Shown: positions 1 through 64,000 of the stretch, in pieces
Layout of the letters: each line of letters opens with the position of its first letter
Numbering within the stretch: the stretch's first letter is position 1
Origin: an uncultured Candidatus Saccharibacteria bacterium
Lineage (GTDB): Bacteria; Patescibacteriota; Minisyncoccia; Phycocordibacterales; EsbW-18
Length of the DNA stretch: 64,000 bases
Assembly (NCBI GenBank): GCA_964478705.1
Contig: CAYZIR010000005.1
Coordinates: 508 to 64,507 of the forward strand
Direction of reading: 5' to 3'
Program-made: the position numbers and the translations under genes
The notes under the pieces: model-generated
Databases searched by the model: none
Told to the model about the DNA's origin: nothing
What the model saw: only the letters and a program-made list of their open reading frames with translations

Positions 1-1082
1 AACATCGTTTGATGTGTCGCTCACGACTTCTACACGACACGATTCCTGAATCTGTGTGTTTGTGAACGTACAGGTCACCTCTTCTCCTTCTGAGAGCTCA
101 ACAGTAACTTCACCGTCATCACCAACCGACTGGTCCGTACAGCTGATTTGTGGGTATTCCCATCCTTCAGGAACGATTTCCGAAATCGTGTGTGAACCTA
201 CGCCAAGCGCCTGAGTCGTTGACGCTCCGTCACCAAGAGATCCTGCTGATTCTTGGTTAACGAAAAATTCAAAGGTAGCTTCTTGGTTGCTTCCTTCTGC
301 AATCTCCTTAACGATTGTGATTGAACCGCCCTGTGCGACCTCTTCACATTCGTTAGCGTGGATTGCCTGGCCCTCTGCGTCCCAGTTCTTACCAGGGAAA
401 TAGAATGGGATGATAACGATCTTGTACCAGAATGGAGGAATGATGTCCCCGCTGTGGCCGTTGTGACCGTTGTTCAACTTGAGGATGGAGTTGATCGAAG
501 GGCTTTGTGAGACCCATCCGTTACCGTTGTTTGCGTGACAGATATCAACATTTGAAGGAAACGATGGAAGATTGATAAATGCAGCAAAACCTTCTGTTGA
601 AGGTCCTTCTGTAAGCTCTTCACAAGCGTCACCGACGCCGTTTTCATCTGCATCTGTCTGATCTTCGTTTGGTGTGATCGGACAGTTGTCGTCCTCATCT
701 CCAACACCATCATCGTCGAGATCTCCGTTGCCATTGTCGTCGCCTTCAGGAGCCTTTTTGTTGTTTGAAGGACCTGAAATTGATGCGCCCTGAACTTCAG
801 GAGCAGGCTGTGAGTCGTCTACCGAATCGCACGCGTCTCCGACATCATCGCCGTCAACGTCCGACTGGTCGGTGTTCGCATCTGCTGGGCAGTTGTCTGT
901 GTCATCGTTCACACCATCGTCGTCCGCGTCGAGATCGACGGGTTCAACCGGTTCGGTTGATTCGTCGACAACCGGAGCATCTTCTGCTTTTACAGAATTA
1001 GGTGATGAATAAAAAAGACCCGCCATCAAAACGAGTGCGAGCACGAGAAGACCCGTTGTCCAGGCAAAGCCGGCATTGGATC
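1..1082 (-). CDS. Secreted protein with thrombospondin type-3 (Ca-binding) repeats, 5'-partial in window (C-terminus runs off the window edge)
   Basis: Minus-strand ATG at 1082 gives MKLRSNAGFAWTTGLLVLALVLMAGLF (signal peptide), then two DxDxDGxxDxxDNCP...Q.D.D.DG.GDACD repeats (DLDADDDGVNDDTDNCPADANTDQSDVDGDDVGDACD; DLDDDGVGDEDDNCPITPNEDQTDADENGVGDACEE). No stop before position 1, so absent from ORF track. The plus ORF 765..1001 is antisense and spurious. Confidence 0.6.
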
Positions 1083-1388
1083 GAAGTTTCATTGTAAGTT
1101 GTGTATACGACATATTGATAATCAAGGTCTTTAAGACCTCTAATAAAATTCCTATAAAGGTTTAGACAAGACGACGTAGCAACCTTCCCTAGTTCGGGAA
1201 AGTTTTAGCAAAGAACCCTCTTCTGAGAAGACCTCAAAAGCTTGAACTTGATAATAGCAAGATACAAGCTCATGTCAATGATTACGGACATGCTATTCGT
1301 TGAAAATAAAGGACGATTTTGGCATTCTAGGACATAAAATGGTTTTAAAGGACATTCTGAATCAGCTCGTTTTATAGGATACAAATCT

Positions 1389-1419
1389 AAAGGACATTTA
1401 TAGAAATTTTATGTCCTTT
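1389..1419. promoter_or_regulatory. Perfect 9-bp inverted repeat AAAGGACAT-N13-ATGTCCTTT upstream of valS, plus two more direct copies of AGGACAT(A/T) at 1329..1338 and 1347..1357
   Basis: Seen directly in sequence. Candidate operator/transcription-factor site in the 400-bp valS upstream region. Confidence 0.4.
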
Positions 1420-1535
1420 ATAAAAGACACCCCAAAGACATTTTGTGAGACATTACTATCCACACCTTATACACAATGACTTTTTGAATGCAAAAAGTTT
1501 TTGTTCCCGAAAAAAATAGCGCCTGCCGTGGTATT

Positions 1536-3653
1536 ATGATTTTTATGATTCCCGATAAATTCCTGAAACCGTACAATCCGAAAGAAACCGAACCGGCTAT
1601 ATACAAAATCTGGGAGGAAAGTGACTATTTCAATCCCGACAATCTTCCCTCAGAAAACAAGGAGACGTTCACGATTATCATGCCTCCACCAAACGCCAAC
1701 GGCTCGCTCCACGCGGGTCATGCGGTGTTTGTGACCATTGAAGACTTGATTATTCGTTTTGAGCGTATGCGTGGAAAACGTGCGTTGTGGCTTCCTGGTG
1801 CGGATCATGCGGGATTTGAGACACAGGTGGTATACGAGAAGAAACTTGAAAAAGAAGGGCGAACCCGTTTTGGCATGGATCCGAAACAATTGCGTGAGGA
1901 AATCATGGAATTTACGCTCGCAAACAAATCATTCATGGAAGGCCAGCTACGCCAGCTCGGTGCATCGTGCGATTGGGGTCGCGAGAAATTCACGCTTGAT
2001 CCCGACATCATCAATATTGTCTACGATACGTTTGAAACTCTCCATAAGGACGGGCTGGTTTACCGTGGCAAAAAAAGCATCAACTGGTGCACAAAGCACC
2101 AAACCTCTCTCTCTGAACTTGAAACGAAGAGTGAGGAACGTGTCGATCCGCTCTACTACATGAAGTACGGACCGTTTGTCCTTGCAACCGTTCGCCCGGA
2201 AACAAAATTCGGTGACACCGCACTTGCAGTGCATCCCGATGATGCTCGGTACAAAGAATGGATTGGAAAAGAAATTGAGTTTGAGGGATTGATTGGCCCT
2301 GTGAAGCTTAAAGTGATTGCTGATGAGTACGTCGATCCTGCATTCGGTACCGGTGTCGTTAAGATCACGCCTGCTCACGACCCCAACGACTTTGCAATGG
2401 CACAACGCCACGATCTTCCTATTGTTGAAGTAATCGACCAGTATGGAAAGCTCAACGAGAAATGTGGAAAATATGCGGGGCTCAAAGTCGAAGAGGCGCG
2501 GGCAATCATCGCGCAAGATCTCGAAGCTGCGGGCATGCTTGAAAAAGTAGATGCTGAATACAGACACAGTGTGAAGAAGTGCTACAAATGTGAACGTATT
2601 CTTGAACCGCGCGTCCTCCCACAGTGGTTTGTGAATATGAAGCCACTCGCCGAGCCAGTCATTAAGGCGATTGAGCGCGATGAAATCACCTTCTATCCTG
2701 ACCACTATAAAAAGATCATGCTCCACTGGCTGACAAATATTGAAGATTGGAATGTTTCTCGCCAGATTGCATGGGGAATCCCGATTCCTGCATGGTACAA
2801 GGGAGACGAAGTGTGTATCAGCAAAGAAAGACCAAACGGAGATGGTTGGGTCGCTGAAACAGACACTTTCGATACCTGGTTCTCCTCGGGCCAGTGGCCG
2901 TTCGCAGTCCTCGGCTATCCAGAGAATGCGGATTATAAGAACTTCTACCCAACCCAGGTGATGGAGACCGCAGGAGAGATTATCTTTTTCTGGGTCGCAC
3001 GTATGCTTATGTTCGGTCTCTATCGCACCGGCAAACTCCCCTTCTCAACCGTGTACCTCCACGGTATCGTCACCGCAAAAGACGGTCAAAAGATGAGCAA
3101 GAGTAAAGGTAATGTCATTAGCCCGCTTGAGCTCTCTGACAAATATGGCACTGACGCCCTTCGCATGGGACTCACCATCGGCAACACACCTGGGACAACC
3201 ACTGCGCTCTACGAAGACAAAATCAAGGCGTATAAGCTTTTCTCGAATAAACTCTGGAACATTACCCGTTTCGTGCTTGAAAACACTGACAGCATGCCCG
3301 ACACAACGTCAGTCGATACACCAAGCGATACCGCGCGTCGAAATGAACTCGCGACACTCGTACAGGAAGTGACGACAGACATTGAAAACTATCGCTTCTA
3401 CATGGCGGGAGAAAAACTCTATCATTACGTCTGGCACACATTTGCGGACGATATCATCGAAGAGAGTAAATCGATTCTGAAGGGAGAAGATATCCCCGCA
3501 CGCGATTCCCGAAAGGCGCTCCTTATTGATATCCTGAAGACATCGCTGGCACTGTTGCATCCGTTTATGCCCTTCATTACCGAAGAGATTTGGGGACACA
3601 TGCCGGGAACAAATGGAAATCTCTTGATGATTTCGCCGTGGCCTCGCGCATAA
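1536..3653 (+). CDS. valS: Valyl-tRNA synthetase (short form without C-terminal coiled coil)
   Basis: PPPNANGSLHAGHA (HIGH-type) and KMSKSKGN motifs; ValRS-like editing/CP1 region. Start moved to ATG 1536 (MIFMIPDKF..) rather than 1488. Confidence 0.88.
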   Translation: MIFMIPDKFLKPYNPKETEPAIYKIWEESDYFNPDNLPSENKETFTIIMPPPNANGSLHAGHAVFVTIEDLIIRFERMRGKRALWLPGADHAGFETQVVYEKKLEKEGRTRFGMDPKQLREEIMEFTLANKSFMEGQLRQLGASCDWGREKFTLDPDIINIVYDTFETLHKDGLVYRGKKSINWCTKHQTSLSELETKSEERVDPLYYMKYGPFVLATVRPETKFGDTALAVHPDDARYKEWIGKEIEFEGLIGPVKLKVIADEYVDPAFGTGVVKITPAHDPNDFAMAQRHDLPIVEVIDQYGKLNEKCGKYAGLKVEEARAIIAQDLEAAGMLEKVDAEYRHSVKKCYKCERILEPRVLPQWFVNMKPLAEPVIKAIERDEITFYPDHYKKIMLHWLTNIEDWNVSRQIAWGIPIPAWYKGDEVCISKERPNGDGWVAETDTFDTWFSSGQWPFAVLGYPENADYKNFYPTQVMETAGEIIFFWVARMLMFGLYRTGKLPFSTVYLHGIVTAKDGQKMSKSKGNVISPLELSDKYGTDALRMGLTIGNTPGTTTALYEDKIKAYKLFSNKLWNITRFVLENTDSMPDTTSVDTPSDTARRNELATLVQEVTTDIENYRFYMAGEKLYHYVWHTFADDIIEESKSILKGEDIPARDSRKALLIDILKTSLALLHPFMPFITEEIWGHMPGTNGNLLMISPWPRA

Positions 3654-3668
3654 CATTTCTCTTATCGT

Positions 3669-4352
3669 ATGATCTCTCCACTGGCAGTTGCGTTCGCTCT
3701 CATCGGTGGCATCCTTCCTACATTCGTCTGGTTGTGGTTTTGGCTCCGTGAGGACGCAATGCACCCTGAGCCACGGAAAATGCTCGCTCTGTCATTTGTG
3801 TTCGGAGCATGTGGTGTTGCAGTCGCAATACCGTTTGAACAGGCTGTCGCAACATTTGTGGGAAATCCTCTCTATGTGTTTGCCCTCTGGGCACTCATTG
3901 AGGAAGGTTTGAAATATCTTGCCGCATATTTCGGCGGTATGCATACACGCGCAGAAGATGAGCCTATTGATGCAATGATCTACCTCATCACCGCGGCGCT
4001 CGGTTTTGCGGCCGCTGAAAATACGCTCTTCATCCTGCAACCACTCCTTACAGGAGATATCTTTACAGGATTCGTGACACTGAACATACGCTTCATCGGA
4101 ACAACATTACTCCACATTCTTTCATCCGCCTTCATTGGTGCGGCAGTTGCCTTTTCGTTCTACAAGAACGCGCGAATACGACATGAACACCTGCTCTGGG
4201 GATTTCTCGGAGCATCTGCATTGCATGCGCTCTTTAATTTCCTTATACTTCATACAGGCTCACGTGGTATATTTTTTGTATTCCTCTCAATTTGGGTCTC
4301 TATTGTTGGGCTTCTCTTGATATTCGAACGCGTCAAACGCATCCGAAAATAA
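3669..4352 (+). CDS. PrsW-family intramembrane metalloprotease
   Basis: Multi-TM protein with EEGLKY, FAAAEN and HALFNF motifs typical of PrsW/CPBP-like proteases. Confidence 0.65.
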   Translation: MISPLAVAFALIGGILPTFVWLWFWLREDAMHPEPRKMLALSFVFGACGVAVAIPFEQAVATFVGNPLYVFALWALIEEGLKYLAAYFGGMHTRAEDEPIDAMIYLITAALGFAAAENTLFILQPLLTGDIFTGFVTLNIRFIGTTLLHILSSAFIGAAVAFSFYKNARIRHEHLLWGFLGASALHALFNFLILHTGSRGIFFVFLSIWVSIVGLLLIFERVKRIRK

Positions 4353-4440
4353 ATTTATTGGCTGATTACTGTATTTGTTCATTCGAAAAAAGCGTGACTG
4401 GAACGAATACACTAATCAACTAACAAACGAATCAACACAT

Positions 4441-4902
4441 ATGAAACGTTCTTTCTTCCAACGCCTCACTGGAGCAATCAATACGGATGACGAATTTTTT
4501 ATTGACGACTCTGAACCGGTCGTGAAGCGTTCAGGTGAGCGTCTCCTCTCGCTCGCAGAAGACAAAGAGCAAGAAGCGGAGCTCGCGGTTGATGTGAGTC
4601 AAACACCAAACGAAATCATCATCAAAACCATGGTTGCTGGCGTAAGTCCTGATGAACTTGAAGTTTCAATAAGCCAAGAGATGGTCATCATTAAGGGATC
4701 ACGACGACAAGCATACGAAGTTGATGACAATGACTACTTCCACAAAGAACTCTACTGGGGTGCATTTGCCCGAACCATTCTTCTCCCTGCGGAAGTAAAA
4801 TCTGAAGATGCGGTTGCTGAAATCAAACACGGTCTTCTCACTATCCGCCTTCCAAAGATCGACAAGCAAAAGCAGACGAAGCTTCGTATCAAGACGATAT
4901 AA
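4441..4902 (+). CDS. Hsp20/alpha-crystallin small heat-shock protein
   Basis: Alpha-crystallin domain (..IIIKTMVAGVSPDELEVSISQEMVIIKG...GAFARTILLPAEV..AEIKHGLLTIRLPK). Start at ATG 4441 (MKRSFFQRL). Confidence 0.8.
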   Translation: MKRSFFQRLTGAINTDDEFFIDDSEPVVKRSGERLLSLAEDKEQEAELAVDVSQTPNEIIIKTMVAGVSPDELEVSISQEMVIIKGSRRQAYEVDDNDYFHKELYWGAFARTILLPAEVKSEDAVAEIKHGLLTIRLPKIDKQKQTKLRIKTI

Positions 4903-4912
4903 CAAAAACTCC

Positions 4913-4932
4913 CCTTTCGGGGAGTTTTTGTT
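4913..4932 (+). terminator. Rho-independent terminator after hsp20
   Basis: AAAAACTCCCCTTTCGGGGAGTTTTTGTT hairpin plus T-run. Confidence 0.7.
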
Positions 4933-4950
4933 ATGTGTGCTTGGGGGCGG

Positions 4951-5110
4951 TTCGGTCACGAATCACTAAGTATTTTGCTCGCTTTGCTCACAAAATCCTA
5001 AGTGTTCTCGACCCCGCCTCGCCCCGCTCTGCGGGGCTCCGGCCTTCGAATCCTTCCCGAAGCTAAAACAAAAGTCGCCGAATGCTGACGCATCCGGCTC
5101 CTTTGTTTTT
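4951..5110 (-). repeat. ~160-bp tRNA-3'-flanking element bounded by 14-bp direct repeats of the tRNA-Phe 3' end
   Basis: GTGCTTGGGGGCGG at 4937..4950 and 5111..5124. Interior has hairpin CAAAACAAAGGAGCCGGATGCGTCAGCATTCGGCGACTTTTGTTTTAG and module GGATTCGAAGGCCGGAGCCCCGCAGAGCGGGGCGAGGCGGGGTCGAGAACACTTAGGATTTTG, homologous to the element 3' of tRNA-Leu(TAA) at 24758..24916. Confidence 0.7.
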
Positions 5111-5111
5111 G

Positions 5112-5185
5112 TGCTTGGGGGCGGATTCGAACCGCCGACCCTCTGCTCTTCAGGCAGATGCTCTAACCAACTGAGCTACCCAAGC
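5112..5185 (-). tRNA. tRNA-Phe (anticodon GAA), CCA not encoded
   Basis: Cloverleaf GCTTGGG/TA/GCTC..GAGC/TCTGC-CTGAAGA-GCAGA/GGCGG-TTCGAAT-CCGCC/CCCAAGC-A read on minus strand. Confidence 0.9.
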
Positions 5186-5186
5186 A

Positions 5187-5270
5187 TAATTCTTCTCTAA
5201 CCAATCCCGACGCTTCGGTCGGGACCCCGACCTCCGCCTTGCGGAGCGTCGGGGCTGAGCTACCCAAGCA
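5187..5270 (-). repeat. Partial tRNA-Phe 5' copy (nt 1-15 plus 16-25) interrupted at D-loop position 15/16 by a 50-nt GC-rich hairpin
   Basis: CTGAGCTACCCAAGCA at 5255..5270 duplicates 5171..5186. Insert TCCCGACGCTTCGGTCGGGACCCCGACCTCCGCCTTGCGGAGCGTCGGGG at 5205..5254. Near-identical insert at tRNA-Thr (60162..60211) and a related one at tRNA-Arg (5844..5903). Confidence 0.75.
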
Positions 5271-5464
5271 AATGAGGATGACACGCAGCGTTTAGGACGA
5301 AGGTTTCGAGGCGAGAGAAAAAGGAAGCTCGCTTACTTTTTCTTGAGACCGAGGAACCGGGAGTCCGAAGCTATGTGGTCCGAACGCCGCTTGGGTATGG
5401 TACTCCATATCCAAGTCTTGCGTATTCGCCATTTTACCACAATTTTCTAGCCTCTCAATGTACG

Positions 5465-5713
5465 CTAAAAACTGAAGAGATTTTTCACATTTGTTTGTGT
5501 TTCCTGGAAACCACCATACACGCCCTGAAGCGTCTCGAGATATGGCTTGAGGAAAAACAAAGCGCCGAACGACACACCGAGAATAACGACCCAATAGACA
5601 ATTTTTATTGCTCTACCCCACAGTGCTCCTCGGTAGAGTTTTTTTAAAAGCTCATTATTTTCTTTTCCAAGCGCAAGCGATTCTCTGAGCATTCGCTGTT
5701 CTTCGGGATTCAT
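5465..5713 (-). CDS. Hypothetical small membrane protein
   Basis: ORF with one hydrophobic helix (IVYWVVILGVSFGALFFL); no recognisable family. Confidence 0.35.
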   Translation of the reverse strand: MNPEEQRMLRESLALGKENNELLKKLYRGALWGRAIKIVYWVVILGVSFGALFFLKPYLETLQGVYGGFQETQTNVKNLFSF

Positions 5714-5828
5714 GACTGAATTATATCATGCATCATTATGATATAGTCGTTTTACGCCCTCATATGAGTACATATGAGATCGGCGTTCGGACAGAATAAA
5801 AGCAAGCTTTCATTCTGCATCCTCACTT

Positions 5829-5916
5829 GCCCTCATAGTTCAAAGCCGACGCTACGAAGTAGGTCTACTCCCCGATTCACGCCTCGCGTGGCGTCGGGGC
5901 TGATAAGAAGGTGTAC
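5829..5916 (+). repeat. Partial tRNA-Arg 5' copy (nt 1-15) followed by a 60-nt GC-rich hairpin insert
   Basis: GCCCTCATAGTTCAA (5829..5843) is identical to tRNA-Arg nt 1-15; insert AGCCGACGCTACGAAG...GGCGTCGGGGCTGA (5844..5903) shares the ends AGCCGACGCT / GCGTCGGGGCTGA with the Phe and Thr inserts. Confidence 0.7.
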
Positions 5917-5918
5917 GC

Positions 5919-5990
5919 GCCCTCATAGTTCAACGGATAGAACAACTCCGTCCTAAGGAGTGGATCTAGGTTCAATTCCTGGTGAGGGCA
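5919..5990 (+). tRNA. tRNA-Arg (anticodon CCT)
   Basis: GCCCTCA acceptor pairs with TGAGGGC; anticodon stem ACTCC/GGAGT; loop GTCCTAA. Confidence 0.85.
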
Positions 5991-6188
5991 CAAAACAAAG
6001 GAGTCGGATGCGTCAGCATTCGGCGAGTTTTGTTTTGTAGCTTCACAACAGGGATTGAAAGTGAGTGCGGGGCACCCCGCCAGTAGGCGGGGTCGCACGA
6101 ACAGGGCCGAGCGGAACGAGGAGCGACGGCGACGAGTGAGCGCTTGGCCAATTCCTGGTGAGGGCACAAAACAAAGGAGTCGGATGCG
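5991..6188 (+). repeat. tRNA-Arg 3'-flanking element bounded by 39-bp direct repeats that include the tRNA 3' end
   Basis: AATTCCTGGTGAGGGCACAAAACAAAGGAGTCGGATGCG at 5974..6012 and 6150..6188. Interior carries hairpin CAAAACAAAGGAGTCGGATGCGTCAGCATTCGGCGAGTTTTGTTTTG and motif GGAGCGACGGCGACGAG. Confidence 0.7.
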
Positions 6189-6204
6189 AATTGCTATCCT
6201 CTTA

Positions 6205-6660
6205 CTACCCTTTTGCAAGAAATCGTCCCAAGCCCCACACACGTCCAGCGTCAAAAGCATGCACAATAAGGAGACCTATTGCGTACACCACGTGCTCATC
6301 AACAATGTAGGCGTGCTCGTTCGGATATGGAAACTGTAAAATCGGAAGATAGTAGAGAGCCATCAAAATAATACCGAGCACCGAGGACAGTCGCGTGAAC
6401 ACGCCGATGATGAGAGAAACCCCAATCAAGGTGAGTCCCCATTCATTCAAGAAATCAACGAACGGTAATACGTTCGGTTGCGCAAAAAACTGAAAGAGCT
6501 CGGGAAACGTTTTCGCGCCGGCAAGATACCCCGCCGATGTCCACGAAGCATCGAGTACTTTTGTAATACCGGCATAAAAGAAAAGCCAACCGAGCGAGAT
6601 GCGGAGCAAAAAGAGGGAGATTCTCTGAAGCATAGATTCTTGATTAGTGGGTAAGATCAC
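6205..6660 (-). CDS. DoxX-family membrane protein
   Basis: 4-TM protein, LRISLGWLFFYAGITK..GLTLIGVSLIIGVFTRL pattern typical of DoxX. Alternative start at 6633. Confidence 0.6.
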   Translation of the reverse strand: MILPTNQESMLQRISLFLLRISLGWLFFYAGITKVLDASWTSAGYLAGAKTFPELFQFFAQPNVLPFVDFLNEWGLTLIGVSLIIGVFTRLSSVLGIILMALYYLPILQFPYPNEHAYIVDEHVVYAIGLLIVHAFDAGRVWGLGRFLAKG

Positions 6661-6745
6661 TATCCACTAAAGTATATCAAAAACGTATCTATCTGTGTGG
6701 GATTCTCGCGCCTCAACCTTGGCTCAAGACAATTTTACGAACCGG

Positions 6746-6816
6746 TGCGAGTAGCGAGAATCGAACTCGCGTCTGATGCTTGGGAAGCATCCATTCTGCC
6801 ACTGAACTATACTCGC
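6746..6816 (-). tRNA. tRNA-Gly (anticodon CCC), CCA not encoded
   Basis: GCGAGTA acceptor, anticodon stem GATGC/GCATC, loop TTCCCAA, TTCGATT T-loop. Confidence 0.85.
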
Positions 6817-6821
6817 AAAAT

Positions 6822-6860
6822 TCAACGGGGTCGCGTTGTACCACTAAACTAATCCCGCGT
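6822..6860 (-). repeat. tRNA-like 5' half fragment upstream of tRNA-Gly
   Basis: GCGGGATTAGTTTAGTGGTACAACGCGACCCC (read on minus strand) looks like an acceptor/D-arm but has no matching 3' half. Confidence 0.4.
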
Positions 6861-6861
6861 A

Positions 6862-7284
6862 TTAGCGTTGCTTCACATAATCCCCACTCCCCCACGAAAA
6901 CCAACCTTTCATACGCGACCAGATACTTTGTGATTCATTGGAGAGCGGTGTATCTTTCTCGTCCGAAAGTATCACAATCACCTCTTCATCTACTTTTGCA
7001 ACACCGAACCGATCTCGAATCTCTGCCTCAACGCCAACATCGGTCGATAAAGATTCTATTTTCGAATCAAGAAACGCCTCACGGTTTTCAAGGTCGCTAT
7101 ACGCCTCTTTGGTTTTCTCAAGTAACACAGCAGTCTTATGGGACTTCTGGTACATGTCCCATGTGTTCCATGCGCTCATAATAATGAACCCCGCAAAGAC
7201 AATGAACGTGAGCGGAGAATACATAAATCGTCGCGCTCGCTGTTTATCGTGAAAATCAATGTTTTTAGCTTTACGAAGAAGCAT
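6862..7284 (-). CDS. Septum formation initiator family protein (FtsB/DivIC-like)
   Basis: Single N-terminal TM, coiled coil, conserved RDRFGVAKVDEEVIV motif. Confidence 0.55.
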   Translation of the reverse strand: MLLRKAKNIDFHDKQRARRFMYSPLTFIVFAGFIIMSAWNTWDMYQKSHKTAVLLEKTKEAYSDLENREAFLDSKIESLSTDVGVEAEIRDRFGVAKVDEEVIVILSDEKDTPLSNESQSIWSRMKGWFSWGSGDYVKQR

Positions 7285-7366
7285 ATTTGGAAAAAAACGA
7301 GAGACGTACTACTATATCCAGCACCAGTGGTTTCTCAAAACCGCACTGATACACTAACCTAACGAT

Positions 7367-7474
7367 ATGCTATTCGACAAAAAAACTCAAAAAGCAGCAA
7401 AGGGGGTCTGGATGGTGATTTGTATTCTTGTCATCATCAGCATGATTCTCCTCTACACTCCGATTTTCGGCTAA
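7367..7474 (+). CDS. Possible 35-aa hydrophobic micro-protein
   Basis: MLFDKKTQKAAKGVWMVICILVIISMILLYTPIFG; single TM; no SD; converges on lepA 3' end. Speculative. Confidence 0.2.
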   Translation: MLFDKKTQKAAKGVWMVICILVIISMILLYTPIFG

Positions 7475-9270
7475 TTTCCGGAGCCTCCTTTCACCATCTG
7501 CAGAAACACATCGTGCGGAATGTTGACTTTCCCGCGCTCGAGCATTTTTTTCTTTCCTTTCTTCTGTTTTTCAAGAAGCTTCATTTTACGCGTAATATCT
7601 CCTCCATACAGATACCCCGTAACGTCTTTTCGCATCGCAGAAAGACTCTCAGATGCAATGATACGCCCCTTTGCTTTTGCCTGAATTTTTGTAACAAACA
7701 ATTGACGCGGAAGGACATCGTGTAACTTTGTCACCGCTTTCTTTGCCTCTTCTTCAACGATACGATTCGCTACAACGCGCGCAAAGGCCGGAACAGGCTC
7801 ATCAGCGACAAGAATATCGAGACGAACAACATCGGCATCACGAAGCCCTGTGAGTTCATACGAAATCGAGGCATATCCTGAGGTAACGCTCTTCAAGCGA
7901 TCAAAAAACCCACGCATCAGCTCTCGGAGTGGCATCGAGATGGAGAATGAGATGCGACCATCACGAAATGTTTTTGAGTCATCAACACTCGCCTCAAAAT
8001 CATAGAACGCTTGCATGAGCTGACTCATGTACTCAGGTGGAGCAATCAGATGCGCCGAGACCCACGGCTCACGGATTTTGACTGTTTGCCCGTCGTCAGG
8101 AAAAAGTGCCGGCGAGTAAATCATCTCTGTTCTTCCGTCGCGATAGGTCACTTCATAGGTAATTGAGGGGGATGTCACAACCAACGAAAGGTCGGACTCT
8201 CGCCTCAACCGTTCCGTCACAATTTCAAGGTGAAGCATTCCAAGGAACCCACAACGAAAACCGCGACCAAGTGTTCCTGATGATTCTTCTTCGTACGAGA
8301 GTGATGAGTCAGAAAGGCGAAGCTTCTCAAGTGCAAGACGCAAGAAATGCAAATCATCTTGCCCTTCTGGAAACACGCTCGCCCACACTACCGGCTTGGG
8401 TTGTTGATACCCAGGCAATGCCGGAGCAGGATCTTTGACGAGCGTAAGTGTATCACCGACGGAAACGATACCTGGCTTTTTGATACCGGTCACGATGTAG
8501 CCGATCTCTCCTGCGGTCAGAGAATCCATCTCTTTTTCTTGCGGAACGAGTACACCAACATCACCAACAATAAAATCTTCATGCGCCGCGAGAAAACGAA
8601 CTTTTTCTTTTGCCGATATTGATCCACTTTCCATACGAGCATGAACGATGATGCCTCGATGGTTCGAGTACGTGAAGTCAAACACAAGCGCCTGCGTCTT
8701 TCCTGCTTCTCCAACGTGTGGTGCAGGAATTCGTTCGATGATTGCAGAGAGAAGTTCCTCAACCCCCTCCCCCGTTCTCCCAGAAACTTTGAGCACCGAC
8801 TCCGGAGGACAATCCAACAGATCAACGATTTCAAGCAAAATATCATCCGCACGAGCGAGCGGAGAGTCGATTTTTGACAGCACGGGGATAATCACAAGCC
8901 CCTGCTCGCGAGCCATACCAAGCGTGGTAAGCGTTTGCGCCTGCACACCCTGAGTAGCGTCCACCAAGAGAATCGTGCCTTCTACAGCCTTCAGCGCCCG
9001 CGAGACCTCATATGAGAAGTCGATGTGCCCCGGAGTGTCAATAAGGTTCAGAACGTAGCTTGTAGCGTGTAGCGTGTAGTCCATTCGGACAGGGGCCATC
9101 TTAATAGTGATACCGCGCTCACGCTCCAAATCCATCGAGTCGAGGACCTGGTCCTTCATTTGGCGTCTATCAATCGTCTTGGTGTGCTCCAAAAGACGGT
9201 CGGCCAAGGTGGATTTACCGTGGTCAATGTGGGCGATTATGGAAAAGTTTCGGATGTTTTTGACGTCCAT
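7471..9270 (-). CDS. lepA: Elongation factor 4 (LepA)
   Basis: N-terminal GTPase (AHIDHGKST), EF-G-like domains, characteristic LepA C-terminal domain. Confidence 0.95.
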   Translation of the reverse strand: MDVKNIRNFSIIAHIDHGKSTLADRLLEHTKTIDRRQMKDQVLDSMDLERERGITIKMAPVRMDYTLHATSYVLNLIDTPGHIDFSYEVSRALKAVEGTILLVDATQGVQAQTLTTLGMAREQGLVIIPVLSKIDSPLARADDILLEIVDLLDCPPESVLKVSGRTGEGVEELLSAIIERIPAPHVGEAGKTQALVFDFTYSNHRGIIVHARMESGSISAKEKVRFLAAHEDFIVGDVGVLVPQEKEMDSLTAGEIGYIVTGIKKPGIVSVGDTLTLVKDPAPALPGYQQPKPVVWASVFPEGQDDLHFLRLALEKLRLSDSSLSYEEESSGTLGRGFRCGFLGMLHLEIVTERLRRESDLSLVVTSPSITYEVTYRDGRTEMIYSPALFPDDGQTVKIREPWVSAHLIAPPEYMSQLMQAFYDFEASVDDSKTFRDGRISFSISMPLRELMRGFFDRLKSVTSGYASISYELTGLRDADVVRLDILVADEPVPAFARVVANRIVEEEAKKAVTKLHDVLPRQLFVTKIQAKAKGRIIASESLSAMRKDVTGYLYGGDITRKMKLLEKQKKGKKKMLERGKVNIPHDVFLQMVKGGSGN

Positions 9271-9321
9271 AGGGTCGTTCAGTGACCCATCTTAACAGAA
9301 ATAGGCTTATTTTTCAGCTTC

Positions 9322-11058
9322 TTACATCTCCCCTGTCTCCGGAGCGATAGGAGTAGCAGTCTTCCAGAAGCGTGCTTTGATGGTTGTCGAAAATTCAACA
9401 AGCTCCTGATTGCGAAGAAGCTGTAAGGTTGCAACCCAGAAGAGAATGCCACAGACACCGGCGATGAGGCCTTCTACAAACACATGAAGCGCTTGTGACA
9501 GGTCGAAATACGGTGTGAGGAGATTGAGAGCGACGTACGATGCTCCAGCGCCGATAATCGATGCTGAGGCGCTCTGCCAAAATGTTGTATGAACCGAACG
9601 TGGTATGTGCCCGCCGAAGTCACGTCTGAATAAAATCCAAAATATCATTGCACTCGCAATCAAGCCCAGTGAATACACGAAAGCGATAACCAATATTGTT
9701 GTCCCACCAACATCGCTGATGCGAAGAAGAGATTCAAAGAAATATCGAATCATCGGTACCTGCTCAAAAATATTCCGAGCACCAAATGCCATCACGACCG
9801 TTGCAATCGATGTCGTCATAGTGATGATGAGCGGTCGAGCGGTCATACCAGCAGCGTAGTATGCTCGTACGAATAAAAGGATGATGCCGTGCGCAATCAA
9901 TGACACCAGAAAGAGTGCCAGCGCCGCTGCGGTCAAGCGCGTGTCAGCCCAATCGAATGCCCCTGACCCAAGAAGCGTGCGAACGATATGTGCACGAAGC
10001 ACCACCATGAGTGTGAGTGCTGGGAATGACCAGAATATGATGTGACGAAGTGCACTCACCAGCTGATCGATAAATGCTTCACGTTCTCCGTTTACAAACA
10101 ATTTTGAGAGTGTTGGGAATGCTGCGACTGAATATGCAACGCCAATTAACGTGAGCGGTGCCATATAGAGATTCGATGCGAAGGTGAAAATGGTCACTGA
10201 ACCCGGAGCAAGGGTTGATGCGATACCAACGAGCACGAGAAGCACAACCTGGTTGAGAGCAAGTGTGAGCGTTCGAGGAAGTGACACGGAAACCACGTTC
10301 CATATACGACGCAAATTGAAAGTGATAACGGGGCGCGGGAGAAGTCGCTCATGCACCACAACGGGAATCTGAATGAGCGCGTGGAGCAAAGCACCACAAA
10401 CGACACCCCATCCGATACCCGAGAGGCCATAGCGCGGATACAGGAAGATAATGCCAGCGATAATGCCGATGTTGTAGACAATCGGTGAAAGGGCGTAGAC
10501 GATAAACCGCCCCGAGAGCTGTGTGACACCCGCAAGAATGTTTGAGAAACCGAGAAATATCGGCGACAGCAGGAGAATCCTCGTGAGATGTGTAAACTGC
10601 TCTATCTCTGCCGAGCCGAACCCAGGATAGAGATACCGACCGAGTTGTGGTGCAAAGAAAAAGAGGAGTGCGCTCGCGAGGGTAATAAAAAATATGAAAA
10701 ACGACGTAATCTCAGAAAGAAAATGGCGCGCACGCTCCTTCCCTTCGCTCGCGATAATACTCTCAAGAAATGGAATCAGAACAAAGAGCGATACGATTGA
10801 CGCAATGGAAGCAAAAATGAAATCAGGAATACGAAAGGCGGCATAGTAGACGTCGAGTGTTGAGCCAGCACCGAAGAGATGTGCCAGCATACGATCCCGC
10901 ACCAACCCGAGGACTTGCGAAACAAGGGAGAAAATAGCAATAACATACGCGGCTGCATGCATACCGCCGATTGTCTGTGATAGAAGGGATACGATTCGAC
11001 GGACCATACGTGTCTGTGAACGTAATAATAGCAAATACAAGGCTTTCTGTAAGTACAC
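9322..11058 (-). CDS. murJ: Lipid II flippase MurJ/MviN
   Basis: 14-TM MOP-family protein with LGLVRDRMLAHLFGAGSTLDVYYAAFRIPDF signature. Start may be the internal Met at 11007. Confidence 0.85.
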   Translation of the reverse strand: MYLQKALYLLLLRSQTRMVRRIVSLLSQTIGGMHAAAYVIAIFSLVSQVLGLVRDRMLAHLFGAGSTLDVYYAAFRIPDFIFASIASIVSLFVLIPFLESIIASEGKERARHFLSEITSFFIFFITLASALLFFFAPQLGRYLYPGFGSAEIEQFTHLTRILLLSPIFLGFSNILAGVTQLSGRFIVYALSPIVYNIGIIAGIIFLYPRYGLSGIGWGVVCGALLHALIQIPVVVHERLLPRPVITFNLRRIWNVVSVSLPRTLTLALNQVVLLVLVGIASTLAPGSVTIFTFASNLYMAPLTLIGVAYSVAAFPTLSKLFVNGEREAFIDQLVSALRHIIFWSFPALTLMVVLRAHIVRTLLGSGAFDWADTRLTAAALALFLVSLIAHGIILLFVRAYYAAGMTARPLIITMTTSIATVVMAFGARNIFEQVPMIRYFFESLLRISDVGGTTILVIAFVYSLGLIASAMIFWILFRRDFGGHIPRSVHTTFWQSASASIIGAGASYVALNLLTPYFDLSQALHVFVEGLIAGVCGILFWVATLQLLRNQELVEFSTTIKARFWKTATPIAPETGEM

Positions 11059-11094
11059 AAAAGCCCCCGTGTATGCGAGGGCTTCTATGACTAT

Positions 11095-11509
11095 GGTTGT
11101 GCACCTGTAAGCCGAATTCTGTTATCGACAAGCATGTGTCTAGGACAAAGATTACTCAATGCCTCAAGCGGCTCTTCCCGCGAACGGGACACGGCCTTGC
11201 ACGTAGGTAAGGATTTTGCCGTTTCACCTCATTGTTGCCAATGAGACACCCCATGAGATAGTGATGCCCGACTTCTTACTTATTTGGACTCTTATCAAAG
11301 TCCGATTACCAAGTAGTTCAGACACCTTTATCTCACGGGGTCCCTATCCTTTCGGAATCGGGCGTTTCTGCTCGCACCTCTATGCTCACGCACGACGGGC
11401 GTTACCCGCTACCGTCCTCTCGGCATCGCAGAGCGATGACGGACGTGTTCGGACTTTCCTCATCCTCCATAGCTTTAGCGACGGAGGATGCGCTTGCCCG
11501 ATGACAACC
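11095..11509 (-). ncRNA. rnpB: RNase P RNA (bacterial type A)
   Basis: Minus strand reads ..GGGCAAGCGCATCCTCCGTCGCTAAAGCTATGGAGGATGAGGAAAGTCCGAACAC.. (P2/P3/P4 5' strand), GGGTAACGCCCG, GGTGAAACGGCA, and ..ACAGAATTCGGCTTACAGGTGCACAACC (P4 3' strand, P1 closing). P1 GGTTGT pairs with ACAACC. Followed by hairpin GAAGCCCTCGCATACACGGGGGCTTTTGTG (terminator, 11060..11090). Confidence 0.85.
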
Positions 11510-11582
11510 GTATAGAGTATACAATATTTCCTTGTCTCTGGGAAGAGAGTTGTGTATTTAAACATACAGAGCGAGCTTCTCT

Positions 11583-11659
11583 TTTTGAAAGCCTTTGGAG
11601 GAGCGACGGCGACGGAAAGAACAAAAGCCCTGCAGGGCTTTTGTGTGCTTTCAAAAAGA
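11583..11659 (-). repeat. 70-nt structured element just 3' of nrdB (copy 1 of 2; second copy at 51244..51321)
   Basis: Outer stem TTTTGAAAGC/GCTTTCAAAA encloses conserved GGAGGAGCGACGGCGACGG and inner terminator hairpin AAAAGCCCTGCAGGGCTTTTGT. Copy 2 has compensatory outer stem TTCTCTAAGC/GCTTAGAGAA. Confidence 0.7.
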
Positions 11660-11675
11660 TGAAGTGAGCGACGCT

Positions 11676-12683
11676 CTACCACTCCAACTGTCCTCCGGTC
11701 TTGTATTCGGTTACGCGCGTTTCGAAAAAGTTCTTCTCTTTGCGCGCATCCATAATTTCCGACATCCATGGAAACGGATTTTTCGTCCCATAGACAGTCT
11801 TCAATCCAATGCGTTCAAGGCGACGGTCAGCAATGTGTTCAAGATATTCTGCGATTGACTGTGGCGTGAGCCCGATGATGCCCTTTGGAAGCGCTTCATA
11901 CGCGTACTGTTTCTCAAGCTCAACGGATTTTTTAATTTTCTCGGTGATGTCTTGCCTAAACGACTCGGTCCAGATTTCCGGATTTTCAGCGACAATCGCA
12001 TTGATGAGCTCTGAACCGAATGCGAGGTGAATCGTCTCGTCGCGAAGGATGAATTGGAATTGTTCACCAATACCAATCATCTTGTGTCGGCGAAGCATTG
12101 AGAGCATCATCGCAAATCCTGCGTAGAAGAAGATACCCTCCATGATGACGTAGAAACCAACCAAGTCGTGCACGAAACGCTGGATATTCTCCGTGCTGTC
12201 TGTTTTGAATGTGTCATCGAGCACCGATTTGGTGAATCCGAGCACAAAGTCATCTTTTTCTTTAATTGAAGGAATCGTTTGATACATGTTGTACACCTCG
12301 TCGGGATTCAATCCCAATGTGTCACAACAGTAGATGAACGTGTCAGTGTGAATCGCCTCTTCATATGCCTGACGCAGGAGGTACTGACGGCATTCTGGGT
12401 TTGTGATGTGCTTGTAGATGGCGAGTACGATGTTGTTTGCGGTCAATGACTCGGCGGTGGAGAAAAAGCCGAGGTTGTACATAATCATATGACGTTCATC
12501 GTCGGTGATTCCCTTCTCTCCGACCGCCTTCCACATCTCAACGTCCTGTTGCATGGACACCTCTTCAGGAACCCAGTTGTTCGCAACGCCGGTTTTATAG
12601 TATTTACGTGCCCACTGATACTTCATCGGAAGAATCTTGTTTGGGTCGATACCTGATGCGTTGATGATTTGTTTTTGGGCCAT
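11676..12683 (-). CDS. nrdB: Ribonucleotide reductase class Ia small (beta) subunit
   Basis: Ferritin-like di-iron R2 fold (EEAIHTDTF.., ..ILRDETIHLAFG..). Confidence 0.9.
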   Translation of the reverse strand: MAQKQIINASGIDPNKILPMKYQWARKYYKTGVANNWVPEEVSMQQDVEMWKAVGEKGITDDERHMIMYNLGFFSTAESLTANNIVLAIYKHITNPECRQYLLRQAYEEAIHTDTFIYCCDTLGLNPDEVYNMYQTIPSIKEKDDFVLGFTKSVLDDTFKTDSTENIQRFVHDLVGFYVIMEGIFFYAGFAMMLSMLRRHKMIGIGEQFQFILRDETIHLAFGSELINAIVAENPEIWTESFRQDITEKIKKSVELEKQYAYEALPKGIIGLTPQSIAEYLEHIADRRLERIGLKTVYGTKNPFPWMSEIMDARKEKNFFETRVTEYKTGGQLEW

Positions 12684-12710
12684 ATGTACAGGTGGTTAGT
12701 CGAATAGAGA

Positions 12711-15590
12711 TTATTGGCACGATTCACACGTTGGGTCATCCAATTTACAGAGCTTCAGTGTCTGTGTTTGCTGTTGGACGCTCGTTGTGCGCATCACAGG
12801 CACGGTGACGGGTTCGGATGCAGAAATTTCTGCTTTTATGCTTGCAACCGCCTCTTCGGCAACGATACGTTCATGCACCGTCGACGAAAGATTTTGTTTT
12901 TCAAGTGCCACCGTGCTCTTTTCGATAGCAGACGCACCAAGAGAACGGAGATAGTAGGTTGTTTTGACTCCCATTTGCCATGCAAGCTGGTAGACGTCAG
13001 ACAGTTTTGCTCCCGATGTGCCTGAGAAGAAAATATTGAACGACTGGCTTTGGTCAATCCACTTGCCTCGATATGCCGTCGCTTTGACAAGAAATGCCGG
13101 GTCAATTGCAAAAACTTCTTTATGCTTTTCCTTAATCCACGCTGGAATCGATGAGATAGCATCGAGACTTCCTTCTGCTCCTTTAATCATTTCAAGCATT
13201 TCGCTATTCCAGAGCCCCTCTTTTTTAAGATCGTCGACAAGATAGTTATTGAAAACAATGAAGTCACCACTGATATTTGCTTTCACATAAATATTCTTGT
13301 AAATCGGCTCAATGGTTGGGAAACAACCAGCGATATTTGCAATCGTTGCTGTCGGTGCCATTGCCATACAGTTGCTGTTGCGCATACCATATTTTTTCAC
13401 CGCATCACGCACAACGCTCCAATTGAGTTTTGCTGTTCGCGATACGAGTATTTCCTCCCCACGATCGCGGGCGAGCAAATCGAGTGTGTCGACAGGGAAA
13501 ATCCCGCGATCCCATTTTGAGCCCGCGTAGGTCTCGTAGGTGCCACGCTCGCGTGCAAGCTCGGATGAAGCAAGAATCGCATAGTACGAAATCATTTCCA
13601 TACTTTCATCAGCAAAGCGAATACACTCTTCCGATTCAAATTTCAAATCTTGGAGGTACAGCGCATCTTGGAAGCCCATGATACCCAAGCCCACAGGTCG
13701 GTGGCGCATATTCGATTTTCTGGTTTCCGGAATCGGATAGTAGTTCAAATCGATCACGTTATCGAGCATGCGCATCGCAAGTGTTGCCGATTCTTTAATG
13801 CGTGCTTCATCGAGTTTACCGTTGACGATGTGCTCAGCAAGATTGATTGAACCCAAGTTACAGACGGCAACTTCATCGTCAGGTGCGTTGTTCAATGTAA
13901 TCTCGGTGCAGAGGTTTGAGTTGTGTACAACGCCAATATGGTCTTGCGGGCTACGAATGTTGGATGTGTCTTTGAATGTAATCCATGGGTGTCCTGTCTC
14001 AAAAAGTTGTGTGAGTACTTTTTTCCAAAGATCGCGTGCCTTAATTTGCACGAATGTTGTGAGTTTCCCTTCGGCACCAAGCGCTTCATATTCTGCGTAT
14101 CGAGCGCTGAATGCAGAACCATACAAATCAGGAAGCTCCGGTGTTTCATCTGGAGAAAAGAGCGACCACATTTCATCGTCGCGAACACGCTTCATGAATT
14201 CATCTGGAATCCAAAGTGCCGTGTTCAAATCTGGTGTGCGTCGTCGTTCGTCACCAGTGTTCTTGCGAAGTTCAAGAAAATCTTCAACGTCGGCGTGCCA
14301 CGGTTCAAGATACACCGCACATGCACCGCGCCTGCGACCACTTCGGTTGATACACACAACAGTTGAGTCAAGAATTTTCAAAAATGGAATGAGGCCGTTA
14401 CTGTCGATACCGGTTGATTTGATGCGAGATCCAGTTGCACGAAGCTTTGTCCAGCTGTAGCCAACACCACCGTCAAATTTTGCCATGTGCGAATAATCTT
14501 CATATGCCTTGAAGATGCTGTGGAGATCGTCTCCTGTAACACCGAGGTAGCAGGATGAGAGCTGAGAGTGTGGCGTACCTGCGTTAAAGAGCGTTGGCGT
14601 CGACGGCACATAGCGAAGCGCTGACATAAGGTTATAAAACTCAATCGCACGAGCTTCTTTATCGCTTTCAAGGAGTGAAAGTCCCATCGCAACACGCATC
14701 CACATCATTTGAGGCGCTTCAAGATAGATATGGCGCTTGCGGTCACGCTTGTCGCGAAGCAAATAGCGGTCTGCGAGCGTCTGTGTACCGAGGTAGCGGA
14801 GCATATCATCTCGCGACGGCTCAAGCGCCTGCGCAAGACGCACAAGATCAAACTCGCCCATTCGAGTATCGGTGATACCAAGATCGATTCCTTTTTTAAT
14901 TGATGCAATAAATCCCTGACGATATGCATCAGCGAACGCGCCATTTGATGGATCGGTCACGTCCATCGTGTCCGGATAGACAGACAGTTCAAGTGCCGTG
15001 CGCGATGCGAGAAGTGAGTACGCTGGGTCACGCTCGATAAATGAACGCGCAACAAGTGCAACGGTGTGAGAAAGATCGCGCATCGACATGCCTTCATACA
15101 TTTCTCGCTCTGCTTGCGCGACCAACTCATCAATATCAATATCGCGTTCGATGCCACGAGAAGATTTTGTGAACAGTCCGCGCAGGAAATCTCGCGTCAC
15201 TGAAATACGTTCTCCACCGGCGATCGTCACGAAAAATTCGCGACGTTCAATTTTTTCAACAACAACTTCCTGTTTCTCTTCACGAATTTTTGCGTGCTCG
15301 TATCGATAGACGATGTACGATTTCGCAACCTCAAAAAACCCTTTCTGCATGAGGGCACGCTCAACCATGTCCTGCACTTCTTCAACCGCAGGAATGTAGG
15401 TCTCGCCAACCGCATTTGCACGTTCAACAAGGTCGGCAACAACAATATCAGAAACCATCTCTGCATCTTTCTCTCTCTTTTCATTGAGCACATCAAGGAA
15501 TGCTCGCTCAATCGCATGCGTGATCTTCTCTTGCTCAAACGGTACAATCTTGCCTCGTCGCTTGCGAACTTCCTTGATGATTGGATGCAT
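12711..15590 (-). CDS. nrdA: Ribonucleotide reductase class Ia large (alpha) subunit with N-terminal ATP-cone
   Basis: ATP-cone (KRRGKIVPFEQEKITHAIERAF), NrdA catalytic barrel motifs, C-terminal Cys tail (CKLDDPTCESCQ). Confidence 0.92.
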   Translation of the reverse strand: MHPIIKEVRKRRGKIVPFEQEKITHAIERAFLDVLNEKREKDAEMVSDIVVADLVERANAVGETYIPAVEEVQDMVERALMQKGFFEVAKSYIVYRYEHAKIREEKQEVVVEKIERREFFVTIAGGERISVTRDFLRGLFTKSSRGIERDIDIDELVAQAEREMYEGMSMRDLSHTVALVARSFIERDPAYSLLASRTALELSVYPDTMDVTDPSNGAFADAYRQGFIASIKKGIDLGITDTRMGEFDLVRLAQALEPSRDDMLRYLGTQTLADRYLLRDKRDRKRHIYLEAPQMMWMRVAMGLSLLESDKEARAIEFYNLMSALRYVPSTPTLFNAGTPHSQLSSCYLGVTGDDLHSIFKAYEDYSHMAKFDGGVGYSWTKLRATGSRIKSTGIDSNGLIPFLKILDSTVVCINRSGRRRGACAVYLEPWHADVEDFLELRKNTGDERRRTPDLNTALWIPDEFMKRVRDDEMWSLFSPDETPELPDLYGSAFSARYAEYEALGAEGKLTTFVQIKARDLWKKVLTQLFETGHPWITFKDTSNIRSPQDHIGVVHNSNLCTEITLNNAPDDEVAVCNLGSINLAEHIVNGKLDEARIKESATLAMRMLDNVIDLNYYPIPETRKSNMRHRPVGLGIMGFQDALYLQDLKFESEECIRFADESMEMISYYAILASSELARERGTYETYAGSKWDRGIFPVDTLDLLARDRGEEILVSRTAKLNWSVVRDAVKKYGMRNSNCMAMAPTATIANIAGCFPTIEPIYKNIYVKANISGDFIVFNNYLVDDLKKEGLWNSEMLEMIKGAEGSLDAISSIPAWIKEKHKEVFAIDPAFLVKATAYRGKWIDQSQSFNIFFSGTSGAKLSDVYQLAWQMGVKTTYYLRSLGASAIEKSTVALEKQNLSSTVHERIVAEEAVASIKAEISASEPVTVPVMRTTSVQQQTQTLKLCKLDDPTCESCQ

Positions 15591-15797
15591 ACTAAAAGTT
15601 ACATAAAACTACCCCGACCTGATAAAAATAAAATAAAGAAAATCGGACGGCGTACCGGTCACATCAGCGATTCGGGCATCTTCAAACTCGTGGAGACATT
15701 GTAGCTAAAAAATGCCTCTCCCGTCGCGTGGATAAGCCACTCTTTTACTGCTTCAAAACGTATTCGGAGGCACGTCCAGACTTTACAGACTCACGTT

Positions 15798-16274
15798 TTA
15801 TTTTGTCACACCGTCCACCCCAAAAACCTCGAAACATGAGCCTTCAGTGACCTCTGCGGAGTCAAACACGCCAGCATTGACCTCAAGTACATAGCGCACC
15901 GGCAATGGTGGAGAAAAAATCTCTGGATAGGTCTCTGGAGAGACATTTCGAACGTCATAAACCAAGCAAAAAGCGTCATCTAACCATCCAATGTCGATTG
16001 GGAAGCGCATATCTCTCATCCAAAAACCATACGTGCTTGGTTTTTCAAATATAAAAAGCATTCCGGTTGAGGTAGCAAGGTTTTCTCTGCCCCCAAGACC
16101 TTTCCCATGCTCATCAGGAGTGTCCGCAATCTCTAGGGAATATACAACCCCACCAATATGGATGATGTTTTGAGTAAGTTGAGGAGTATTCTCTCCTATT
16201 TCTCTCTGAACTACGAAAAACCAAGCGCTTGCACAAAGCAGAGCTATACTAAGAAATATTAAGAGCGGTTTCAT
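15798..16274 (-). CDS. DUF192 (COG1430) family protein with signal peptide/TM
   Basis: GMLFIFEKPSTYGFWMRDMRFPIDIGWLD pattern. Confidence 0.55.
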   Translation of the reverse strand: MKPLLIFLSIALLCASAWFFVVQREIGENTPQLTQNIIHIGGVVYSLEIADTPDEHGKGLGGRENLATSTGMLFIFEKPSTYGFWMRDMRFPIDIGWLDDAFCLVYDVRNVSPETYPEIFSPPLPVRYVLEVNAGVFDSAEVTEGSCFEVFGVDGVTK

Positions 16275-16287
16275 ACCAAGCGTTATG

Positions 16288-16358
16288 CGGGCCCACGAGG
16301 AATCGAACCTCGACCTTCTCTTTTGGAGAGAGAAATTCTACCTTTAAACTATAGGCCC
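16288..16358 (-). tRNA. tRNA-Trp (anticodon CCA)
   Basis: GGGCCTA acceptor, loop CTCCAAA, TTCGATT T-loop; 3' end ..GGGCCCGCA (CCA not encoded). Confidence 0.85.
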
Positions 16359-16801
16359 TTGGTTTCGTATCCGAAACGCCAGTGTTTTCCTACACGTGCG
16401 GTTTTACGACGATGACAATTTGCACACCTCACATCACATTTTCCTATCTCATTCATTATCTCAGCTACAGAATAACTGTGCCGGAACATTTGAGAGATAG
16501 GGAGTCGTTTATCGGAGCGATGGTCGAAGTCTAGCACAACAATATCGTCTTCTCCACAGTCAATACAAGGATTCGCTTGAAGGTGTCGGAATATCACTTC
16601 CCTCAATACCTGCCTTTGTTTCTTGTTCCATTTCTTCGCTTTTTTAATATATTTTGTACGGTTTGCTTTATAATGGTCTTTTCTGTAGAGAGCATGACAG
16701 CTTTTACAAACATAGTGTCGTAAACCTTTATCTGCATCCTTCCAATTGAAATCATTCTCTTTCTTTCCTTCTTTGCATGTAGCACAAATCTTTGATTTCA
16801 T
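16349..16801 (-). CDS. Free-standing HNH endonuclease with N-terminal Cys4 zinc finger; its last four codons overlap the first 10 nt of tRNA-Trp
   Basis: CIDCGEDDIVVLDFDHRSDK...CDVRCANCHRRKT (HNH/His-Me finger); N-terminal CATCKEG..CKSCH. Final codons AAG GGC CTA TAG coincide with tRNA-Trp nt 1-10 on the same strand. Confidence 0.7.
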   Translation of the reverse strand: MKSKICATCKEGKKENDFNWKDADKGLRHYVCKSCHALYRKDHYKANRTKYIKKAKKWNKKQRQVLREVIFRHLQANPCIDCGEDDIVVLDFDHRSDKRLPISQMFRHSYSVAEIMNEIGKCDVRCANCHRRKTARVGKHWRFGYETKGL

Positions 16802-16814
16802 CTTTTTATTGTAA

Positions 16815-16850
16815 ATAAAAATACTCCAAATGGAATTCCATTTGGAGTAT
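16815..16850 (-). terminator. 36-bp perfect palindrome (bidirectional terminator) between rpmG and the HNH gene
   Basis: AAAATACTCCAAATGGAATTCCATTTGGAGTATTTT. Confidence 0.6.
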
Positions 16851-16868
16851 TTTTATGAAATCTTTATC

Positions 16869-17036
16869 TTATTTCTTCACCTGCTTATAGGTAACACGCT
16901 GTCGAAGCGTTGGGTCGAATTTTTTAAGTTCAAGACGGTCTTTGTTTTGCGCGCCTTGGCTTTTCTTTCCACGACGGCTGTAATAGACGTGGTCTGATTT
17001 GCTTGATTTAAGTCTGATGAGTGCGTCTTGTGACAT
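16869..17036 (-). CDS. rpmG: Ribosomal protein L33 (zinc-less form), 55 aa
   Basis: [55 protein letters not shown]; compare E. coli ..[21 protein letters not shown]. No Cys residues. Below the ORF-track length cutoff. Confidence 0.8.
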   Translation of the reverse strand: [55 protein letters not shown]

Positions 17037-17074
17037 GGAGGTATTTTAACAGATTTTTGACAGATAGCAATCAG

Positions 17075-17458
17075 TTATGAACCACTCTCGAGAAGCTCGA
17101 TGGTTCTTTTTAAAAGACTATTTGCCGTATCGATTTCAGCATGAGTCGTTTTTACAAAGCTTGTCGTTTGTTCCCCTTGAAGCATGGTGTCTAATCCAGC
17201 CTGTCTGCGCGCCCGGAACTCAGCCATAAAACTTTCTACATCATGCTGTAATGCTTGATCTTGAATATGTCCAACAGCGAGAGCATATAAAATATTGCTT
17301 TGCACACTCTGAAACCAATTTCCTCCAACCTTATGAGTTCTTTTGCCGGTCAGATCTTCTTCGGGTATCTCATCGGAATAATTTTCCAAGAGATTCCTTA
17401 ATTGTTCAACAATCTCCCTTCTCTCACCTGCTTCGGATTTGGGAATTTCAGGATTCAT
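17075..17458 (-). CDS. Hypothetical protein (127 aa)
   Basis: Start reset to ATG 17458 (GGAGGT 7 nt upstream) because the track ORF extension overlaps tRNA-Tyr. No recognisable family. Confidence 0.45.
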   Translation of the reverse strand: MNPEIPKSEAGERREIVEQLRNLLENYSDEIPEEDLTGKRTHKVGGNWFQSVQSNILYALAVGHIQDQALQHDVESFMAEFRARRQAGLDTMLQGEQTTSFVKTTHAEIDTANSLLKRTIELLESGS

Positions 17459-17479
17459 AAAGATACCTCCTACAAACTG

Positions 17480-17562
17480 TGCGCCGGGGAGGATTCGAAC
17501 CTCCGTAGGCAAAAGCCAGCAGATTTACAGTCTGCCCTCGTTGACCACTTGAGTACCGACGC
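17480..17562 (-). tRNA. tRNA-Tyr (anticodon GTA), long variable arm
   Basis: GCGTCGG acceptor, GGCAGACTGTAAATCTGCT anticodon arm, TTCGAATCC T-loop. Confidence 0.85.
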
Positions 17563-17568
17563 AAAATA

Positions 17569-17607
17569 ACAAACAACCTACAACAAACAACCTACAACAA
17601 ACAACCC
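17569..17607 (-). repeat. GGTTGT-type tandem repeat directly abutting the tRNA-Tyr 5' end
   Basis: tRNA sense strand: GGGTTGTTTGTTGTAGGTTGTTTGTTGTAGGTTGTTTGTTATTTTGC then tRNA. Same motif upstream of tRNA-Leu(TAG) at 25285..25323. Confidence 0.7.
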
Positions 17608-17619
17608 GAAAAAGCAAAA

Positions 17620-20343
17620 TTATACGTGCGTTTTTTCTTTACTCATTCGCGTATGACCAGCGGTTTTTGCACGAGACGCTTTCCCTTTTTTCGTCAGCGT
17701 AAAGGTAATGTCATCCTCGCCGTTTTCGAGCTTCTGCACATCAATTGAAACACTGCCTCCTTCAAGAATTCCACGTGAGACCATCAATTGCGCAACTTTG
17801 GTGAGAATTTTGTCCTGAATAAGACGCTTCAACGGTCGTGCACCATAGGTCGGATTATATCCGGCTTTCGCCAGATAATCGATTGCGCCGTCCGATACAA
17901 CAAGGTCGATTTCTTTTTCGGTAAGACGCTTGGTGACGTTCGCAAGCTGGATTTCAACGATTTTACGAATCGCGTCGTGAGGAAGAATGTTGAAGAAAAC
18001 AATTTCATCCAGACGATTGAGAAATTCTGGTCGGAATTGATCACGAAGCGCTTCCATGACTTTATCGCGAACATTGCCATATGACTGCTCGCTCGTATCA
18101 CTCGAGCCAAAGCCAATGCCATGCATACGGTCGATATATTGAGCACCAACGTTTGATGTCATGACGATGATTGCATTCTTGAAGTTCACCGTGCGACCTT
18201 TTGCATCGGTCAAACGACCATCATCAAGCACCTGCAACAGGACGTTGAACACATCAGGGTGCGCTTTTTCGATTTCATCAAAGAGGATGACTGAATATGG
18301 GCGGTGGCGAACAAGCTCAGCAATCGTGCCACCTTCTTCATGCCCGACATAACCCGGAGGCGCACCGATAACTTTCGATACCGAATGCTTCTCCATGAAT
18401 TCAGACATATCGACGCGAACGAGTGCTTTCTCGTCATCAAACATGAACTCCGCGAGTGCTTTTGCGAGCTCGGTTTTTCCAACACCGGTTGAGCCAAGGA
18501 ACATGAATGAACCGATCGGTCGGTTTGGATCTGAAATGCCAGCGCGCGAACGCTTGACCGCATTGGCAATTTTTTCAATCGCTTCATCCTGTCCAACAAC
18601 ACGCTTCTTCAACTCTTCTTCCATACGAGAAAGTTTTTCTGCCTCCCCTTCCAGCATGCGTGAGACAGGAATACCCGTCCAGCGTGCGACGATGTCAGCA
18701 ATATCTTCTTCACCGACTTCCTCTTTCAAAATTCGACGAGATTTTTGCAAACGTTTCAATCGTGTATTTTTTGTTTCAAGATCACGTTCAAGCGTCGGAA
18801 TCTTTCCATATCGGATTTCCGCTGCACGAGCGAGGTCGGCCGTCACTTCAGCGGCTTCAGCATCGAGTCGTGCACGCTCGAGCTGTTTCTTAATGTCTTT
18901 AATTTCACTGATTGTCTCTTTTTCGTTCTTCCACTTCAATTCGATTTCTGAGACAGCCTCTTTCAAATCAGCAATTTCTTTTTCAATCGTCTTCGTGCGA
19001 GTTTTTGCCTTTGTTGATTTGTCATCTTTTCCTCCCGCTTCATGCTTGAGTGCCTCTCGCTCAATCTCGAGCATCATAATTTTTCGATGCGTTTCTTCGA
19101 GAATTGGAGGCTTATTCTCAAGCGAGATGCGGAGCGCTGATGACGCTTCATCAATCAAGTCAACAGCTTTGTCTGGTAGAAAACGATCTGTGATGTATCG
19201 GGCTGAGAGGTTCACCGCGGAGATAATCGCATCGTCAGTTATCTTTACCCCATGGTAGAGCTCGTATTTTTCTTTGAGCCCACGGAGAATAGCAACCGCA
19301 TCATCAATGGTCGGTTCATTCACATACACGGGCTGGAACCGGCGTGTCAGTGCTGGATCTTTTTCAATATGACGTTGATATTCTTTAAGAGTTGTTGCAC
19401 CGATCGCGCGAAGCTCTCCACGAGCAAGCGCGGGCTTGAGCATATTCGAAGCATCCATCGCACCTTCTGCAGCTCCAGCGCCAACAATCGTGTGAATTTC
19501 GTCGATAAAGAGAATAATTGATCCGTTTGATTTCTCGACTTCTTTCACGATTGCTTTCAAGCGCTCTTCAAACTCACCGCGGTATTTTGTGCCCGCAATA
19601 AGCGAGCCGAGATCGAGCGATACAAGGTCTTTGTCTTTGAGCGACTCGGGTATGTCCCCACTGGCGATACGCTGTGCGAGTCCTTCGACCACAGCGGTTT
19701 TTCCAACGCCAGCCTCTCCGATAAGAATCGGATTGTTTTTGGTGCGACGAGAGAGAATTTGGATGATGCGCTGAATTTCCTTACTTCGTCCAATCACCGG
19801 ATCGAGTTTATTCTCTTTCGCCATCTGCGTGAGACTGCGTGTGTATCGTGCGATTGCTCGAGGTTTTTTACCAACGCCTCCATGATCAGTTGTGGTGCGC
19901 TCGCGAAGCTCGCGCAATACTTCAAGCACGTGCTCTTTCTCAATCTTGAATTGCGAAAGAATTTCTTTTGAGTCACCTGGAATATCGAGCGATGCAATGA
20001 ACAAGTGTTCTGTTGAAACAATCTTATCTGAAAGCATCGATGCGACATGCGTTGAATACTCGAGTGCTTTTGCTAGCTCAGGAGTAAGAAACATTTGGTA
20101 TGACGGAGACACCGTTGCGCCCTGATCAGGGTCTTCGAGTGCGTCGACAAAAGCATCGGTGAGAGCAATGGTATCGACTTCAAGTTTGTCGAGAATTGAA
20201 GCAACCATGCTCTCTTCCTGCAAAATGAGCGCTGTGAGCAAATGGATGATATTGACGTGACTCTGCCCACGCTCAAGAGCAAGCTCGTGCGCCTTTTTAA
20301 TCGCTTCCTTCGCTTTGGTTGTGAAATTCTTGAATGGAGACAT
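17620..20343 (-). CDS. clpB: Chaperone ClpB (two AAA+ modules and middle coiled coil)
   Basis: Clp N domain, two Walker A/B modules (GEAGVGKT; GSTGVGKT), long M-domain coiled coil. Confidence 0.95.
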
Positions 20344-20399
20344 AGTAGTGTGCTATCGCCGATAACAAAATATCACATATATTATGCGTTCGTCAAGCT

Positions 20400-21167
20400 C
20401 TACTCCCCTGCGCTTTCGCGGAGCGTCAGGAATACATCACTCCCGACATCTTCAGGCATCCCAACGATAGCCCCGGCAAGGTCAATCAATGGCGTTCCAA
20501 GGGGGATAGCAACACCGTTGATACTTGCACGAAGTCGTGAAGACACTGTGTTGATGCCAGACGGTATGAGCTCTGCGATGACGCCAGGCGCTATTTTTGT
20601 TGAAGCATCACCATAGAGCGCGATGACGCTTTGACCAAGAACGAGATTGTCGAACGGAGAAAATGCCGCGGGAGAGAGTGCTGGGAGAGGTTCGTTTGTT
20701 TTGCTTTCAAGACGGAAGAAACCTTGCTCTGTATCTGTTTCCGATGGATTCGCTTCGAGTTCTGTGCCATCAGAGAGTATTGCAACGTATCGTTCTCGGG
20801 AATCAACAATACGACGATCAGCAACAACAACGCCTTCTGCAGAAACAATCACGCCCATTCCCCGAAACTCAAGATTATTCTTGCCTTCAATCGTATAGAT
20901 TCGAACGATAGATTTTTTTGCGATATCAACAGCCTTTGCGACTTGTTCGCCCTCGGAGACAATCACTGTGCGTTCCTCAACAACTGTTTGTCCGCCAGTA
21001 ATGTTTTCGATTGGTTGTTCGATGATTCTGCTAATGACACGCGTCACATCGGTCGGTGCTTTTTCCATCAACGATACCGTTGCGATACCGGTCGCAATCG
21101 AAGTGACGAATGACACAAGGAGTGTCAGGAGAATGATCTGTGTTTTGTTCAAGCGTTCCAGATCCAT
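20400..21167 (-). CDS. Membrane-anchored trypsin-like (HtrA/S1C-like) domain protein, probably catalytically inactive
   Basis: Aligns to the HtrA core but the His position reads ADRRIV and the GNSGG Ser motif is replaced by AIPLGTPLIDLAG. Confidence 0.4.
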   Translation of the reverse strand: MDLERLNKTQIILLTLLVSFVTSIATGIATVSLMEKAPTDVTRVISRIIEQPIENITGGQTVVEERTVIVSEGEQVAKAVDIAKKSIVRIYTIEGKNNLEFRGMGVIVSAEGVVVADRRIVDSRERYVAILSDGTELEANPSETDTEQGFFRLESKTNEPLPALSPAAFSPFDNLVLGQSVIALYGDASTKIAPGVIAELIPSGINTVSSRLRASINGVAIPLGTPLIDLAGAIVGMPEDVGSDVFLTLRESAGE

Positions 21168-21182
21168 AGTGGGGTCATTATA

Positions 21183-21381
21183 TCATGTAGCGCGAAACAT
21201 GTAACATGTAGCGTGCAACACAGAATACGGAGTACAGAGTACGGAACATAGAGTACGGAGTACAGAGTACGGAACATAGAGTACGGAGTACAGAGTACGG
21301 AACATAGAGTACGGAACACGGAGTACGGAGTATGGAAACTCCAAACTCATGTACGCGTTACATGTTACATGTTTCGCGCTA
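21183..21381. repeat. 25-bp perfect inverted repeat enclosing a 28-bp tandem repeat array
   Basis: CATGTAGCGCGAAACATGTAACATGTA (21183..21209) and its reverse complement TACATGTTACATGTTTCGCGCTACA (21357..21381). Between them AGAGTACGGAGTACAGAGTACGGAACAT occurs three times plus partials. Confidence 0.8.
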
Positions 21382-21401
21382 CACGCTCTGTGCTCTGTCT
21401 T

Positions 21402-22565
21402 CTACGATTTCACAATATCTGAAAGTGCACTTGCGAGTATATCGATCTCTTCGGTTGTCGTCTCACGACCAAATGAAATACGGAGAGCATTTCGTGCCCG
21501 CTCGGGAGCAATCGCCTGCACGACATATGATCCTTCACCATCAGCTGAAAGACATGCACTTTTTGCAGACACAGCAATTCCTACTGCGTCGAGACGGGCT
21601 GAAATATACTCACCGTCATGACCTGGGAATGCAATGTTGATGATGTTCGGTGCTGATGCTTCAAGAGAACCGTTGATAACAACCTCCGGAAAGCGCTCTT
21701 GCAGTCGTGCAACGCAATACTCTTTCAAATCTTTCCAACGCTGAGAATCGTCAGCACGACACTCTGCAACACGGTCAATCGCGCATCGTAAACCAATTGC
21801 ACGAGAAACGTCTGGCGTTCCTTCATGCGAACGAATCCCTTGTGTCCCGCACGGCGATATATACGAAATTCCGCTTCGCACAAACAAGAGCCCCGTCCGT
21901 TTTGGTCCGTATATCTTCTGTGCGTCAATGACAAGCAAGTCTGCACCTATGTCATGTGGCAGGACATGCTCCGTGGCGACCGCCTGACTCGCATCAACAA
22001 GCAAGTTCGGTCGAAATGTTGCTGACGCGTACCGTTCTGTAATGATGTGCGCAATATCACGCAACGGCTGTCGTGTACCTAGCTCATTGTTCACAAGCAT
22101 CACGCTCACGAGTATCGTCGTATCACGAAGTGACTCGCGCAATCGATTACAATCAATGATTCCCTCTGCTGTCACAGGCACAACAGAGAGCGCTACACCT
22201 CGACGGGTGAGTGCCTCAACACATGATCGAACGGCCGAGTGTTCTATCGCACTGATCACGATGTGCATATCGGTATAGCTCGCGCCTCGATCGAGCCGTG
22301 CAGTGACACTTCCAAGAATCGCGCGCGACAATGCATCCGTTGCACCGTTCGTCATGTGACACTCATGTGCTTTGACACCAAGGTGTCCTGCGATTGCAAA
22401 GCGTGCATCTTCAAGCGCCTGTTTTGCTTCTCGCCCACCAGCATGCGCTGAATGTGCATTTTCAAAGTGCACGTCGTCCCACGCGCGCATTGATTCCTTT
22501 ACCAACGGATCAAGTGGTGTCGCTGCTGCATAGTCAAGATAGATTCGTGATGACATGTGCTTCAT
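21402..22565 (-). CDS. Cysteine desulfurase (class V aminotransferase, IscS/NifS-like)
   Basis: PLP-dependent fold, SRIYLDYAAATPLDPLV N-terminus, active-site region SAKSACLS. Confidence 0.8.
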   Translation of the reverse strand: MKHMSSRIYLDYAAATPLDPLVKESMRAWDDVHFENAHSAHAGGREAKQALEDARFAIAGHLGVKAHECHMTNGATDALSRAILGSVTARLDRGASYTDMHIVISAIEHSAVRSCVEALTRRGVALSVVPVTAEGIIDCNRLRESLRDTTILVSVMLVNNELGTRQPLRDIAHIITERYASATFRPNLLVDASQAVATEHVLPHDIGADLLVIDAQKIYGPKRTGLLFVRSGISYISPCGTQGIRSHEGTPDVSRAIGLRCAIDRVAECRADDSQRWKDLKEYCVARLQERFPEVVINGSLEASAPNIINIAFPGHDGEYISARLDAVGIAVSAKSACLSADGEGSYVVQAIAPERARNALRISFGRETTTEEIDILASALSDIVKS

Positions 22566-22648
22566 TCTAGTGAGAAAGCGAATGCGGTCAATGAAACATT
22601 CCGAATAAAGAAAAAACGTGGTATAGTAGTACTCGTTCTCATAAAACT

Positions 22649-24154
22649 ATGCCAGACAAAGGAACTATACAACGGCCTCCCGTTGTTGTCGTTCTTGGAC
22701 ACGTTGACCACGGTAAATCGAGTCTCCTCGACTTCATCAGGAAAACGAATATCGTTGCGCGAGAAGCTGGTGGTATCACCCAACACACTGCTGCATACGA
22801 AGTTGTCCATACGACAACCACGGGCGTAGAGAAACGAATTACCTTCATTGACACTCCTGGTCATGAGGCTTTTTCAGCACAACGAGAGCGTGGCGCGGGT
22901 ATCGCTGATATCGCAATTCTCGTGGTCTCTGCAGAAGACGGCGTCAAAGCACAGACAAAAGAAGCCTACAAAGCAATTGTTGCTTCTGCTATCCCCTTCA
23001 TTGTCGCAATCAACAAAATTGATGCACCAAACGCAAATATCGAACGAACAATCGCTTCCCTTGTAGAAAACGAGATTTATCTCGAAGGACAAGGTGGTAA
23101 CGCACCGTATGTATCAATCAGCGCAAAACGCGGAGATGGTATTCCAGAACTCCTTGAGTTGATTACCTTGCTCGCCGACATAGCAGAACTCACCGGCACA
23201 CCGAGCGCGTTGGCACACGCAATTGTTGTTGAGGCACACCGTGATCCAAAGAAAGGAATTTCTGCGACGTTCATCATCAAAGACGGAACACTGTCAAAAG
23301 GCATGTTCATCGCAAGCGAGGGAGCGTTCGCGCCTGTGCGCGCCATGATTGATTCATATGGTGCAGTGGTGGATACCGCAACGTTCTCATCCCCGATTAC
23401 CGTCGTCGGTTGGAGCGCCCTTCCACAAGTTGGTGCGTCGGTATCTTGTTTCTTAACGAAGAAGGAAGCTGAGGCACATGCTCTCATACACACAGCGGTT
23501 GTTTCTACAAAAACTACTGTAGATACAGAAGAATCTACCGACGATGAAACAGCGCTTATCCCACTTATCATCAAGGCAGACGTGCTTGGCTCGATTGACG
23601 CACTCAAACACCAAATTAATAAACTCGCTCTCGATCGTGTGAAATGGAAAATCCTCCACACCGATGTTGGTAATATTTCAGAAAACGACATCAAGCGTGC
23701 CGGCGGTGACACACGAACGGTGATTATCGGATTCAATGTACGCGTTGAGAATGGCGTAGCAGAAATAGCAGAACGAGCGGGCATCACGATTGATACCGAC
23801 ACTATCATTTACAAACTGACTGAACGACTCGAAGCCCTTATGACATCTCGTCGACCAAAACGAATGGTCGAAGAGCAACATGGTATTGCAAAAATATTGA
23901 AAACATTTAGTCAGACAAAGAGTAAACAAATCATCGGTGCGCGTGTTGAAGAAGGCGCTCTCAAGAAAGGTGATGTAGTGACTGTACTCCGCCGTGGTGA
24001 AATTATTGGCAAAGGGAAAATTCTTGAACTCCAGCAAGGCAAGCGTGATGTGCATGAAGTCAGTGAAGGCTCCGAGTTCGGCACAAAGATTGACGCGACA
24101 GTCGAAATTGCTCACGGTGACTCTATTGTTGGCTTTACATCGGTTGAGCGCTAG
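22649..24154 (+). CDS. infB: Translation initiation factor IF-2 (minimal form starting at the G domain)
   Basis: VVVVLGHVDHGKSSLLD G1 motif at residue ~11; G domain, domains II-IV; 501 aa. Confidence 0.9.
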   Translation: MPDKGTIQRPPVVVVLGHVDHGKSSLLDFIRKTNIVAREAGGITQHTAAYEVVHTTTTGVEKRITFIDTPGHEAFSAQRERGAGIADIAILVVSAEDGVKAQTKEAYKAIVASAIPFIVAINKIDAPNANIERTIASLVENEIYLEGQGGNAPYVSISAKRGDGIPELLELITLLADIAELTGTPSALAHAIVVEAHRDPKKGISATFIIKDGTLSKGMFIASEGAFAPVRAMIDSYGAVVDTATFSSPITVVGWSALPQVGASVSCFLTKKEAEAHALIHTAVVSTKTTVDTEESTDDETALIPLIIKADVLGSIDALKHQINKLALDRVKWKILHTDVGNISENDIKRAGGDTRTVIIGFNVRVENGVAEIAERAGITIDTDTIIYKLTERLEALMTSRRPKRMVEEQHGIAKILKTFSQTKSKQIIGARVEEGALKKGDVVTVLRRGEIIGKGKILELQQGKRDVHEVSEGSEFGTKIDATVEIAHGDSIVGFTSVER

Positions 24155-24214
24155 ATAGATGATACTTCATGTATCAGTGCCTCGATTCACTCGTTAGGAA
24201 CACACAACACCCCC

Positions 24215-24547
24215 ATGCGACATCATGCACAAAAAGAAGAAGCTCTTGCACACCTCGCTGCTGAATTTATTAACAGCACGTCTAATCGTAGATCGCTCAT
24301 TACGGTTACACGTGCATATCTCACCCCCGACGAGCGCCGTGCAGATATTTTCTTTACGGTATTCCCTGACGAACGCGAAGCAGAGGTTATGGAGTTCATG
24401 ACACGGAAACGTGCGGAGTTTCGTGGTTTTGTAAAAACACACACGAAATTTCGAATCTTACCAACAATGGATTTTTTGATTGATCGCGGAGAAAAAAATC
24501 GTCAGGCGCTCGAAGAGTTGTCAAAAGAGGATTCCCCCTTAGAATAA
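24215..24547 (+). CDS. rbfA: Ribosome-binding factor A
   Basis: RbfA KH-like pattern (..LITVTRAYLTPDERRADIFFTV..) and conserved infB-rbfA synteny. Confidence 0.7.
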   Translation: MRHHAQKEEALAHLAAEFINSTSNRRSLITVTRAYLTPDERRADIFFTVFPDEREAEVMEFMTRKRAEFRGFVKTHTKFRILPTMDFLIDRGEKNRQALEELSKEDSPLE

Positions 24548-24558
24548 GAGCAAGAGAT

Positions 24559-24630
24559 GGCCTGGTAGACAAGTGGTAAGTCGAGGGACTGCAAATCCCT
24601 TATGCGGGAGTTCGATTCTCCCCCAGGCCT
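24559..24630 (+). tRNA. tRNA-Cys (anticodon GCA)
   Basis: GGCCTGG/CCAGGCC acceptor, loop CTGCAAA, TTCGATT. Confidence 0.88.
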
Positions 24631-24667
24631 CATGGAGATAGTCATGGGTCATTAGTTTTGTTGATAT

Positions 24668-24755
24668 GCCCGGGTGATGGAATTGGTAGACATACAGGAC
24701 TTAAAATCCTGGGGCCGTGAATTCGGTCGTGTGGGTTCGATTCCCACCCTGGGCA
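24668..24755 (+). tRNA. tRNA-Leu (anticodon TAA), long variable arm
   Basis: GCCCGGG acceptor, loop CTTAAAA, variable arm GGGCCGTGAATTCGGTCGTG, TTCGATT. Confidence 0.88.
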
Positions 24756-24757
24756 CT

Positions 24758-24916
24758 CGGAGGAAATTTAAACATTTTGATCGACGGTGGGAATCGAAGG
24801 CCGGAGGCGCGCCATTGGTCTGAGCGCCGACCTGCCTGCCGGCAGGCAGGGGCGGGGTCGAGAGTACTTAGAATTTTAGGCGCATAGCGACTAAAATACT
24901 TGAGTTGCTCGTGACC
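24758..24916 (+). repeat. 159-bp tRNA-3'-flanking element bounded by 19-bp direct repeats of the tRNA-Leu(TAA) 3' end
   Basis: GATTCCCACCCTGGGCACT at 24739..24757 and 24917..24935. Interior ..GGAATCGAAGGCCGGAGGCGCG..GGGGCGGGGTCGAGAGTACTTAGAATTTTAGGCGCATAGCGACTAAAATACTTGAG..CGTGACC is homologous to the tRNA-Phe element. Confidence 0.75.
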
Positions 24917-24960
24917 GATTCCCACCCTGGGCACTTACAGAATATTTTCAAAATAGGGCA

Positions 24961-25011
24961 CTTTGTTGTAGAGTTGTTTGTACCACCCATATAGACAACC
25001 TATATGGGTGG
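24961..25011 (+). repeat. GGTTGT-repeat plus tRNA-Lys 5'-end fragment embedded in an 11-bp palindrome
   Basis: TTGTTGTAGAGTTGTTTGT then ACCACCCATA (= tRNA-Lys nt -1 to 9), forming the palindrome CCACCCATATAG-ACAACC-TATATGGGTGG. Confidence 0.5.
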
Positions 25012-25153
25012 GGCGTGCGGACCACATGGCGTAGATAGCTCGGGCTCCCATTTTCTCGTGCTCAAGCAAAAATAAGAACAAGCTCTTATTTTTGCTCTCC
25101 ACTCGAAAACACGCCCTCGCTTGAGAGACACACCGCGTGTCATCCTTACTAAA

Positions 25154-25226
25154 CCACCCATAGCTCAGCTGGTAGAGCAGCTCCCTCTTAAGGAGACGGT
25201 CGTAGGTTCGATCCCTACTGGGTGGA
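25154..25226 (+). tRNA. tRNA-Lys (anticodon CTT)
   Basis: CCACCCA/TGGGTGG acceptor, loop CTCTTAA, TTCGATC. Confidence 0.8.
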
Positions 25227-25284
25227 CAGCGTTTAGAAAAAGCTTGGCAACTTGTAATGATATGCGATTCGCCTTTTGTCTGTC

Positions 25285-25323
25285 TTTGTTGTAGGTTGTC
25301 TGTTGTAGGTTGTTGGTTATTTC
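25285..25323 (+). repeat. GGTTGT-type tandem repeat abutting the tRNA-Leu(TAG) 5' end
   Basis: TTTGTTGTAGGTTGTCTGTTGTAGGTTGTTGGTTATTTC followed immediately by the tRNA. Confidence 0.7.
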
Positions 25324-25405
25324 GGGCGAGTGGCGAAATTGGTAGACGCGCTAGCCTTAGGAGCTAGTGTCGCAAGACATGGAGGTTCGAGTCCTCTCTC
25401 GCCCA
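25324..25405 (+). tRNA. tRNA-Leu (anticodon TAG), long variable arm
   Basis: GGGCGAG/CTCGCCC acceptor, loop CTTAGGA, TTCGAGT. Confidence 0.88.
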
Positions 25406-25570
25406 CAAAACAGAGAGCCGAGTGCGTCAGCATTCGGCAATTTTGTTTTGCGCGATTGAGAGAGGGCTCGAAGGGCGGAACCCCGCAGAGCGAGGTGAGC
25501 CGGGTCGAGAAATTTTTACGAGCGACGGCGAGTAAAAAAATGTTCTTGGCCGAATTCTCTCGGCCAAAGC
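25406..25570 (+). repeat. tRNA-Leu(TAG) 3'-flanking element with degenerate direct repeat
   Basis: Hairpin CAAAACAGAGAGCCGAGTGCGTCAGCATTCGGCAATTTTGTTTTG, module GGGCTCGAAGGGCGGAACCCCGCAGAGCGAGGTGAGCCGGGTCGAGAAA, motif ACGAGCGACGGCGAG. Degenerate repeat TCTCTCGGCCAAAGC (25556..25570) versus tRNA 3' TCTCTCGCCCACAAAAC. Followed by a perfect hairpin 25569..25597. Confidence 0.65.
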
Positions 25571-25658
25571 TTAGCTTCGGGTAAACCGAAGCTAAGCTTT
25601 GCTATTTATTGATGGCTATTTTAGGCCTCAACCAAGGGTTCAAAACCGTATCTATTAC

Positions 25659-25686
25659 TTGACTTTTCATATAAAAATGATACAAT
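25659..25686 (+). promoter_or_regulatory. Consensus sigma-70 promoter (TTGACT-N16-TACAAT) for the 25755..27271 operon
   Basis: aTTACTTGACTtttcatataaaaatgaTACAATag; shares extended TACTTGAC -35 with promoters at 43196 and 53654. Confidence 0.65.
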
Positions 25687-25754
25687 AGTCCCAGAAGCAC
25701 CTTTACAACCTGTACGAAAATTAACTCTTCCCTCTTGTGGGAAAGGAGCGGTTC

Positions 25755-26366
25755 ATGACTAAATTTACCAAGTGGTTGACTGGCGCATTCGCGGAACACG
25801 CGGTTGTCGCCGGAGGAATCGCCGCAGGAGGCAAACTTCTTCAAAGCTTAGCGGACGTAGGTGTGGAGAAGGCCGGGGAGGCAATCATGCGAAAGTTCAC
25901 AACAGAAGACAGGATGGAAGCAAACCAGCTTCTGACAAAGGCTCTCTACGATACGAGGCTGATACCACAAGAGCGCGAAGGCGCCAAGGTGGTCAACTTC
26001 TACTATGCCAACCTCGACCCTGATGGACGCGATCGATTCGAGCGTCTCGTGGGATATTCGTGGGCCGTCATGAAAGACGGCATTGGCGCGCTCGACCTCA
26101 AACAGGTCGAGAAGACCGAAGAGAGACCCCAGCAGAAGAAGGGTGAAGAACCGAAGCCGCTGAAGACGAAGACGGTCTTGATCCCCAACAACCCCCCTGA
26201 TCTTGCGTTCATGAAACACTGGACGCAAGTTGGGATGATGGGAGAAAAATTCATCATCCTTGAGCTCGACAAGCTCGACAAGTCATCGCCGTGGACCCGA
26301 GTAGTTTCCAGCGGAGAGGCAGTCATTGACTTCATCGATGGATTCACGAATGGAGAAAAGCGATGA
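25755..26366 (+). CDS. Hypothetical soluble protein (203 aa), first gene of an orphan two-gene operon
   Basis: AGGAG 8 nt before ATG 25755; GC-rich relative to neighbours; no recognisable domain. Stop TGA overlaps next start (ATGA). Confidence 0.55.
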   Translation: MTKFTKWLTGAFAEHAVVAGGIAAGGKLLQSLADVGVEKAGEAIMRKFTTEDRMEANQLLTKALYDTRLIPQEREGAKVVNFYYANLDPDGRDRFERLVGYSWAVMKDGIGALDLKQVEKTEERPQQKKGEEPKPLKTKTVLIPNNPPDLAFMKHWTQVGMMGEKFIILELDKLDKSSPWTRVVSSGEAVIDFIDGFTNGEKR

Positions 26367-27271
26367 GCACCACAAGCACAACTGCGCACCAGCGTGGGCA
26401 ACAGGCGCGACAGATCGTCAACAAGGGTGTTGGCGGTCTCGGTAAGCTCGGCGCTTTTGGGGGATGTCTCTTGGTTATTCTCTTCCTGCTTGTTTGCATC
26501 TTCATGATGTTCGCAACCGGAGGGATCGTGGGACTCTTCACTACCGCTGGTGGATCATATGCGGGCAGTGAAATCACTCAGCGCATGAGCATGAGTGCTG
26601 TCTTTGCTGTGCTCCTTCTCATGAGCGCTCCACTCGCCGCGCTCGCATTGAAATCACTTTTCGGAGTGAAGAATGCGAGACAGAGCTGGTTGGGATTCGT
26701 TGTTTCCATCCTCATGGCAGGACTCATGACATGGGGAGTCAGCCTGATTCCGATGTCTAGCCCACGTTGGGGTCAAATCGCAATGATTGGATTGTTCGTC
26801 TTGATGATTGGGGGGCTTCTCCAAATCTTCCTTGACGAAAAATTCCTACCACGACTACGAACATTTACACAGTTGGGATGGGTACTCCTTGCTGGCGCTC
26901 TCATCGTGAGTGTCGCCACATGGTGGGACTCCCGTCCAAGTGGACCAACGGGGGGAAACACACCGATTCAGCATCAATTCTCATCAAGTGCGAACTTCGC
27001 GTTCGTCTTGGAAAACGGCAAGACCATTGTGCTTGATGTCGAGGATCCGAGGTACAACCTCGACCCCGACAACAAATACGATGTGGTGTGGGACAACCCA
27101 GCATTCGGGTGCATGGAGGTGCTCTTTGCAGGGCGCCTCGTCTGCACCGACTGCGCTGAGAAGCGCGGAGAATGCAAGTATCGGCAAGACTCAGCAAAAA
27201 CGGTCTTATTCCGGCCACTGCACCGCGGGGACGTGGTGCACGTGAGCGGAATAATCACCGCACGACGTTGA
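26363..27271 (+). CDS. Hypothetical 4-TM membrane protein with Cys-containing C-terminal soluble domain (302 aa)
   Basis: Four hydrophobic helices (aa ~35-175), then soluble domain with CTDCAEKRGEC; no recognisable family. Confidence 0.55.
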   Translation: MSTTSTTAHQRGQQARQIVNKGVGGLGKLGAFGGCLLVILFLLVCIFMMFATGGIVGLFTTAGGSYAGSEITQRMSMSAVFAVLLLMSAPLAALALKSLFGVKNARQSWLGFVVSILMAGLMTWGVSLIPMSSPRWGQIAMIGLFVLMIGGLLQIFLDEKFLPRLRTFTQLGWVLLAGALIVSVATWWDSRPSGPTGGNTPIQHQFSSSANFAFVLENGKTIVLDVEDPRYNLDPDNKYDVVWDNPAFGCMEVLFAGRLVCTDCAEKRGECKYRQDSAKTVLFRPLHRGDVVHVSGIITARR

Positions 27272-27287
27272 TTCGTACAGGTAACAC

Positions 27288-27325
27288 AAAGGCCCGCGTG
27301 CACGCACGCGGGCCTTTTTTCTTTT
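27288..27325 (+). terminator. Strong rho-independent terminator
   Basis: AAAGGCCCGCGTGCACGCACGCGGGCCTTTTTTCTTTT. Confidence 0.8.
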
Positions 27326-27340
27326 GAAAGAAACCACCTA

Positions 27341-27658
27341 TCAGAGTCCTTCTTCGATTTTCAATTCTTGCGTCCCCTGAAATTTGTTTTTTACATCGTC
27401 GTAGTTCGCTGGCTTGTCAGCACCAATCGTACCGATAATGATATTGATGATACCGAATACGGACACCATGATCACCATGCCAACCATTCCCCAGATGATG
27501 TTATTTCTCCCCTTCTCTCGACCGTCGTCGCTATCGCTGTTTCTAATGAATTCGATAACGCCCCATATGAAGATGATGACTGCAACTCCGAAGAGCGCGA
27601 ACAGTAAGGGCTCGAGAATCGAATCGTAGATACGAGCAAGAAGCTGATCAACGGTCAT
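27341..27658 (-). CDS. Pilin-like two-TM small protein, paralog 7 (no signal peptide)
   Basis: Core FIWGVIEF..DGREKGRNNIIWGMVGMVIMVSVFGII matches paralogs 1-6. Confidence 0.45.
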   Translation of the reverse strand: MTVDQLLARIYDSILEPLLFALFGVAVIIFIWGVIEFIRNSDSDDGREKGRNNIIWGMVGMVIMVSVFGIINIIIGTIGADKPANYDDVKNKFQGTQELKIEEGL

Positions 27659-27667
27659 GGACGTTGA

Positions 27668-28018
27668 TTATCGCTGAACGCCTGGAACAGGAAGTGAACC
27701 TCCTGTCTGAACATCAAACGCATTTGCAATGAATTTGACGAGACCAACAACGGCAACCATCACGAAGAGTGCGATGATACCGTAAATCATCAATTGCTTT
27801 CCTTCTGAACTCTTGTCCTCGTCGCCCTGTGCGAAGATGAACTTCACCAAACCCCAGAAGAATGCGAGAAGTGCCAAACCAACAACGATAGGTGTTGCAA
27901 GGTTTACCAATCGTCCGATTGCTTGCACAAGGTTCTCGATATTACCGAGTGACTGTGCGCTCGCAAGCGACGGAAGAAATGCGAATGCCGCAAGAGCGAG
28001 TACTGAATACTTTTTCAT
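27668..28018 (-). CDS. Pilin-like small secreted two-TM protein, paralog 6 (VirB2/TrbC-like topology)
   Basis: Signal peptide (..LASAQS), TM1 ..IVVGLALLAFFWGLVKFIFAQGD, charged loop, TM2 MIYGIIALFVMVAVVGLVKF. Confidence 0.5.
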   Translation of the reverse strand: MKKYSVLALAAFAFLPSLASAQSLGNIENLVQAIGRLVNLATPIVVGLALLAFFWGLVKFIFAQGDEDKSSEGKQLMIYGIIALFVMVAVVGLVKFIANAFDVQTGGSLPVPGVQR

Positions 28019-28099
28019 AGTGTTACTGTTTTTGAATCTAATTGCCTTTTATGGCCTTGTAATACGTATAAGTAAACCACGCTATCCCTAAACTATCAA

Positions 28100-28510
28100 T
28101 CAGCGGTTGTTGAAAGCTGGAATGGTCGGTGGAGGTAGCCCTTGGTTGTTCCCTTGATTGGTCTCATTAATGCCAACCGCACGCTGAAGGAAGCGAACGA
28201 TACCGAAGACTGAAAACATGACGAAAAGCGCAATAACACCGTACGTCATAAGCGTTCTTCCGGCCTCCTTCTCTTTTGGATCCCCTGCTTTGATGATGAA
28301 TTTGACCAATCCAAAGAAAAATACGAGGAGTGCGAGGGATGCGAGAATGCCAATAGCGATATTGATAATCGAAGTAATACCATCAAGTAAATTACAGAGC
28401 GTTGGATTGAGTGCTCCGGTACAATTTACGATTGCTGCGTCCACCGCAAACGGTGTGAGCATGAGTGCAAGAATACCGAGCCCGAAAGAAATTTTGATAT
28501 ATCGTTTCAT
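28100..28510 (-). CDS. Pilin-like small secreted two-TM protein, paralog 5
   Basis: ..FFFGLVKFIIKAGDPKEKEAGRTLMTYGVIALFVMFSVFGIVRF.. Confidence 0.5.
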   Translation of the reverse strand: MKRYIKISFGLGILALMLTPFAVDAAIVNCTGALNPTLCNLLDGITSIINIAIGILASLALLVFFFGLVKFIIKAGDPKEKEAGRTLMTYGVIALFVMFSVFGIVRFLQRAVGINETNQGNNQGLPPPTIPAFNNR

Positions 28511-28530
28511 ACAATAATGATACTAAGCGC

Positions 28531-28851
28531 TTAATTAGGTAATAGTGCGTTCTTAAGGAATTGTACGATGCCCCAGAACGAAAACAAGACAAACAACCCG
28601 AGAATACCGTAGCCCATCGTGCTTTTTGCACTCAGCTTCTTCTTCTCATCGCCTGCATACAAGATGTATTGCACAACCCCCCACATAAAGAAGAGCACCG
28701 CGAGCGACGAGAGGAGACCAATCAACGGGTTGACGAGCCCTGTAAACATTTCAATCAGTTGTTTGAGATTTTGTGGGGCACCCGCTGCCACCGCACTTAT
28801 CGGCAGTACTGCGCCAAGCACCATACCTATTCGAGGGAAAAATTGTTTCAT
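28531..28851 (-). CDS. Pilin-like small secreted two-TM protein, paralog 4
   Basis: ..LFFMWGVVQYILYAGDEKKKLSAKSTMGYGILGLFVLFSFWGIVQF.. Confidence 0.5.
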   Translation of the reverse strand: MKQFFPRIGMVLGAVLPISAVAAGAPQNLKQLIEMFTGLVNPLIGLLSSLAVLFFMWGVVQYILYAGDEKKKLSAKSTMGYGILGLFVLFSFWGIVQFLKNALLPN

Positions 28852-28855
28852 ATGA

Positions 28856-29263
28856 TTATTTGAGCACTTCTGTCTTTGGCGTCGGTTCTTTTTTTAGGTC
28901 GTCGACGGTTCCTTTAATGACATTGGCAAGTACTGTTGCACCAAGTAAAATCGCCGCCCCAATGACGGTGTAAAGAAATGATTCCTTCGCTTTCTTAAGC
29001 TCATCTTTATTACCCCGCGCCTTCACGAAGAGAAATCCTGAGTAAATGATGAAAATTGCAACAACATAGAATCCAATTTCTGCCACTTTTTCTGAAATCG
29101 CAATGATTGCGCCTCCAAGGTCGTCACAGTTTTCACATGCAAGCGGGTTCTCTATACCTTTTACCTCACCTGTTCCAACACCTCCCTGAGCAAAGACTGC
29201 AACAGGAATCATAATAAAAAGTGCAAGAACCAAGCCAAAAATATGTCGTTTATATGATTTCAT
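28856..29263 (-). CDS. Pilin-like small secreted two-TM protein, paralog 3
   Basis: Signal peptide ..AVFAQG; ..FYVVAIFIIYSGFLFVKARGNKDELKKAKESFLYTVIGAAILLGATVL.. Confidence 0.45.
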   Translation of the reverse strand: MKSYKRHIFGLVLALFIMIPVAVFAQGGVGTGEVKGIENPLACENCDDLGGAIIAISEKVAEIGFYVVAIFIIYSGFLFVKARGNKDELKKAKESFLYTVIGAAILLGATVLANVIKGTVDDLKKEPTPKTEVLK

Positions 29264-29690
29264 GAATACTATCTATTCTACCTTGTTTCTGAAAAACCTC
29301 ATCCACATCGGTATCCAAAAAGAAGTTCGTGAAGAGATTCACAATCAGCCACGCTGAAAATGTTATGGTAAGACCCCAAAATACATTCTGAAAGATCTTT
29401 TGTGCCTTACCTCGGTCTCCTGGGTTAGCGCTCGATGTTAGGTAGAGAAACCCTGCCCACGAGAAGAGAATTGCTGAGAGTGGAATCGCGATTGTCATCA
29501 AAAAATCAATGACGTTCTCGATGAGTGTTATAAAGTCAAGAAAATTACAATCCGGCCCTGCACATGGCACAAGGCCACCCGCACCAGGTATAGGATCCGC
29601 TGCCAAGACCGCCATCGGAACGAATATAAGACATATAAGCGCTATTGAGACCGCAATGCCACGGCAACGCATGTTCATATGCTCTTTCAT
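29250..29690 (-). CDS. Pilin-like small secreted two-TM protein, paralog 2
   Basis: Start reset to ATG 29690 (MKEHMNMRCRG..). Signal peptide ..AVLAADP; two TM with loop ..SSANPGDRGKAQK. Confidence 0.4.
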   Translation of the reverse strand: MKEHMNMRCRGIAVSIALICLIFVPMAVLAADPIPGAGGLVPCAGPDCNFLDFITLIENVIDFLMTIAIPLSAILFSWAGFLYLTSSANPGDRGKAQKIFQNVFWGLTITFSAWLIVNLFTNFFLDTDVDEVFQKQGRIDSIHEII

Positions 29691-29763
29691 ATATCCTTGC
29701 ATTGTATCGTAGAACATACGGTAACCACGCACGATAGAATCAAAAGAAGTGGACAACTGCCCT

Positions 29764-31059
29764 CTATCGGATCTCTGCACCCAAACGTGCTGACACATCC
29801 GCTACGGCGCGAGAAATCGAGAGACGCCCCGATGTGATATTGGCGACCATGTCAGAGAACGCCTTGTCTGTTTCAGACGAATTTGGGTCGAGAAATGCCG
29901 ATGCAATCAATGCTTCGTCGTAAAAAAGTGCTTGATAGGGGTCTTGAGGTTCACCAGCGAGCAAATCACGACGCACTGGAGGAAGATTCATCTTTTCGCT
30001 CCACAACGCCCCGGCGTCTGAGCCAGAGAGCAACGTCATGACACGAAAGGCACCCGCGACATTATCTGTCTGTTTTACGATAGCAATGCCATATATTCTT
30101 CCGAACGTTGTCACAAAGGAACTTTCACGAATCTGTGGAATGGCCGTCACATCGAAGTCGAGATTCGGATTTTTGTCACGGATTGCGAAGAGTTCGCTTG
30201 CAAAACCGAGGTACAGAGCAAGATCGCCTCGAATAAAGAAATCTTGGGAACGCGGAAGCGCTCTATTCCATGAGTAGAGTGGCTTAACGGGATTTGCAAA
30301 TTCCGTATAAAAACGAAGTGCAGAATCTGCTGGTGCCTCAGGAAGACCTAAGTCATCCGCGATGATGACACCTAAACGATTTCCTGCATCACGAAGCGTG
30401 ATAGGATTGCCCGCTTGCATGATTAAGGTTGCGATGATTTCTCGCGCATGATCAACGTTGCCGTATTCACCGAGTGCAATGACACTTTGGAGCACATTGA
30501 ACGAATCATCCACCTTAGTGAGTTTTGGATGGAAGTCGACAAGTTCATCCCAGAAGCGCGGTGGCTCAGGCAATCTCGCTGTATTCAATAACGTTCTGTT
30601 CCAGTACATCATCAGAGGATCGACGAGGATTGGAAGGCCGAGAATCCCATTCCGAGAGACAAAAATCTCTGATCCTTGTGTGTAGGTGTCACGAAAGAGG
30701 CGTTCGGTGATTGATTCAAACGGCACGGTGTAGAGCTTGTCTTCATACTCTGCAAGATGATCCCCTTGTACGATAATCGCATCGGGTCCGGTTCCTGATG
30801 CAAGGGCGTCAATCAACTCTTGCTTAAATTCGGCCTCCGAAAATGCCTCGTAGGTCACTTGTAGAGCACCACTCTGTGCTTCGTTGTATTTACTGACCAC
30901 TGAATTCACGATATCCGCTGGCAGGGTTCCCCAGACAATCGCTTCAGCAGGAACATCCTCACCACTACCGCCTGATTTACCGAACGTCGCAATAACAATA
31001 ACGCCGGCAACAATAAAAAAACCAAAAATACCGAGGAGTACTGACTGAAATGTACGCAT
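29764..31059 (-). CDS. Membrane-anchored extracellular solute-binding protein (ABC-transporter SBP family 1-like)
   Basis: N-terminal TM anchor then ~400-aa periplasmic-binding-protein fold; first gene of the minus-strand unit containing the pilin-like array. Confidence 0.55.
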   Translation of the reverse strand: MRTFQSVLLGIFGFFIVAGVIVIATFGKSGGSGEDVPAEAIVWGTLPADIVNSVVSKYNEAQSGALQVTYEAFSEAEFKQELIDALASGTGPDAIIVQGDHLAEYEDKLYTVPFESITERLFRDTYTQGSEIFVSRNGILGLPILVDPLMMYWNRTLLNTARLPEPPRFWDELVDFHPKLTKVDDSFNVLQSVIALGEYGNVDHAREIIATLIMQAGNPITLRDAGNRLGVIIADDLGLPEAPADSALRFYTEFANPVKPLYSWNRALPRSQDFFIRGDLALYLGFASELFAIRDKNPNLDFDVTAIPQIRESSFVTTFGRIYGIAIVKQTDNVAGAFRVMTLLSGSDAGALWSEKMNLPPVRRDLLAGEPQDPYQALFYDEALIASAFLDPNSSETDKAFSDMVANITSGRLSISRAVADVSARLGAEIR

Positions 31060-31113
31060 ATATATCTTAATAATACCCCATAGGTGTGCTCGACACGAGA
31101 GGTCTGTGGAAGA

Positions 31114-31650
31114 CTAGTGATGGGCAGATTTCCGCAACAGAAGACCGTAGTGGTGTTCTCCCGCATCAATCTTTTTTTCAAAAGTAAATCCAGCTTTTTC
31201 TGCAAGCATGCGTGCGGTCTCTTCTGAGACAACCTGATCCGGATGCGGACCCATCATCCCAAACGATTCCTTCCAGTCGACAATGAGCATTCGACCGAGC
31301 GGACGCAAAATACGGTATGCTTCAACAAGCAATTGTGCCTTATGTTCTATCTGAAATAATGTGTTGCTCAAGAGCACGAGATCAACAATTCCATCGGCAA
31401 GCGTTGTGCCCTTGGGTTCCTCAAGATCCGCCCAGATAGGGTGAAGATTTGAAATGTTTTCTTCTCGAGCTTCTTTGGCCAGTCGTGTAACTAAATCTTT
31501 TTGCACATCAAGTGCATATATCGTGCTTTGCGCTCCTGCATGTTTCACTAATTCCCGCGCATGCACACCGCTTCCGGTTCCCAAGTCGGCGATGACCATA
31601 CCATCACTCACACCTATCTGCCGAAGAATATCGTTTGGATGAGAAATCAT
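31114..31650 (-). CDS. Class I SAM-dependent methyltransferase
   Basis: Motif I VIADLGTGSGVHA, motif post-I LDVQKD. Confidence 0.7.
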   Translation of the reverse strand: MISHPNDILRQIGVSDGMVIADLGTGSGVHARELVKHAGAQSTIYALDVQKDLVTRLAKEAREENISNLHPIWADLEEPKGTTLADGIVDLVLLSNTLFQIEHKAQLLVEAYRILRPLGRMLIVDWKESFGMMGPHPDQVVSEETARMLAEKAGFTFEKKIDAGEHHYGLLLRKSAHH

Positions 31651-31712
31651 ACAAAAATAATAACGCCTCTTCACCAATTGTCTACCTGCCGTTGGTTGTC
31701 AGCTATTGGTTT

Positions 31713-34172
31713 TTAGAGACACACAAAGGAAGCAATAGAATCCCCTTCGCGCATTTTCATGATGCGAACACCTTGTGTTGCGCGACCGAGTTCAGGAATC
31801 TCTGCAATTGATGTGCGGATGACTTGGCCTTTCTGCGACATGACGACTAACTCTTCAATATCTGGAGTTACAACGTGCCCTGCAATCACCGGACCTGTTT
31901 TTTCAGTGACGTGTGATGTTTTGATACCGGAGCCACCACGATTCTGTGTTTTATAGTCGCTCTCAGGAGTACGCTTACCATACCCATTTTTCGACAAAAT
32001 AAGAATCGATGCGTCGGTGCGCCCCTTCTCAATAACGCCTGCAGAAACGATAATATCTTTTGCTTCAAGCTTCATGGCACGCACACCACCAGCGGTGCGA
32101 CCCATTTGGCGAATATCGCCCTCGTCAAACCTGATTGATTGCCCTTTTGATGTAATCAATGAAACCTCGTCTCCTTCCTTAACAAAGACGGTCGCCATGA
32201 GTTCATCGCCACTATCGAGCTTGATGGCGATAATGCCACTTCGACGTACATCGTGGAAACTTTCTGCTGCAACTTTCTTTGCTGTACCTCCCTTGGTGAC
32301 CATCATAATACTTCCCTTCTGTGCTTTCATATCTTTCGAAACAGGAAGAATTGAGGTGATGCGCTCGCCCTCAGATAATGAGAGGAAGTTCATGATCGAC
32401 TTACCTTTTGTCGCACGTTTTCCTTCCGGCAATTCATACATTTTCAACTGATACGCCTTTCCTTTATCAGTGAAAAAGAGCAAGTCACTATGTGTTGACG
32501 CAGTTAAGAATGTTGTCACGAAGTCCTCTTCCTTTGTATTCAAATCAACGACACCCACACCGCCTCGTTTCTGTGCTTTGTATTCAGATGGATTGGTTCG
32601 TTTGATATACCCGCCTGCGGTGTAGACGAGCACGTTTTCTTCGTCGGCAACAAGGTCTTCGACAGAAAATGCTTTGATACCACCTTTGACGAGTTTCGTG
32701 CGACGATCGTTGCCATATTTTTCTTTGATATCATTCAACTCGCCAACAATCACCTCGCGCATTTTTTTCTCACTCTTCAACAGCGCTGTAAGTTCTGCAA
32801 TGAGCTTCTGGATCTCTGCCAACTCGTCTTCAATTTTCTGTCGCTCGAGACCTGCAAGCTTTTGCAGACGCATTTCAAGAATTGCATTCGCCTGTATCTC
32901 AGAGAATTTAAACTTCTTGATGAGATTTGCCCGCGCTTCACCGGTATCTTTTGATTTTTTGATAAGTGCTACAACTTCGTCGATATGGTCGAGAGCTTTC
33001 GTAAGCCCCACAAGGATATGTTCACGTGCTGCCGCTTCTCGCAAATCAAACTCCGTACGACGACGGACAACAACCAAACGATGTTTGATGAATTCCTCGA
33101 GAATACTCTTCAGTGAAAGTGTGTGAGGAACACCGTCGACCAAACACACCGTGTTCATGTGGAAGGTGTCTTCAAGCGATGTGTGCTTATAGAGATAATT
33201 AAGAACTTTTTCTGGGTATGCTCCGGTCTTTAGTTCAATAACAATACGGATGTCTTTTGCCGATTCGTCACGAACATCACGAATACCCTCGAGTTTCTTC
33301 TCGTGGTGCAGGCTCGCGATTTTCTGGATAAGCTCAGCTTTGTTAACGCGGTATGGTAGCGATGTAATAACAATTTGGAATTGTCCTTTCTTCCCTTCAA
33401 CAACCTCCGCTTCACCACGAACAACGATACCACCTTTCCCCGTGGCATACGCATGCGCAATATCTTTTGCGTTGTACATAATACCGCCGGTCGGAAAATC
33501 TGGTCCTTTCACGAATTCAAGTAAATCTTCTCCCGTCGCATCTGGATCATTAATGAGCGTAACAGTCGCATCGATGATTTCACGGAGGTTATGCGGTGCA
33601 ATGTTTGTTGCCATACCAACCGCGATACCCAACGTTCCGTTCAACAAAAGGTTCGGAACAGCAGAAGGAAACACTACTGGCTCTCTGTAGCGACCGTCAT
33701 AGTTTGGTCGCCATTCAACCGTTTCTTTTTCAATATCACGAATGAGCTCAGCAGAAAGTCTCGACATTCGCGCCTCGGTATATCGCATCGCTGCCGGTGG
33801 ATCACCGTCGATCGATCCGAAGTTACCTTGACCGAGCACCAATGGGTATCGGTAGGAGAAGTCTTGCGCCATACCAACCATCGCGTCATACACAGAGGCA
33901 TCACCGTGCGGGTGATATTTACCGAGCACTTCACCGACAACCGCAGCTGACTTACGTGGTTTTGACGACGCCGTGAGTTTCATGCCATGCATTGCGTAGA
34001 GAATACGACGAAGCACCGGCTTCAAGCCGTCACGGACGTCTGGTAGTGCACGCATCGTAATCACCGACATCGCGTAGTCGAGGTACGATTCTTTCATTTC
34101 CGTCGTCACACTTCGGCCTATAACCCCGTCGACCGCGATTTCAGGCTCCTTGTCGTTGTTATGCACTGCCAT
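31713..34172 (-). CDS. gyrA: DNA gyrase subunit A
   Basis: Topo IIA N-terminal breakage-reunion domain (..[10 protein letters not shown]..) and C-terminal beta-pinwheel repeats. Confidence 0.95.
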
Positions 34173-34223
34173 AGAATACGCTCAGTATACAGTAAAAAAG
34201 ACCGTTTTTAAAGGAATATCGCA

Positions 34224-34457
34224 CTAAAAATTCTTTCGAAATGAGTCAAAAGCACCTCGTATTTGCGTCATCACACTCTGTGTTGGAGAAGGCGCTGTGG
34301 TCGTTTTAACCTCACTATCGGTGCTCCCAAAGCGTACAAAAAGCGACACAACCCACAAAATGGCAATAATGCCTGTAATCGTGAGGGCGGTCAGAAATGA
34401 GATACGACGACGCTCGTGTGGCGGTCGCTGTCGTAACCGTGCGATGAGCTCAAACAT
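34224..34457 (-). CDS. Hypothetical small membrane protein
   Basis: 77 aa with one TM (LTALTITGIIAILWVVSLFV). Confidence 0.35.
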   Translation of the reverse strand: MFELIARLRQRPPHERRRISFLTALTITGIIAILWVVSLFVRFGSTDSEVKTTTAPSPTQSVMTQIRGAFDSFRKNF

Positions 34458-34466
34458 ACAATAGAG

Positions 34467-35094
34467 TTACGCTTGTGGTGCCAGAACAACAATTTCACCC
34501 TCTTTCTCACTGATATCCTTTTTCTTGATGGTGAGCTTATCAATCGGAGCAACAGTTGAACCTTCTTCTTTCAAGAAAGCTGCGAGTGTGTCTTTTTCGT
34601 AATGAACAGGTATTACAATACGAGGCTCAAGCGAGACAACAAGTTTATGCGCCTCCGCTGGTGTCAGCACACCGTCACCCCCAACCGGGACAAAGAGGAT
34701 ATCGATATCACCCAATGACTCAAGTGTTTCGGGAGTCAGTGTGGTTGTGCCGAGTGGACCAAGAAAACAGAGTCGTGCATCTTCAAGGGTCAGCGTGTAG
34801 ATCGTGGCAATTTTTTCAGCACCTCCATACGTTGATACCGAATTCCATCCTTTAATAAAAATACCGCCGACTTCGTACTCACCCGCTCCCGAAATAACGA
34901 ATGGCTCTTTCTCACCACGAGACACGCTCTCAACGCCATTCATATCGTCGTGATTGAGAGAGATGAGTGCAATATCAGCACCAAAACTTGATGCGGAGTA
35001 TTTTTTTGAACGTTTCGAAACAGGATTAACCGCAACAATGGTTTCGCCAAATTGGATCTTCAGAGATTCGAGGGTGTTGTAGGTGATGATCATA
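34467..35094 (-). CDS. MBL-fold metallo-hydrolase (UPF0173/YtkL-like)
   Basis: Beta-lactamase-fold motifs (..ISLNHDDMNG.., ..VPVGGDGVLT..). Start reset to ATG 35094 (MIITYN). Confidence 0.6.
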
Positions 35095-35140
35095 ACCCGT
35101 ACAGTATAGCGAAAAAAACGTCTCAAGAACATATATGTGA

Positions 35141-35180
35141 GAACGTAAAAAGCGCCCAACCCTGAACGGGTTGGGCGCGA
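35141..35180 (-). terminator. Rho-independent terminator
   Basis: GCGCCCAACCCGTTCGGGTTGGGCGC + T-run on minus strand. Confidence 0.6.
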
Positions 35181-35187
35181 CAGTTTA

Positions 35188-35655
35188 TTATCCAGAGGCA
35201 ACTTCTAGGGGCTTTTCCAACTCCGTCAGAAGTGAGCTCAGTATCACTGCTCTGCTTTGCACTGTCCTGATTTCCCTCGCAAGGGACTCGAGAATAGCCT
35301 TCTTGAAACGATCAACTTGTCTCGAGACATCAAGACGTTGCACCTTATCCTCTGTTCTATCTTCCAACGGTGCATAACTAATTTCAAATGAATGCGACAC
35401 GCTCGGGATTTTCAAGATGTCACCCAGTGGGTGAAATGTTGGCTCAACACCCTTGAGCTCAAACGTGACTTTGAGACAAGAGTAGTGAAACGTACGCGAA
35501 TCAGTAATAACAATCTTGAGATGTTCGAAGGAAAACCTAGACGATGCTGGATCTTCCAACCCTTCGAGAGCGACCTGGACGATGCCGAGGACACAGTCCG
35601 GTTTGAGATTCGGCCCGATTGGCAAAACCTCAACGCTGAATCTGTTGCCCATCAT
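35188..35655 (-). CDS. Hypothetical protein (~155 aa)
   Basis: Start probably at the MMGNRF Met pair. No recognisable family. Confidence 0.4.
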   Translation of the reverse strand: MMGNRFSVEVLPIGPNLKPDCVLGIVQVALEGLEDPASSRFSFEHLKIVITDSRTFHYSCLKVTFELKGVEPTFHPLGDILKIPSVSHSFEISYAPLEDRTEDKVQRLDVSRQVDRFKKAILESLAREIRTVQSRAVILSSLLTELEKPLEVASG

Positions 35656-35746
35656 GATAAAGAACTCCTCTCTGGGGTGCTCTGCACCCCTTTCCTGTCG
35701 GCTCCTTCCCTGGAACCTGACATACAAGCTATATCACGCTTTTGAA

Positions 35747-36691
35747 TTACTGTAAATAGAGCCGTTTATTTTCTTTGTGCTCTTCAAATGTCGTCGCGTA
35801 ATGCATGATTCCGTCGTTTCCGGTGAGATAAAACCAATAAGGCGTTTCGGTTGGTTTGAGTGACGCTTCAAGCGATTCGATTCCTGGGTTACTGATTGGC
35901 GTTGGCGGAAGACCTCGGTAGAGATAGGTATTATACGGAGAATCAAACTCGAGCTCTCCCGCATCGAGCTCATGGGATGCTTTACCGAACAGATAGTAAA
36001 ACGGTGCATCCACCTGCAGTGCATGTTCTTCACGAATCCGTTTCCAGAGAATGCCTGAAACTATCTGTTTATCTTTTTCACCACGAGCTTCTTCTTCGAT
36101 GATTGATGCCATCGTCACCACATCACTCCACGATGTGGCGCCATCGGGAAGTTGGCTCTCTGCCAAGAGTGCCGTCTTTTCAATAAAGGTATTTCTCATT
36201 ACCTCAATGACCTCAGAGGACGTCACCGTCGGCAGAAAAAAATAGGTGTCGGGGAAAAGGTATCCTTCAAACGGACGTGCCTCTGCTTCAAACTCAGTTG
36301 GGTTAATGCGAGGGAGCACCCGTGCAAGTATGTCACCCATTTCAAATGATGTTGTCCCTTCAGGGATCAATACACGTACTGTCATTAGACGATAATCGCC
36401 CTTCGCGAGCCTCCATGCGATACGTACAATATTTTCCTGCTCTCGAAAGAGATAGTCTCCTGCTTTCACAGAGTCCGCTCCGCCCATAAACGAGATGGCG
36501 ACACGTAACATCGTGGAGGACACAATGATGTTATTCTTTTTTAGAATTTCGCCGGCGTCGTGCAATGAGCTTCCCGAAGGGATCGAAATCAGTGTATTCG
36601 GTGTAAACGTTTTTGGTGTTTGTAAAATGAGCACGAGAAACAATACGCTACACGCCACAGCACACCACGCGTACGTTCGCCGACACCACAT
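35747..36691 (-). CDS. mltG: Endolytic murein transglycosylase MltG/YceG family
   Basis: N-terminal TM, YceG-like domain (..VLIPEGTTSFEMGDILARV.., ..YLFPDTYFF.., C-terminal LTGNDG..HYATTFEEH). Confidence 0.75.
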   Translation of the reverse strand: MWCRRTYAWCAVACSVLFLVLILQTPKTFTPNTLISIPSGSSLHDAGEILKKNNIIVSSTMLRVAISFMGGADSVKAGDYLFREQENIVRIAWRLAKGDYRLMTVRVLIPEGTTSFEMGDILARVLPRINPTEFEAEARPFEGYLFPDTYFFLPTVTSSEVIEVMRNTFIEKTALLAESQLPDGATSWSDVVTMASIIEEEARGEKDKQIVSGILWKRIREEHALQVDAPFYYLFGKASHELDAGELEFDSPYNTYLYRGLPPTPISNPGIESLEASLKPTETPYWFYLTGNDGIMHYATTFEEHKENKRLYLQ

Positions 36692-36693
36692 AT

Positions 36694-37998
36694 CTATACA
36701 GGAAGGTTAACTGGCGGTTCAGCCTTACGTGATTCGATACGACCAAATGTTGGTGTTTGGGCAACACCTCCTGGGAAGTGATAAATTGTTGCGAGCTCTT
36801 CAGTGTTCAACACAAACGTCTTGCTCTTGTGCGGTGGATGAAAATATCCGCGAGCGCGATAGGCGTCGAACATTTCTTTTTTCATACTCGCGAGCTTTTT
36901 GCCGAATGGATCTTGGAACCAATAGTCAAATCCCGTACCACGAAACTTCTTGAACCCGTTCAAATGCTGACTACTATACTGCGCAAGCACACCATTCAAG
37001 GCGCCCTTGTTCGCTGAATTGAATTTGTCTTTCTCAGCAAGATACAGTGCACGAATTCCAACATCGAAGCCAAGCTTTGAAATACTACGCTCGAGTGCAT
37101 TCACAATATCTTTCTCAAAGGTTGTGAGGTTAATCGGCCCACCTTCTTCTCCGTCCTTACCTTGGATGCGTCGTTTCTTGATGATTGATTCAATTTCTTT
37201 TTTCACGTCATCTTTCCACTTATCAGTCGGTTTCATTTGATCACCCACTTTCTTACCAATATCAAAAATATCTTCTATCTTCTTAATGCCTGAAAAGAGA
37301 CCTCCCTCTTTTTTATCTTCTGCTTTGTGTGCACGAACAACAATCTGAATCCATGCTTGTTCTCCCTGCCCCAATCCACCGAGGTATTCAATCACCGGCG
37401 TTATTGGGTCAATCTTAAATTCTTCTTTAGGATCACGATCCATACCGTAGTCGACATATGTTTTGATAGGATATGGATCACCTTTTGTGAGTTGAAATTC
37501 GGCAGCAGAAATGTCTGCCGTGTCTTTGTCGTAAAGAAACGCGAGTGTATAGTCAGGTACTTCAACAACCTCCGTTGTCGGATACTGTGCATAAATATTG
37601 TTTTGGATGCTCTTAACGCCACCCTTCCATGTCCAAATAAAAAACTTCACGCGTCCTTCAAGCGAGACCAATTCAAGTGACGACCATCCCCGAACACCTC
37701 CCTTCCAGTACTTATCTTTCCATGTACCTTCACCACCGGTGTTATAGAGCGAATTGAGCACAATCTCCATGGCAACCGGTGATTTGTTTACTTCTTTTGG
37801 CACCCGGATTTCGAGGAGCACTGGCTCTTGCGACAAAATATACATCGTTCGTCGCCATCGCATCCATGCAATGCAAAAACCATAAACAAGAACAATCGGT
37901 AGCCACACGGGTGACGCGAGAAGAATAAAGCGAACCGCTGGCCAGAGTGCCACACCTGCATCTACGAAATACGAAATCATATGCCTATGATAGCGCAT
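36694..37998 (-). CDS. Hypothetical 2-TM membrane protein with large extracytoplasmic domain (434 aa)
   Basis: Two N-terminal TM helices then ~370-aa Lys/Asp-rich domain; no P-loop or recognised motif. Confidence 0.4.
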   Translation of the reverse strand: MRYHRHMISYFVDAGVALWPAVRFILLASPVWLPIVLVYGFCIAWMRWRRTMYILSQEPVLLEIRVPKEVNKSPVAMEIVLNSLYNTGGEGTWKDKYWKGGVRGWSSLELVSLEGRVKFFIWTWKGGVKSIQNNIYAQYPTTEVVEVPDYTLAFLYDKDTADISAAEFQLTKGDPYPIKTYVDYGMDRDPKEEFKIDPITPVIEYLGGLGQGEQAWIQIVVRAHKAEDKKEGGLFSGIKKIEDIFDIGKKVGDQMKPTDKWKDDVKKEIESIIKKRRIQGKDGEEGGPINLTTFEKDIVNALERSISKLGFDVGIRALYLAEKDKFNSANKGALNGVLAQYSSQHLNGFKKFRGTGFDYWFQDPFGKKLASMKKEMFDAYRARGYFHPPHKSKTFVLNTEELATIYHFPGGVAQTPTFGRIESRKAEPPVNLPV

Positions 37999-38057
37999 AG
38001 AGCGCGAACGTCGAGATACAAAAATCCTCCGCGATGTGCAGAGGGTTTTTGTATGGT

Positions 38058-39128
38058 TTATCGAGAGATACTGTAGCGTCCTTGGTCGTCTTTATCGAAG
38101 TAGTCGTCGTCTTGGAGGTTTACCACAATGGTGTTCGGTTTGACATATCGTTCTTTGAGCACTTTCTCGATGATATCGTCTTTTGTCATTGGACCGTGTT
38201 CATTGAGTACTTTTTTGATGACGTCGCGGACAACTCCTTCGACATAGCCCCATTCTGAGAGCGCGTAGAGACCTCGACCAACGAGCACAAAGCGAGAATC
38301 TTTGATGAGTTCGTTGTGGGTGGTTGCAATATGTGCCTTCTTGCCGAAGAGTTCAGCGATACGCTTTGCAACTTCAGTGAAGTGAAGCGGGCTTCCGTGG
38401 TTACGGATAGCAAGATATGCGTAGTCGCGGATACCTTTCGGTGTAATTGATGTTGATTCAGATGGACCCCATTCACCGAGTGCGTTGCTACCGATCTTTT
38501 TTGAAATCGAAAGCCAACGACGAATCATTTCTTCGGTTTTGTAGTGGTCAGAAAGATCTTTGACGTGGCTGAGGAACCCAGCGATGATATCTGCCTCTGA
38601 TACAAGCTCTTCGTCAGAAAGACCTGAGTAGAGTTTCTGGATAGCTTCTTCAATTGTTTCAGCAACTGACGAGTCAACGTGCCAGCGGTGTGTAAAGTGC
38701 TCATCTTCTTTTCGTTTCTCGAACGCTTCGCCAACAACCAAGAGGAAGTGATAGTGGTTGCGTGTTGATGGATCTTTTGAGAGGTGATTCAAAAATTCTT
38801 CTTCAGAAACAATTGCACCGAAGAAGAGCATTTCTTCTTTCAACTGATCGAATACGGCGCTTTCCTTTCCGTAGACGTCAGATTTACGAATAGTTGCAAG
38901 AGCGTAGTTCTCAATCTGACGAACGCGCTCACGTGTGATGTCGTATTGTTCACCAATCGCCTCAAGCGTCATGCGCTTCACTTTGTCACCCAAACCGTAT
39001 CGTTTGATGATGACGTCGCGAGCACGGTCAGAAAGAGCGCCGAGGAGACGCTTGGTGACCTGTTTTGGGTTGCCTGAAACCGCAATTGGCTTCGAAGCTA
39101 CCTTAGTTTTTGGAGCTGGTTTTGACAT
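38058..39128 (-). CDS. Sigma-70 region-4 HTH plus C-terminal HARE-HTH domain protein (putative transcription regulator)
   Basis: N-terminal RDVIIKRYGL..TLEAIGEQYDITRERVRQIENYALATIR (sigma r4.2-type HTH). C-terminal HFTEVAKRIAELFGKK...RFVLVGRGLYALSEWGY (HARE-HTH-like signature). Confidence 0.5.
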   Translation of the reverse strand: MSKPAPKTKVASKPIAVSGNPKQVTKRLLGALSDRARDVIIKRYGLGDKVKRMTLEAIGEQYDITRERVRQIENYALATIRKSDVYGKESAVFDQLKEEMLFFGAIVSEEEFLNHLSKDPSTRNHYHFLLVVGEAFEKRKEDEHFTHRWHVDSSVAETIEEAIQKLYSGLSDEELVSEADIIAGFLSHVKDLSDHYKTEEMIRRWLSISKKIGSNALGEWGPSESTSITPKGIRDYAYLAIRNHGSPLHFTEVAKRIAELFGKKAHIATTHNELIKDSRFVLVGRGLYALSEWGYVEGVVRDVIKKVLNEHGPMTKDDIIEKVLKERYVKPNTIVVNLQDDDYFDKDDQGRYSISR

Positions 39129-39204
39129 ACACGTTTTTTTAATATCTTTTGATTACTGTGAGATTCCCCAGTGTATCATGTGAATAACTATGCGTCAAGC
39201 GCTG

Positions 39205-42108
39205 TTACCCCTCCCTCACCACGAGGTTAAGGACCTTGTTCTTAATATAGACAATTTTGGCTATATCCTTGCCGTTAAGCCATTTTTCGATGTTTTCCTC
39301 GCCCCGAGCCAAGGCAAGAACGGTCGCTTCCTCGGTATCTCGAGAGCAGGTTATCGTTCCCCTGACCTTTCCATTGACCTGAATGGCTATAACGACCTCA
39401 GCCTCAACAAGCTTGTCCGAATCGAAGGTAGGCCACAAAGCCTCGTGAACTGATGACGTATTGCCCATGCTCTCCCAGAGCTCTTCCGTGAGGAACGGTG
39501 CGAATGGTGCCAAAAGGAGTAGGAGCGTAGTATATGCCGTGCGAGAAACAGCCGTCTCTTTTTCGATTGCATTCGTTAGAATCATGAGTTGCGAGACTGC
39601 TGTGTTCATACGAAGTGCTTCGATATCCTCCCCCACTTTCTTGATGGTTTGATTGAGGACCGTTTCAAGCTCAGGCGACAACACGACGTCCTCGACTCTT
39701 TCCTGCAGACGCGCAACGCGTTCAAGAAAGCGTCGTACACCAACGAGTCCATCGGTTGACCACGCGATCGCTTGATCGAACGGTCCCATGAACATCTCAT
39801 ACGTGCGGAGCGCATCTGCACCAAAGCGTTCAATAATGTCATCCGGGTTTACCACGTTCCCTTTCGACTTACTCATTTTCTCCCCGCCTTCGGCGAGAAT
39901 GAGTCCGTGGCTCGTACGCCGTTGGTATGGCTCAGATGTTGGAACAACGCCAATGTCGTAGAGAAACTTATGCCAAAAGCGCGAATAGAGAAGGTGAAGC
40001 GTTGTGTGCTCCATACCACCGTTGTACCAATCAACCGGAAGCCAGTGCTCAAGTTTTTTCTTGTCGGCGAGTACTTCCGCATTCTTCGGATCGCAGTAGC
40101 GAAGGTAATACCATGATGAACCTGCCCAGTTTGGCATAACATCGGTTTCTCGTTTCGCATTACCACCGCACGACGGACATGTCGTATTGACCCACTCATC
40201 CATGTTCGCGAGAGGTGAATCCCCTGTGTCAGTTGGTTCGTAGCGCTCAACGTGTGGTAGTTCTACCGGAAGGTCGGATTCGGAGACCGGCACCCATCCG
40301 CACGATTCGCAGTTGACCATTGGAATCGGTTCGCCCCAGTAGCGTTGACGTGAGAAGACCCAATCACGGAGTTTATATTTCGTCGTCCATGTGCCACCAA
40401 CTGCTTCAGTTATTTTTTTCCTTGCATCTTCACTGGCTAGACCATCAAATTGTTCAGAGTTGAGAAGTATTCCTTCACCAGTGTAAGATTGCTGACCGCC
40501 CACATAAAACTCCGCATATTTTTTGTGGTGTGGCCACGTAATCGTTGAAATAAGTTTGTCCTTTGAAACAACGATGAGTTCGTGTCTCCCCTCTTCTACT
40601 TCTGACTGTGAACGTTCTGTGGAGTTTAGAATAATTTCAATGGCAGGGCCGAGTGTTCGCTGATTTTTATTTTTTGTGTGTCGATATCCATGACAAGAAA
40701 TCATTGAGGTCATTGAATGCATGTTCACTTCAAAATCTGTGAATCCTGTTTCTTCAATAACCTCTCTGCGAACTGCGGTCAGAAGATCCTCGCCATCTTC
40801 AACTCCTCCACCCACCAAGTGGACATGATCTCCATCTTTAAGAAGGTAGAAGTTCCCCATGGTATCGTGAATGATTGCATCAACAGTTCGTCGGTTTAAC
40901 GTTTCGAGACCGGCACGCTCTTGGTGTATTCCCGCCCCTATTTCTTGATATGCGACTACCTGTCGCATAGGCAAATTAAATTTCTGTGCAAACGCGAAAT
41001 CACGTTCATCGTGTGCAGGGACCGCCATCACCGCACCGGTGCCGTACGAACCAAGCACGTAATCCGCAACATACACAGGAATCTCTTCATTGTTCGCAGG
41101 ATTGATTGCTGTAATACCTTCGAGCCGAACACCAGTCTTTTCTTTCCCTTCCGCGGTACGTTCCATTTCTTCCTTATTCTTTGCCTCTTCGATATATCGC
41201 AGAATCTCTTCTCTGTTCTTTATCGACTCATGACTAGCGACTAATGACTGCACCAAGGGGTGCTCAGGTGCTAAAACGATGTAGGTAGCGCCGAAGATGG
41301 TATCTGGTCTGGTTGTAAAAACAGTGATTTCTTTTTTCTCGCCCCCAGTAGCTAGAACCTGGAATCTGATCTCAGCTCCTTCGCTCTTGCCAATCCAATT
41401 ACGTTGTCCTGCTTTAGCCCGCTCAATATAGTCAACGGTGTCGAGGTCATCGTAGAGGCGTTCGGCGTATTTTGTGATCGCAAGCATCCATTGCTCTCGT
41501 TCGCGTTTCTCAACCTCCGTCCCACATCGCTCACACTTACCATCAACAACCTCTTCGTTTGCGAGACCGATTTTATCTTTCGGACACCAATTAATGGGAA
41601 CTTTTGATTTGTATGCAAGATCGTGTTTGAAGAGTTGCAAGAAAATCCATTGCGTAAAGCGGTAGTATGCGGGGTCAGTTGTGTTTACCTCACGCTCCCA
41701 ATCAAAGGAGAGTGCTAAGCGCTTCATCTGTGCGCGGTAATTGTCGGTATTTTCTTTTGTTACCTCACGTGGATCGCGTCCGACCTTGATTGCATAGTTC
41801 TCTGTAGGAAGACCGAAGGCGTCCCAACCAATTGGATAGAGCACATTCTCCCCTTGTCTGCGACGCTTACGAGCAACGACGTCGAGTGCAGTGTAGCCAC
41901 GAACATGACCGACATGGAGCCCTTCTCCTGACGGAAAGGGAAATTCGACGAGTAAGTATGTTTTCTTTTTATCCGCGCTATCGGACGCTTTGGGGGCACT
42001 CTTCTCAAAGATTTCGCGCCATTTCTCTTCAATCTGTTTGGAATCGTATTCGCGCATGAATAGCTTATAGCTTCTAGGTACGAGCGTGTAGGTAGGGACA
42101 TCATACAA
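39205..42108 (-). CDS. leuS: Leucyl-tRNA synthetase with inserted NUDIX hydrolase domain
   Basis: HVGHVRGY (HIGH), KMSKSKGNVV, CP1 editing domain (TTRPDT..YVLGSYGTGAVMAVPAHDERDFAFA). Inserted ~150 aa (aa ~385-535, nt ~40506..40956) contains Nudix box GGGVEDGEDLLTAVRREVIEETG. Confidence 0.9.
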   Translation of the reverse strand: MYDVPTYTLVPRSYKLFMREYDSKQIEEKWREIFEKSAPKASDSADKKKTYLLVEFPFPSGEGLHVGHVRGYTALDVVARKRRRQGENVLYPIGWDAFGLPTENYAIKVGRDPREVTKENTDNYRAQMKRLALSFDWEREVNTTDPAYYRFTQWIFLQLFKHDLAYKSKVPINWCPKDKIGLANEEVVDGKCERCGTEVEKREREQWMLAITKYAERLYDDLDTVDYIERAKAGQRNWIGKSEGAEIRFQVLATGGEKKEITVFTTRPDTIFGATYIVLAPEHPLVQSLVASHESIKNREEILRYIEEAKNKEEMERTAEGKEKTGVRLEGITAINPANNEEIPVYVADYVLGSYGTGAVMAVPAHDERDFAFAQKFNLPMRQVVAYQEIGAGIHQERAGLETLNRRTVDAIIHDTMGNFYLLKDGDHVHLVGGGVEDGEDLLTAVRREVIEETGFTDFEVNMHSMTSMISCHGYRHTKNKNQRTLGPAIEIILNSTERSQSEVEEGRHELIVVSKDKLISTITWPHHKKYAEFYVGGQQSYTGEGILLNSEQFDGLASEDARKKITEAVGGTWTTKYKLRDWVFSRQRYWGEPIPMVNCESCGWVPVSESDLPVELPHVERYEPTDTGDSPLANMDEWVNTTCPSCGGNAKRETDVMPNWAGSSWYYLRYCDPKNAEVLADKKKLEHWLPVDWYNGGMEHTTLHLLYSRFWHKFLYDIGVVPTSEPYQRRTSHGLILAEGGEKMSKSKGNVVNPDDIIERFGADALRTYEMFMGPFDQAIAWSTDGLVGVRRFLERVARLQERVEDVVLSPELETVLNQTIKKVGEDIEALRMNTAVSQLMILTNAIEKETAVSRTAYTTLLLLLAPFAPFLTEELWESMGNTSSVHEALWPTFDSDKLVEAEVVIAIQVNGKVRGTITCSRDTEEATVLALARGEENIEKWLNGKDIAKIVYIKNKVLNLVVREG

Positions 42109-42171
42109 CAGAAAAACCCGAACATCGAGATGTCCGGGTTTTTCTAGAAGCTAGCACCTACAACCGAGCCC

Positions 42172-43128
42172 CTACTTCTGATACGGCGGATATTTGACCG
42201 GATCAATCGTTCGCGTAAAGCAGGTTCGCCCCGCTTCATGCGTAAAGCGTGGGTCGAGACCTCCTCCCCATGAATCAATTGGCATTGCAACAGGGTCTTT
42301 GCCTGCGAGCGTACTTTCACGCGCAAACGTCGCGCATATCTCAAATGAAAGTGGGCCTGTGAGCGAGTATTCGTATGCGGTTTTTGTCTCTGGATCTACT
42401 GGAGCAACGTAACCGGTGAAGTTGTCGCCGAGGTCAGCGAGTGTCTTTGGAAGCTTCTCTTGCGTCTGCCAGTAGTTCAAGACCTGCCATTGAATATCCG
42501 AGAGGTGCATTTCACGCTGGCTATCGAGTCGCATCTCACGCTGTGCGCTTGGTGAACCAAACGTCATGAATCCACAGATAATCGCGAGAAGAATGAAAAG
42601 TCCTGCGATACCAACGAAGAGTTTATTCGGCTTCGATGAAGCGTCGCGACGAAGATCGTAAAAGTAGTATGCGAAGATGCCACCAGCGACAACTAATACC
42701 GCAAACACCTTGAGAATGAATCGAACCGTAACCTCACCTTGGAGGAATGTGTGGAGAAGCGCAACAAGATCACCCGCAACAGCGATACCTGCAGCGAAAA
42801 TAGTTAACCACACAAACCACTTACGAATCGGAAAATTACGCTTCTCACCATCCGCCAGGATGCTTTTACGAATGTGGTACGAGAGGAACAAATAGATTGG
42901 CACCACAATAATGAGCGTTGCGATTGCGAACATCGCACCGCCACCCACGTAGGTTCCATAGGCGTAATAGCCGTAGGATGTGTCGAGTGCATCAGCGAAG
43001 CGCTGGTTGATAATCGAAAACAAGAGCGCGAGCAAGCTCCCGGCCGATACATAGAGCGAAATCGCTGTACCAAGGTAGATAAAGAAATCTTTCGGCGTTG
43101 CTTTTACTTGATTTGTCTGTGAATCCAT
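42172..43128 (-). CDS. Multi-TM membrane protein (DUF5671-like N-terminus)
   Basis: Six predicted TM helices then soluble C-terminal domain. Confidence 0.4.
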   Translation of the reverse strand: MDSQTNQVKATPKDFFIYLGTAISLYVSAGSLLALLFSIINQRFADALDTSYGYYAYGTYVGGGAMFAIATLIIVVPIYLFLSYHIRKSILADGEKRNFPIRKWFVWLTIFAAGIAVAGDLVALLHTFLQGEVTVRFILKVFAVLVVAGGIFAYYFYDLRRDASSKPNKLFVGIAGLFILLAIICGFMTFGSPSAQREMRLDSQREMHLSDIQWQVLNYWQTQEKLPKTLADLGDNFTGYVAPVDPETKTAYEYSLTGPLSFEICATFARESTLAGKDPVAMPIDSWGGGLDPRFTHEAGRTCFTRTIDPVKYPPYQK

Positions 43129-43195
43129 AAATGGCTTTATTTTAAGGGCTAAAATACCCCTTCAGGATAGCATATCTGTTTTGCTGTCGGGGTAC

Positions 43196-43223
43196 TTGAC
43201 AAATAAATCTAGGGGTGTATAAT
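43196..43223 (+). promoter_or_regulatory. Consensus sigma-70 promoter TTGACA-N16-TATAAT
   Basis: gTACTTGACAaataaatctaggggtgTATAATgg; no ORF downstream before the terminator at 43766. Confidence 0.6.
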
Positions 43224-43229
43224 GGTCTT

Positions 43230-43797
43230 GTTGAGGTCGGCTTCGGTGAGCTTAGAAAGAAAGCTCTACGCCTTCCTTGGCATCACAGGTCGCCCCCCGG
43301 CCAGATTGTCTGCCGAGGGTCTACGCCTGCCACCGCGCCAACGGAAAAACACGGCGCCTGTTCTTTCAAAAAGGAGTCACACATTGAAGAAACGTTAGCA
43401 GTACGTTAGCCACGGAATCGTTCCGTGCTAAGGTTCCGTTCGCCTTAATCCCCTTTTAGGGAGAGAAAAGGAACGGAAACTAAACGTCGGACCAACGATA
43501 CACCTAAAATGGGTGACGGAGCTAACGATGCCAGGTGTGACTCGGCGCCGGAGATGAAAAGGGTGGCGCTGTATAAATAAATAACCCTGACTGTGACGGT
43601 AGTAGTGTTGTGTCGAATGCCGACAGAGGTTAAGACCCATCGGCAAACAGCCACGAGTGTGGCAAGACCAACAACATGAAACCGCAAAATCCTAGATCGT
43701 GCCTTACCGGTACGGCGACGGGTCGCAATATCTCCCCCCCCCACTAAATCTTACCGAAAGGAAGTGCCCCCGGCTCAACGAGTCCGGGGGTTTTCAC
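43230..43797 (+). ncRNA. Candidate ~570-nt structured non-coding RNA of unknown class
   Basis: Consensus promoter upstream, strong terminator GCCCCCGGCTCAACGAGTCCGGGGGTTTT at 43766..43794, no ORF with an SD. Internal hairpins CACGGAATCGTTCCGTG and GGTTCCGTTC...GGAACGGAAAC. Lacks tmRNA T-loop and SRP motifs. Confidence 0.4.
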
Positions 43798-43801
43798 ATA
43801 T

Positions 43802-44896
43802 CTAAATTCTAAACTCAATCACATCCCCATCTTTAACGATATACTCCTTCCCTTCTGTTCGAACGAGACCTTTCGCACGTGCTTCAGCGTATGAACCAGA
43901 ATCAATCAAGTCTTTCCAAAACACCACTTCTGCACGGATGAATTTATCTTTGAAGTCCGTGTGAATCGCCGTGCCAGCGATTGGTGCAGTCGAACCACGA
44001 GCAATCGTCCATGCGCGGGTTTCGTCTTCCCCTGTTGTCAGGAATGTAATCAAGTCGAGGAGCGCGTAGCCCGAAACAATCAAATCCTCAATACCACCGC
44101 GAACTGAGAGACTCTTTCGCATTTCTCCACGCTCGCTATCATCAACCGCATTCAACTCCGATTCGTTGCTCGCATCAACAATAACGTACGACGCTTTTTC
44201 CTGCTCAAAGAACGCAAGAAGATTCTGCCAACGTGGATCGTTACCTTCATCCAGGTTCGTCCCACCAGATTGCACGTTCAAGACGTAGAGCATCTTCTTC
44301 ATCGTGAGAAGCGTGAGCTTTTTCACTTCTTTCTCTTCATCCTCGGTCAATGCAACGGTTCGTGCGAACTTCTCCGCCAACAATGCTTCTTTTACCTTTG
44401 CGAGACCATTTCGTTCATGGAGTGCTTCCTTGAGCCCCGCACGTACCTCCTTTTCAACGGAGGAAAGACGCTTTTCAACAACCGCAAGATCCGCGAGAAT
44501 CAGCTCCAAGTTAATCACCTTGATGTCTTCGAGCGGTTCAATCTTTCCTGCAACGTGGATAATGTCGCCGTGCTCGAAGATGCGCACCACGTGCGCAATC
44601 GCATCAACCTCTTTGATGTGCGAAAGGAATTTGTTGCCGAGTCCCTGCCCTTCCGACGCACCCTTCACCAACCCCGCGATATCAACGAATTGAATTGCTG
44701 CAGGGATTGTTTTCTTCGACTTTGAAAAGTCAGTGAGTGCTTTCAAACGTGCGTCAGGTACTTCGACAATACCGACTGACGGGTCAATCGTACAAAACGG
44801 ATAGTTTGCAGCATCAACCGATTGTTTCGTAAGCGCATTAAAAAGGGTCGATTTGCCGACATTCGGTAATCCAACAATTCCGATTGATAAATTCAT
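43802..44896 (-). CDS. ychF: Ribosome-binding ATPase YchF/Ola1
   Basis: GIVGLPNVGKSTLFNALT P-loop, TGS C-terminal domain. Start at ATG 44896 (MNLSIGIVG). Confidence 0.9.
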   Translation of the reverse strand: MNLSIGIVGLPNVGKSTLFNALTKQSVDAANYPFCTIDPSVGIVEVPDARLKALTDFSKSKKTIPAAIQFVDIAGLVKGASEGQGLGNKFLSHIKEVDAIAHVVRIFEHGDIIHVAGKIEPLEDIKVINLELILADLAVVEKRLSSVEKEVRAGLKEALHERNGLAKVKEALLAEKFARTVALTEDEEKEVKKLTLLTMKKMLYVLNVQSGGTNLDEGNDPRWQNLLAFFEQEKASYVIVDASNESELNAVDDSERGEMRKSLSVRGGIEDLIVSGYALLDLITFLTTGEDETRAWTIARGSTAPIAGTAIHTDFKDKFIRAEVVFWKDLIDSGSYAEARAKGLVRTEGKEYIVKDGDVIEFRI

Positions 44897-44899
44897 ATT

Positions 44900-45012
44900 A
44901 AATGCGATATACATTACCCTCTGAAACCACTACCTGCCCCGCGAGATGCGATGCTATCTCTGCGGGGCCGACGTTCGGTAATCCAACAATTCCGATTGAT
45001 AAGTTCATATTA
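44900..45012 (-). repeat. 45-bp duplication of the ychF start region separated by a 68-bp GC-rich near-palindromic insert
   Basis: CCGACATTCGGTAATCCAACAATTCCGATTGATAAATTCATATTA (44855..44899) versus CCGACGTTCGG...GATAAGTTCATATTA (44968..45012), 2 mismatches. Insert contains CCCCGCGAGATGCGATGCTATCTCTGCGGGG. Confidence 0.75.
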
Positions 45013-45237
45013 TTGTCCGAGCAGTTGCTTAAGTTCGTCTGCGTGCTTCGCAAAGACCTGCTGTGCTGCGGTCATTCTATCCATACCACTTTTTGTCTTT
45101 ACTTCCGCCTCTTGTGCTATCTTCATGAAGAAATCAGGGTTCTTCTCAAAGGCCGAAATAATCATCTGTTTCTGGTCGTCAGGAACGCCCGCGAGCTGGC
45201 GCTCCATGAGTTTTTTCAATAAAAGTTCTTTAAACAT
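45010..45237 (-). CDS. Hypothetical small protein (75 aa)
   Basis: Helical, charged; no recognisable family. Confidence 0.4.
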   Translation of the reverse strand: MFKELLLKKLMERQLAGVPDDQKQMIISAFEKNPDFFMKIAQEAEVKTKSGMDRMTAAQQVFAKHADELKQLLGQ

Positions 45238-45307
45238 GTGGGCATCCTACCACAAAAAGAAAACCGCGTCCTGTAGTACAGAACGCGGTCTCTTTCGTCG
45301 AGTCAGC

Positions 45308-45559
45308 TTACTGAAGCTCGATTGTTGTGGTTGCGTTCAACGTGGTCGTTGATGTGCTTCCAGATTCATCTGTCGTAACGACTGTCGTGTTTGACGTCGT
45401 TGTAGCAGGAGTCGTTGTAGCACCATCCATGATAACTGCATCGTCTCCGCGGTTTACGAAGAAGAGGATACCAGCGATGATGAGGATAACGACAATCACC
45501 AAGATGGTGACACCTGCGTTACCGCTTTTGAAGTTGCGTGACATACCAATGTTTGACAT
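45308..45559 (-). CDS. Hypothetical membrane-anchored Thr-rich small protein
   Basis: N-terminal TM (VTILVIVVILIIAGILFFV), Thr-rich tail. Confidence 0.4.
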   Translation of the reverse strand: MSNIGMSRNFKSGNAGVTILVIVVILIIAGILFFVNRGDDAVIMDGATTTPATTTSNTTVVTTDESGSTSTTTLNATTTIELQ

Positions 45560-45684
45560 TTAATTACTAATCACCAATTGACCCTATCGGCGTATTACGC
45601 TTACAAACGCCGTTCAAAAGCGTCCGAAAGGAGCATCGCGACAGGAAGCCACATTCTAACAGAAAAGGGGTGAAAAAGCTATAC

Positions 45685-45722
45685 CCAGCTTGGTTCAAAC
45701 CAGGCTGGGTAGAGCACCGAAA
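45685..45722 (-). terminator. Rho-independent terminator for the large surface-protein gene
   Basis: TACCCAGCCTGGTTTGAACCAAGCTGGGTA + T-rich tract on minus strand. Confidence 0.6.
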
Positions 45723-45749
45723 AGGGTTATGGCCTCCTCTGTAGTTGTC

Positions 45750-48700
45750 TTACGAGCGGGTATTTTCGACTGTTTCTGGAGCAAATGCGTACGCACCACC
45801 AATTGATCGAAGAGAGCGTTCTTTCAGCATGTCGAGAACTCGCACAAGTGAAAGGCGAACTGACGTATAGGCTGAGTCATAACGTTCGTCAACACCATGA
45901 AGGAGCTCTGCGACGATTGATTCAAGTTCTTTATTCGAGAGATGGTAGGTCACTTCAGCGATGTGCGTATTCACACGGGTTCGCTCTTCTGCGCCCTCAA
46001 GTCGTGCACGATGTGCACTGTCGAGTTCAGAAACCACCTTGCGCATGAAGTCGGCGACCGGCTGTTCTTGATGCTTCAACATTCGAAGGAAGGTAAAGAC
46101 CTTTTTGTCTTCGCCTCGGACAATCCATTCAACAAAGATTGGAATCATCGAGAGTGTTGAGATGAAGAGTGATTCACGAACACGCTCTTTATCAAGAACC
46201 AACCAACCATCTTCACGAGGGAAACGACCCTTTGCGATTTCGATTACCTGCGAGAGGCGCTCGAGGGCTTTCTTTTCATCGTTCTCAACTGAATTGCCGA
46301 TGAGTTCTGCTCCATCATCAGAAACCAAGACTCGTGATACTCGTGCTTCGTTCTGAATGCGAGAATAATCGCGTCGAGCAGGTTGTTCGGTCATTCGGGT
46401 ATCAACAAACGCTGGTGTAGAGGTTTTCTCAACAACTGGTGTTGATACTGACGCAAGTGCATCTGGAGCTTGTGCTACCGGTCGTGAGAATGATTCATGC
46501 ATGCGTGATTCTTGTACAATTTCACGAATAGACTGAACACGGGCTGGCGCACTTGCTGTGACCGTATGTGCGAACTCTTCGTATGAGGCGAGAGGTTCAT
46601 GAGCAGACGATTCGTACTCAGCGTCCATAGATGGCGCTACGTTTGTGAATCGCTGTCCTGACTTGCGGAGAAACGCGTATACAACACCTGCTGAGATTGC
46701 CACGAGACCAAGAATAAAGAGAATGATTTGGACAATACTTGAGCCAAGACCAGTGTATGGAACTTGTGTGAGCGAAATCGATGCTCCCAAGACTTCTGGT
46801 TCAGAGAAGAGCACAACGCTCGGTCGGCGACGGTGTCCGCCACCCCCACCACCTCCATCATCATCGTCATCGTCATCATCATCATCGTCGTCATCTCCAG
46901 GAGTTTTGACAACAACACTACCCTTACATGCAATGCCACCACTTGGTCCAGTGAACGAAGCAATGTAAACAGTGTCTACCGTTGGCTTTGTTGTTGTTGA
47001 ACCATTCAGTGGAACTGGTCCGATACCCTGATCAATCGTCGCTGATGTGACATTCTTTGATGTCCACGTGAGTGTTACTGTCTCGCCACTCTGAATAGAG
47101 TTTGGACTTACATCGAGCGTACACTCAGGAACCGGCTCGCTTGAAGGAATAGTGAATTTCACACCTGCATTACAGTAGTTGCGCCCAGGGGTGAAGTTTG
47201 GATCAACCCAAAATGAGTACGTGCGACCTGGCTTGACCGGAACGTTCGTAACAGTTGCTCCGGTGATTCCGTCTTCACAATAGTAGTGAGGGCTTGCACC
47301 ATCAAGACAGGTTTTGAAGCGTGGGTCATCGTAGCGGTCGGTCGTACCGTCATCAAGGCGAATATTGTATGAGACCGCACCTGGAACTGGATTCCACGAG
47401 AGCGTGACGGTGTTTGTATCTGCAGGAAGTGTTCCTGACGGGAAGAGATTTGTTGGGGGAATACAGATGGGGCTGTCAGTCACCGTAATCGTGAGGGTCT
47501 GAGTAATCGCACATTCAGCACCGCTATTCGCAGATGTTGCCTTAACGAGGTATGTGTATGTACCAACCGCAGTAACTGTTCCCGAAATCGTTGCGCCATT
47601 GATCGAGAGACCTGGAGCAGCATTCACCGCTGTGATAACGATTGAGACAGGAGCGATACCACCCGACGTCGTCACCGTGTGTGAGAACGGAAGATTAAGA
47701 CCGGCAACCGCTGTGTTTGAACTTGTGATGGCTGGTTTTGCAGGACACTGGTTGGTCTGGCCAACAGTGATTGTAAAGACCTGACGTGTCGCACATGAAA
47801 GTGTGCTGTTACCACCGCTCATCGCAGTGACCTCGTAGGTGTACACACCAGGGGTCGTTGGCGTACCCGACACTGTCGAAGCACTCGTGTCGATCACCAA
47901 GCCCGGTGCAGCAGGACCAATAGGATTAATGCTGATTGAAATCGGATTCACACCGCCTGTGGTTGTCACTTTGTAGAAGTACGGAACACCAAGCATCGCT
48001 GTTGCTGAAGGAGTGCTTGTGATCGTCGGTTGAACAGGACACTCATTGACTCCGTCGCCAATGATGATTGTCAGAGTTTGTGTTGGACCACACGCAGAGT
48101 CACCATCAGCATTTTGTGCCTTGATCGAATAGGTGTATGTGCCGGTTTGTGTTGGCGTACCTGAGATTGTCTTACCGTTGATTGAGAGACCAGGAGCAGG
48201 ATTGACCGGTGTGATTGTTACAACAGTGCCAAGACCGCCCGCGGTTGTTACGGTGTGTGAGAAAAGCTGACCAACCTGACCCGATGCTGACGCAGGACTT
48301 GTGATGGTCGGCTGACCTACCGGACACTGTGGAGGAGGCACGATCGTAACTGAACACTGTACGGTCTTTGTCTGACTCTTAAACGTTACTGCAACCGTCG
48401 CAGTTTTAGTTCCAACAGTTGTGTATGTGTGAACGACTGGGTTTGTCGTCGAACCATCAGGGAACGTATCATTACCGTTCCAAAGATATGAGAATGCACC
48501 CGTAACACCCGTAATTGTCGCAGTCCATGTTACTGGTTCGCCAATTTTTGCAGGGTTCGGGAGACCGACACACACAAGATCCCAATCAGGATCCTGCGAA
48601 CAGAGTGGGAGCTGCTGGTAGACCTGACCTTTGATGAGCTTTGCAGACGATGAATAGTTTGAGTTTCCTGGGAATGAGACGACATCGAGCTGATAGCGAC

Positions 48701-49199
48701 ATGACGGAAGGTCGACGCGGAAGCTCTTGGTCTGACCAGGGCCAATTGTTTTTTCGTCAGAATCAAAAAGTGTCTGAGGAATCTGGTGAATCGGATCTGA
48801 ATAGACTTGGAAAACTTTCAATGCAAATGGGAACGAACATGTTGGGTGTTCGTTGGTAATTGAGACAGTACCACCTGCAAGATCAAAAGTGTTGTAGATC
48901 TTGAAGTACTGGTCACGAAGCTGACGCAACTCAAAGTCGCTTGCTGGAATACAATCGTCGACTGTCGTTTCTTGACCACCGTCGCCAGGGGCAGGATCGA
49001 CGGGTTCGTCTTCTTTTGGTGCGGGTTCAACAGGTGTAGGCTCTGGTGCTGGGTCAGCCTTCTCTTCTTTTGTTTCTTCGGCAGTCGTGCCACTCGTGTC
49101 TCCACTTTCTTCAGCGGTTACGGCGAACGGAATTTGCCAAGCAACAAAAACCACAAACGCGAGAATTGCGAGTGTTTTGAGGACTGAAATACGTGTCAT
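45750..49199 (-). CDS. Large single-pass surface protein: signal peptide, Pro/Glu linker, four Ig-like repeats, FnIII-like domain, poly-Asp/poly-Gly tract, TM helix, ~330-aa cytoplasmic domain
   Basis: Four ~95-aa repeats (QCPVGQPTITSPASASGQVGQLFSHTVTTAGG..; ECPVQPTITSTPSATAMLGVPYFYKVTTTGG..; QCPAKPAITSSNTAVAGLNLPFSHTVTTSGG..). D13-G7-HRRRP tract encoded at ~46800..46900; VPYTG then TM then RK; start set at MTRISV (49199). Confidence 0.7.
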   Translation of the reverse strand: MTRISVLKTLAILAFVVFVAWQIPFAVTAEESGDTSGTTAEETKEEKADPAPEPTPVEPAPKEDEPVDPAPGDGGQETTVDDCIPASDFELRQLRDQYFKIYNTFDLAGGTVSITNEHPTCSFPFALKVFQVYSDPIHQIPQTLFDSDEKTIGPGQTKSFRVDLPSCRYQLDVVSFPGNSNYSSSAKLIKGQVYQQLPLCSQDPDWDLVCVGLPNPAKIGEPVTWTATITGVTGAFSYLWNGNDTFPDGSTTNPVVHTYTTVGTKTATVAVTFKSQTKTVQCSVTIVPPPQCPVGQPTITSPASASGQVGQLFSHTVTTAGGLGTVVTITPVNPAPGLSINGKTISGTPTQTGTYTYSIKAQNADGDSACGPTQTLTIIIGDGVNECPVQPTITSTPSATAMLGVPYFYKVTTTGGVNPISISINPIGPAAPGLVIDTSASTVSGTPTTPGVYTYEVTAMSGGNSTLSCATRQVFTITVGQTNQCPAKPAITSSNTAVAGLNLPFSHTVTTSGGIAPVSIVITAVNAAPGLSINGATISGTVTAVGTYTYLVKATSANSGAECAITQTLTITVTDSPICIPPTNLFPSGTLPADTNTVTLSWNPVPGAVSYNIRLDDGTTDRYDDPRFKTCLDGASPHYYCEDGITGATVTNVPVKPGRTYSFWVDPNFTPGRNYCNAGVKFTIPSSEPVPECTLDVSPNSIQSGETVTLTWTSKNVTSATIDQGIGPVPLNGSTTTKPTVDTVYIASFTGPSGGIACKGSVVVKTPGDDDDDDDDDDDDDGGGGGGGHRRRPSVVLFSEPEVLGASISLTQVPYTGLGSSIVQIILFILGLVAISAGVVYAFLRKSGQRFTNVAPSMDAEYESSAHEPLASYEEFAHTVTASAPARVQSIREIVQESRMHESFSRPVAQAPDALASVSTPVVEKTSTPAFVDTRMTEQPARRDYSRIQNEARVSRVLVSDDGAELIGNSVENDEKKALERLSQVIEIAKGRFPREDGWLVLDKERVRESLFISTLSMIPIFVEWIVRGEDKKVFTFLRMLKHQEQPVADFMRKVVSELDSAHRARLEGAEERTRVNTHIAEVTYHLSNKELESIVAELLHGVDERYDSAYTSVRLSLVRVLDMLKERSLRSIGGAYAFAPETVENTRS

Positions 49200-49273
49200 A
49201 TATGCGTTACTCATAGTCTGTAGAAATAAAACCCACACCAGTAATCGTAGAATCAATTATACACCTAATAATA

Positions 49274-49906
49274 TTATCCGTCAAGTGCTTCATCTGCTAT
49301 CGGATACGCACCAACAAATTCTGCTGAAACAACATATCGCTCTTCTTTTGCACCAAATACGTTACACGTCGCAAGCGTCAGCATCTTCACCGAGCTACGG
49401 AGATTGATTTCGGCCTCTTCGGCATTGACCAATCCGACACTTTTGACGCGATAGAGGTATTCTTTCCCTTCTGACTGCACGCGAATCACATCATTCTCTT
49501 TGAGATTTTTCAAACCATTGAATACCTTATACGCTTGATTGTTGACGACACGAAATCCTGTTGAGTGGCCAAGGAGAAACATATTGCTCGTATCTTCAAG
49601 ATCACCCGACCCTGGGTAATGTACAACGCCCTCCATGAGTGCTGCATCAAGCGCTTCAATCGAGCGTGACACCGGATTCATAATCTTTGCGTCAACATCG
49701 ATAGCATCAATAATGATCCGAACTGGCGCATCATCATATGCCAACGGAGCTGTGGTGTCTGTCGTCGTACTCAATGATACTGAAGAGTTTTCCTGTGCAA
49801 TATCGAGTTTCGGCATAATGCCCAATGACCATGAGAGTGCAAGGAGAATTGAGAATAGAAAGAACCACGTGACACCAACCGTCACAGGTCGTTGCTGTGC
49901 AAGCAT
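49274..49906 (-). CDS. Sortase family transpeptidase
   Basis: N-terminal TM, conserved His (MFLLGHSTGF), active-site TLATC (LTLATCNVFG), Arg downstream. Directly upstream of the surface-protein gene. Confidence 0.7.
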   Translation of the reverse strand: MLAQQRPVTVGVTWFFLFSILLALSWSLGIMPKLDIAQENSSVSLSTTTDTTAPLAYDDAPVRIIIDAIDVDAKIMNPVSRSIEALDAALMEGVVHYPGSGDLEDTSNMFLLGHSTGFRVVNNQAYKVFNGLKNLKENDVIRVQSEGKEYLYRVKSVGLVNAEEAEINLRSSVKMLTLATCNVFGAKEERYVVSAEFVGAYPIADEALDG

Positions 49907-50163
49907 AATGAAACCCTCCACAGCGTAGAGTGGAGAGTTTTTCGAGATGTTTGTTGGTCGAAATACCTTCTGCATATGGGTCGTATCTAGAGAATCAATG
50001 ATATCATAATTTATATAAAAGTCAAGTATCCCCTGTATCTACCGCCACGGTACTTTTTTGAGTCATAGAGCAAACCTTGACATTGTTTTAAAATCGTATA
50101 TAATGCTCGCACCTATCGGTTTTTCGAAGCCGAGGCCATTGTTAGAGGGTTTTAGAAAATTAT

Positions 50164-51225
50164 ATGACATATCTCAATATTCAGACGTCTCAGACCAGCA
50201 AAGATACTGCAAAACAGGTTCTCCGAGGAGTCGGGGCACTTGTCTTTGTTGTTGCGATTGTATGGGTTGGCATGCAGAGCTTCCGTGTACTTCCAGGCGT
50301 TCGTCACCTCTTCGCAAATGCACTCGTCTCAGTACAGTCGTTCTTCTCACCTGAAGAGCGCATCGTTGTATCGGTTATCGACAGCCAAGTTGTTGTCGAT
50401 AAACCATTCAACATTACATGGGAACACCGAGGTAAGGAGGATCGAGGTTCATACACCATGATGTATGAGTGTCGTGACTCAGTGCACCTTGCACGTGTTT
50501 CATCAACAGGAGGAGAATCAACAATCTTCTGTAACACTGAAGTCCCTATCCTTGGAGACGAAACGAACCTTTCCCTCATTGCGCGTGGCAACGTCATCGG
50601 CGCTGTTGATGTTCCCTTCTATGTTCGCTTCACGCGAAATAATACATCGGTCATCAGTGAAGAAGGTTCTACTGCTATCCGTGTTCAAGAAATGTACTTC
50701 GATACCGGCATCGCAACATCAACCGATAGCACTGCAACAACACCCTCAACTCCATCAACACCAGTGACACCAGTTCCTGGAACCCCAACAACGGTCACAA
50801 TTCCTATCGTGACATCACCGACCTCAGATCCAAACGGTGAAGCCGACCTCTCAATTCGCATCATCGCAGTTGGTCTTGTCGATAAAAACAGTGGTTCGTT
50901 CAGCGAACGCAATGAAATTCCAAAAGACCTCCCATCAAACAAGCGTGGTGCAATCAAATTTGAGATTGAAAACAAGGGCACAAAAAAGACTGGTGACGAT
51001 TGGAACTTCTCTGCGAAACTCCCAACATCACCGTCGTACACGTACACATCGCAATCACAGCAGGACCTCTACCCTGGCGACAAGATCGAATTCATCATTG
51101 GTTTCGACAAGCTCGTGAATAAAGATGAGGCAAGCTATACCATCACGGTTGATCCGAAAGATGAGATTGACGAATCAAACGAAAAGAATAACTCAATCAC
51201 ACGCACGATCGAAATTGATCGATAA
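50164..51225 (+). CDS. Membrane-anchored protein with Thr/Pro-rich linker and C-terminal CARDB-like domain
   Basis: N-terminal TM; TPSTPSTPVTPVPGTPTT linker; C-terminal beta-sandwich pattern (ADLSIRII..IKFEIENKGTKKTGDDWNFSAKL). Confidence 0.45.
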   Translation: MTYLNIQTSQTSKDTAKQVLRGVGALVFVVAIVWVGMQSFRVLPGVRHLFANALVSVQSFFSPEERIVVSVIDSQVVVDKPFNITWEHRGKEDRGSYTMMYECRDSVHLARVSSTGGESTIFCNTEVPILGDETNLSLIARGNVIGAVDVPFYVRFTRNNTSVISEEGSTAIRVQEMYFDTGIATSTDSTATTPSTPSTPVTPVPGTPTTVTIPIVTSPTSDPNGEADLSIRIIAVGLVDKNSGSFSERNEIPKDLPSNKRGAIKFEIENKGTKKTGDDWNFSAKLPTSPSYTYTSQSQQDLYPGDKIEFIIGFDKLVNKDEASYTITVDPKDEIDESNEKNNSITRTIEIDR

Positions 51226-51243
51226 AAATCGCTCGTCAGTTAC

Positions 51244-51321
51244 TTTCTCTAAGCACACAAAAGCCCCGGGTGGGGCTTTTGTTCTGTCCGGCGCCGTCGC
51301 GCCTCCCAAGGCTTAGAGAAA
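51244..51321 (+). repeat. 70-nt structured gene-3' element, copy 2 (homolog of 11583..11659)
   Basis: TTTCTCTAAGCACACAAAAGCCCCGGGTGGGGCTTTTGTTCTGTCCGGCGCCGTCGCGCCTCCCAAGGCTTAGAGAAAG. Confidence 0.7.
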
Positions 51322-51397
51322 GAACAGACTCGCTCTCGTGTTGGAATACAGAATACAACACCAACCCGAGTCTCTGCTGCTGAGCACTCGCTATAAT

Positions 51398-53521
51398 TTA
51401 GATATCGAGGTTCGCAAGTTTTGCGTTGCTTTGGATGAATGATTTGCGGGATGGAACGTCGGTGCCCATAAGGATGTCGAAGATTCGGTCGGCTTCTTCT
51501 GCATCATCAATACGAACTTGTTTCAGGATGCGTCGCGCAGGATCCATGGTTGTCTCCCACAGCTCGTCTGAGTTCATTTCACCAAGACCTTTGTATCGCT
51601 GGACCGAGAGTTTTGGTGTTTTAGCTACCTGTTTTTTTACTGTTTCTTCCTCTTCGCTTTCCTGCTCGCTTGACTCGCCTTCTGCACCCTCACTCTCATC
51701 GGTTTCTTCGATATCGTCAGCTGACACACCTTCTGACTTCAAAAATGTTGCTTTCTCTTCTTCTGTGTAGAAATAAAAGAGTTCTTTTCCTTTTTTGATT
51801 TTGTAGAGTGGTGGCTGGGCGATGTAGAGGAATCCACCATCAATCACAGGGCGGAAGTAACGGAAGAAAAGTGTAAGGAGAAGCGTGCGGATGTGTGCAC
51901 CGTCAACATCGGCGTCGGTTGCAATAACAATTTTGTGATAACGCAATTTTGAGATATCAAATGTATCCGCGATTGCGGTCCCCATCGCAATGACGAGATT
52001 TTTAATCTGTTCAGAGCCGAGCATGCGATCAAGACGGGTGCGCTCAACATTGAGGATTTTACCGCGGAGCGGGAGAATCGCTTGTGTGCGACGATCTCGA
52101 CCGCTTTTTGCGGTACCACCAGCGGATTCTCCCTCCACAATGAATATTTCAGACTCTTCGGCACTCTTCGATTGACAATCGGCAAGCTTACCTGGAAGGG
52201 TCATCCCGTCGAGTGCCCCTTTGCGAAGAATCGAATCTTTTGCCGCTTTTGCTGCCTTACGCGCACGAAGCGCAAGAATTACTTTCTGAACAATCGCTTT
52301 TCCATCGTCAGGGTGTTCTTCGAGGAATGTAGAAAATGCTTCACCGAAAACGGTTTCAGTTGCTCCACGAGCTTCAGTTGATCCGAGCTTTGCCTTTGTT
52401 TGACCTTCAAACTGGATCTCAGGAAGCTTCACCGATACAACTGCGGTCAATCCTTCGAGCACATCCTCGCCGGAGAATGCACCGTCCGCTTCTTTGAGTG
52501 CACTACCCTTCTTTGCAAAATTGTTGAGCGTTCGCGTGAGTGCGGTTTTGAAGCCAGTGATATGTGTTCCCCCTTCGCTGTTGTAGGTGTTGTTTGCAAA
52601 CGCCGTAATGCGCTCAGAGATGTCATCAACATATTGAAGTGCGACCTCCACATATACGCCGTCCATTTCTTTCTCAACATAAAAAATATTCTTGTGGAGC
52701 GTCGCTTGGTGTTCGTTGTAGTGGCGAACGAGCGACATCAAACCTCCTTCGAAATAGAAGGACATTGATGGATTGTCGGTGAGAAGTGTACGAACGTAGA
52801 GCTCACCTTCGTCTTTAAAATCACCTTTCATCTCGCGTGCATCAACAACGCTGATGCGAAGCCCGCGCACGAGGTATGCCTGCTGACGCAAATGACCAAC
52901 AATCTTGTCCCATGAGAACGCAATTTCTTTAAAGATCTCTGGATCTGGTTCAAACGTAATAGCGGTACCGCGTGCATCGGAACTCCCAAGTTTTTTTACA
53001 GCGGCCTTCGTCTTCCCCTGTTTGTACTCCTGCATGTAGTGGCCACCATCGCGGTGAACATCGGCACGCATGTAAATAGAGAGTGCATTCACCACTGATG
53101 CACCGACACCGTGCAAACCTCCCGAGACTTTGTATCCACTATCATCACCACCGAACTTACCTCCGGCGTGAAGCGTTGTCATGATCGTTTCAAGCGCGGA
53201 GACACCACTTTGTTTGTGTTTATCGACAGGAATACCACGGCCGTTGTCGGCAACCCGAATGCGATTGCCTGGAAGCAAGACGACTTCGATATCGTTGGCA
53301 TGTCCACCCATCGCTTCGTCACGCGAGTTGTCGAAGATTTCCCAAATGAGATGGTGAAGACCGTCGAGACCTGTCGTACCAATGTACATACCCGGTCGCT
53401 TGCGCACCGGTTCCAATCCTTCGAGGACTTGAATGGAATCAGCACCATATGATGCCGATACTTTCTTTTCTTTATCCTTGCCGGCTGAAGCTTCAGCGGA
53501 GGTGGGTTTTTTGGATGCCAT
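51398..53521 (-). CDS. gyrB: DNA gyrase subunit B (with acidic insertion near C-terminus)
   Basis: GHKL ATPase, transducer, TOPRIM and tail domains; insertion ADDIEETDESEGAEGESSEQESEEEETV. Confidence 0.95.
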   Translation of the reverse strand: MASKKPTSAEASAGKDKEKKVSASYGADSIQVLEGLEPVRKRPGMYIGTTGLDGLHHLIWEIFDNSRDEAMGGHANDIEVVLLPGNRIRVADNGRGIPVDKHKQSGVSALETIMTTLHAGGKFGGDDSGYKVSGGLHGVGASVVNALSIYMRADVHRDGGHYMQEYKQGKTKAAVKKLGSSDARGTAITFEPDPEIFKEIAFSWDKIVGHLRQQAYLVRGLRISVVDAREMKGDFKDEGELYVRTLLTDNPSMSFYFEGGLMSLVRHYNEHQATLHKNIFYVEKEMDGVYVEVALQYVDDISERITAFANNTYNSEGGTHITGFKTALTRTLNNFAKKGSALKEADGAFSGEDVLEGLTAVVSVKLPEIQFEGQTKAKLGSTEARGATETVFGEAFSTFLEEHPDDGKAIVQKVILALRARKAAKAAKDSILRKGALDGMTLPGKLADCQSKSAEESEIFIVEGESAGGTAKSGRDRRTQAILPLRGKILNVERTRLDRMLGSEQIKNLVIAMGTAIADTFDISKLRYHKIVIATDADVDGAHIRTLLLTLFFRYFRPVIDGGFLYIAQPPLYKIKKGKELFYFYTEEEKATFLKSEGVSADDIEETDESEGAEGESSEQESEEEETVKKQVAKTPKLSVQRYKGLGEMNSDELWETTMDPARRILKQVRIDDAEEADRIFDILMGTDVPSRKSFIQSNAKLANLDI

Positions 53522-53653
53522 GAAATGAAAAAGCGCCTTTCACCGCCTCTGGCGGGATTCCGCTAAAAGCGGTGATGCGTTGTGGGTCTAGTATAGCAAA
53601 AAAGAGGTCACATTTGAAGCAAATATGACCAATTTATATGAGGTTTTTGATAC

Positions 53654-53682
53654 TTGACATTTATATTGTAATATAGTACAAT
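53654..53682 (+). promoter_or_regulatory. Consensus sigma-70 promoter TTGACA-N17-TACAAT
   Basis: aTACTTGACAtttatattgtaatatagTACAATatt; third copy of the TACTTGAC-type promoter. Followed by a ~78-nt structured leader (GAGGTGGGATACGCCATCTCAC; ACCCGGACGGGT). Confidence 0.6.
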
Positions 53683-53766
53683 ATTCTCCGTAGAGGTGGG
53701 ATACGCCATCTCACACTTTCAGAACCCGGACGGGTTCAAAGGGTCGGACGACCCAGAAAGGCAGCC

Positions 53767-54183
53767 ATGTTCCTTCATAAGAAGCAGGTACGACCGGTGT
53801 TCGAAGCTGTCCTCAAGGACTTCCCGTGGCTGTGGTCAGTGATCCACGGCGACTGGAGTAGGAAAGACTTCAACGTGCACCGAATCCTTCAGCTGGACGA
53901 CATCGAAGGGCGCGTGTCCTTCAACGAGTTGGTCCCAACGACGATCGTGGCCTACTTCGAAACTGGAGGGGTTCCACACGTTGGGGTGATCACGCCAGAG
54001 AGGCTGGTGGAACTCACATCCTGGAATCCGCCCGCGGGAGAATTCGATCGCGGAGGAATCCGGATCGCAAACATCCTCCGCGAAACATTCGCGGTCGCAA
54101 ACAACATCGTCATCGATCTCAAGGCGGTGGCGGTCACGACCCCGAACTTCTGCATCATCTGGGTTCTTGCGCCGAACAGCTGA
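53767..54183 (+). CDS. Hypothetical protein (138 aa), GC-rich orphan gene
   Basis: No recognisable family; visibly GC-rich; own promoter, leader and terminator. Confidence 0.5.
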   Translation: MFLHKKQVRPVFEAVLKDFPWLWSVIHGDWSRKDFNVHRILQLDDIEGRVSFNELVPTTIVAYFETGGVPHVGVITPERLVELTSWNPPAGEFDRGGIRIANILRETFAVANNIVIDLKAVAVTTPNFCIIWVLAPNS

Positions 54184-54190
54184 CAACATC

Positions 54191-54225
54191 GCTCCCGAAG
54201 CTCTCGTAGCTTCGGGAGCTTTTAT
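54191..54225 (+). terminator. Rho-independent terminator
   Basis: GCTCCCGAAGCTCTCGTAGCTTCGGGAGCTTTT. Confidence 0.75.
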
Positions 54226-54227
54226 AT

Positions 54228-54734
54228 CTACAATCCAATAAACATTGCCAATCCGCGCCATGAAGACATAAAATCTTCTTTTGGCATACAAAGGTTCGGT
54301 CCAACTTCTGGGTCATGGTACAAAAAACCGCGCTCATCGCTCCCGACGACAAGAACCGTGTGGTATGAACCATTGTTTTTCTTAAGAGACACGATCGGAA
54401 GTCCGTTGCGTTCATGAGATTTTCGTATTTTTTCGTATCCTTCGTTTCGCAAACGCGTTTCTTCTTCGGGATCCTTGTTTCGAAATTCTTCTCGATGCGC
54501 GGGCACGCCATACTTTTTTGCGAGCTCGATGATTACATCGTGCTTCCATCCTCGCTCACAAAACCCGCCCACTGCAGAAGCTTCATCAAGAAGTTCGTTA
54601 ATCGTTCGCCCCTCAAGTTTCCCGTAGTACGAGAGAGCCATAAAAAGATTCACGATTGTGCACGCGCGAGGACGCCATATCTCTGGGAGAGAGAAATCGT
54701 ATTGAGAAAGATATGGGACGGGCAGATTTTGCAT
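54228..54734 (-). CDS. C39-like papain-fold cysteine peptidase domain protein
   Basis: Cys in PRACTIVNLFMAL, His in YHTVLVVG, Asp in FLYHDP; peptidase_C39_2 / YvpB-like arrangement. Confidence 0.5.
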   Translation of the reverse strand: MQNLPVPYLSQYDFSLPEIWRPRACTIVNLFMALSYYGKLEGRTINELLDEASAVGGFCERGWKHDVIIELAKKYGVPAHREEFRNKDPEEETRLRNEGYEKIRKSHERNGLPIVSLKKNNGSYHTVLVVGSDERGFLYHDPEVGPNLCMPKEDFMSSWRGLAMFIGL

Positions 54735-54786
54735 ACTAAGAAATCATTGTACTAAAAAGCCCGTCACAATGTGACGGGCAGGAACA

Positions 54787-55356
54787 TCAGTCTTCTTGTA
54801 CCCCGCATCGCGCAACAACTTGGATATAACTCTCGGTTCTGAACAGCTCGGACGGCTCACATACGATTCCAGGCAAATTCATCCCATCAAGACAAAGCAC
54901 GTAGTGCATGTTTTCACCAGGAATGGACAGTGGTTTGTGCGGGAAAATGAGCTTACGCCCCTCCATTGTCTTGCGGTTATGCGGTTGGAAAAATGCCACT
55001 GCATCTTCCCACGTCGGGCGCTCAAGACCTTCATCCTTGATAGCCTTTAGTATTTGTGGGAAAGAAAGTCCGTTAGGAAGTTCGAGAATTCGAACCTCTA
55101 CACGACGTCTCTTTTGAGTTGGCACAAGTTTATTCGAGCTGAGCATGAGGTCAGCACGCGGACTGAACGAAAGTTTCAACACTTCAGCAAGCGACCGATA
55201 CCGCCCGAGTGTAAGCATGAAGGTCGGCCACGGATTTTCCCGACGCATAAACCTTTGAAGCGCTTCTGCCCACTCGTGAGCAACCTTTTTGTTACTAGAC
55301 CCCAAGCGATCGAACAGATCCTTAAGGCTACCGCTGACTTCCCATACCTCTAACGC
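54787..55356 (-). CDS. Hypothetical protein (189 aa)
   Basis: Start reset to ATG 55356 (MNRALEVW) with AGGAGG 5 nt upstream; no recognisable family. Confidence 0.45.
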   Translation of the reverse strand, partial: ALEVWEVSGSLKDLFDRLGSSNKKVAHEWAEALQRFMRRENPWPTFMLTLGRYRSLAEVLKLSFSPRADLMLSSNKLVPTQKRRRVEVRILELPNGLSFPQILKAIKDEGLERPTWEDAVAFFQPHNRKTMEGRKLIFPHKPLSIPGENMHYVLCLDGMNLPGIVCEPSELFRTESYIQVVARCGVQED

Positions 55357-55518
55357 ACGGTTCATACAACCTCCTTTAAGGTTGTGCCATAGGGCCACCA
55401 AAATGGCAGTCATAGCACGTAACGCTCCATGGAGTGAAGAGCTATGTGCTATGACCACCGTACACAACAACAAAGAACACTGAGAGCGTTATACTCCTCT
55501 CCCATCTTCGGGTCAAGG

Positions 55519-55556
55519 CTAACGAACCTCCCCCGCTCAGCGGGGGTTGGGTGCGC
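55519..55556 (-). terminator. Tandem hairpin terminators after pheT
   Basis: GGTGCGCTAAGCGCACC and CCCCCGCTGAGCGGGGG on minus strand. Confidence 0.6.
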
Positions 55557-57950
55557 TTAGCGCACCTCCCATCCCTTTCCGCGAATCTCATCCTCAATCT
55601 TACCCATGATCTCACTCACCTCAACATCAGAGAGCGTTTTTTCGTTCGATTGAAAGACGATGTGATATGCGTATGATGTTCTTCCCTCTTTGGTGAATGT
55701 ATCGAAAAGATCCAACCGAGCAAGAAGTTTGCCAGCATGACTTTTGATGACGCCTTCGAGATCTTCTGAGCTGTTGGTTGTTGGTTGTTGGTTGTTGGTT
55801 CCCCCGACCCATACTGCAATGTCACGAAGGATAAAAGGATAGACCGAGATCGGCGCGAATGTCATGTTTGGCAAACGTGGCAAGTCGCCGTACGAGTCAG
55901 GAGTTGGAAGCGATTTGATCGTTTTTGAAAGGGATGCGGTGGCAATGTTTGCTCGCTTCATCCATACAAGCGGAGAAGTGGAGGTCGTCGTCACTGCTGC
56001 AATTGCAGCATCAAGATCTCTGCCCTTTTCTGTCGCAATCCCAATTTGTTGTTCCTCACCAGTCTTACTAAATATGGTGCCAATTTCGAAAATTCGTACA
56101 GCATCGACGCCAATGAGCGGCCTATTTTTTTGGTTGAGCTCAAGGGCAGCCTTTAAACCTTCTACGAGTGACGAACGAAGATATTTTTTATCATTAGCAA
56201 TCGGGTTCGCTACTTCAATTTCACCATCGTCTTGAAATGAGTATGTCGACACCTCGGAAAAGCCGGCATCAACAAGCGCTCGGCGGACGAGCGCTTTGTA
56301 GTATTCGTTCTTGTTGACCGCAGGTGTGAATCCGTCGAAAGGCAACGGTGTTGATGGAATCGATTCAAGACCTTTGAGCCGGCCGATTTCTTCGATCAAA
56401 TCTTCTTTGATACGGATGTCGATGCGCGGCGCGGGAACTGTCACCACAAAGCGTGGTTCGTTGTTCGTGATGATGCGACGATAGCCGACGATATTTTCAA
56501 ATGCCTTGGAACCAGAAAGATCTTCAATGACGACTTCGCCCTTATCCCATTTTCCTGATGCATGAAGGATTTTCCCTTCACCAAGATAGATGCCGTTGTG
56601 ATCGATACCTGCCGAGAGCTTTGTCCCTGCCATGAATTCATGCGAGACACTTGTCTGACGAACTTGGTCGATACCAAGACTTTCAATATGTTCTGTCGAT
56701 CCATCACCCTTTCGATCTGAGAATACGATGTCTCCCGCACGAAGATCATTTGCCTCAACCGGCGCACTAAAAACAAACTGATCAACAGCCATACGCGGAA
56801 TTGCGATTCCAGCTTGTGCGTAGAGATATGCGACCAAAGATGAGCAGTCGAAAGCTCTTGGCGCATCACTCAAAACACTTGCACCGTATTTGTATGGAGC
56901 GCCAACCAAGGTTGGAGCAAGTTTCAAAATCTGTTCAAGCGGCTGTATGTAGGTGTATTCAAAACCAAGACGCTTGAAGTAGTCTTCGACCTCACTTTGA
57001 GAACACGTCGTGCCGAGCGCTGTGTTAATTTCCGAAAGTGAGACGCCAACAACGTAGAGATTCTTTTTGTTTGGATACGACTCAACAATGTCTTGTGCGA
57101 CTTTTCCATTCGCGAGCTCTTCAATGAGTGCCGAAAGACGCTCCATAGCAATCGCAGTAAGTTCAGGACTGATTCCCTGCTCGAATCGGATTGACGCATC
57201 GGTGCGAAGTCCGAGCTTCTTTGATGTCTTGCGAATGTTTACGGGATCAAAATTGCAGACCGAAAGAACGATGCGTGTCGTGTTCGCATCAATACCCGAT
57301 GTCGAACCGCCTTTTACGCCAGCAATATCGAGTGCTTTCTCGCTGTCGCTGATAACAAGAACGTCTGGGTTCAGTACGAATTCCTTACCATCAAGGGTGG
57401 TGATTGTTTCATCTTCTTTTGCTGAACGTATTGAAAGAGCTGTTGGTTGTGAGTTGTTGGTTGTGAGTTTGTCATAGTCGAATGCGTGAACCGGCTGACC
57501 TGTTTCGAGCATCGTGAGGTTCGTTGCATCAACAACGTTGTTGATCGAACGCTGTCCGTGTGCAGCAAGTTTTATTTTGAGCCATTCGGGAGATTCGCCG
57601 ATTGTGACACCTTCGACATAGCGCTTCATTGCGCGTGGAACGAGCTTTGAGTTTTCGATGGTAAGCGAAAGATGATCGCTTGTTGAAATACCTGAGTCGG
57701 TTTTTGGATGAGCCTCAGGAATGTTTGCTGTGACATTGAGAAGCGCGGCGACTTCACGAGCGATACCGTGGTATGAAAAACCATCGTGGGAACGGTTTGG
57801 AAGCACTTTGATATCGAGAATCGTATCGCTGCCGTGTGACTCGGTTCCGTCGATTTCAAATGCATGCATCGTAATCGTGCGCGACAAATCAGCAACCGAT
57901 GGAAGCGGTTTGTCGAAATATTCCTGAAGCCATGCGTAGGAGAATTTCAT
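55557..57950 (-). CDS. pheT: Phenylalanyl-tRNA synthetase beta subunit carrying an inserted NlpC/P60 domain and two in-frame microsatellite insertions
   Basis: B1 and B3/4 (..PEWLKIKLAAHGQRSINNVVDATN..), B5 (..VEDYFKRLGF..), B6/7 (..VTVPAPRIDIRIKEDLIEEIGRLKG..), FDX-ACB C-terminus. aa ~340-490 (nt ~56481..56933) carry APYKYGAS..FDCSSLVAYLY..AGDIVFS..HNGIYLGEGKILHAS. Repeat-coded peptides TTNNSQPT (nt 57441..57464) and GGTNNQQPTTN (nt 55770..55802). Confidence 0.85.
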   Translation of the reverse strand: MKFSYAWLQEYFDKPLPSVADLSRTITMHAFEIDGTESHGSDTILDIKVLPNRSHDGFSYHGIAREVAALLNVTANIPEAHPKTDSGISTSDHLSLTIENSKLVPRAMKRYVEGVTIGESPEWLKIKLAAHGQRSINNVVDATNLTMLETGQPVHAFDYDKLTTNNSQPTALSIRSAKEDETITTLDGKEFVLNPDVLVISDSEKALDIAGVKGGSTSGIDANTTRIVLSVCNFDPVNIRKTSKKLGLRTDASIRFEQGISPELTAIAMERLSALIEELANGKVAQDIVESYPNKKNLYVVGVSLSEINTALGTTCSQSEVEDYFKRLGFEYTYIQPLEQILKLAPTLVGAPYKYGASVLSDAPRAFDCSSLVAYLYAQAGIAIPRMAVDQFVFSAPVEANDLRAGDIVFSDRKGDGSTEHIESLGIDQVRQTSVSHEFMAGTKLSAGIDHNGIYLGEGKILHASGKWDKGEVVIEDLSGSKAFENIVGYRRIITNNEPRFVVTVPAPRIDIRIKEDLIEEIGRLKGLESIPSTPLPFDGFTPAVNKNEYYKALVRRALVDAGFSEVSTYSFQDDGEIEVANPIANDKKYLRSSLVEGLKAALELNQKNRPLIGVDAVRIFEIGTIFSKTGEEQQIGIATEKGRDLDAAIAAVTTTSTSPLVWMKRANIATASLSKTIKSLPTPDSYGDLPRLPNMTFAPISVYPFILRDIAVWVGGTNNQQPTTNSSEDLEGVIKSHAGKLLARLDLFDTFTKEGRTSYAYHIVFQSNEKTLSDVEVSEIMGKIEDEIRGKGWEVR

Positions 57951-57953
57951 AAT

Positions 57954-58457
57954 TTATTTGAGAGTATATGAATGTTCAACCGTATCGGTCTGGCTTGTCG
58001 AAACGTTCCAGATGCTTTCTCTCATCGTGAGAAGTGCTGACTGATTCTTGAGATCAATCTTGAGAACATAATCTGACTCCGGACCATCACCCCCACCAGC
58101 TGCTTCAAGTGAAGATCCTGACCATGCGGTGATACCAAAATGATATGGACGAACCATTGGGTAATACTGTCCGTTATCCTGCAACTGAAGTACGACGGCT
58201 CTGTATTCATCGCATGTCATGTCAATCTGATGACAGTAGATCTGAGTCGAGTGGGCAGCCTTGGCCGGCACCGGACCATTCTCGTCAACCGTCCACGAAC
58301 CGCTGATACTGATCCACTGATCTCCCGGAGTGCCACCACTATCGAATTCCATCGGAATAGACCCGACAAGGTCGCTAATGCCGACCGACGTACGACCGCA
58401 CATCCAAATGACTACGGCAACAATAACGACAATGAGACCGATGATGATTTTTTTCAT
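57954..58457 (-). CDS. Hypothetical membrane-anchored protein (167 aa)
   Basis: N-terminal TM then soluble domain; no recognisable family. Confidence 0.4.
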   Translation of the reverse strand: MKKIIIGLIVVIVAVVIWMCGRTSVGISDLVGSIPMEFDSGGTPGDQWISISGSWTVDENGPVPAKAAHSTQIYCHQIDMTCDEYRAVVLQLQDNGQYYPMVRPYHFGITAWSGSSLEAAGGGDGPESDYVLKIDLKNQSALLTMRESIWNVSTSQTDTVEHSYTLK

Positions 58458-58459
58458 AG

Positions 58460-59317
58460 TTAGAACTGATCAGTTACACGAAGATCGCCCGAGTAGAGCA
58501 GTCGAACGTCGGGAAGTCCGTGACGAAGCACAAGCAAGCGATCGATACCGGCGCCAAACGCGAACCCACTCCACTCGCGCGGGTCGATACCCGCGCTCTC
58601 GAGCACTTTGGGGTGCACGAGTCCTGCGCCCATGATCTCAATCCATCCAGTGCCTTTGCAGACACTACACTCCCTCCCCGCCTCACCACCACAGCGGAAA
58701 CACGACACATCAACTTCAACGCCCGGTTCGACGAACGGGAAGTAACTTGGACGAAGTCGCACGATACTTTCGGCCGCGAAGAACTTTGAGAAGAATGTCT
58801 CGAGCGTTCCCTTGAGGTGCGCGAGGCTAATGTTCTTACCAACAACAAGTCCTTCGAGTTGATAGAACTGCGCTTCGTGTGTCGCGTCAGTTGCTTCGTA
58901 ACGATAGACCTTACCCGGCGCGATGATACGGAACGGCGGTTTGTGCGATTCCATGTAGCGCACCTGCACCGGTGAGGTGTGTGTGCGCAGAAGAGACGCG
59001 GAATCACGCGAATTTTTATTTGCGTTTATTTGCGTGGGCTCTTCATTCGCGTTTTTTGGCGTCTTCAACCAGAAGGTATCCCACATATCCCTAGCAGGGT
59101 GATGTTCCGGGATATTCAACGTATCAAAGTTGTAGTGTTCGGATTCAGCTTCAGGTCCTTCAGCGACCTCGAACCCCATCGAACCAAAAATGCCGATAAT
59201 ATCGGAAATAGCCAACGATATAGGGTGTTGATGGCCTTTTGGGTCGGTCATAGAGAAGCCCATTGTACGTTTACAAGTAGCTTTTTCCAAGTCGTCGCAC
59301 GTAATCCACTTGGTCAA
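58460..59317 (-). CDS. pheS: Phenylalanyl-tRNA synthetase alpha subunit (catalytic core only)
   Basis: Class II motifs (..FRCGGEAGRECSVCKGTGWIEIMGAGLVHPKVL..GFAFGAGIDRL..); lacks the N-terminal coiled coil. True start uncertain (59317 or internal Met). Confidence 0.85.
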   Translation of the reverse strand: MTKWITCDDLEKATCKRTMGFSMTDPKGHQHPISLAISDIIGIFGSMGFEVAEGPEAESEHYNFDTLNIPEHHPARDMWDTFWLKTPKNANEEPTQINANKNSRDSASLLRTHTSPVQVRYMESHKPPFRIIAPGKVYRYEATDATHEAQFYQLEGLVVGKNISLAHLKGTLETFFSKFFAAESIVRLRPSYFPFVEPGVEVDVSCFRCGGEAGRECSVCKGTGWIEIMGAGLVHPKVLESAGIDPREWSGFAFGAGIDRLLVLRHGLPDVRLLYSGDLRVTDQF

Positions 59318-59390
59318 TACGAGTCAAGAGGTATATACCTTGCTATGGATGTTACGAATTATATAACCCACATACACGGAGGAAATATCG

Positions 59391-60002
59391 ATGCCCGAAA
59401 CTCAAGGGTTGATTCGACCTGATCCGAGCGTAGTCATGCCCAGTACCCACGTCGCCCGTCAACGAAAACTGCCTGATGTGCGCAATGCAATCACGCACAA
59501 AGGTACGGTTGGTGAGCACGAAATCTACATCACCGCGGGGACGTACGACGACGGGACACTCGGTGAAGTGTTCATCATCATCTCGAAACAAGGTTCGACA
59601 ATTTCAGGACTCCTTGATGGTTTCGCGATTCTCTTCTCGGTTGCACTTCAATATGGTGTACCACTCGAGGTCATCGTCGAAAAACTCTGTCACACACGGT
59701 TCGAACCATCAGGGTTTACCAAGAACCCAAGGATTCCTATCGCAAAATCGATTTATGACTACATCGTACGCTGGCTTGCATCCAAGTTCTGTTCACCGGA
59801 TGTACAACAGGCTTTTGGTGTCATCAGGAACGATGCGACAGAACCTGAAACCTCAGTGACGGTGCAACATGCACCTACAAGCTCTCCGACCATTCGTCAT
59901 GGCGGTGACGGCATCAGTTGTCGTGTATGTGGCGGAATCACTGTTCGTAACGGTTCTTGTCACGTCTGCCCCAACTGTGGCAGCACAACCGGATGCAGTT
60001 AG
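59391..60002 (+). CDS. Stand-alone TSCPD-domain protein (class II RNR C-terminal-like) with C-terminal Cys4 zinc ribbon
   Basis: GEVFIIISKQGSTISGLLDGFAILFSVALQYGVPLEVIVEKLCHTRFEPSGFT resembles the NrdJ C-terminal region; CRVCGG..CHVCPNCG ribbon; GGAGG SD. Confidence 0.55.
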   Translation: MPETQGLIRPDPSVVMPSTHVARQRKLPDVRNAITHKGTVGEHEIYITAGTYDDGTLGEVFIIISKQGSTISGLLDGFAILFSVALQYGVPLEVIVEKLCHTRFEPSGFTKNPRIPIAKSIYDYIVRWLASKFCSPDVQQAFGVIRNDATEPETSVTVQHAPTSSPTIRHGGDGISCRVCGGITVRNGSCHVCPNCGSTTGCS

Positions 60003-60066
60003 ATTACAACGATCGCTGTACCAACATGGCCCACCGTCCAATTAGGACGATGGGCCTTCGTTTTTC

Positions 60067-60142
60067 TGGAGCCGCTTCCCAGACTCGAACTGGGGACCTT
60101 CTCTTTACAAAAGAGTTGCTCTACCAACTGAGCTAAAGCGGC
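60067..60142 (-). tRNA. tRNA-Thr (anticodon TGT), CCA encoded
   Basis: GCCGCTT acceptor, loop TTTGTAA, TTCGAGT, 3' ..AAGCGGCTCCA. Confidence 0.88.
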
Positions 60143-60150
60143 AATATATT

Positions 60151-60227
60151 TATTCTACCAAAGCCGACGCTTCGGTCGGCTCCCCGACCCTCGCCCTGCG
60201 AGGCGTCGGGGCTGAGCTAAAGCGGCA
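60151..60227 (-). repeat. Partial tRNA-Thr 5' copy interrupted at D-loop 15/16 by a 50-nt GC-rich hairpin (sibling of the tRNA-Phe insert)
   Basis: CTGAGCTAAAGCGGCA at 60212..60227 duplicates 60128..60143. Insert AGCCGACGCTTCGGTCGGCTCCCCGACCCTCGCCCTGCGAGGCGTCGGGG (60162..60211) is ~85% identical to 5205..5254. Confidence 0.75.
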
Positions 60228-60254
60228 GTAAAAGCGAGTATACACTAATCTCTC

Positions 60255-60632
60255 CTATTCTTCATTCATTTTTCCATGCTCCTTAATACGCTTAAGGTAC
60301 AATGACGGAGCACCTTTTGAGACCAACAACTTTTCTCCTTTCACCGCTTTTATCATTTTTTCGGCAAGAAGTACGATAACGAAACGTACTGTCCACACCA
60401 CATATTCTTCCCCCCTCTGGATACTCTTCATAAGAAGAGTACTCAAAGAACCGAAAGCGCGCTGTAATGAAGCAGACATCTGTTCCCACCACGCTTGAGC
60501 TCGCGGAGACCATCGGACGAGAAAGCGAGTTAAAAAAGTTTGTGTACCTCCGTACACTTCGCGTTCTTTTACAGCAAGAAAAAGTGCTGTGAGAAAAAGA
60601 CTTCCAAGAAATATCGGTATTGCAAGTGGCAT
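60255..60632 (-). CDS. Hypothetical membrane protein (125 aa)
   Basis: N-terminal TM (IPIFLGSLFLTALFLAV); no recognisable family. Confidence 0.35.
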   Translation of the reverse strand: MPLAIPIFLGSLFLTALFLAVKEREVYGGTQTFLTRFLVRWSPRAQAWWEQMSASLQRAFGSLSTLLMKSIQRGEEYVVWTVRFVIVLLAEKMIKAVKGEKLLVSKGAPSLYLKRIKEHGKMNEE

Positions 60633-60659
60633 ACTGTGTGCGGAGTACTTCCGCTACGG

Positions 60660-61124
60660 TTAGATTGAATATTTCACAAACTTCCCAAGCTCTGTACGCT
60701 CGCCAAACTTTTGCACTGCACTCTTGATGAGATCGCCGATTGTTTGATCAGGGTTTTTGATGGCAGGCTGTGCAAGAAGCATGTCTGCTCCACCAGCAAG
60801 AATTTCATCGTCGGTTGCAGCAATTTGCATTGCAATATCTTTTGCAAGCTGTTGAAATTCTTCATTGCGTGCAACGAAATCCGTCTCACAAAGGAGCTCT
60901 ACCAACGAACCAACCGCACCGTGCCCATGAATGTACGCCTGGACGGTCCCTGAACCGAGATCACGATCAGATTTCTTAGAGGCAATCGATGCGCTTTTCT
61001 CACGAAGGTGTGCAAGTGCTTTCTCCATATCACCGCCAGCTTCTATGAGCGCCTCCCGGCATTGCATCATCGAAACGCCCGTTGCATCGCGAAGCTGTTT
61101 AATGTCTTGTGCTGATACTGTCAT
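60660..61124 (-). CDS. tsf: Elongation factor Ts (short form)
   Basis: N-terminal UBA-like [34 protein letters not shown]; conserved rpsB-tsf order. Confidence 0.8.
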
Positions 61125-61174
61125 ATAAAAATATAATAGCGCGAGAGCGCAACATGCGCCATCGTAAAAACTCT

Positions 61175-61954
61175 CTAGCCACGTGCCGGACGTCGCGCAG
61201 GGCGTTCTTCACGATCTACGACAGGAGCTTTCGTAGGCTGTGCTTCAACAACACGAGCAGGGGCACGCTTCGCACCTTCACGGTAGGCTTCGGCAAGTTG
61301 GCTGAGGACGTAGGTGATCGAAGAGCGATTAGAATCATTTGCAGGAATCGGATACTTAATCGCTCGCACATCACAATCTGAGTTTGCAATAGCGACAACC
61401 GGAATCTTTAAAAGTTTTGCTTCCGCAATGGCGTTTTTTTCGTGTCTTGGATCAACAACAATCAATGCCGAAGGGAGGCTTCGCATTCCACGAAGACCAC
61501 CAAATGTCTCATCGAGACGCTTGATTTTTCGATCAATCATCAGACGTTCAAGTTTTGTGTATTTTGTGAGTGTTCCCTTCTCTCGATCATCTGAAAGCGT
61601 TTCAAGACTATCGACGCGCTTCTTGATGAGTGCAAAGTTTGAAAATGTTCCTCCAACCCAACGTCCTGCGACGTACGGTGCATTGATAGACTCTGCGATG
61701 CTCTTCACAGCACCGCGTGCTTCAAGCTTGCTACCGGCAAAAAGGATCTGTTTGCCTGATGCACCGAGGGCTTCAATAAATTCAGTCGCACGTGCGATTG
61801 CTTGTGCGGTTTTTTCAAGATCAAAGAGTTCAACACCACCTTTTGCACCAAAAAGATTCTGCTTGTGCGATGGGTGACGACGCGCCTTTGGATATGCGTA
61901 ATGAGCACCTGCCTTGAAGAGTGCGTCGACTGCTTTTGTATCGGATACTTTCAT
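61175..61954 (-). CDS. rpsB: 30S ribosomal protein S2
   Basis: [64 protein letters not shown]. Start at ATG 61954 (MKVSD). Confidence 0.85.
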
Positions 61955-62050
61955 GTGTTTTTCGAAAAAAAGAGACCCTGTTCGAATGTCTAGGGCGTGG
62001 ACGCAGTGTACCAAAATAAGGCTCTTTCTGCAAGATACCCGTCTGTATGT

Positions 62051-63025
62051 TTATTCTGTGTCTTCTTCGGACAAAGAACCGCCCCCTGCCTGTGAAAGTG
62101 CCGTTACTATTTTATCGATACCTCCTCCGAGAATTCCAGGAATATTCGACCAGCTCTCTTTGATGCGGTGGTCAGTGACACGGTCTTGCGGGAAGTTATA
62201 CGTGCGAATCTTTTCCGAACGATCCCCTGTTTTGATGAGGGTTTTTTGCTCGGTCGAGTCTTTCTTCATCTGTTCTTCCTCGTGCAGTGCCTCGAGTTTT
62301 GCTTGAAGGATTTCAAACGCCTTATCACGATTTCGCCCCTGACTTCGCTCTGACTGCGATTTCACGATGATGCCGGTTGGCTTGTGTACCAGTCGAACCG
62401 CAGTCTCCACTTTGTTCACGTTTTGCCCACCAGCACCACCCGAGCGCGTGAATTCCATTTCCACATCAGTCATGTTGATGGTAACGGTTTTTTTCTTGCG
62501 AATCGGGAGCACCACTACCGCAGCGGTTGATGTGTGAATACGACCAGATTTCTCGGTTGCTGGAATTCGCTGTACGCGATGTACCCCAGTTTCGAATTTA
62601 AGCTCAGCGTACACGCCTTTGCCACTGATTTCGAATGATGCGTCCTTGTAGCCACCCATAGTTGCACGTGACTCATCGAGCACAGTCACTCGCCAGCCTT
62701 TTATTTCTGCGTATTTTCGGTACATCATCGAGAGCTCCTCGGCAAACAGTGCTGCCTCTTCCCCGCCAGCACCCGCACGCACTTCGAGGATAATTTCGTT
62801 TGGCGACTCTTCATCAGCTTCATCTTCCTTCATAATCATCTCAATCTGTTCGGTCAACGCTTTTTCTTGGAGCTCAATGTTTTTGATATCGTCTTCCGCC
62901 AGTTCCGCAAGCGACGGATCATCCATGGCAGTCTTCTTGAGTGCCTCTTTTTCGCGCGAAAGACGCTCCAACTCTCCGGCGAAGTAGGCGGTTTTCTGAT
63001 TCTTTTTTAGAGCATCAAGATCCAT
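62051..63025 (-). CDS. prfA: Peptide chain release factor 1
   Basis: GGQ motif ([18 protein letters not shown]), PxT-class domain. Start at ATG 63025 (MDLDALKKN). Confidence 0.85.
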
Positions 63026-63096
63026 ATGTTTTTCATTATCATAGCAGGAATCCCGCCCCGCCCTCATATGAGGGCGGGGCGGGATAGAAACTGTAT

Positions 63097-63381
63097 TTAT
63101 TTTTCCTCCGATTCAGTCTTCTTAGGAGACTTTTTGGCGGCGCGCTTGGTTGCGGTTGCTTTAACAGCTTCGCGCTTGCCAGCTGCGGTTGCCTGAAGGT
63201 TCTTGAATTTCTCAAGGCGTCCCGCGAGAATCTTTTTACTGTCGTCACCGACGTAAAATGGATGACACGATGAACACACCTCGATATCGAGTTTCTCCAT
63301 CGTCGAGCCGACAGTAAAGGTGTTACCACAGGCACACTTTACGGCCGCTTGATAGTATTTCGGGTGGATATCTACTTTCAT
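63097..63381 (-). CDS. rpmE: 50S ribosomal protein L31 (with Lys/Ala-rich C-terminal extension)
   Basis: [45 protein letters not shown] (Cys4). Start at ATG 63381. Confidence 0.8.
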
Positions 63382-63424
63382 AAGGAGCCCATGATACAAC
63401 AGGAAAACCTTATCTGCAAGACTT

Positions 63425-64000
63425 TTAGAGAGCTTGAATATAGGCTCGTGTGATCGGCCCAAAGAATCCGACCGCAGGAGTGATGCCGACCGCTGTTTGG
63501 AATTCTGCCAATGCAGCTTGGGTGAGCGGGCCAAAGTATCCTGTAGCTCCATTTGACGCCAGAGTTTGTGCCTTTGGTCCTTTATTTTGAGCAATAAGGA
63601 AAAGCTGGAGCGTTCGGACATCATCACCGATATCACCAAGGGTGAGGTTGCGGGTGTAGGTGAAGTCGGAGGATGAATCTGATGTATCTTCGAGATATTT
63701 TTCTGCGCCCGCCGGGACTGTGCCACCAGCAAGAACGAGCTCAAGGAGAAGCTGTTTCAGTTTTGCGATCAGTGCAAAGAGATTGAATCCTCCCGAGCTT
63801 CCTCGTATAGGTTTGTTGTGCGAACCACTGCTTCCCCCTCCATCATTATCTTCTTCCGGCGCTGGTTCCTCATCATCTCCACCAATTGCGCTTCCGTCGT
63901 CAAAAAGAATGAAGTATCCAAGACCATAGGCGCTCTCCTCACTGGCGAAGTTGCCGCTGAAGTACAATTCAGTCTCGTTGGCAGGAAGACCGATTGCGCT
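63425..64000 (-). CDS. Peptidoglycan-binding (PG_binding_1) domain protein, 5' end beyond window
   Basis: LTLGDIGDDVRTLQLFLIAQNKG...GYFGPLTQAALAEFQ matches the PGBD consensus; the reading frame stays open from the annotated Met at 63967 to the window edge. Confidence 0.5.
   Translation of the reverse strand, partial: SAIGLPANETELYFSGNFASEESAYGLGYFILFDDGSAIGGDDEEPAPEEDNDGGGSSGSHNKPIRGSSGGFNLFALIAKLKQLLLELVLAGGTVPAGAEKYLEDTSDSSSDFTYTRNLTLGDIGDDVRTLQLFLIAQNKGPKAQTLASNGATGYFGPLTQAALAEFQTAVGITPAVGFFGPITRAYIQAL

Follow-up and report, generated by a model that had tools for sequence, protein, structure and literature searches.

Among described bacterial RNAs, the architecture closest to that analysed here is seen in dual-function RNAs bearing a small open reading frame, a group in which Staphylococcus aureus RNAIII is found together with SgrS, SR1 and Pel. 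RNAIII is produced from a strong divergent promoter, is about 500 nt long, carries a Shine-Dalgarno (SD) sequence and a short ORF about 85 nt from its 5′ end, and has a multi-hairpin 3′ domain with C-rich motifs. The large RNAs OLE, GOLLD, ROOL and raiA are defined by conserved sequence and by covarying, intricate architectures found in many genomes. Other systems, in which a strong SD sequence and a tiny ORF front a structured RNA, include TnaC, SecM-type and RAPP/PPP arrest attenuators and the lambda bar minigenes. For the CPR (Patescibacteria), our literature search found no described ncRNAs beyond the universal ones.

The locus studied here belongs to a stretch of 64,000 nucleotides, hereafter called the window, whose YchF homologues place it in Paceibacteria/Patescibacteria (CPR). 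It is a 674-nt gap between a gene coding for a DUF5671 membrane protein (42172-43128, minus strand) and ychF (43802-44914, minus strand). Our preferred reading, to which we give a probability of roughly 0.45, is that a genuine RNA gene, about 565 nt long and transcribed on its own, probably at a high level, lies in this gap; it would belong to a loosely related, very fast-evolving set of RNAs and would act as an accessory, RNAIII-like riboregulator. The features on which the analysis relies are the following.

43196-43223, plus strand: sigma-70 promoter TTGACA-N16-TATAAT (TTGACA at 43196-43201, TATAAT at 43218-43223), matching the consensus at 12 of 12 positions.
About 43230 to 43794, plus strand: predicted RNA unit of about 565 nt, from the sigma-70 promoter to the intrinsic terminator.
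43230-43253, plus strand: 5′ end of the unit, GUUGAGGUCGG..CGGUGAGCUU, resembling the 5′ end of the units of lineages L003 and L171.
43248-43266, plus strand: local hairpin GAGCUU (43248-43253)/AAGCUC (43261-43266) with loop AGAAAGA, read from the sequence.
43371-43376, plus strand: SD-like motif AAGGAG followed by a 7-nt spacer, read from the sequence.
43374-43543, plus strand: central multi-hairpin domain of the MFE and centroid structures.
43374-43382 and 43535-43543, plus strand: perfect 9-bp long-range helix GAGUCACAC/GUGUGACUC, an inverted repeat closing the central domain.
43384-43398, plus strand: putative mini-ORF UUG AAG AAA CGU UAG (four codons, MKKR then stop), read from the sequence.
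43392-43399 and 43403-43410, plus strand: tandem ACGUUAGC, a direct repeat inside the central domain.
43411-43427, 43434-43478 and 43500-43515, plus strand: hairpins of the central domain in the predicted fold.
43573-43585, plus strand: UAUAAAUAAAUAA, rich in A and U, where each of the three frames meets a stop codon; the fold of 43560-43700 leaves it unpaired.
43586-43700, plus strand: 3′ hairpin domain with nested helices at about 43604-43686, on which MFE and centroid structures agree.
43734-43742, plus strand: C9 run preceded by UCU (anti-SD-like UCUCC), predicted single-stranded.
43750-43764, plus strand: small GAAA-loop hairpin just 5′ of the terminator.
43767-43794, plus strand: intrinsic terminator CCCCCGG (43767-43773)/CCGGGGG (43784-43790) followed by UUUU (43791-43794), within the fold of 43745-43800.

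Only two sites in the whole 64 kb match the sigma-70 consensus at all 12 positions (43196 and 50077), as compared to a chance expectation of about 0.02 (64,000 x 2 strands x 3 spacings / 4^12). The site at 50077 precedes an ORF of 353 aa; perfect sites therefore behave as real promoters in this window. The promoter at 43196 predicts a transcription start at about 43230 and stands back to back with the sequence preceding DUF5671, a divergent gene whose start codon is at 43128. The remaining strong promoters of the window (1278, minus strand; 50077 and 53654, plus strand) all feed protein genes, and paralogues of the unit behind these three promoters were rejected on that ground. We verified that two further contigs, from two sequencing runs, carry the unit at 100% identity, showing that it is not an assembly artefact.

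At the other end, the terminator region (43745-43800) folds with a centroid energy of -18.7 kcal/mol (z = -2.9), and its U-tract is present on the plus strand only. The consensus terminator scan had missed this hairpin because its loop is 10 nt long and is followed by only four U residues. The stop codon of ychF (43802-43804), a convergent gene on the other strand, is 8 nt away from the end of the terminator. A near-perfect sigma-70 promoter pointing into an ORF-less region, a GC-rich terminator closing that region and, with these, an independent transcription unit of about 570 nt had been proposed in the preliminary description; the first two are present as described and the third is supported from the sequence. 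With its own promoter and its own terminator on one strand, the window unit qualifies, at the level of sequence, as a predicted, independently transcribed ncRNA gene of a generic kind.

The unit has no protein-coding capacity. The longest plus-strand ORFs (64 and 58 aa) begin within the -10 box, at 43215 and 43222, and all three plus-strand frames of the unit are full of stops. The gene caller of the public contigs called no gene in the unit. A pseudogene or a hidden ORF was likewise rejected, since the concatenated open segments of all six frames (811 aa) were searched against 5.8 billion predicted proteins without a match at E<=10. The absence of a plausible ORF noted in the preliminary description thus held; that description also named a conserved small protein and an assignment to a known Rfam family as results that would speak against a new RNA, and the same six-frame search at E<=10 brought up no such protein.

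As for known RNA families, Rfam 15 was scanned with cmscan over 43100-43850, using permissive filters and listing matches up to E<=10. The covariance search assigned no family. The best match was RAGATH-36 on the opposite strand, with 19.8 bits as compared to a gathering score of 70 (E = 0.12), and no gathering-level match was found in the analogous units when 20 related loci were searched. RNase P RNA was rejected because the unit gives no match and because rnpB lies, as had been stated, elsewhere in the window (11091-11509, minus strand; RNaseP_bact_a, 93.1 bits, E 4.8e-27). The default Rfam scan had missed this rnpB since 93.1 bits is just under the gathering score of 100. A tmRNA was rejected as well: ARAGORN gives 10 tRNAs and no tmRNA in the window, Rfam lists no tmRNA at E<=10, and where a tmRNA would have a T-arm/CCA, the 3′ end of the unit has a terminator hairpin whose loop is 10 nt long. 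6S RNA is about 180 nt long, SRP RNA 80-270 nt, and both have a housekeeping distribution. Both were rejected for the unit, which gives no match at E<=10, is too long at about 565 nt and is absent from the nearest relatives. The exclusion of tmRNA, SRP RNA and RNase P RNA made from the letters alone is thereby confirmed with Rfam and ARAGORN.

These searches bear on the idea that the unit is a housekeeping RNA (6S, tmRNA or SRP RNA) so divergent in CPR that the models fail to recognise it. CPR RNAs can indeed fall below Rfam thresholds, as illustrated by the RNase P RNA of the window with its 93.1 bits versus 100. However, 6S, tmRNA and SRP RNA give no match at E<=10, whereas RNase P reaches E = 5e-27; ARAGORN sees neither a tRNA-like domain nor a tag; neither 6S nor SRP RNA comes anywhere near 565 nt in length; and the lack of the unit in the nearest relatives is incompatible with a housekeeping role. 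We regard this idea as scarcely credible.

Several other classes were considered. A cis-regulatory leader (riboswitch, T-box or attenuator) was rejected: no riboswitch model matches and the next gene, ychF, is convergent. Because there is no same-strand gene downstream, the unit is not a leader or a riboswitch, and the cis-regulatory RNA that the preliminary description had offered as one possibility has to be given up, with the convergent ychF stop only 8 nt away. A CsrB-like GGA sponge was rejected since about 10 GGA motifs in 567 nt, counted by eye, equal the chance expectation. The template of a DGR and a CRISPR or TIGR-like array were rejected in view of the lack of internal repeat arrays and of matches elsewhere in the window. 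Finally, duplex folding of the unit against start regions, a crude target scan, yielded unrealistic long-loop duplexes and was uninformative.

The unit folds better than expected from its composition. Its MFE z-score is -3.5, or -4.1 with separate dinucleotide shuffles, and stays at -3.5 when the terminator is removed, as compared to -0.8 to +2.6 for four coding controls of equal length from the same window. The strong local and long-range hairpins reported from the sequence, together with more structure than chance (z about -3.5 to -4), were thus recovered. Assignment of the strand from structure was rejected, the z-scores of the opposite strand being equally strong. Similarly, counts of UNCG and GNRA tetraloops across strands revealed no clear asymmetry, and an enrichment in UUCG/GNRA loops was not borne out. 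By itself, the 3′ hairpin domain has a z-score of -1.7. The 9-bp long-range helix covers part of the SD-like motif, which is predicted to be mostly paired (P unpaired 0.14). A helix closing the 5′ and 3′ ends of the unit, formed by two collinear inverted repeats, was rejected because its duplex energy is not outstanding with respect to shuffles (z = -1.3); in all the other units, 5′/3′ duplex energies were likewise no better than shuffles. Overall, the predicted fold consists for the most part of simple hairpins strung one after another, and its helices have no covariation support because no homologue of the unit is available.

The sequence of the unit was compared with available data. With nhmmer and blastn, only the identical contigs matched among 171 fetched loci, which included all syntenic gaps. 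Phage and plasmid records gave no match. In IMG/VR, a degenerate 5′ motif, which fails to match the L003 and L171 units themselves, had 34 matches, close to the chance number by a rough estimate and none with extended similarity, and two exact 20-22-mers had a single match, to an isolated hairpin lying between viral genes. The closest relatives were rejected as a source of covariation, since the other members of the clusters defined by at least 90% YchF or DUF5671 identity (L010, L168, L206 and L207) do not carry the unit; they have a gene between ychF and DUF5671 instead, with flanks 83-85% identical in DNA to those of the window. In L010 and L168, which are complete at this place, a 209-aa HAD hydrolase gene on the ychF strand replaces the unit; in L206 and L207, only cut, unannotated ORFs are seen at its position. 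The absence from the nearest relatives indicates that the window unit is unique to its own lineage in the available data, and dispensable.

These results weigh on the comparison with the large structured RNAs. The unit resembles OLE, GOLLD, ROOL and raiA in size class, in its ORF-less intergenic site and in its strongly negative folding z-score. It differs in that even syntenic units are devoid of sequence conservation and in that the hairpins are simple. The OLE, GOLLD, ROOL, raiA and HEARO models were all absent from the matches listed at E<=10 in 43100-43850. The OLE/GOLLD/ROOL-like class put forward in the preliminary description therefore does not hold: its models have no match, the unit has no sequence homologue, and relatives have a gene at the site. 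The observation is real and no described family explains it; the unit is not a conserved, intricately folded large ncRNA.

In order to place the unit in its genomic context, syntenic loci were gathered through YchF and through an alignment of DUF5671, giving about 150 loci. Across these, ychF is followed by DUF5671, with a gap of 3-40 nt in many loci and of 130-2200 nt in others. The short gap probably reflects the ancestral operon. Larger gaps contain HAD hydrolase, a 138-aa protein, NUDIX, DsbA plus VKOR, a PGDYG protein, small membrane proteins or an RTX-like protein. Such unrelated cargo makes the ychF/DUF5671 junction an accessory-gene hot spot. We found nothing relevant on DUF5671 in the literature.

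Nine lineages (L003, L171, L006, L017, L008, L015, L016, L022 and L090) have an analogous unit at this junction. In each, a near-consensus promoter stands at the same place, divergent from DUF5671, and is followed by an ORF-poor, GC-rich body of 180-700 nt and by a GC hairpin terminator adjoining ychF or intervening cargo. A long open frame in L006 and L017 was rejected as a gene, being Arg-rich nonsense without a start codon. The DUF5671 proteins of these lineages are 45-53% identical to that of the window where measured. All nine units fold with MFE z-scores between -3.0 and -5.4 (-1.1 to -5.5 without terminators). Absence of conservation had been named in advance as an observation that would count against the RNA gene. 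Such absence was indeed observed for the sequence of the unit, whereas position, orientation, architecture and structuredness recur across lineages.

By blastn and nhmmer, the units are essentially unalignable to one another and to the window, save two pairs. In L003 and L171, the first 160 nt of the units show 70% identity, as compared to 75.6% for ychF; the units of L006 and L017 share patches of 77-81% identity, with 76.8% for ychF. Since these identities are close to those of ychF, parts of the RNA appear to be kept about as well as coding DNA. RNAalifold found 2 compensatory pairs in L003/L171 and 10 in L006/L017, with two sequences per alignment, so that these pairs are only suggestive. 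In L003 and L171, the strand at the 5′ end is GGUGA(A/G)CU, whose pairing partner lies about 75 nt further on; this helix includes one compensatory A-U/G-C change. The 5′ end of the window unit is weakly similar to that of L171 (p = 0.02, uncorrected for 45 comparisons). Because this similarity to the L003/L171 units is statistically weak, homology of the window unit to the other units is likely but unproven.

The variability of the junction raises the possibility of a mobile element or a defence system of which the unit is the RNA component (a retron-like ncRNA, an RNA antitoxin, a phage-derived RNA or a guide/bridge RNA). The content of the hot spot varies by lineage, which is typical of the sites of such systems. 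However, no reverse transcriptase, toxin, recombinase, integrase or Cas/Tas-like gene adjoins the unit, whose neighbours are DUF5671, LeuRS and YchF; there are no spacer-like repeats or repeat arrays; similarity to phage, plasmid and IMG/VR sequences does not go beyond chance; and no ribozyme or retron-type match was found in Rfam. An origin of this kind appears very improbable.

The same context could also confer on the unit a role at the level of the locus only, with an inert RNA product: its strong divergent promoter and its terminator would set or insulate expression of the DUF5671-leuS-sigma operon once cargo had separated that operon from ychF, or regulated read-through would yield RNA antisense to ychF. 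Consistent with this idea, ychF and DUF5671 are only 3-40 nt apart in many relatives and probably co-transcribed, so that insertion of cargo leaves DUF5671 in need of a new promoter; moreover, the promoter of the unit lies within about 70 nt of the DUF5671 start and its terminator abuts the ychF stop. However, insulation requires neither 100-700 nt of structured sequence nor a conserved SD sequence and start codon some 90 nt downstream, and the strong terminator gives no hint of regulated read-through. We consider a role limited to the locus to be decidedly doubtful.

The SD-like motif and mini-ORF at 43371-43398 had been overlooked in the preliminary description. When all units are compared, an SD-like motif followed by a start codon 4-9 nt downstream is found in 9 of 10 units, the start codon being AUG in eight. 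Relative to the -10 box, 7 of the 8 independent units have the motif (AAGGAG, GGAGG or GAGGGAG) between +88 and +109, as compared to about 0.47 units expected (binomial p of about 2e-8 for a range chosen post hoc); the window unit, with its motif at +147, is the exception to this range. The mini-ORFs are 2-25 codons long and their peptides differ between lineages: MKKR in the window, MT in L015, MTPPD in L090, MLARPPP in L006 and MHIRPPP in L017, each followed by a stop codon. Those of L003, L171, L016 and L008 have 20-25 codons, that of L171 ending in STP before the stop. Several mini-ORFs of relatives thus terminate in Pro-stop or PPP-stop. Between L017 and L006, synonymous changes are observed in Arg and Pro codons. 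With only four codons here, 2-25 in relatives and no conservation, a peptide product is not plausible.

This SD/start element stands out because the genes of the window are themselves mostly devoid of SD sequences. On the basis of roughly assigned gene starts, any SD sequence is found at only 2-4 of 35 starts, and many genes have a -10-like box immediately upstream of the start codon. The position of these boxes suggests that leaderless mRNAs are common in the window.

Such minigenes are reminiscent of the attenuators and bar minigenes introduced above, with which the units share a strong SD sequence and a tiny ORF fronting a structured RNA. MLARPPP and MHIRPPP (L006 and L017) and the STP end of L171 recall arrest motifs, and the two-codon MT of L015 is lambda bar-like. 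The window unit differs from the attenuators in having no same-strand downstream gene, and MKKR contains no known arrest motif. It is conceivable that the hot spot of one Paceibacteria clade harbours a new class of very strongly transcribed, ribosome-engaging RNAs. Their conserved features would be limited to a consensus SD sequence with its start codon, in genomes hardly using SD sequences elsewhere, a minigene of 2-25 codons that often has a Pro-stop or PPP-stop end, and a fast-evolving body dense in hairpins; they would capture or stall ribosomes or trap peptidyl-tRNA. They would then serve as sensors of translation status or as weapons in conflict or defence, like the lambda bar minigenes, and the structured body would determine how stable the RNA is or deliver the output. 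We consider this quite improbable.

The mRNA-like character of the 5′ part also lies behind the main rival explanation, a decayed protein cassette. The unit would be the relic of an accessory cassette that kept its promoter, a 5′ UTR of about 150 nt, the SD sequence, the start codon and the terminator while its frame was destroyed. Several observations are consistent with such a relic. The other strong promoters of the window drive protein genes through leaders of 80-135 nt; the junction holds protein cassettes elsewhere, including in L062 an RTX-like ORF with the same arrangement of promoter and terminator; and the unit combines absence of sequence conservation with absence from the nearest relatives. 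However, no frame has a homologue at E<=10, and about ten lineages with very small genomes would all have to retain ORF-less relics. In addition, all units fold far better than shuffles, unlike the CDS controls, parts of the unit are as well preserved as ychF in the L003/L171 and L006/L017 pairs, where compensatory base pairs are also seen, and the mini-ORFs end after 2-25 codons in every lineage. Decay of a protein cassette is, in our opinion, unlikely.

Returning to a riboregulator resembling RNAIII, the likeness concerns the own strong promoter, back to back with a divergent operon, the own terminator and the length of about 500-600 nt. It extends to the SD sequence and short ORF about 85-150 nt from the 5′ end, the multi-hairpin body, the C-rich single strands and the fast evolution of the sequence between related species. 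The window unit differs from RNAIII in having no sequence or structural homology to it and no agr-like system, and in being absent from its nearest relatives. The analogy is one of form.

C-rich single strands deserve particular attention. Of all G/C homopolymers in the window, the C9 run is the longest; it lies 25 nt 5′ of the terminator and is predicted to be unpaired with a probability of 0.79, within an exposed C-rich, anti-SD-like stretch UCUCCCCCCCCC (43731-43742). On the sense strands of the units taken together, C-runs outnumber G-runs by 39 to 16 for runs of at least 4 nt and by 14 to 2 for runs of at least 5 nt. Pairing of such a stretch with the ribosome binding sites of target mRNAs would agree with the predicted accessibility of the C9 run, yet most genes of the window have no SD sequence.

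Under the proposal of an RNAIII-like riboregulator, the units would form a set always divergent from the DUF5671-leuS cluster, within the variable ychF/DUF5671 junction. Their shared layout would comprise a consensus promoter, a leader of about 90-150 nt, an SD sequence with a start codon and a mini-ORF of 2-25 codons, followed by a hairpin-rich body of 100-500 nt bearing C-runs and by a GC-rich intrinsic terminator. Loading of ribosomes at the mini-ORF may increase the stability of the transcript or reshape it. Action in trans on mRNAs or proteins could then come from the structured 3′ body, which in the window unit includes the exposed C-rich, anti-SD-like UCUCCCCCCCCC. Selection would bear on the promoter, on the ribosome-loading site with its minigene, on the hairpin-dense, C-rich body and on the terminator, rather than on sequence. 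We infer transcription, translation of the mini-ORF, any target and the homology of the window unit to the others; by analogy with known dual-function RNAs, a trans-acting, dual-function mode of action is the most likely one.

In the compact genomes of CPR, 570 nt of promoter-driven, ORF-less and structured sequence are unlikely to be idle. If expressed, the unit would be a first case of a large, lineage-specific regulatory RNA among CPR episymbionts. It would also illustrate an RNA gene whose position, architecture and structuredness are kept while its sequence turns over, a pattern that escapes covariation-based screens by design. The recurrence of an SD sequence and a mini-ORF in an SD-poor genome offers a concrete handle on function. 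Even if the unit were a decaying cassette, it would still mark the ychF/DUF5671 junction as an accessory hot spot in Paceibacteria.

The junction between ychF and the DUF5671 gene (window 43129-43801; syntenic loci L003-L171 of related genomes) is a hot spot for accessory genes in Paceibacteria. The gap between the two genes measures 3-40 nt in many Paceibacteria genomes. Wider gaps are occupied by unrelated cargo, which may lie on either strand: genes of the HAD, NUDIX, DsbA plus VKOR, PGDYG and RTX-like kinds, genes for small membrane proteins, and also short units that resemble sRNAs (70-150 nt). In more distant Paceibacteria (loci L041, L124, L109, L112 and L057), short units that run from a promoter to a terminator over 70-165 nt were observed at this junction, two of them as follows.

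L041, ~2330-2420, minus strand: short junction unit
L124, ~2330-2400, minus strand: short junction unit

Immediately 5′ of the terminator of the L041 unit stands CUCCUCCCCCC, which recalls UCUCCCCCCCCC of the ORF-less unit of the window. A 20-nt hairpin of the latter, GCCACGGAATCGTTCCGTGC (43411-43430), has an exact intergenic copy in the viral contig IMGVR_UViG_3300037189_014662 (L208, 3294-3313). This match is probably a coincidence, since no similarity between the unit and the viral contig was found beyond these 20 nt. In the analogous unit of the related locus L017, a run of ~100 N at ~1960-2060 interrupts the sequence and has a duplicated segment on its flanks. It resembles an assembly gap within a hairpin-rich repeat; the true length of that unit is therefore uncertain.

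Three further features of the window were annotated.

39205-42108, minus strand: leucyl-tRNA synthetase with a NUDIX domain insert at residues 405-482 (E 6e-10)
45750-49256, minus strand: surface-type protein, 1168 aa; homologues in relatives match He_PIG/PKD
11091-11509, minus strand: class A RNase P RNA (Rfam model, 93.1 bits, E 4.8e-27)

The NUDIX insert is common to the L003, L004 and L171 synthetases (~966-976 aa). Those of L006 and L008 (the latter at 9939-12338) are 797-799 aa long without the insert, and in L006 a separate 144-aa NUDIX gene (7315-7749) adjoins ychF. The surface-type protein carries 13 consecutive Asp, then 7 Gly, then a C-terminal transmembrane segment; in relatives, a sortase gene lies near its counterpart. 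As for the RNase P RNA, its score is slightly below the Rfam gathering score of 100, so that default Rfam annotation would overlook it. The 99-aa ORF at 11216-11515 (plus strand) overlaps this gene and is spurious.

Besides that of the unit, three near-perfect promoters were found in the window.

50077-50104, plus strand: 12/12, ~60 nt upstream of a 353-aa ORF at 50164
1278-1251, minus strand: 11/12, followed by a hairpin-rich leader of ~135 nt and a secreted-protein gene
53654-53682, plus strand: 11/12, upstream of a 138-aa ORF at 53767

The secreted protein contains Asp-rich thrombospondin-type-3-like repeats, and its gene extends past the window edge. Upstream regions contain a Shine-Dalgarno motif in only 2-4 of 35 predicted window genes, gene starts being rough. 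Several genes (e.g. 20400-21167 and 31713-34172) have a TATAAT-like box 8-13 nt 5′ of the start codon, and this suggests that leaderless mRNAs are widespread.

Follow-up and report, generated by a model that had tools for sequence, protein, structure and literature searches.

What produced the double start of ychF? In the 64,000-nt stretch of DNA analyzed here (contig CAYZIR010000005.1 of an uncultured Candidatus Saccharibacteria bacterium; hereafter the window), the beginning of this conserved, essential GTPase gene is present twice, and a short segment with a GC-rich hairpin lies in between. We asked whether the structure is real, how it could have arisen, whether it is related to the insertions found at the 5' ends of tRNA genes in the same window and what it may do to the expression of ychF.

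The start of ychF is duplicated around a 66-nt insert

A repeat search of the window identified a direct repeat of 46 nt at the start of ychF, with an upstream copy (DR1) and a downstream copy (DR2) that are 96% identical and differ by 2 mismatches (Table 1). The copies are spaced by 112 nt from start to start, so that the non-repeated DNA between them is 66 nt long (44901-44966). The total insertion amounts to 112 bp, made up of the 66-nt hairpin-bearing segment and a 46-bp copy of the target. Each copy of the repeat contains TAAT, which includes the TAA stop codon of the preceding 75-aa gene, followed by 42 nt (14 codons) of ychF. The upstream boundary of the duplication is exactly this TAA, and the other end of the repeat falls within the P-loop motif of YchF (GLPNVG|KS). 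In the order of the minus strand, the 75-aa gene ends with ...CTC GGA CAA and is followed by DR1 (TAAT ATG AAC TTA TCA ATC GGA ATT GTT GGA TTA CCG AAC GTC GGC); next come CCCGCAGAGATAGCATCGCATCTCGCGGGG and CAGGTAGTGGTTTCAGAGGGTAATGTATATCGCATT, then DR2 (TAAT ATG AAT TTA ... CCG AAT GTC GGC) and the remainder of the gene (AAA TCG ACC...). The two junctions of the insert read GTCGGC^CCCG and CGCATT^TAAT. Both mismatches between the copies are C/T differences in the third codon position (AAC/AAT at codons 2 and 12) and both are synonymous; the longest exact stretch shared by the copies is 29 nt. The insert has the 75-aa gene, an 83-aa ORF and ychF as neighbors, and the called ychF product carries the Pfam domains MMR_HSR1 and YchF-GTPase_C.

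The first-pass annotation of this DNA had described a 45-bp duplication with two mismatches, composed of 36 nt of ychF and 9 nt of leader, around a 68-bp GC-rich palindromic insert. The duplication, its two mismatches and the hairpin within the insert all hold, but the repeat is one nucleotide longer and divided differently between ychF and leader, the insert is 66 nt long and the palindrome takes up only the ~31-33 nt next to the upstream copy. The same annotation had taken the downstream copy for the functional start and had seen a 36-aa ORF opened by the upstream copy, and we agree on both counts, the former from the length and start of YchF in relatives and the latter from the ORF list.

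Table 1. Features of the ychF locus and of the tRNA genes that carry a 5' insert. Positions are those of the window.
Feature	Position	Strand	Basis and remarks
ychF, 364 aa, functional gene	43802..44896	-	ORF list; ATG at 44896 in the downstream copy; YchF of relatives has 364 aa and begins MNLS
DR2, downstream repeat copy, functional start with regenerated TAATATG	44855..44900	-	repeat search; bases of relatives
Insert tail, 35 nt, CAGGTAGTGGTTTCAGAGGGTAATGTATATCGCATT, AT-richer	44901..44935	-	sequence; promoter scan; without match elsewhere
GC-rich hairpin of the insert	44936..44968	-	folding; begins on the last 2 nt of DR1
DR1, upstream non-functional copy of the ychF start, in the ancestral position directly after the 75-aa gene	44967..45012	-	repeat search; alignment to empty sites; two T>C differences
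36-aa chimeric ORF, 14 YchF and 22 insert codons	44898..45008	-	ORF list and sequence; stop is the TAA of DR2; called as a gene in Logan contigs
75-aa gene upstream of ychF	45010..45237	-	ORF list; its TAA stop makes up the initial 3 nt of DR1; conserved 75-aa ORF at the same place in L015, L098, L099 and L100
tRNA-Thr	60067-60142	-	duplicated 5' segment TGCCGCTTTAGCTCAG; start-to-start spacing 84 nt
tRNA-Phe	5111-5185	-	duplicated 5' segment TGCTTGGGTAGCTCAG; start-to-start spacing 84 nt
tRNA-Arg	5919-5991	+	duplicated 5' segment GCCCTCATAGTTCAA; start-to-start spacing 90 nt

The insertion is derived, recent and lineage-specific

Two separate runs, SRR16481182 and SRR16481183, gave Logan assemblies that contain the DNA of the window through both repeat copies and the insert, base for base. 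An assembly artefact, which the first-pass annotation had raised as an alternative, or a chimera of two strains can be set aside almost entirely: one Logan contig (L004) terminates inside the upstream copy, but the two run-level assemblies and the NCBI contig are identical across the whole structure and the longest exact repeat stretch is just 29 nt.

The bacterium was placed in the Patescibacteria / Paceibacteria, near Candidatus Campbellbacteria. The corresponding empty site was found, exact to the nucleotide, in four relatives belonging to two lineages, namely L015 (CAZWLQ01), L099 and L100 and the more distant L098 (JAGOTE01). In all four, precisely 112 nt are absent in the alignment and the 75-aa gene runs straight into ychF (...GGACAA TAAT ATG AAT...). 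No second copy of the ychF start was present within 3 kb at any of 27 other Patescibacteria ychF loci. The insertion at ychF is thus real, derived, recent and lineage-specific, in line with the earlier proposal of an insertion with target duplication, for which relatives with an empty ychF locus had been the suggested check. It belongs to a cluster of unusual insertions that regenerate gene ends in a CPR genome.

The bases of DR2 agree with those of the relatives at codon 2 in 4/4 cases and at codon 12 in 3/4 (L015, L099 and L100; L098 agrees at codon 2 only), which mildly favors mutation of the upstream, non-functional copy. Across the gene, ychF of the window is 84.5% identical to that of L015 at the nucleotide level, and this identity is even along its length, so that there is no sign of a recent import of ychF by recombination; a figure of "98%" is a best-segment value.

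We also considered and discarded two further routes to such a repeat. Had a 112-nt unit been duplicated in tandem and then diverged, the 66 nt should resemble ychF nt 43-108; they do not, even though the repeats are 96% identical. A diversity-generating retroelement came into question as both mismatches are A versus G on the plus strand; only 2 of 16 adenines differ, both differences are synonymous and the target is the P-loop.

The insert consists of a stable hairpin and an unstructured tail

The hairpin can be written as GCCCCGC-A-GAGAT...ATCTC-GCGGGGC, with a 7-bp stem (GCCCCGC/GCGGGGC), a 1-nt bulge and an inner stem of 5 bp. It folds with -23.4 kcal/mol (z = -5.4), and 0 of 200 shuffled sequences were equally stable. 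The remaining 35 nt of the insert are ~42% GC, non-palindromic and unstructured. The hairpin is not followed by a T-run on either strand (CAGGTAG follows on the minus strand and CGACGTT on the plus strand), the terminator scan lists no intrinsic terminator at 44936-44968, and the promoter scan returned neither a sigma-70-like promoter nor a Shine-Dalgarno sequence in the 35-nt tail. A promoter or terminator role of the insert was rejected on these grounds. Only the 10 tRNAs of the window pass Rfam gathering scores, and positions 44700-45300 gave nothing below E = 0.9.

No relative of the insert was found in the DNA searched. The 30-mer of the hairpin is unique in the window, and no second copy of the 66 nt was recovered either by a 30-mer search of the window allowing 3 mismatches or by blastn-short against the window and about 100 fetched loci; the insert is single copy in the 64-kb window and all fetched loci. 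The peptide of the insert and of the 36-aa ORF matched only itself among 5.8 billion protein clusters. The ends of the insert (CCCGCAG... and ...CGCATT) are not inverted repeats of each other. Pfam searches of 20 ORFs neighboring ychF revealed housekeeping genes only and no transposase, integrase or nuclease; an ORF with a CxxCH-like motif at 16349-16801 gave no HNH match in Pfam. Several findings speak against a mobile nature of the 66-nt insert: its singleton status, its lack of terminal inverted repeats and of any covariance match (see below) and the absence of a transposase or integrase among the 20 ORFs. The insert also departs from a MITE derived from a classical DDE transposon, in that it has no terminal inverted repeats and its duplication is not of the short fixed length of such elements (46 bp at ychF, against 15-19 bp at the tRNA genes).

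Three tRNA genes of the window carry 5' inserts of similar layout

Among the 10 tRNA genes of the window, those for Thr, Phe and Arg carry a 5' duplication around a hairpin. The duplications measure 15-19 nt and begin at position -1 or +1 of the mature tRNA. In each case the upstream copy stands behind the native leader (CATCCTCAYTT) and is directly followed by a GC-rich double hairpin of 50-56 nt, by 8-10 nt that continue the tRNA (TTGGTAGA, TTGGTTAGAG and CTGATAAGAA), by 7-10 nt of AT- or purine-rich filler and finally by the intact tRNA; the non-duplicated part amounts to 65-75 nt. The three double hairpins are mutually homologous, with 4 compensatory pairs among the 3 sequences. All three modules share the plus-strand orientation and the module is therefore inverted relative to tRNA-Arg. 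Each module is placed in the motif CAA^C(T/G)GA (CAA^CKGA) of the D-loop. All three tRNAs with this D-loop motif carry the insert. The window has 23 further free copies of the 7-mer, most of which, with few exceptions, are expected to lie in coding sequence, and these are without an insert.

Empty sites were found in 4 lineages for tRNA-Phe (L089 and three more) and in 2 for tRNA-Arg (L093 and L095/L097). For example, L089, whose Hsp20 is 97% identical, is empty at the tRNA (...GTCATCCTCATT|T GCTTGGGTAGCTCAGTTGG...). A 5' duplication was seen in 0 of 24 tRNAs from other fetched genomes, and searches for the double hairpin in viral and metagenome contig collections returned only chance matches in high-GC coding DNA. 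A simple target-duplication model leaves the 8-10 nt of target continuation after the hairpin unexplained; the continuation suggests either two steps (a duplication of ~25 nt with filler, then entry of the hairpin into the dispensable copy) or replicative template switching. An RNA-templated origin of the tRNA duplications, from 5' tRNA fragments with A-rich tails, was also considered but could not be extended to ychF.

The ychF insert looks like these tRNA-gene insertions in several respects. In both, the duplication covers the 5' end of the gene right from its beginning and the intact gene follows downstream, a hairpin directly adjoins the upstream copy, about as much DNA is not duplicated (66 nt at ychF and 65-75 nt at the tRNAs) and relatives provide empty sites (tRNA-Phe, tRNA-Arg and ychF). 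The ychF hairpin also resembles hairpin 1 of the tRNA inserts, with a 7-bp GC stem, a 1-nt 5' bulge and an inner stem of 5-6 bp. On the other hand, the ychF junctions lack the CAA^CKGA motif, no continuation of the target follows the hairpin at ychF (8-10 nt at the tRNAs) and the 46-bp duplication is 2.5-3 times as long as those of the tRNAs.

The parallel does not extend to sequence homology. A covariance model of the tRNA double hairpin (R2) recognized the tRNA copies with E = 4e-16 to 4e-13 and gave no match to ychF 44901-44968 at E <= 10. A second model (R1), built from 7 sequences of 4 genomes, describes an element family at tRNA 3' ends of Paceibacteria, with a core of an inverted T-arm, a CAGAG-loop hairpin, GGGGTCGAGA, an AT hairpin with a GAGCAAAGCGAG loop and TCGTGAC; at these 3' ends the duplications stop at or just past the end of the tRNA. 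This model recovered the four members of the window (66-114 bits) and did not match ychF at E <= 10, and a viral scan for the core of the family returned 50 matches, all of them by chance. Neither model thus detected homology of the ychF insert to its family. Two smaller resemblances to the 3' family are leads and not evidence of homology. The junction CGAACGTCGG-CCCCGCAGAG of the ychF insert resembles CGAAGGCCGGAGCCCCGCAGAG of the family (p about 0.006 per comparison, before correction for 7 targets and 2 strands), and the small hairpin of the tRNA-Phe 3' element has the identical stem GCCCCGC/GCGGGGC and likewise a loop that begins with AGAG. The architecture that the first-pass annotation had considered the same at ychF and at the tRNA 5' ends is therefore a parallel of layout, and it is from this layout that we infer a possible common mechanism not specific to tRNA genes.

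An insertion with long target duplication is the preferred origin

We assign a probability of about 0.5 to the reading that the ychF structure is an insertion with long target duplication, in which a small enzyme-less hairpin DNA segment, or captured filler, came to lie between widely staggered breaks. The breaks in the two strands would have lain 46 bp from each other, one directly behind GTCGGC in the P-loop codons and the other just ahead of the TAA stop and ATG start. A small hairpin-bearing segment coding for no enzyme, and possibly mobile, would then have been joined between the ends, and filling-in of the single-stranded flanks would have created the two copies. Survival presumably acted as a filter, in that insertions in conserved genes would be lost unless the duplication reached the end of the gene, and the shortest sufficient duplications would come to dominate. 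Since ychF is conserved in every relative examined, only a duplication back to TAATATG would leave a working gene, which would explain the exact boundary. The layout shared by three tRNA genes in the same 64 kb lends this reading support.

A more general version is tentative. This lineage may harbor an undescribed type of insertion of small protein-less hairpin DNAs, with one break at a preferred site in a conserved gene (the tRNA D-loop, the tRNA T-loop or the P-loop codons of ychF) and a second break at a variable distance, so that the survivors are those with rebuilt gene ends. The process would then be general and ychF its first protein-coding example. If the ychF and tRNA events do share a mechanism, this tiny-genome bacterium tolerates insertions in its most conserved genes thanks to the amount of target that each of them copies, which suffices to rebuild the gene. 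The events would then also form a compact, sequence-defined set, with empty site, filled site and exact junctions, for the study of long variable duplications.

The structure could instead stem from a one-off accident of repair or replication that involved no mobile element, a possibility that we hold to be real, if rather unlikely. Two nicks or a staggered double-strand break would have been filled and rejoined with 66 nt of captured filler that holds a GC hairpin by chance. Such an accident would fit an insert that is a singleton, belongs to no family and lacks inverted terminal repeats. The 7-10 nt of unexplained filler in the tRNA events also speak for it, as do the GC hairpins without T-runs that are common at gene ends here, so that another place in the genome could have served as the template for such a segment. 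However, four events of the same layout in 64 kb, against 0/24 tRNAs elsewhere, argue for a recurrent process in the lineage. In 4/4 of these events the hairpin is placed exactly at the upstream copy's end and 65-75 nt are not duplicated. Were it an accident after all, the locus would merely be a neat case of a gene start rescued by duplication.

Still less probable, in our view, is a scar of site-specific integration. An element whose attachment site took in the first 46 bp of the ychF locus would have brought a replacement start, and later deletion of nearly all of its interior would have left attL, 66 nt and attR. It is well established that identity segments of this kind, here 46 bp, that rebuild a gene end are typical of attachment sites (discussed in PMC2853133), and a copy derived from a related donor allele would be expected to show differences such as the two synonymous C/T changes. 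With free drift of the upstream copy, the chance of both mismatches being synonymous third-position changes is about 0.1, so that an imported, allelic copy fits slightly better on this point. Against a scar, the Pfam scan of 20 ORFs yielded no integrase or element genes nearby, within 3 kb of the gene neither an element nor a second copy is present in relatives (0/31 ychF loci), and the internal deletion would have had to spare both repeats. Moreover, at the tRNA genes the duplicated segment is specific to each tRNA and the inserts are mutually homologous, which indicates that it was the target that was duplicated and not a copy borne by the element.

The duplication restores the stop-start overlap in front of ychF

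In the relatives, the 75-aa gene ends and ychF begins within one overlapping TAATATG, and the ATG has no Shine-Dalgarno sequence in front of it. It is probably this stop-start arrangement that drives translation of ychF. In the window the order has become 75-aa gene, TAATATG, 36-aa ORF, TAATATG and ychF. As the duplication includes both TAAT and the ATG, the stop-start overlap is regenerated before ychF. The insert itself forms 22 in-frame, stop-free codons that close on the TAA of DR2, so that a ribosome arriving from the 75-aa gene can translate the 36-aa ORF as a bridge. Such a ribosome would pass from the 75-aa gene into the bridge, terminate on the regenerated TAA and initiate again at ychF. 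Standing now between the two genes, the hairpin may reduce the expression of ychF or uncouple it.

One could go further and regard the 36-aa ORF and the hairpin as an evolved regulatory leader, that is, a translation-coupled attenuator of ychF under selection, which would be compatible with any of the other origins. We consider this very improbable. In favor of it are the stable hairpin and an ORF that stays open in frame until it closes on the regenerated TAATATG. Yet both are missing from all relatives examined and hence are not a conserved device, the peptide is without homologues in the protein clusters searched, Rfam gave no match, and 22 open codons with an in-frame or overlapping stop are not improbable by chance (we estimate about 0.1-0.25).

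The structure has a practical consequence for annotation. Gene callers gave ychF a wrong start, for a product of 370 aa, and called a spurious 36-aa gene; the 370-aa product of this locus is recorded in the Logan assemblies of both SRR16481182 and SRR16481183.

Relation to known insertions and small palindromes

"Insertion with long target duplication" is a named class (Nobusato et al. 2000; Furuta, Abe & Kobayashi 2010, PMC2853133). It is defined by a target duplication of >30 bp that is single copy in a genome lacking the insert; the inserts have no transposase or integrase of their own, the duplication of a unique target overlaps a gene end and recognition is via the empty site (PMC2853133). 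The ychF repeat, at 46 bp, is single copy in L015, L098, L099 and L100, and the ychF insertion shares with the class the duplication of >30 bp over a gene end and the lack of its own transposase or integrase. Two cases of the class in Haemophilus influenzae even have duplications of 46 bp (PMC2853133). The members of the class, however, are kilobase-scale sets of restriction-modification genes, and the suggested cause is a double-strand break made by the restriction-modification enzyme (PMC2853133). In contrast, the ychF insert is 66 nt long, begins with a hairpin and carries no restriction or modification homologue and no gene beyond the chimeric 36-aa ORF.

Long target duplications of variable length are also made by certain insertion sequences, with 8-514 bp for IS1549/IS1634 and 19-26 bp for IS1630 (PMC2266710, PMC2853133), as opposed to the usual 2-14 bp. 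Such an element, reduced to a non-autonomous derivative, would produce the ychF pattern. Unlike the ychF insert, these elements are 1.5-2 kb long and have a DDE transposase and terminal inverted repeats, neither of which was seen here (no transposase among the 20 ORFs, no inverted repeats at the ends of the insert). As of a 2008 review of the IS4 family, no mechanistic model for long variable target duplications had been proposed (PMC2266710). Attachment-site duplications made by integrases are similar to ychF in that repeats of tens of bp lie at a gene end and the intact gene is kept. In those systems the repeat is borne by a large integrase-encoding element, whereas only 66 nt lie between the ychF repeats, and the tRNA repeats of this window copy each individual target.

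Small mobile GC palindromes are known from several systems, such as REP/BIME/REPIN sequences, Rickettsia palindromic elements, yeast mitochondrial GC clusters and fungal mitochondrial double-hairpin elements. Like the ychF insert, these are short, protein-less, GC-rich hairpin units in compact genomes, located within or beside genes. All of these are multi-copy and produce target duplications of few bp or none. We know of no report in which any of them rebuilt a gene start by duplication of tens of bp.

GC hairpins without T-runs are found at many gene ends in this DNA, for example at 43767-43790, 55530-55566 and 63050-63085. A 20-nt GC palindrome (CCTGCCTGCCGGCAGGCAGG) is missing in the window and present at the same spot in L089; small GC palindromes are gained and lost in this clade.

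Inserts at tRNA 5' ends and at the start of ychF

The inserts at the 5' ends of tRNA-Phe, tRNA-Arg and tRNA-Thr are mutually homologous double-hairpin modules of 50-56 nt, each placed within a duplicated 5' fragment of its own tRNA gene. The insertion point of the double hairpin is the D-loop motif CAA^CKGA in all three genes, and the corresponding sites are empty in relatives, among them the loci L089 and L093 fetched from other genomes. On the 3' side, the double hairpin is followed by a tRNA-specific continuation of 8-10 nt and then by 7-10 nt of filler. Simple duplication of the target does not account for this tRNA-specific continuation.

At ychF, which encodes a GTPase, gene annotation is affected. 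Because of the insertion at the start of this gene, gene callers begin ychF at an upstream ATG within the insert, giving a product of 370 aa (43802-44914, MYIAFNMNLS...), and list a chimeric 36-aa ORF at the locus as a gene.

Coordinates of tRNA-associated features in the window and in loci of other genomes
Feature	Sequence	Position	Module orientation
5' insert, tRNA-Phe	window	5186-5268	+
5' insert, tRNA-Arg	window	5829-5918	+
5' insert, tRNA-Thr	window	60143-60230	+
3' module, tRNA-Phe	window	4940-5110	
3' module, tRNA-Arg	window	5992-6188	
3' module, tRNA-Leu-taa	window	24757-24947	
3' module, tRNA-Leu-tag	window	25407-25565	
3' module	L024	6154-6345	
3' module	L089	1140-1336	
3' module	L095	about 5690-5876	
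Motif (G)TCATCCTCAYTT	window	about 5268-5280, 5812-5828, 25141-25153	

Sequences upstream of tRNA genes

Several different tRNA genes of the window and of other genera (L089, L093 and L095) carry the motif (G)TCATCCTCAYTT immediately 5' of +1, and the 5' inserts separate this motif from the functional tRNA copy. tRNA-Tyr and tRNA-Leu(tag) are directly adjoined on their upstream side by GTTGT-rich stretches of 55 nt (TTGTTGTAGGTTGT...; 17564-17618 and 25268-25322), which are 82% identical to each other and may represent a promoter or leader element common to the two genes. Just upstream of tRNA-Gly, a fragment (GCGGGATTAGTTTAGTGGTACAACGCGACCCCG, 6836-6880) looks like the 5' half of a tRNA other than the one that follows. 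Finally, the 5' end of tRNA-Trp overlaps by 10 nt a 150-aa ORF (16349-16801, minus strand) ending in ...CDVRCANCHRRKT..., a motif resembling that of HNH nucleases; a Pfam search with this ORF returned only weak sub-threshold matches (Prim-Pol, EcoEI_R_C).

A conserved module at tRNA 3' ends

A module of some 150-190 nt located 3' of tRNA genes is conserved among distantly related Paceibacteria. Its parts are, in order, a terminator-like hairpin, an inverted copy of the T-arm and 3' end of the same tRNA, a small CAGAG-loop hairpin that shows compensatory changes, and GGGGTCGAGA. These are followed by an AT hairpin whose loop reads GAGCAAAGCGAG, by TCGTGAC and, lastly, by a direct tRNA copy from T-loop to 3' end. 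The module had no match in Rfam. All of its window copies (4/4) were recovered by R1, a covariance model of this family built from 7 sequences of 4 genomes.

Small palindromes and a tandem array

The tRNA-Phe 3' element of L089 harbors an inserted perfect palindrome of 20 nt, CCTGCCTGCCGGCAGGCAGG (1156-1175), without any target duplication. This palindrome is missing from the corresponding spot in the window (about 4948), yet it is present in the tRNA-Leu(taa) 3' element of the window (24831-24850), which suggests gain and loss of tiny GC palindromes within the clade. Another perfect GC-rich palindrome, the 36-nt ATCCCGCCCCGCCCTCATATGAGGGCGGGGCGGGAT (63050-63085), sits between the L31-domain gene and the one that follows, overlapping the upstream ATG (63067) of a 338-aa ORF as listed. 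The segment 21186-21383, which separates the genes for a trypsin-like peptidase and an aminotransferase, holds a tandem array of about 9-12 units of 14 nt with a consensus near AGAGTACGGAACAT / AGTACAGAGTACGG. The array is enclosed by the two arms of a 28-nt inverted repeat (21186-21213 and 21356-21383), which are 96% complementary.

Follow-up and report, generated by a model that had tools for sequence, protein, structure and literature searches.

A sortase gene paired with a surface protein gene encoding an internal sorting-signal-like motif and a DnaX-like cytoplasmic tail in Patescibacteria

Sortases of classes A to F and their LPXTG-type signals, exemplified by SrtA and protein A of S. 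aureus, provide the obvious reference for any newly found sortase locus, with Thr-Gly being the scissile pair in the known signals. Dedicated cassettes consisting of one sortase and one substrate have been described as well. The class GN 'marine' sortases (TIGR03784) with their adjacent target, the SrtB/IsdC pair and the class D sortase of B. anthracis belong here, and in all of them the sortase adjoins an apparently single cognate substrate with a variant, non-LPXTG motif. To our knowledge, none of these substrates contains a cytoplasmic domain after the signal, nor do we know of another sortase substrate in nature that has a large folded domain in this position. A literature search retrieved neither such a substrate nor any description of a sortase substrate that combines an internal signal with a DnaX-derived tail.

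The locus presented here resides in a 64,000-nucleotide stretch of DNA (the window) that contains exactly one sortase gene and exactly one module of sorting-signal-like motif, transmembrane (TM) helix and cytoplasmic tail. Both genes are encoded on the minus strand with the sortase gene coming first (Table 1). We favour, with moderate confidence, the reading that they form a cassette dedicated to one sortase and its substrate in Paceibacterota (Parcubacteria, Patescibacteria/CPR), in which cleavage between Thr and Gly would yield a wall-anchored ectodomain and leave a DnaX-like stub behind.

Table 1. Features of the sortase locus, with coordinates counted from the first letter of the window
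Feature	Coordinates	Strand	Basis and remarks
Promoter-like site 5' of sortase gene	49998..50025	-	TTGACT-16-TATCAT, extended TG; 10/12 consensus matches, pattern only
Sortase gene	49274..49975	-	233 aa; Pfam PF04203, E=7e-21
Near-consensus sigma70-type promoter-like site	49256..49284	-	TTGACG-17-TATAAT; 11/12 matches (consensus scan)
Sortase-substrate gene	45750..49214	-	ORF list; module HMM E=1.9e-128; stop included
Signal peptide, aa 1-29	49113..49199	-	MTRISVLKTLAILAFVVFVAWQIPFAVTA, then EES; hydropathy and sequence; cleavage site putative
Fast-evolving ectodomain	46899..48929	-	Repeat alignment; sub-threshold Pfam PKD/Big matches; PF05345 of relatives
Low-complexity spacer G-D13-G7-HRRRP	46818..46898	-	Interrupted GAT/GAC run, then GGN codons; D13 G7 HRRRP at aa 769-793
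Sorting-signal-like module	46650..46817	-	Pre-motif VVLFSEPEVLGASISL, TQ-VPYTG, LGS spacer, TM helix, RKSGQR
TQ-VPYTG	46763-46749	-	VPYTG at aa 813-817
TM helix	46739-46668	-	Hydrophobic, aa ~821-844
RKSGQR	46667-46650	-	aa 845-850
Cytoplasmic linker	46377..46649	-	Predicted disordered (pLDDT <50); poorly conserved (18% mean identity)
Cytoplasmic tail domain, aa 942-1135	45795..46376	-	Homologous to DnaX domains II (lid) and III (collar)
Terminator-like hairpin, then T-run, 3' of substrate gene	45683..45705	-	Pattern scan, match only
Gene for 83-aa single-TM Thr-rich protein, immediately 3' of substrate gene	45308..45559	-	Conserved; jackhmmer

An earlier note, made from the sequence alone, had recognized a sortase with a TLATC active site, and the Pfam Sortase model confirms this assignment (74.7 bits with a cut-off of 26.6). 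The catalytic residues are His137 (GHS), Cys204 (in TLATC) and Arg213 (ERY), a triad that is invariant in an alignment of 27 relatives. Hydropathy reveals a single hydrophobic segment, a TM anchor at about residues 29-57 that is preceded by a cytoplasmic stretch, and the catalytic domain should thus be extracytoplasmic. Assignment to class A, E or F, as envisaged in the note, did not succeed because none of the NCBIfam models for sortase classes A-F and GN reaches its curated cut-off with the window sortase. Class D scores best (44.6 versus 165 bits), followed by E (36.1/160), GN (35.6/158), C (34.8/160) and F (20.2/166). As judged by sequence comparison, the enzyme belongs to an unclassified CPR clade and, in the absence of a defined class, its specificity is deduced from gene linkage only. 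The nearest solved structures are 2LN7, annotated merely as an LPXTG-site transpeptidase family protein and presumably the class D sortase of B. anthracis, and the class C enzymes 2XWG and 8T28. This neighbourhood would suit a pilus or fibre system in which a class C/D-like sortase polymerase joins ectodomains head to tail via lysine, as would the Ig-like multidomain ectodomain, which resembles pilin shafts, and the occurrence of [IV]PxTG among known pilin signals (pneumococcal RrgB/RrgC). We nevertheless consider a pilus very improbable: besides the failure of the class C model, the substrate protein features neither a YPKN-like pilin motif nor [YFW]PK anywhere in its sequence, each cassette offers a single substrate gene instead of a set for major, minor and tip pilins, and relatives differ widely in how their ectodomains are built.

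The substrate had been described as a protein of 1149 aa encoded 17 nt downstream of the sortase gene, two values that belong to different start codons. At its longest, the open reading frame runs from a TTG at 49256 to 45750 (1168 aa), and the 17-nt gap holds for this start only. A protein of 1149 aa begins at ATG 49199, 74 nt away from the sortase gene, while gene callers start at ATG 49214 (1154 aa) in independent assemblies. Residue numbers in this work refer to ATG 49199. The sigma70-type site spans the stop codon of the sortase gene and the TTG at 49256 overlaps its -10 box. The near-consensus site ends at this TTG. It suggests a separate promoter for the substrate gene, with ATG 49214 or ATG 49199 as the start codon. 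A gene for the 83-aa Thr-rich protein is found in the equivalent position in 18 related loci (jackhmmer), and it is possible that this protein is a third cassette member in its clade.

The signal peptide predicted by the note is present at the N-terminus of the substrate. It is followed by an N-terminal domain (residues 91-205), a PKD-like domain (206-291), He_PIG-like repeats (292-579), an FnIII-like domain (580-686) and an Ig-like domain (687-767). All Pfam matches of the protein itself stay below cut-off, and PF05345 is present in relatives. Instead of four equal Ig-like repeats of about 95 aa, we find three clear He_PIG-like ones, flanked by the PKD-like and the Ig-like domain. The FnIII-like domain is tentative, as it is recognized from the LSWNPVPGAVSY pattern alone and gives no Pfam match at E<=0.1. 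The D13-G7-HRRRP tract exists as described. It takes the forms D14G7, D6NGD6NG6, D19, G17 and (GD)10 in relatives, and two independent assemblies break within the poly-D/G tract, ending at 46851 and 46863. With its length differing between close relatives, the proposed slippage finds support on the evolutionary scale.

The tripartite layout of VPYTG, hydrophobic helix and RKSGQR was found in full. VPYTG is the sole instance of [VIL]P[YFW]TG or LPxTG in all six frames of the window, [VI]PYTG fits the xPxTG pattern, and the spacing between motif and TM helix as well as the basic residues are as in classical signals. The extreme C-terminal position of such signals, with the protein ending no more than about ten residues from the TM helix, is not seen in the window protein. 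Here, 299 residues follow RKSGQR, and the approximately 330 residues stated earlier are correct when counted from the motif (332 after its Gly). Curated anchor models score below their cut-offs: TIGR01167 gives 11.3 bits for the window protein and 13.1 bits for a short-tail relative (cut-off 15.9), and PF00746 does not match the window protein and yields 11.8 bits for the relative (cut-off 20). Residues L, Q, P, Y, T, G and L of the module are invariant in alignment A2, 141 representatives of the family show a near-invariant PYTG, and conservation of the pre-motif and TM helix reaches well past the pentapeptide, the module as a whole being 67% identical to its orthologues.

A search with profile A2 against 50%-identity cluster representatives returned 1044 matches, 211 of them at E<=1e-30, in which the module from motif to tail occupies the C-terminal part of proteins that measure about 400-1900 aa. 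To judge from these matches, the module defines a Patescibacteria family, and the design is widespread in the phylum Paceibacterota. The fusion of surface protein and tail is thereby documented in more than 1000 cluster representatives and in over 70 independent genome loci. This spread refutes for practical purposes the idea that a frameshift, as raised in the note, or a misassembly joined two genes, one for a surface protein and one for a separate cytoplasmic protein, and we regard its probability as negligible. Four tail-only database relatives (P0003, P0004, P0143, P0150) could be quoted in its favour, but P0004 is a fragment at a contig end, P0003 lies on a contig of 1374 nt and is probably a fragment too, and two further assemblies are identical to the window up to the poly-D tract.

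Among 71 GTDB loci, the sortase gene is located upstream of the PYTG gene on the same strand in 54 of the 56 that could be evaluated, the two mostly abutting or overlapping. In these 71 loci, 54 sortases occur in 202 kb upstream of PYTG genes and none in 356 kb downstream. Two loci feature a PYTG gene and no sortase within 4-5 kb. Starting from the sortase, a PYTG gene, scored by L[SN][QDE][VIL]P[YAS]TG plus a TM helix, resides 3' in all 37 metagenome loci that have a sortase of the clade and at least 2.5 kb of sequence after it. Whichever gene is taken as the start, the pairing comes close to obligate. Beyond the signal, the proteins form a series with tails of 33-69, 107-240 and 266-466 aa. 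Four loci encode classical C-terminal tripartite versions, L-S-Q-[VI]-P-Y-T-G, a TM helix and then a basic tail, that end 33-34 aa past the Gly and are situated beside sortases of the same clade. Since the pairing is close to obligate and such C-terminal versions exist, PYTG is very probably the cognate signal of the clade to which the window sortase belongs, and the long tail a lineage-specific addition.

No part of the substrate is better conserved than the tail, with 72% identity to orthologues as compared to mean values of 14-38% for the ectodomain. This strong conservation fits an uncleaved transmembrane receptor equally well. Structure prediction, which the earlier note had recommended, resulted in an AF2 model of the tail (pLDDT 87, pTM 0.79), and the top 50 Foldseek matches in the PDB are all clamp-loader subunits (TMq ~0.5), pointing to a homologue of the DnaX lid and collar. 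When compared with Paceibacterota DnaX by hhalign, P dropped from 0.039 via 0.0018 to 8.5e-8 with deeper alignments (Prob 94.4%; controls P=0.19-0.53), and the tail aligns solely to DnaX residues 160-328. When PDB sequences were searched with a profile, RFC lid regions were the top matches among natural proteins, at a non-significant level. The AAA+ ATPase domain I is absent: there is no AAA Pfam match, and the disordered linker and TM helix lie upstream of the tail. The tail carries a family-specific insertion, AKxRFPREDGWLVLDK, and tails with the lid only or the collar only also occur. Full-length dnaX genes are present separately in related genomes. Taking profile alignment and model together, the tail is best described as a derivative of DnaX domains II-III without the ATPase. 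Among readings of the tail, the one we prefer, though tentatively, is that the collar-like domain may serve as a cytoplasmic oligomerization or docking module that organizes the precursor before cleavage and persists as a stub thereafter. That the tail directly contacts the clamp loader of the cell itself is less likely than this and altogether improbable. The length of the cytoplasmic N-terminus of the sortase does not track that of the tail (Spearman rho=-0.02) and hence gives no pointer to direct contact between the two.

For the favoured cassette, the following sequence of events can be envisaged. The substrate would be exported via its N-terminal signal peptide and held by its one TM helix as a type I membrane protein. 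The adjacent sortase would read the juxtamembrane L-[ST]-Q-[VI]-P-Y-T-G and cut between Thr and Gly (putative target peptide SLTQVPYTGLGSS); the TM helix, which is conserved to an unusual degree, is probably read along with the motif. The Ig-domain ectodomain would then be transferred to the cell wall, the presumed acceptor, on its acidic/Gly spacer. Left in the membrane would be a stub of Gly, TM helix, a disordered linker some 90 aa long and the DnaX II-III-derived domain of about 190 aa without ATPase. Both the cleavage at Thr-Gly and the wall linkage are deduced from sequence. The note had left open whether the ectodomain is cleaved from an intracellular domain or whether the protein acts as a receptor-like type I adhesin that escapes cleavage. 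We favour cleavage because the pairing is near-obligate both ways and because a C-terminal tripartite version occurs beside the same sortase clade; the signalling role attached to it in the note is speculation. Neither of the two outcomes that the note named as refuting was observed. Speaking against the favoured reading are the sub-threshold scores of the anchor models, the position of the sortase outside all defined classes, the lack of known substrates of this design and the two PYTG loci with no sortase nearby. In an uncleaved protein, LTQVPYTG and the TM helix would serve structure or docking, for instance by tethering the sortase or some other partner, and the DnaX-like tail would send or receive information across the membrane. 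The tail being the most conserved part is what one expects of a signalling receptor, and conservation of pre-motif and TM helix well beyond the pentapeptide is unusual for plain sorting signals. However, a receptor role cannot explain the tail-less terminal signals next to the same sortase clade, and it is further weakened by the near-obligate sortase and the invariant Thr-Gly, so that we judge it unlikely.

If cleavage takes place, it might also act as a switch, with the Thr-Gly cut as a 'site-1' event after which the stub is released or remodelled, for instance by a site-2 protease, and the DnaX-like domain interacts with the clamp loader or the replisome. Homology of the tail to the collar-forming part of DnaX and strong purifying selection would agree with this, and a precedent for sensed membrane remnants of sortase substrates is available: according to a passage in PMC11326707 citing Hall et al., the C-peptide remnant of S. 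gordonii is sensed via the SGO_1180 two-component system. On the other hand, the lid-only and collar-only tails argue for a more generic scaffolding role and the PREDGW insertion is without a DnaX counterpart; we give the switch only a slim chance. If true, it would couple surface-protein deployment or host attachment to DNA replication. Equally doubtful is the related idea that each adhesin deployment leaves a tethered or released DnaX collar-like domain that engages the clamp loader, the replisome or another AAA+ assembly, by which envelope or attachment status would be coupled to replication or growth in a CPR bacterium that is ultra-small and probably depends on a host.

Compared with LPXTG-type systems, the window locus shares the sortase fold, the His/Cys/Arg triad and the N-terminal membrane anchor on the side of the enzyme, and the signal peptide, an xPxTG motif followed a few residues on by a hydrophobic helix, basic residues and a low-complexity spacer before the motif on the side of the substrate. 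It differs in the extended, near-invariant L-S/T-Q-[VI]-P-Y-T-G motif with a conserved TM helix that escapes TIGR01167 and PF00746, in a signal that is internal in the window lineage and followed by some 300 cytoplasmic residues with a folded domain, and in a sortase outside the curated classes. The dedicated cassettes of TIGR03784, SrtB/IsdC and the class D type involve other sortase clades, other motifs and hosts other than CPR bacteria. RseA/RsiW-type anti-sigma factors are single-pass proteins subject to regulated proteolysis and resemble the substrate by analogy in their type I/II single-pass topology, a cleavage site (putative in the substrate) next to the membrane on its extracytoplasmic face and a folded domain in the cytoplasm, whereas the putative site-1 enzyme of the window system would be a transpeptidase that also re-uses the ectodomain and the tail bears no anti-sigma or DNA-binding signature. 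With DnaX (gamma/tau) and other clamp-loader subunits, the tail has the co-linear lid and collar in common, but it is devoid of AAA+ domain I, tethered to the membrane and equipped with the PREDGW hairpin insertion. The C-peptide of S. gordonii, as far as the passage cited above describes it, shares the idea of a membrane remnant that has a function of its own after cleavage; there, the remnant consists of about 30 aa of an ordinary signal, with a separate kinase doing the sensing, whereas that of the window system would itself carry a folded domain of about 190 aa.

Two co-directional genes on the minus strand, flanked by gyrB (53521-51398) and ychF (44914-43802), encode a sortase and a large surface protein, its candidate substrate. 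A single sortase and a single such substrate are encoded in the window, and VPYTG is the sole LPxTG-like motif across all six reading frames. The pair of genes and the layout of the large protein are thus as the earlier note described them, with corrections in detail. The gap of 17 nt between the genes and the length of 1149 aa are both real but belong to different start codons, and instead of four Ig-like repeats the alignment gives three clear ones, which are visible only by alignment, self-BLAST having detected no significant internal repeats. The long reading frame opens with TTG 49256, which overlaps the -10 hexamer of a near-consensus promoter-like site. A start at ATG 49214, the one chosen by gene callers, or at ATG 49199 is more likely. 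Since the promoter-like site lies across the end of the sortase gene, the substrate gene may be transcribed independently of the sortase. Rfam and tRNA scans of the window returned nothing in or beside the cassette; ten tRNA genes (Phe, Arg, Gly, Trp, Tyr, Cys, two Leu, Lys and Thr) are located at 5111-25406 and 60067-60142, and beyond them no Rfam family exceeded the threshold.

Features of the sortase-substrate cassette and its neighbours (amino acid positions of the substrate are counted from ATG 49199)
Feature	Position	Strand	Remarks
Sortase gene, 233 aa	49975-49274	-	Pfam PF04203, 74.7 bits, E=7e-21
Sortase catalytic motifs	GHS (His137), TLATC (Cys204), ERY (Arg213)	-	from sequence
Promoter-like site TTGACG-17-TATAAT	49256-49284	-	11/12 matches; straddles sortase stop codon
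Substrate ORF (from TTG)	49256-45750	-	ORF call
Signal peptide	aa 1-29	-	substrate protein
Acidic/Pro linker	aa 30-90	-	substrate protein
N-terminal domain	aa 91-205	-	substrate protein
PKD-like domain	aa 206-291	-	substrate protein
Three He_PIG-like repeats, ~95 aa each	aa 292-579	-	alignment
FnIII-like stretch	aa 580-686	-	substrate protein
Ig-like domain	aa 687-767	-	substrate protein
Spacer G-D13-G7-HRRRP	aa 768-794	-	substrate protein
Conserved pre-motif	aa 795-812	-	substrate protein
VPYTG	aa 813-817	-	substrate protein
TM helix	~aa 821-844	-	substrate protein
RKSGQR	aa 845-850	-	substrate protein
299 residues past RKSGQR	aa 851-1149	-	substrate protein
Gene for 83-aa single-TM, Thr-rich protein	45308-45559	-	directly downstream of substrate gene
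Gene for 353-aa membrane-anchored protein	50164-51225	+	weak CARDB domain; divergent, upstream of sortase

The sortase has a single hydrophobic anchor near its N-terminus, and its motif residues His137, Cys204 and Arg213 are invariant in an alignment with 27 relatives. It fits none of the classes A, E and F, which the earlier note had named for checking, nor any other defined class: none of the NCBIfam models for classes A-F and GN came near its cut-off, the best being class D with 44.6 versus 165 bits. The nearest solved structures (E ~5e-8 to 7e-5) are the class C enzymes 2XWG and 8T28 together with 2LN7, which carries the annotation LPXTG-site transpeptidase family protein and which we take to be a class D sortase of B. 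anthracis. Over half of the CPR genomes contain sortases (PMC6744442), and the literature found by searching names neither a substrate nor a recognition motif for any of them.

When the C-terminal 356 aa of the substrate were used as a query, proteins of the Parcubacteria type were found that differ by unrelated ectodomains and share one module, consisting of the motif, a TM helix, basic residues, a variable linker and a conserved domain. Among 1.84 billion cluster representatives, a profile of this module matched 1044 at E<=1e-3, 656 at E<=1e-10 and 211 at E<=1e-30. In the best 150 of the 1044, almost all matches begin at the motif, extend through the whole tail and are C-terminal in proteins of ~400-1900 aa, with L-[SDAT]-Q-[VIL]-P-Y-T-G-[FLVI] almost invariant and followed by 250-420 residues. 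The fusion that had been sought in relatives is therefore a family trait, and the case considered in the earlier note, a tail encoded by a separate gene in relatives and joined here by a frameshift, is ruled out by the fused module found family-wide; that the fusion is an artefact has a negligible probability. Two tail-only cluster representatives are probably fragments, one being situated at a contig end (P0004) and the other on a contig of 1374 nt (P0003), and the only break in the orthologue of the related locus L001 is a run of Ns at a scaffold gap. In rare cases (loci L091, L125 and L129; representatives P0164, P0207 and others) Tyr is replaced, giving IPSTG, IPATG, VPETG, IPHTG or IPITG; Pro, Thr and Gly stay fixed, and these variants are candidates for seeking co-varying sortase residues.

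Gene linkage ties the module to the sortase. A forward scan of one genome per GTDB species with the module yielded 71 loci, all from MAGs of Patescibacteria/Paceibacterota (Campbell-, Wolfe-, Taylor-, Kaiserbacteria and others), whose ORFs were then called and searched with HMMs. After leaving out 14 loci without upstream sequence and the fragmented L025, exactly one sortase was present in 54 of 56 evaluable loci, always upstream on the same strand and usually abutting or overlapping the substrate gene; 54 sortases were encoded in 202 kb of upstream and none in 356 kb of downstream flanks. The only true exceptions are L070 and L076. L025 was dropped as a sortase-free case, its gene being fragmented and running off the contig. 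The upstream genes of L007 and L008 gave no match to Pfam Sortase, L008 with its 600 nt of upstream sequence not being evaluable. In L007 (GCA_007375945.1), a sortase at 5084-5680, upstream of the PYTG gene, aligns over ~130 aa and then diverges, and is apparently frameshifted in that MAG. The reverse scan, in which metagenomes were searched with the sortase alignment and the best 80 loci kept, revealed a same-strand gene for L[SN][QDE][VIL]P[YAS]TG plus a TM helix in all 37 of these loci with at least 2.5 kb of downstream sequence. The sortase is thus typically paired with one adjacent substrate. Pilus-like polymerisation, in which the sortase would link substrates to one another, appears very improbable, as the substrate is devoid of a pilin motif and the cassettes contain a single substrate.

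The reverse set also tells where the signal resides. The residues following the motif Gly number 33-34 (L092, L098, L101 and L140), 40-69, 107-240 or 266-466, the window protein (...ASISLTQVPYTGLGSS...) belonging to the last group. The shortest forms, exemplified by ...AVYLSQVPYTG IEDNYKLVFFLGILTFFSAWIAYIIV ARKSQTEA-stop, have a textbook tripartite C-terminal sorting signal. Motif, preceding residues and TM pattern (..LF...L..WS....AY) are the same across all tail lengths. Because one signal spans this series including the classical C-terminal forms, PYTG plus the TM helix is probably the cognate sorting signal of the sortase clade; the series is the strongest available argument for this assignment and indicates that the window protein carries the presumed signal at an internal position. 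An uncleaved receptor-like adhesin, in which ectodomain and tail would stay joined, is weakened by the tail-less classical forms, and we regard it as unlikely. Long- and short-tail forms both remain below threshold with curated LPXTG-anchor models, and no Pfam or NCBIfam model reached its cut-off on the tail or the signal region; the sole tail hit, RRF_GI (E=0.064), was taken as noise. A description of the motif or the architecture was not found in the literature searched (PYTG, CPR sortases, internal signals, long cytoplasmic parts).

Upstream of the motif, GAT and GAC codons in an interrupted run, and then GGN codons, encode the D13G7 tract, which resembles, by position, the wall-spanning spacers preceding LPXTG motifs. 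Length and composition differ even among close relatives (D14G7 in the nearest; D6NGD6NG6, D19, D16G9, G17 and (GD)10 in others). The same organism is represented by two further, independent assemblies, each from a single run (SRR16481186 and SRR16481182; L161, L162), that are identical to the window until they break off within the tract, at 46851 and 46863; this shows that the tract is hard to assemble, and either heterogeneity of the tract or an assembly break at low-complexity sequence could be the cause. Of the slippage proposed in the earlier note, variation among relatives is borne out and agrees with a tract that has grown and shrunk in the course of evolution, but is no proof of heterogeneity within the population.

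The tail is the most constrained part of the substrate. Mean identities versus eight full-length orthologues amount to 72% for the tail domain, 67% each for motif/TM and D/G spacer, 18% for the linker and 14-38% for the parts of the ectodomain. In the AlphaFold2 predictions, the TM helix is followed by a disordered linker and then by a helical domain modelled with confidence, which includes a small hairpin (tail-only model: pLDDT 87, pTM 0.79), and Foldseek against the PDB returned, with both models, exclusively clamp-loader subunits among the top 50 (E. coli gamma, delta and delta', B. subtilis delta, RFC; ~190 columns, query-normalised TM ~0.5, E ~1e-4); the structure prediction called for in the earlier note thus yielded a confident fold. 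A tail profile against PDB sequences placed RFC2/4/5 lid regions on top of the natural proteins at non-significant E=0.07-1 (all E>=0.067). Profile-profile comparison with Paceibacterota DnaX improved as the alignments deepened, from P=0.039 via 0.0018 to 8.5e-8 for 147 tails versus 120 DnaX sequences (Prob 94.4%; tail 3-126 = DnaX 162-277, by greedy extension tail 1-189 = DnaX 160-328), compared with P=0.19-0.53 for reversed or unrelated control profiles. On these comparisons, the tail is a homologue of the DnaX lid (AAA+ domain II) and collar (domain III) that lacks the ATPase domain. A hairpin, AKxx[FY]PREDGWLxL, is invariant in the tails and is an insertion when compared with DnaX. The tail is modular across lineages, occurring as lid only, collar only, lid plus collar, or not at all. 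Related genomes also have canonical dnaX as a gene of its own. In the clade with 465-aa PYTG proteins (L002, 13947-14984; L003, L005, L028), genuine dnaX lies ~5.5 kb downstream of the cassette, worth noting because the tail is DnaX-like, though this nearness is probably coincidental.

We consider it reasonably probable that the protein follows the whole course from export to a membrane stub. It would be exported by the Sec pathway and retained as a type I membrane protein; the adjacent sortase would recognize LTQVPYTG, probably together with the TM helix, and cut between Thr and Gly, passing the ectodomain to an acceptor in the cell wall and leaving TM helix, linker and DnaX-like domain behind. 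For the tail, oligomerisation or docking is the favoured putative role, one that would go back to what domain III does as the collar of clamp loaders; a coupling with the clamp loader itself seems decidedly doubtful. As a hint of contact between sortase and tail, the length of the cytoplasmic sortase N-terminus was compared with that of the tail, and the two are uncorrelated (rho=-0.02, p=0.82).

Further genes accompany the pair. The gene for the 83-aa protein keeps its position in 18 related loci (L001, L006, L009-L022, L081, L082), which suggests a three-gene cassette in the clade of the window; by analogy only, its product brings to mind the small TM protein SafA, which is associated with the housekeeping sortase of actinobacteria (PMC9282373). 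In one subclade (L039, L046, L048, L049, L051, L053, L060, L062-L065, L068, L069, L072, L078, L079), a gene for a secreted protein of 250-580 aa, with an N-terminal signal/TM segment and no PYTG, separates the sortase gene from the PYTG gene. The CARDB-type gene is syntenic in L001 and L161/L162, and its product may be another envelope protein of the cassette neighbourhood.

The analysis provides a concrete candidate motif, L-S/T-Q-[VI]-P-Y-T-G plus a conserved TM helix, that current annotation models overlook, and a large family in which an internal sorting signal is followed by a strongly conserved, clamp-loader-derived cytoplasmic domain. The motif could matter for sortase-based protein engineering because its specificity is new (aromatic X, extended recognition). 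If cleavage occurs, a sortase would split a transmembrane protein in two, an ectodomain anchored to the wall and an intracellular fragment with a function, for which we know of no other natural case; this would widen what sorting signals can do and offer a handle on the surface-cytoplasm link in minimal, probably episymbiotic bacteria. The system would work similarly to a sortase with an LPXTG-type signal, and its enzyme is a genuine member of the sortase family. Unlike the canonical LPXTG signal, that of the window protein is not C-terminal and is missed by curated models, and its sortase falls into no defined class. The pair resembles dedicated sortase/substrate pairs such as those of class GN, SrtB with IsdC and class D, the sortase here, too, adjoining its presumed substrate. 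A sorting signal followed by a folded and conserved domain of clamp-loader origin has no precedent that we could find; in concept, the proposed stub resembles the C-peptide remnants that are sensed in S. gordonii (PMC11326707).
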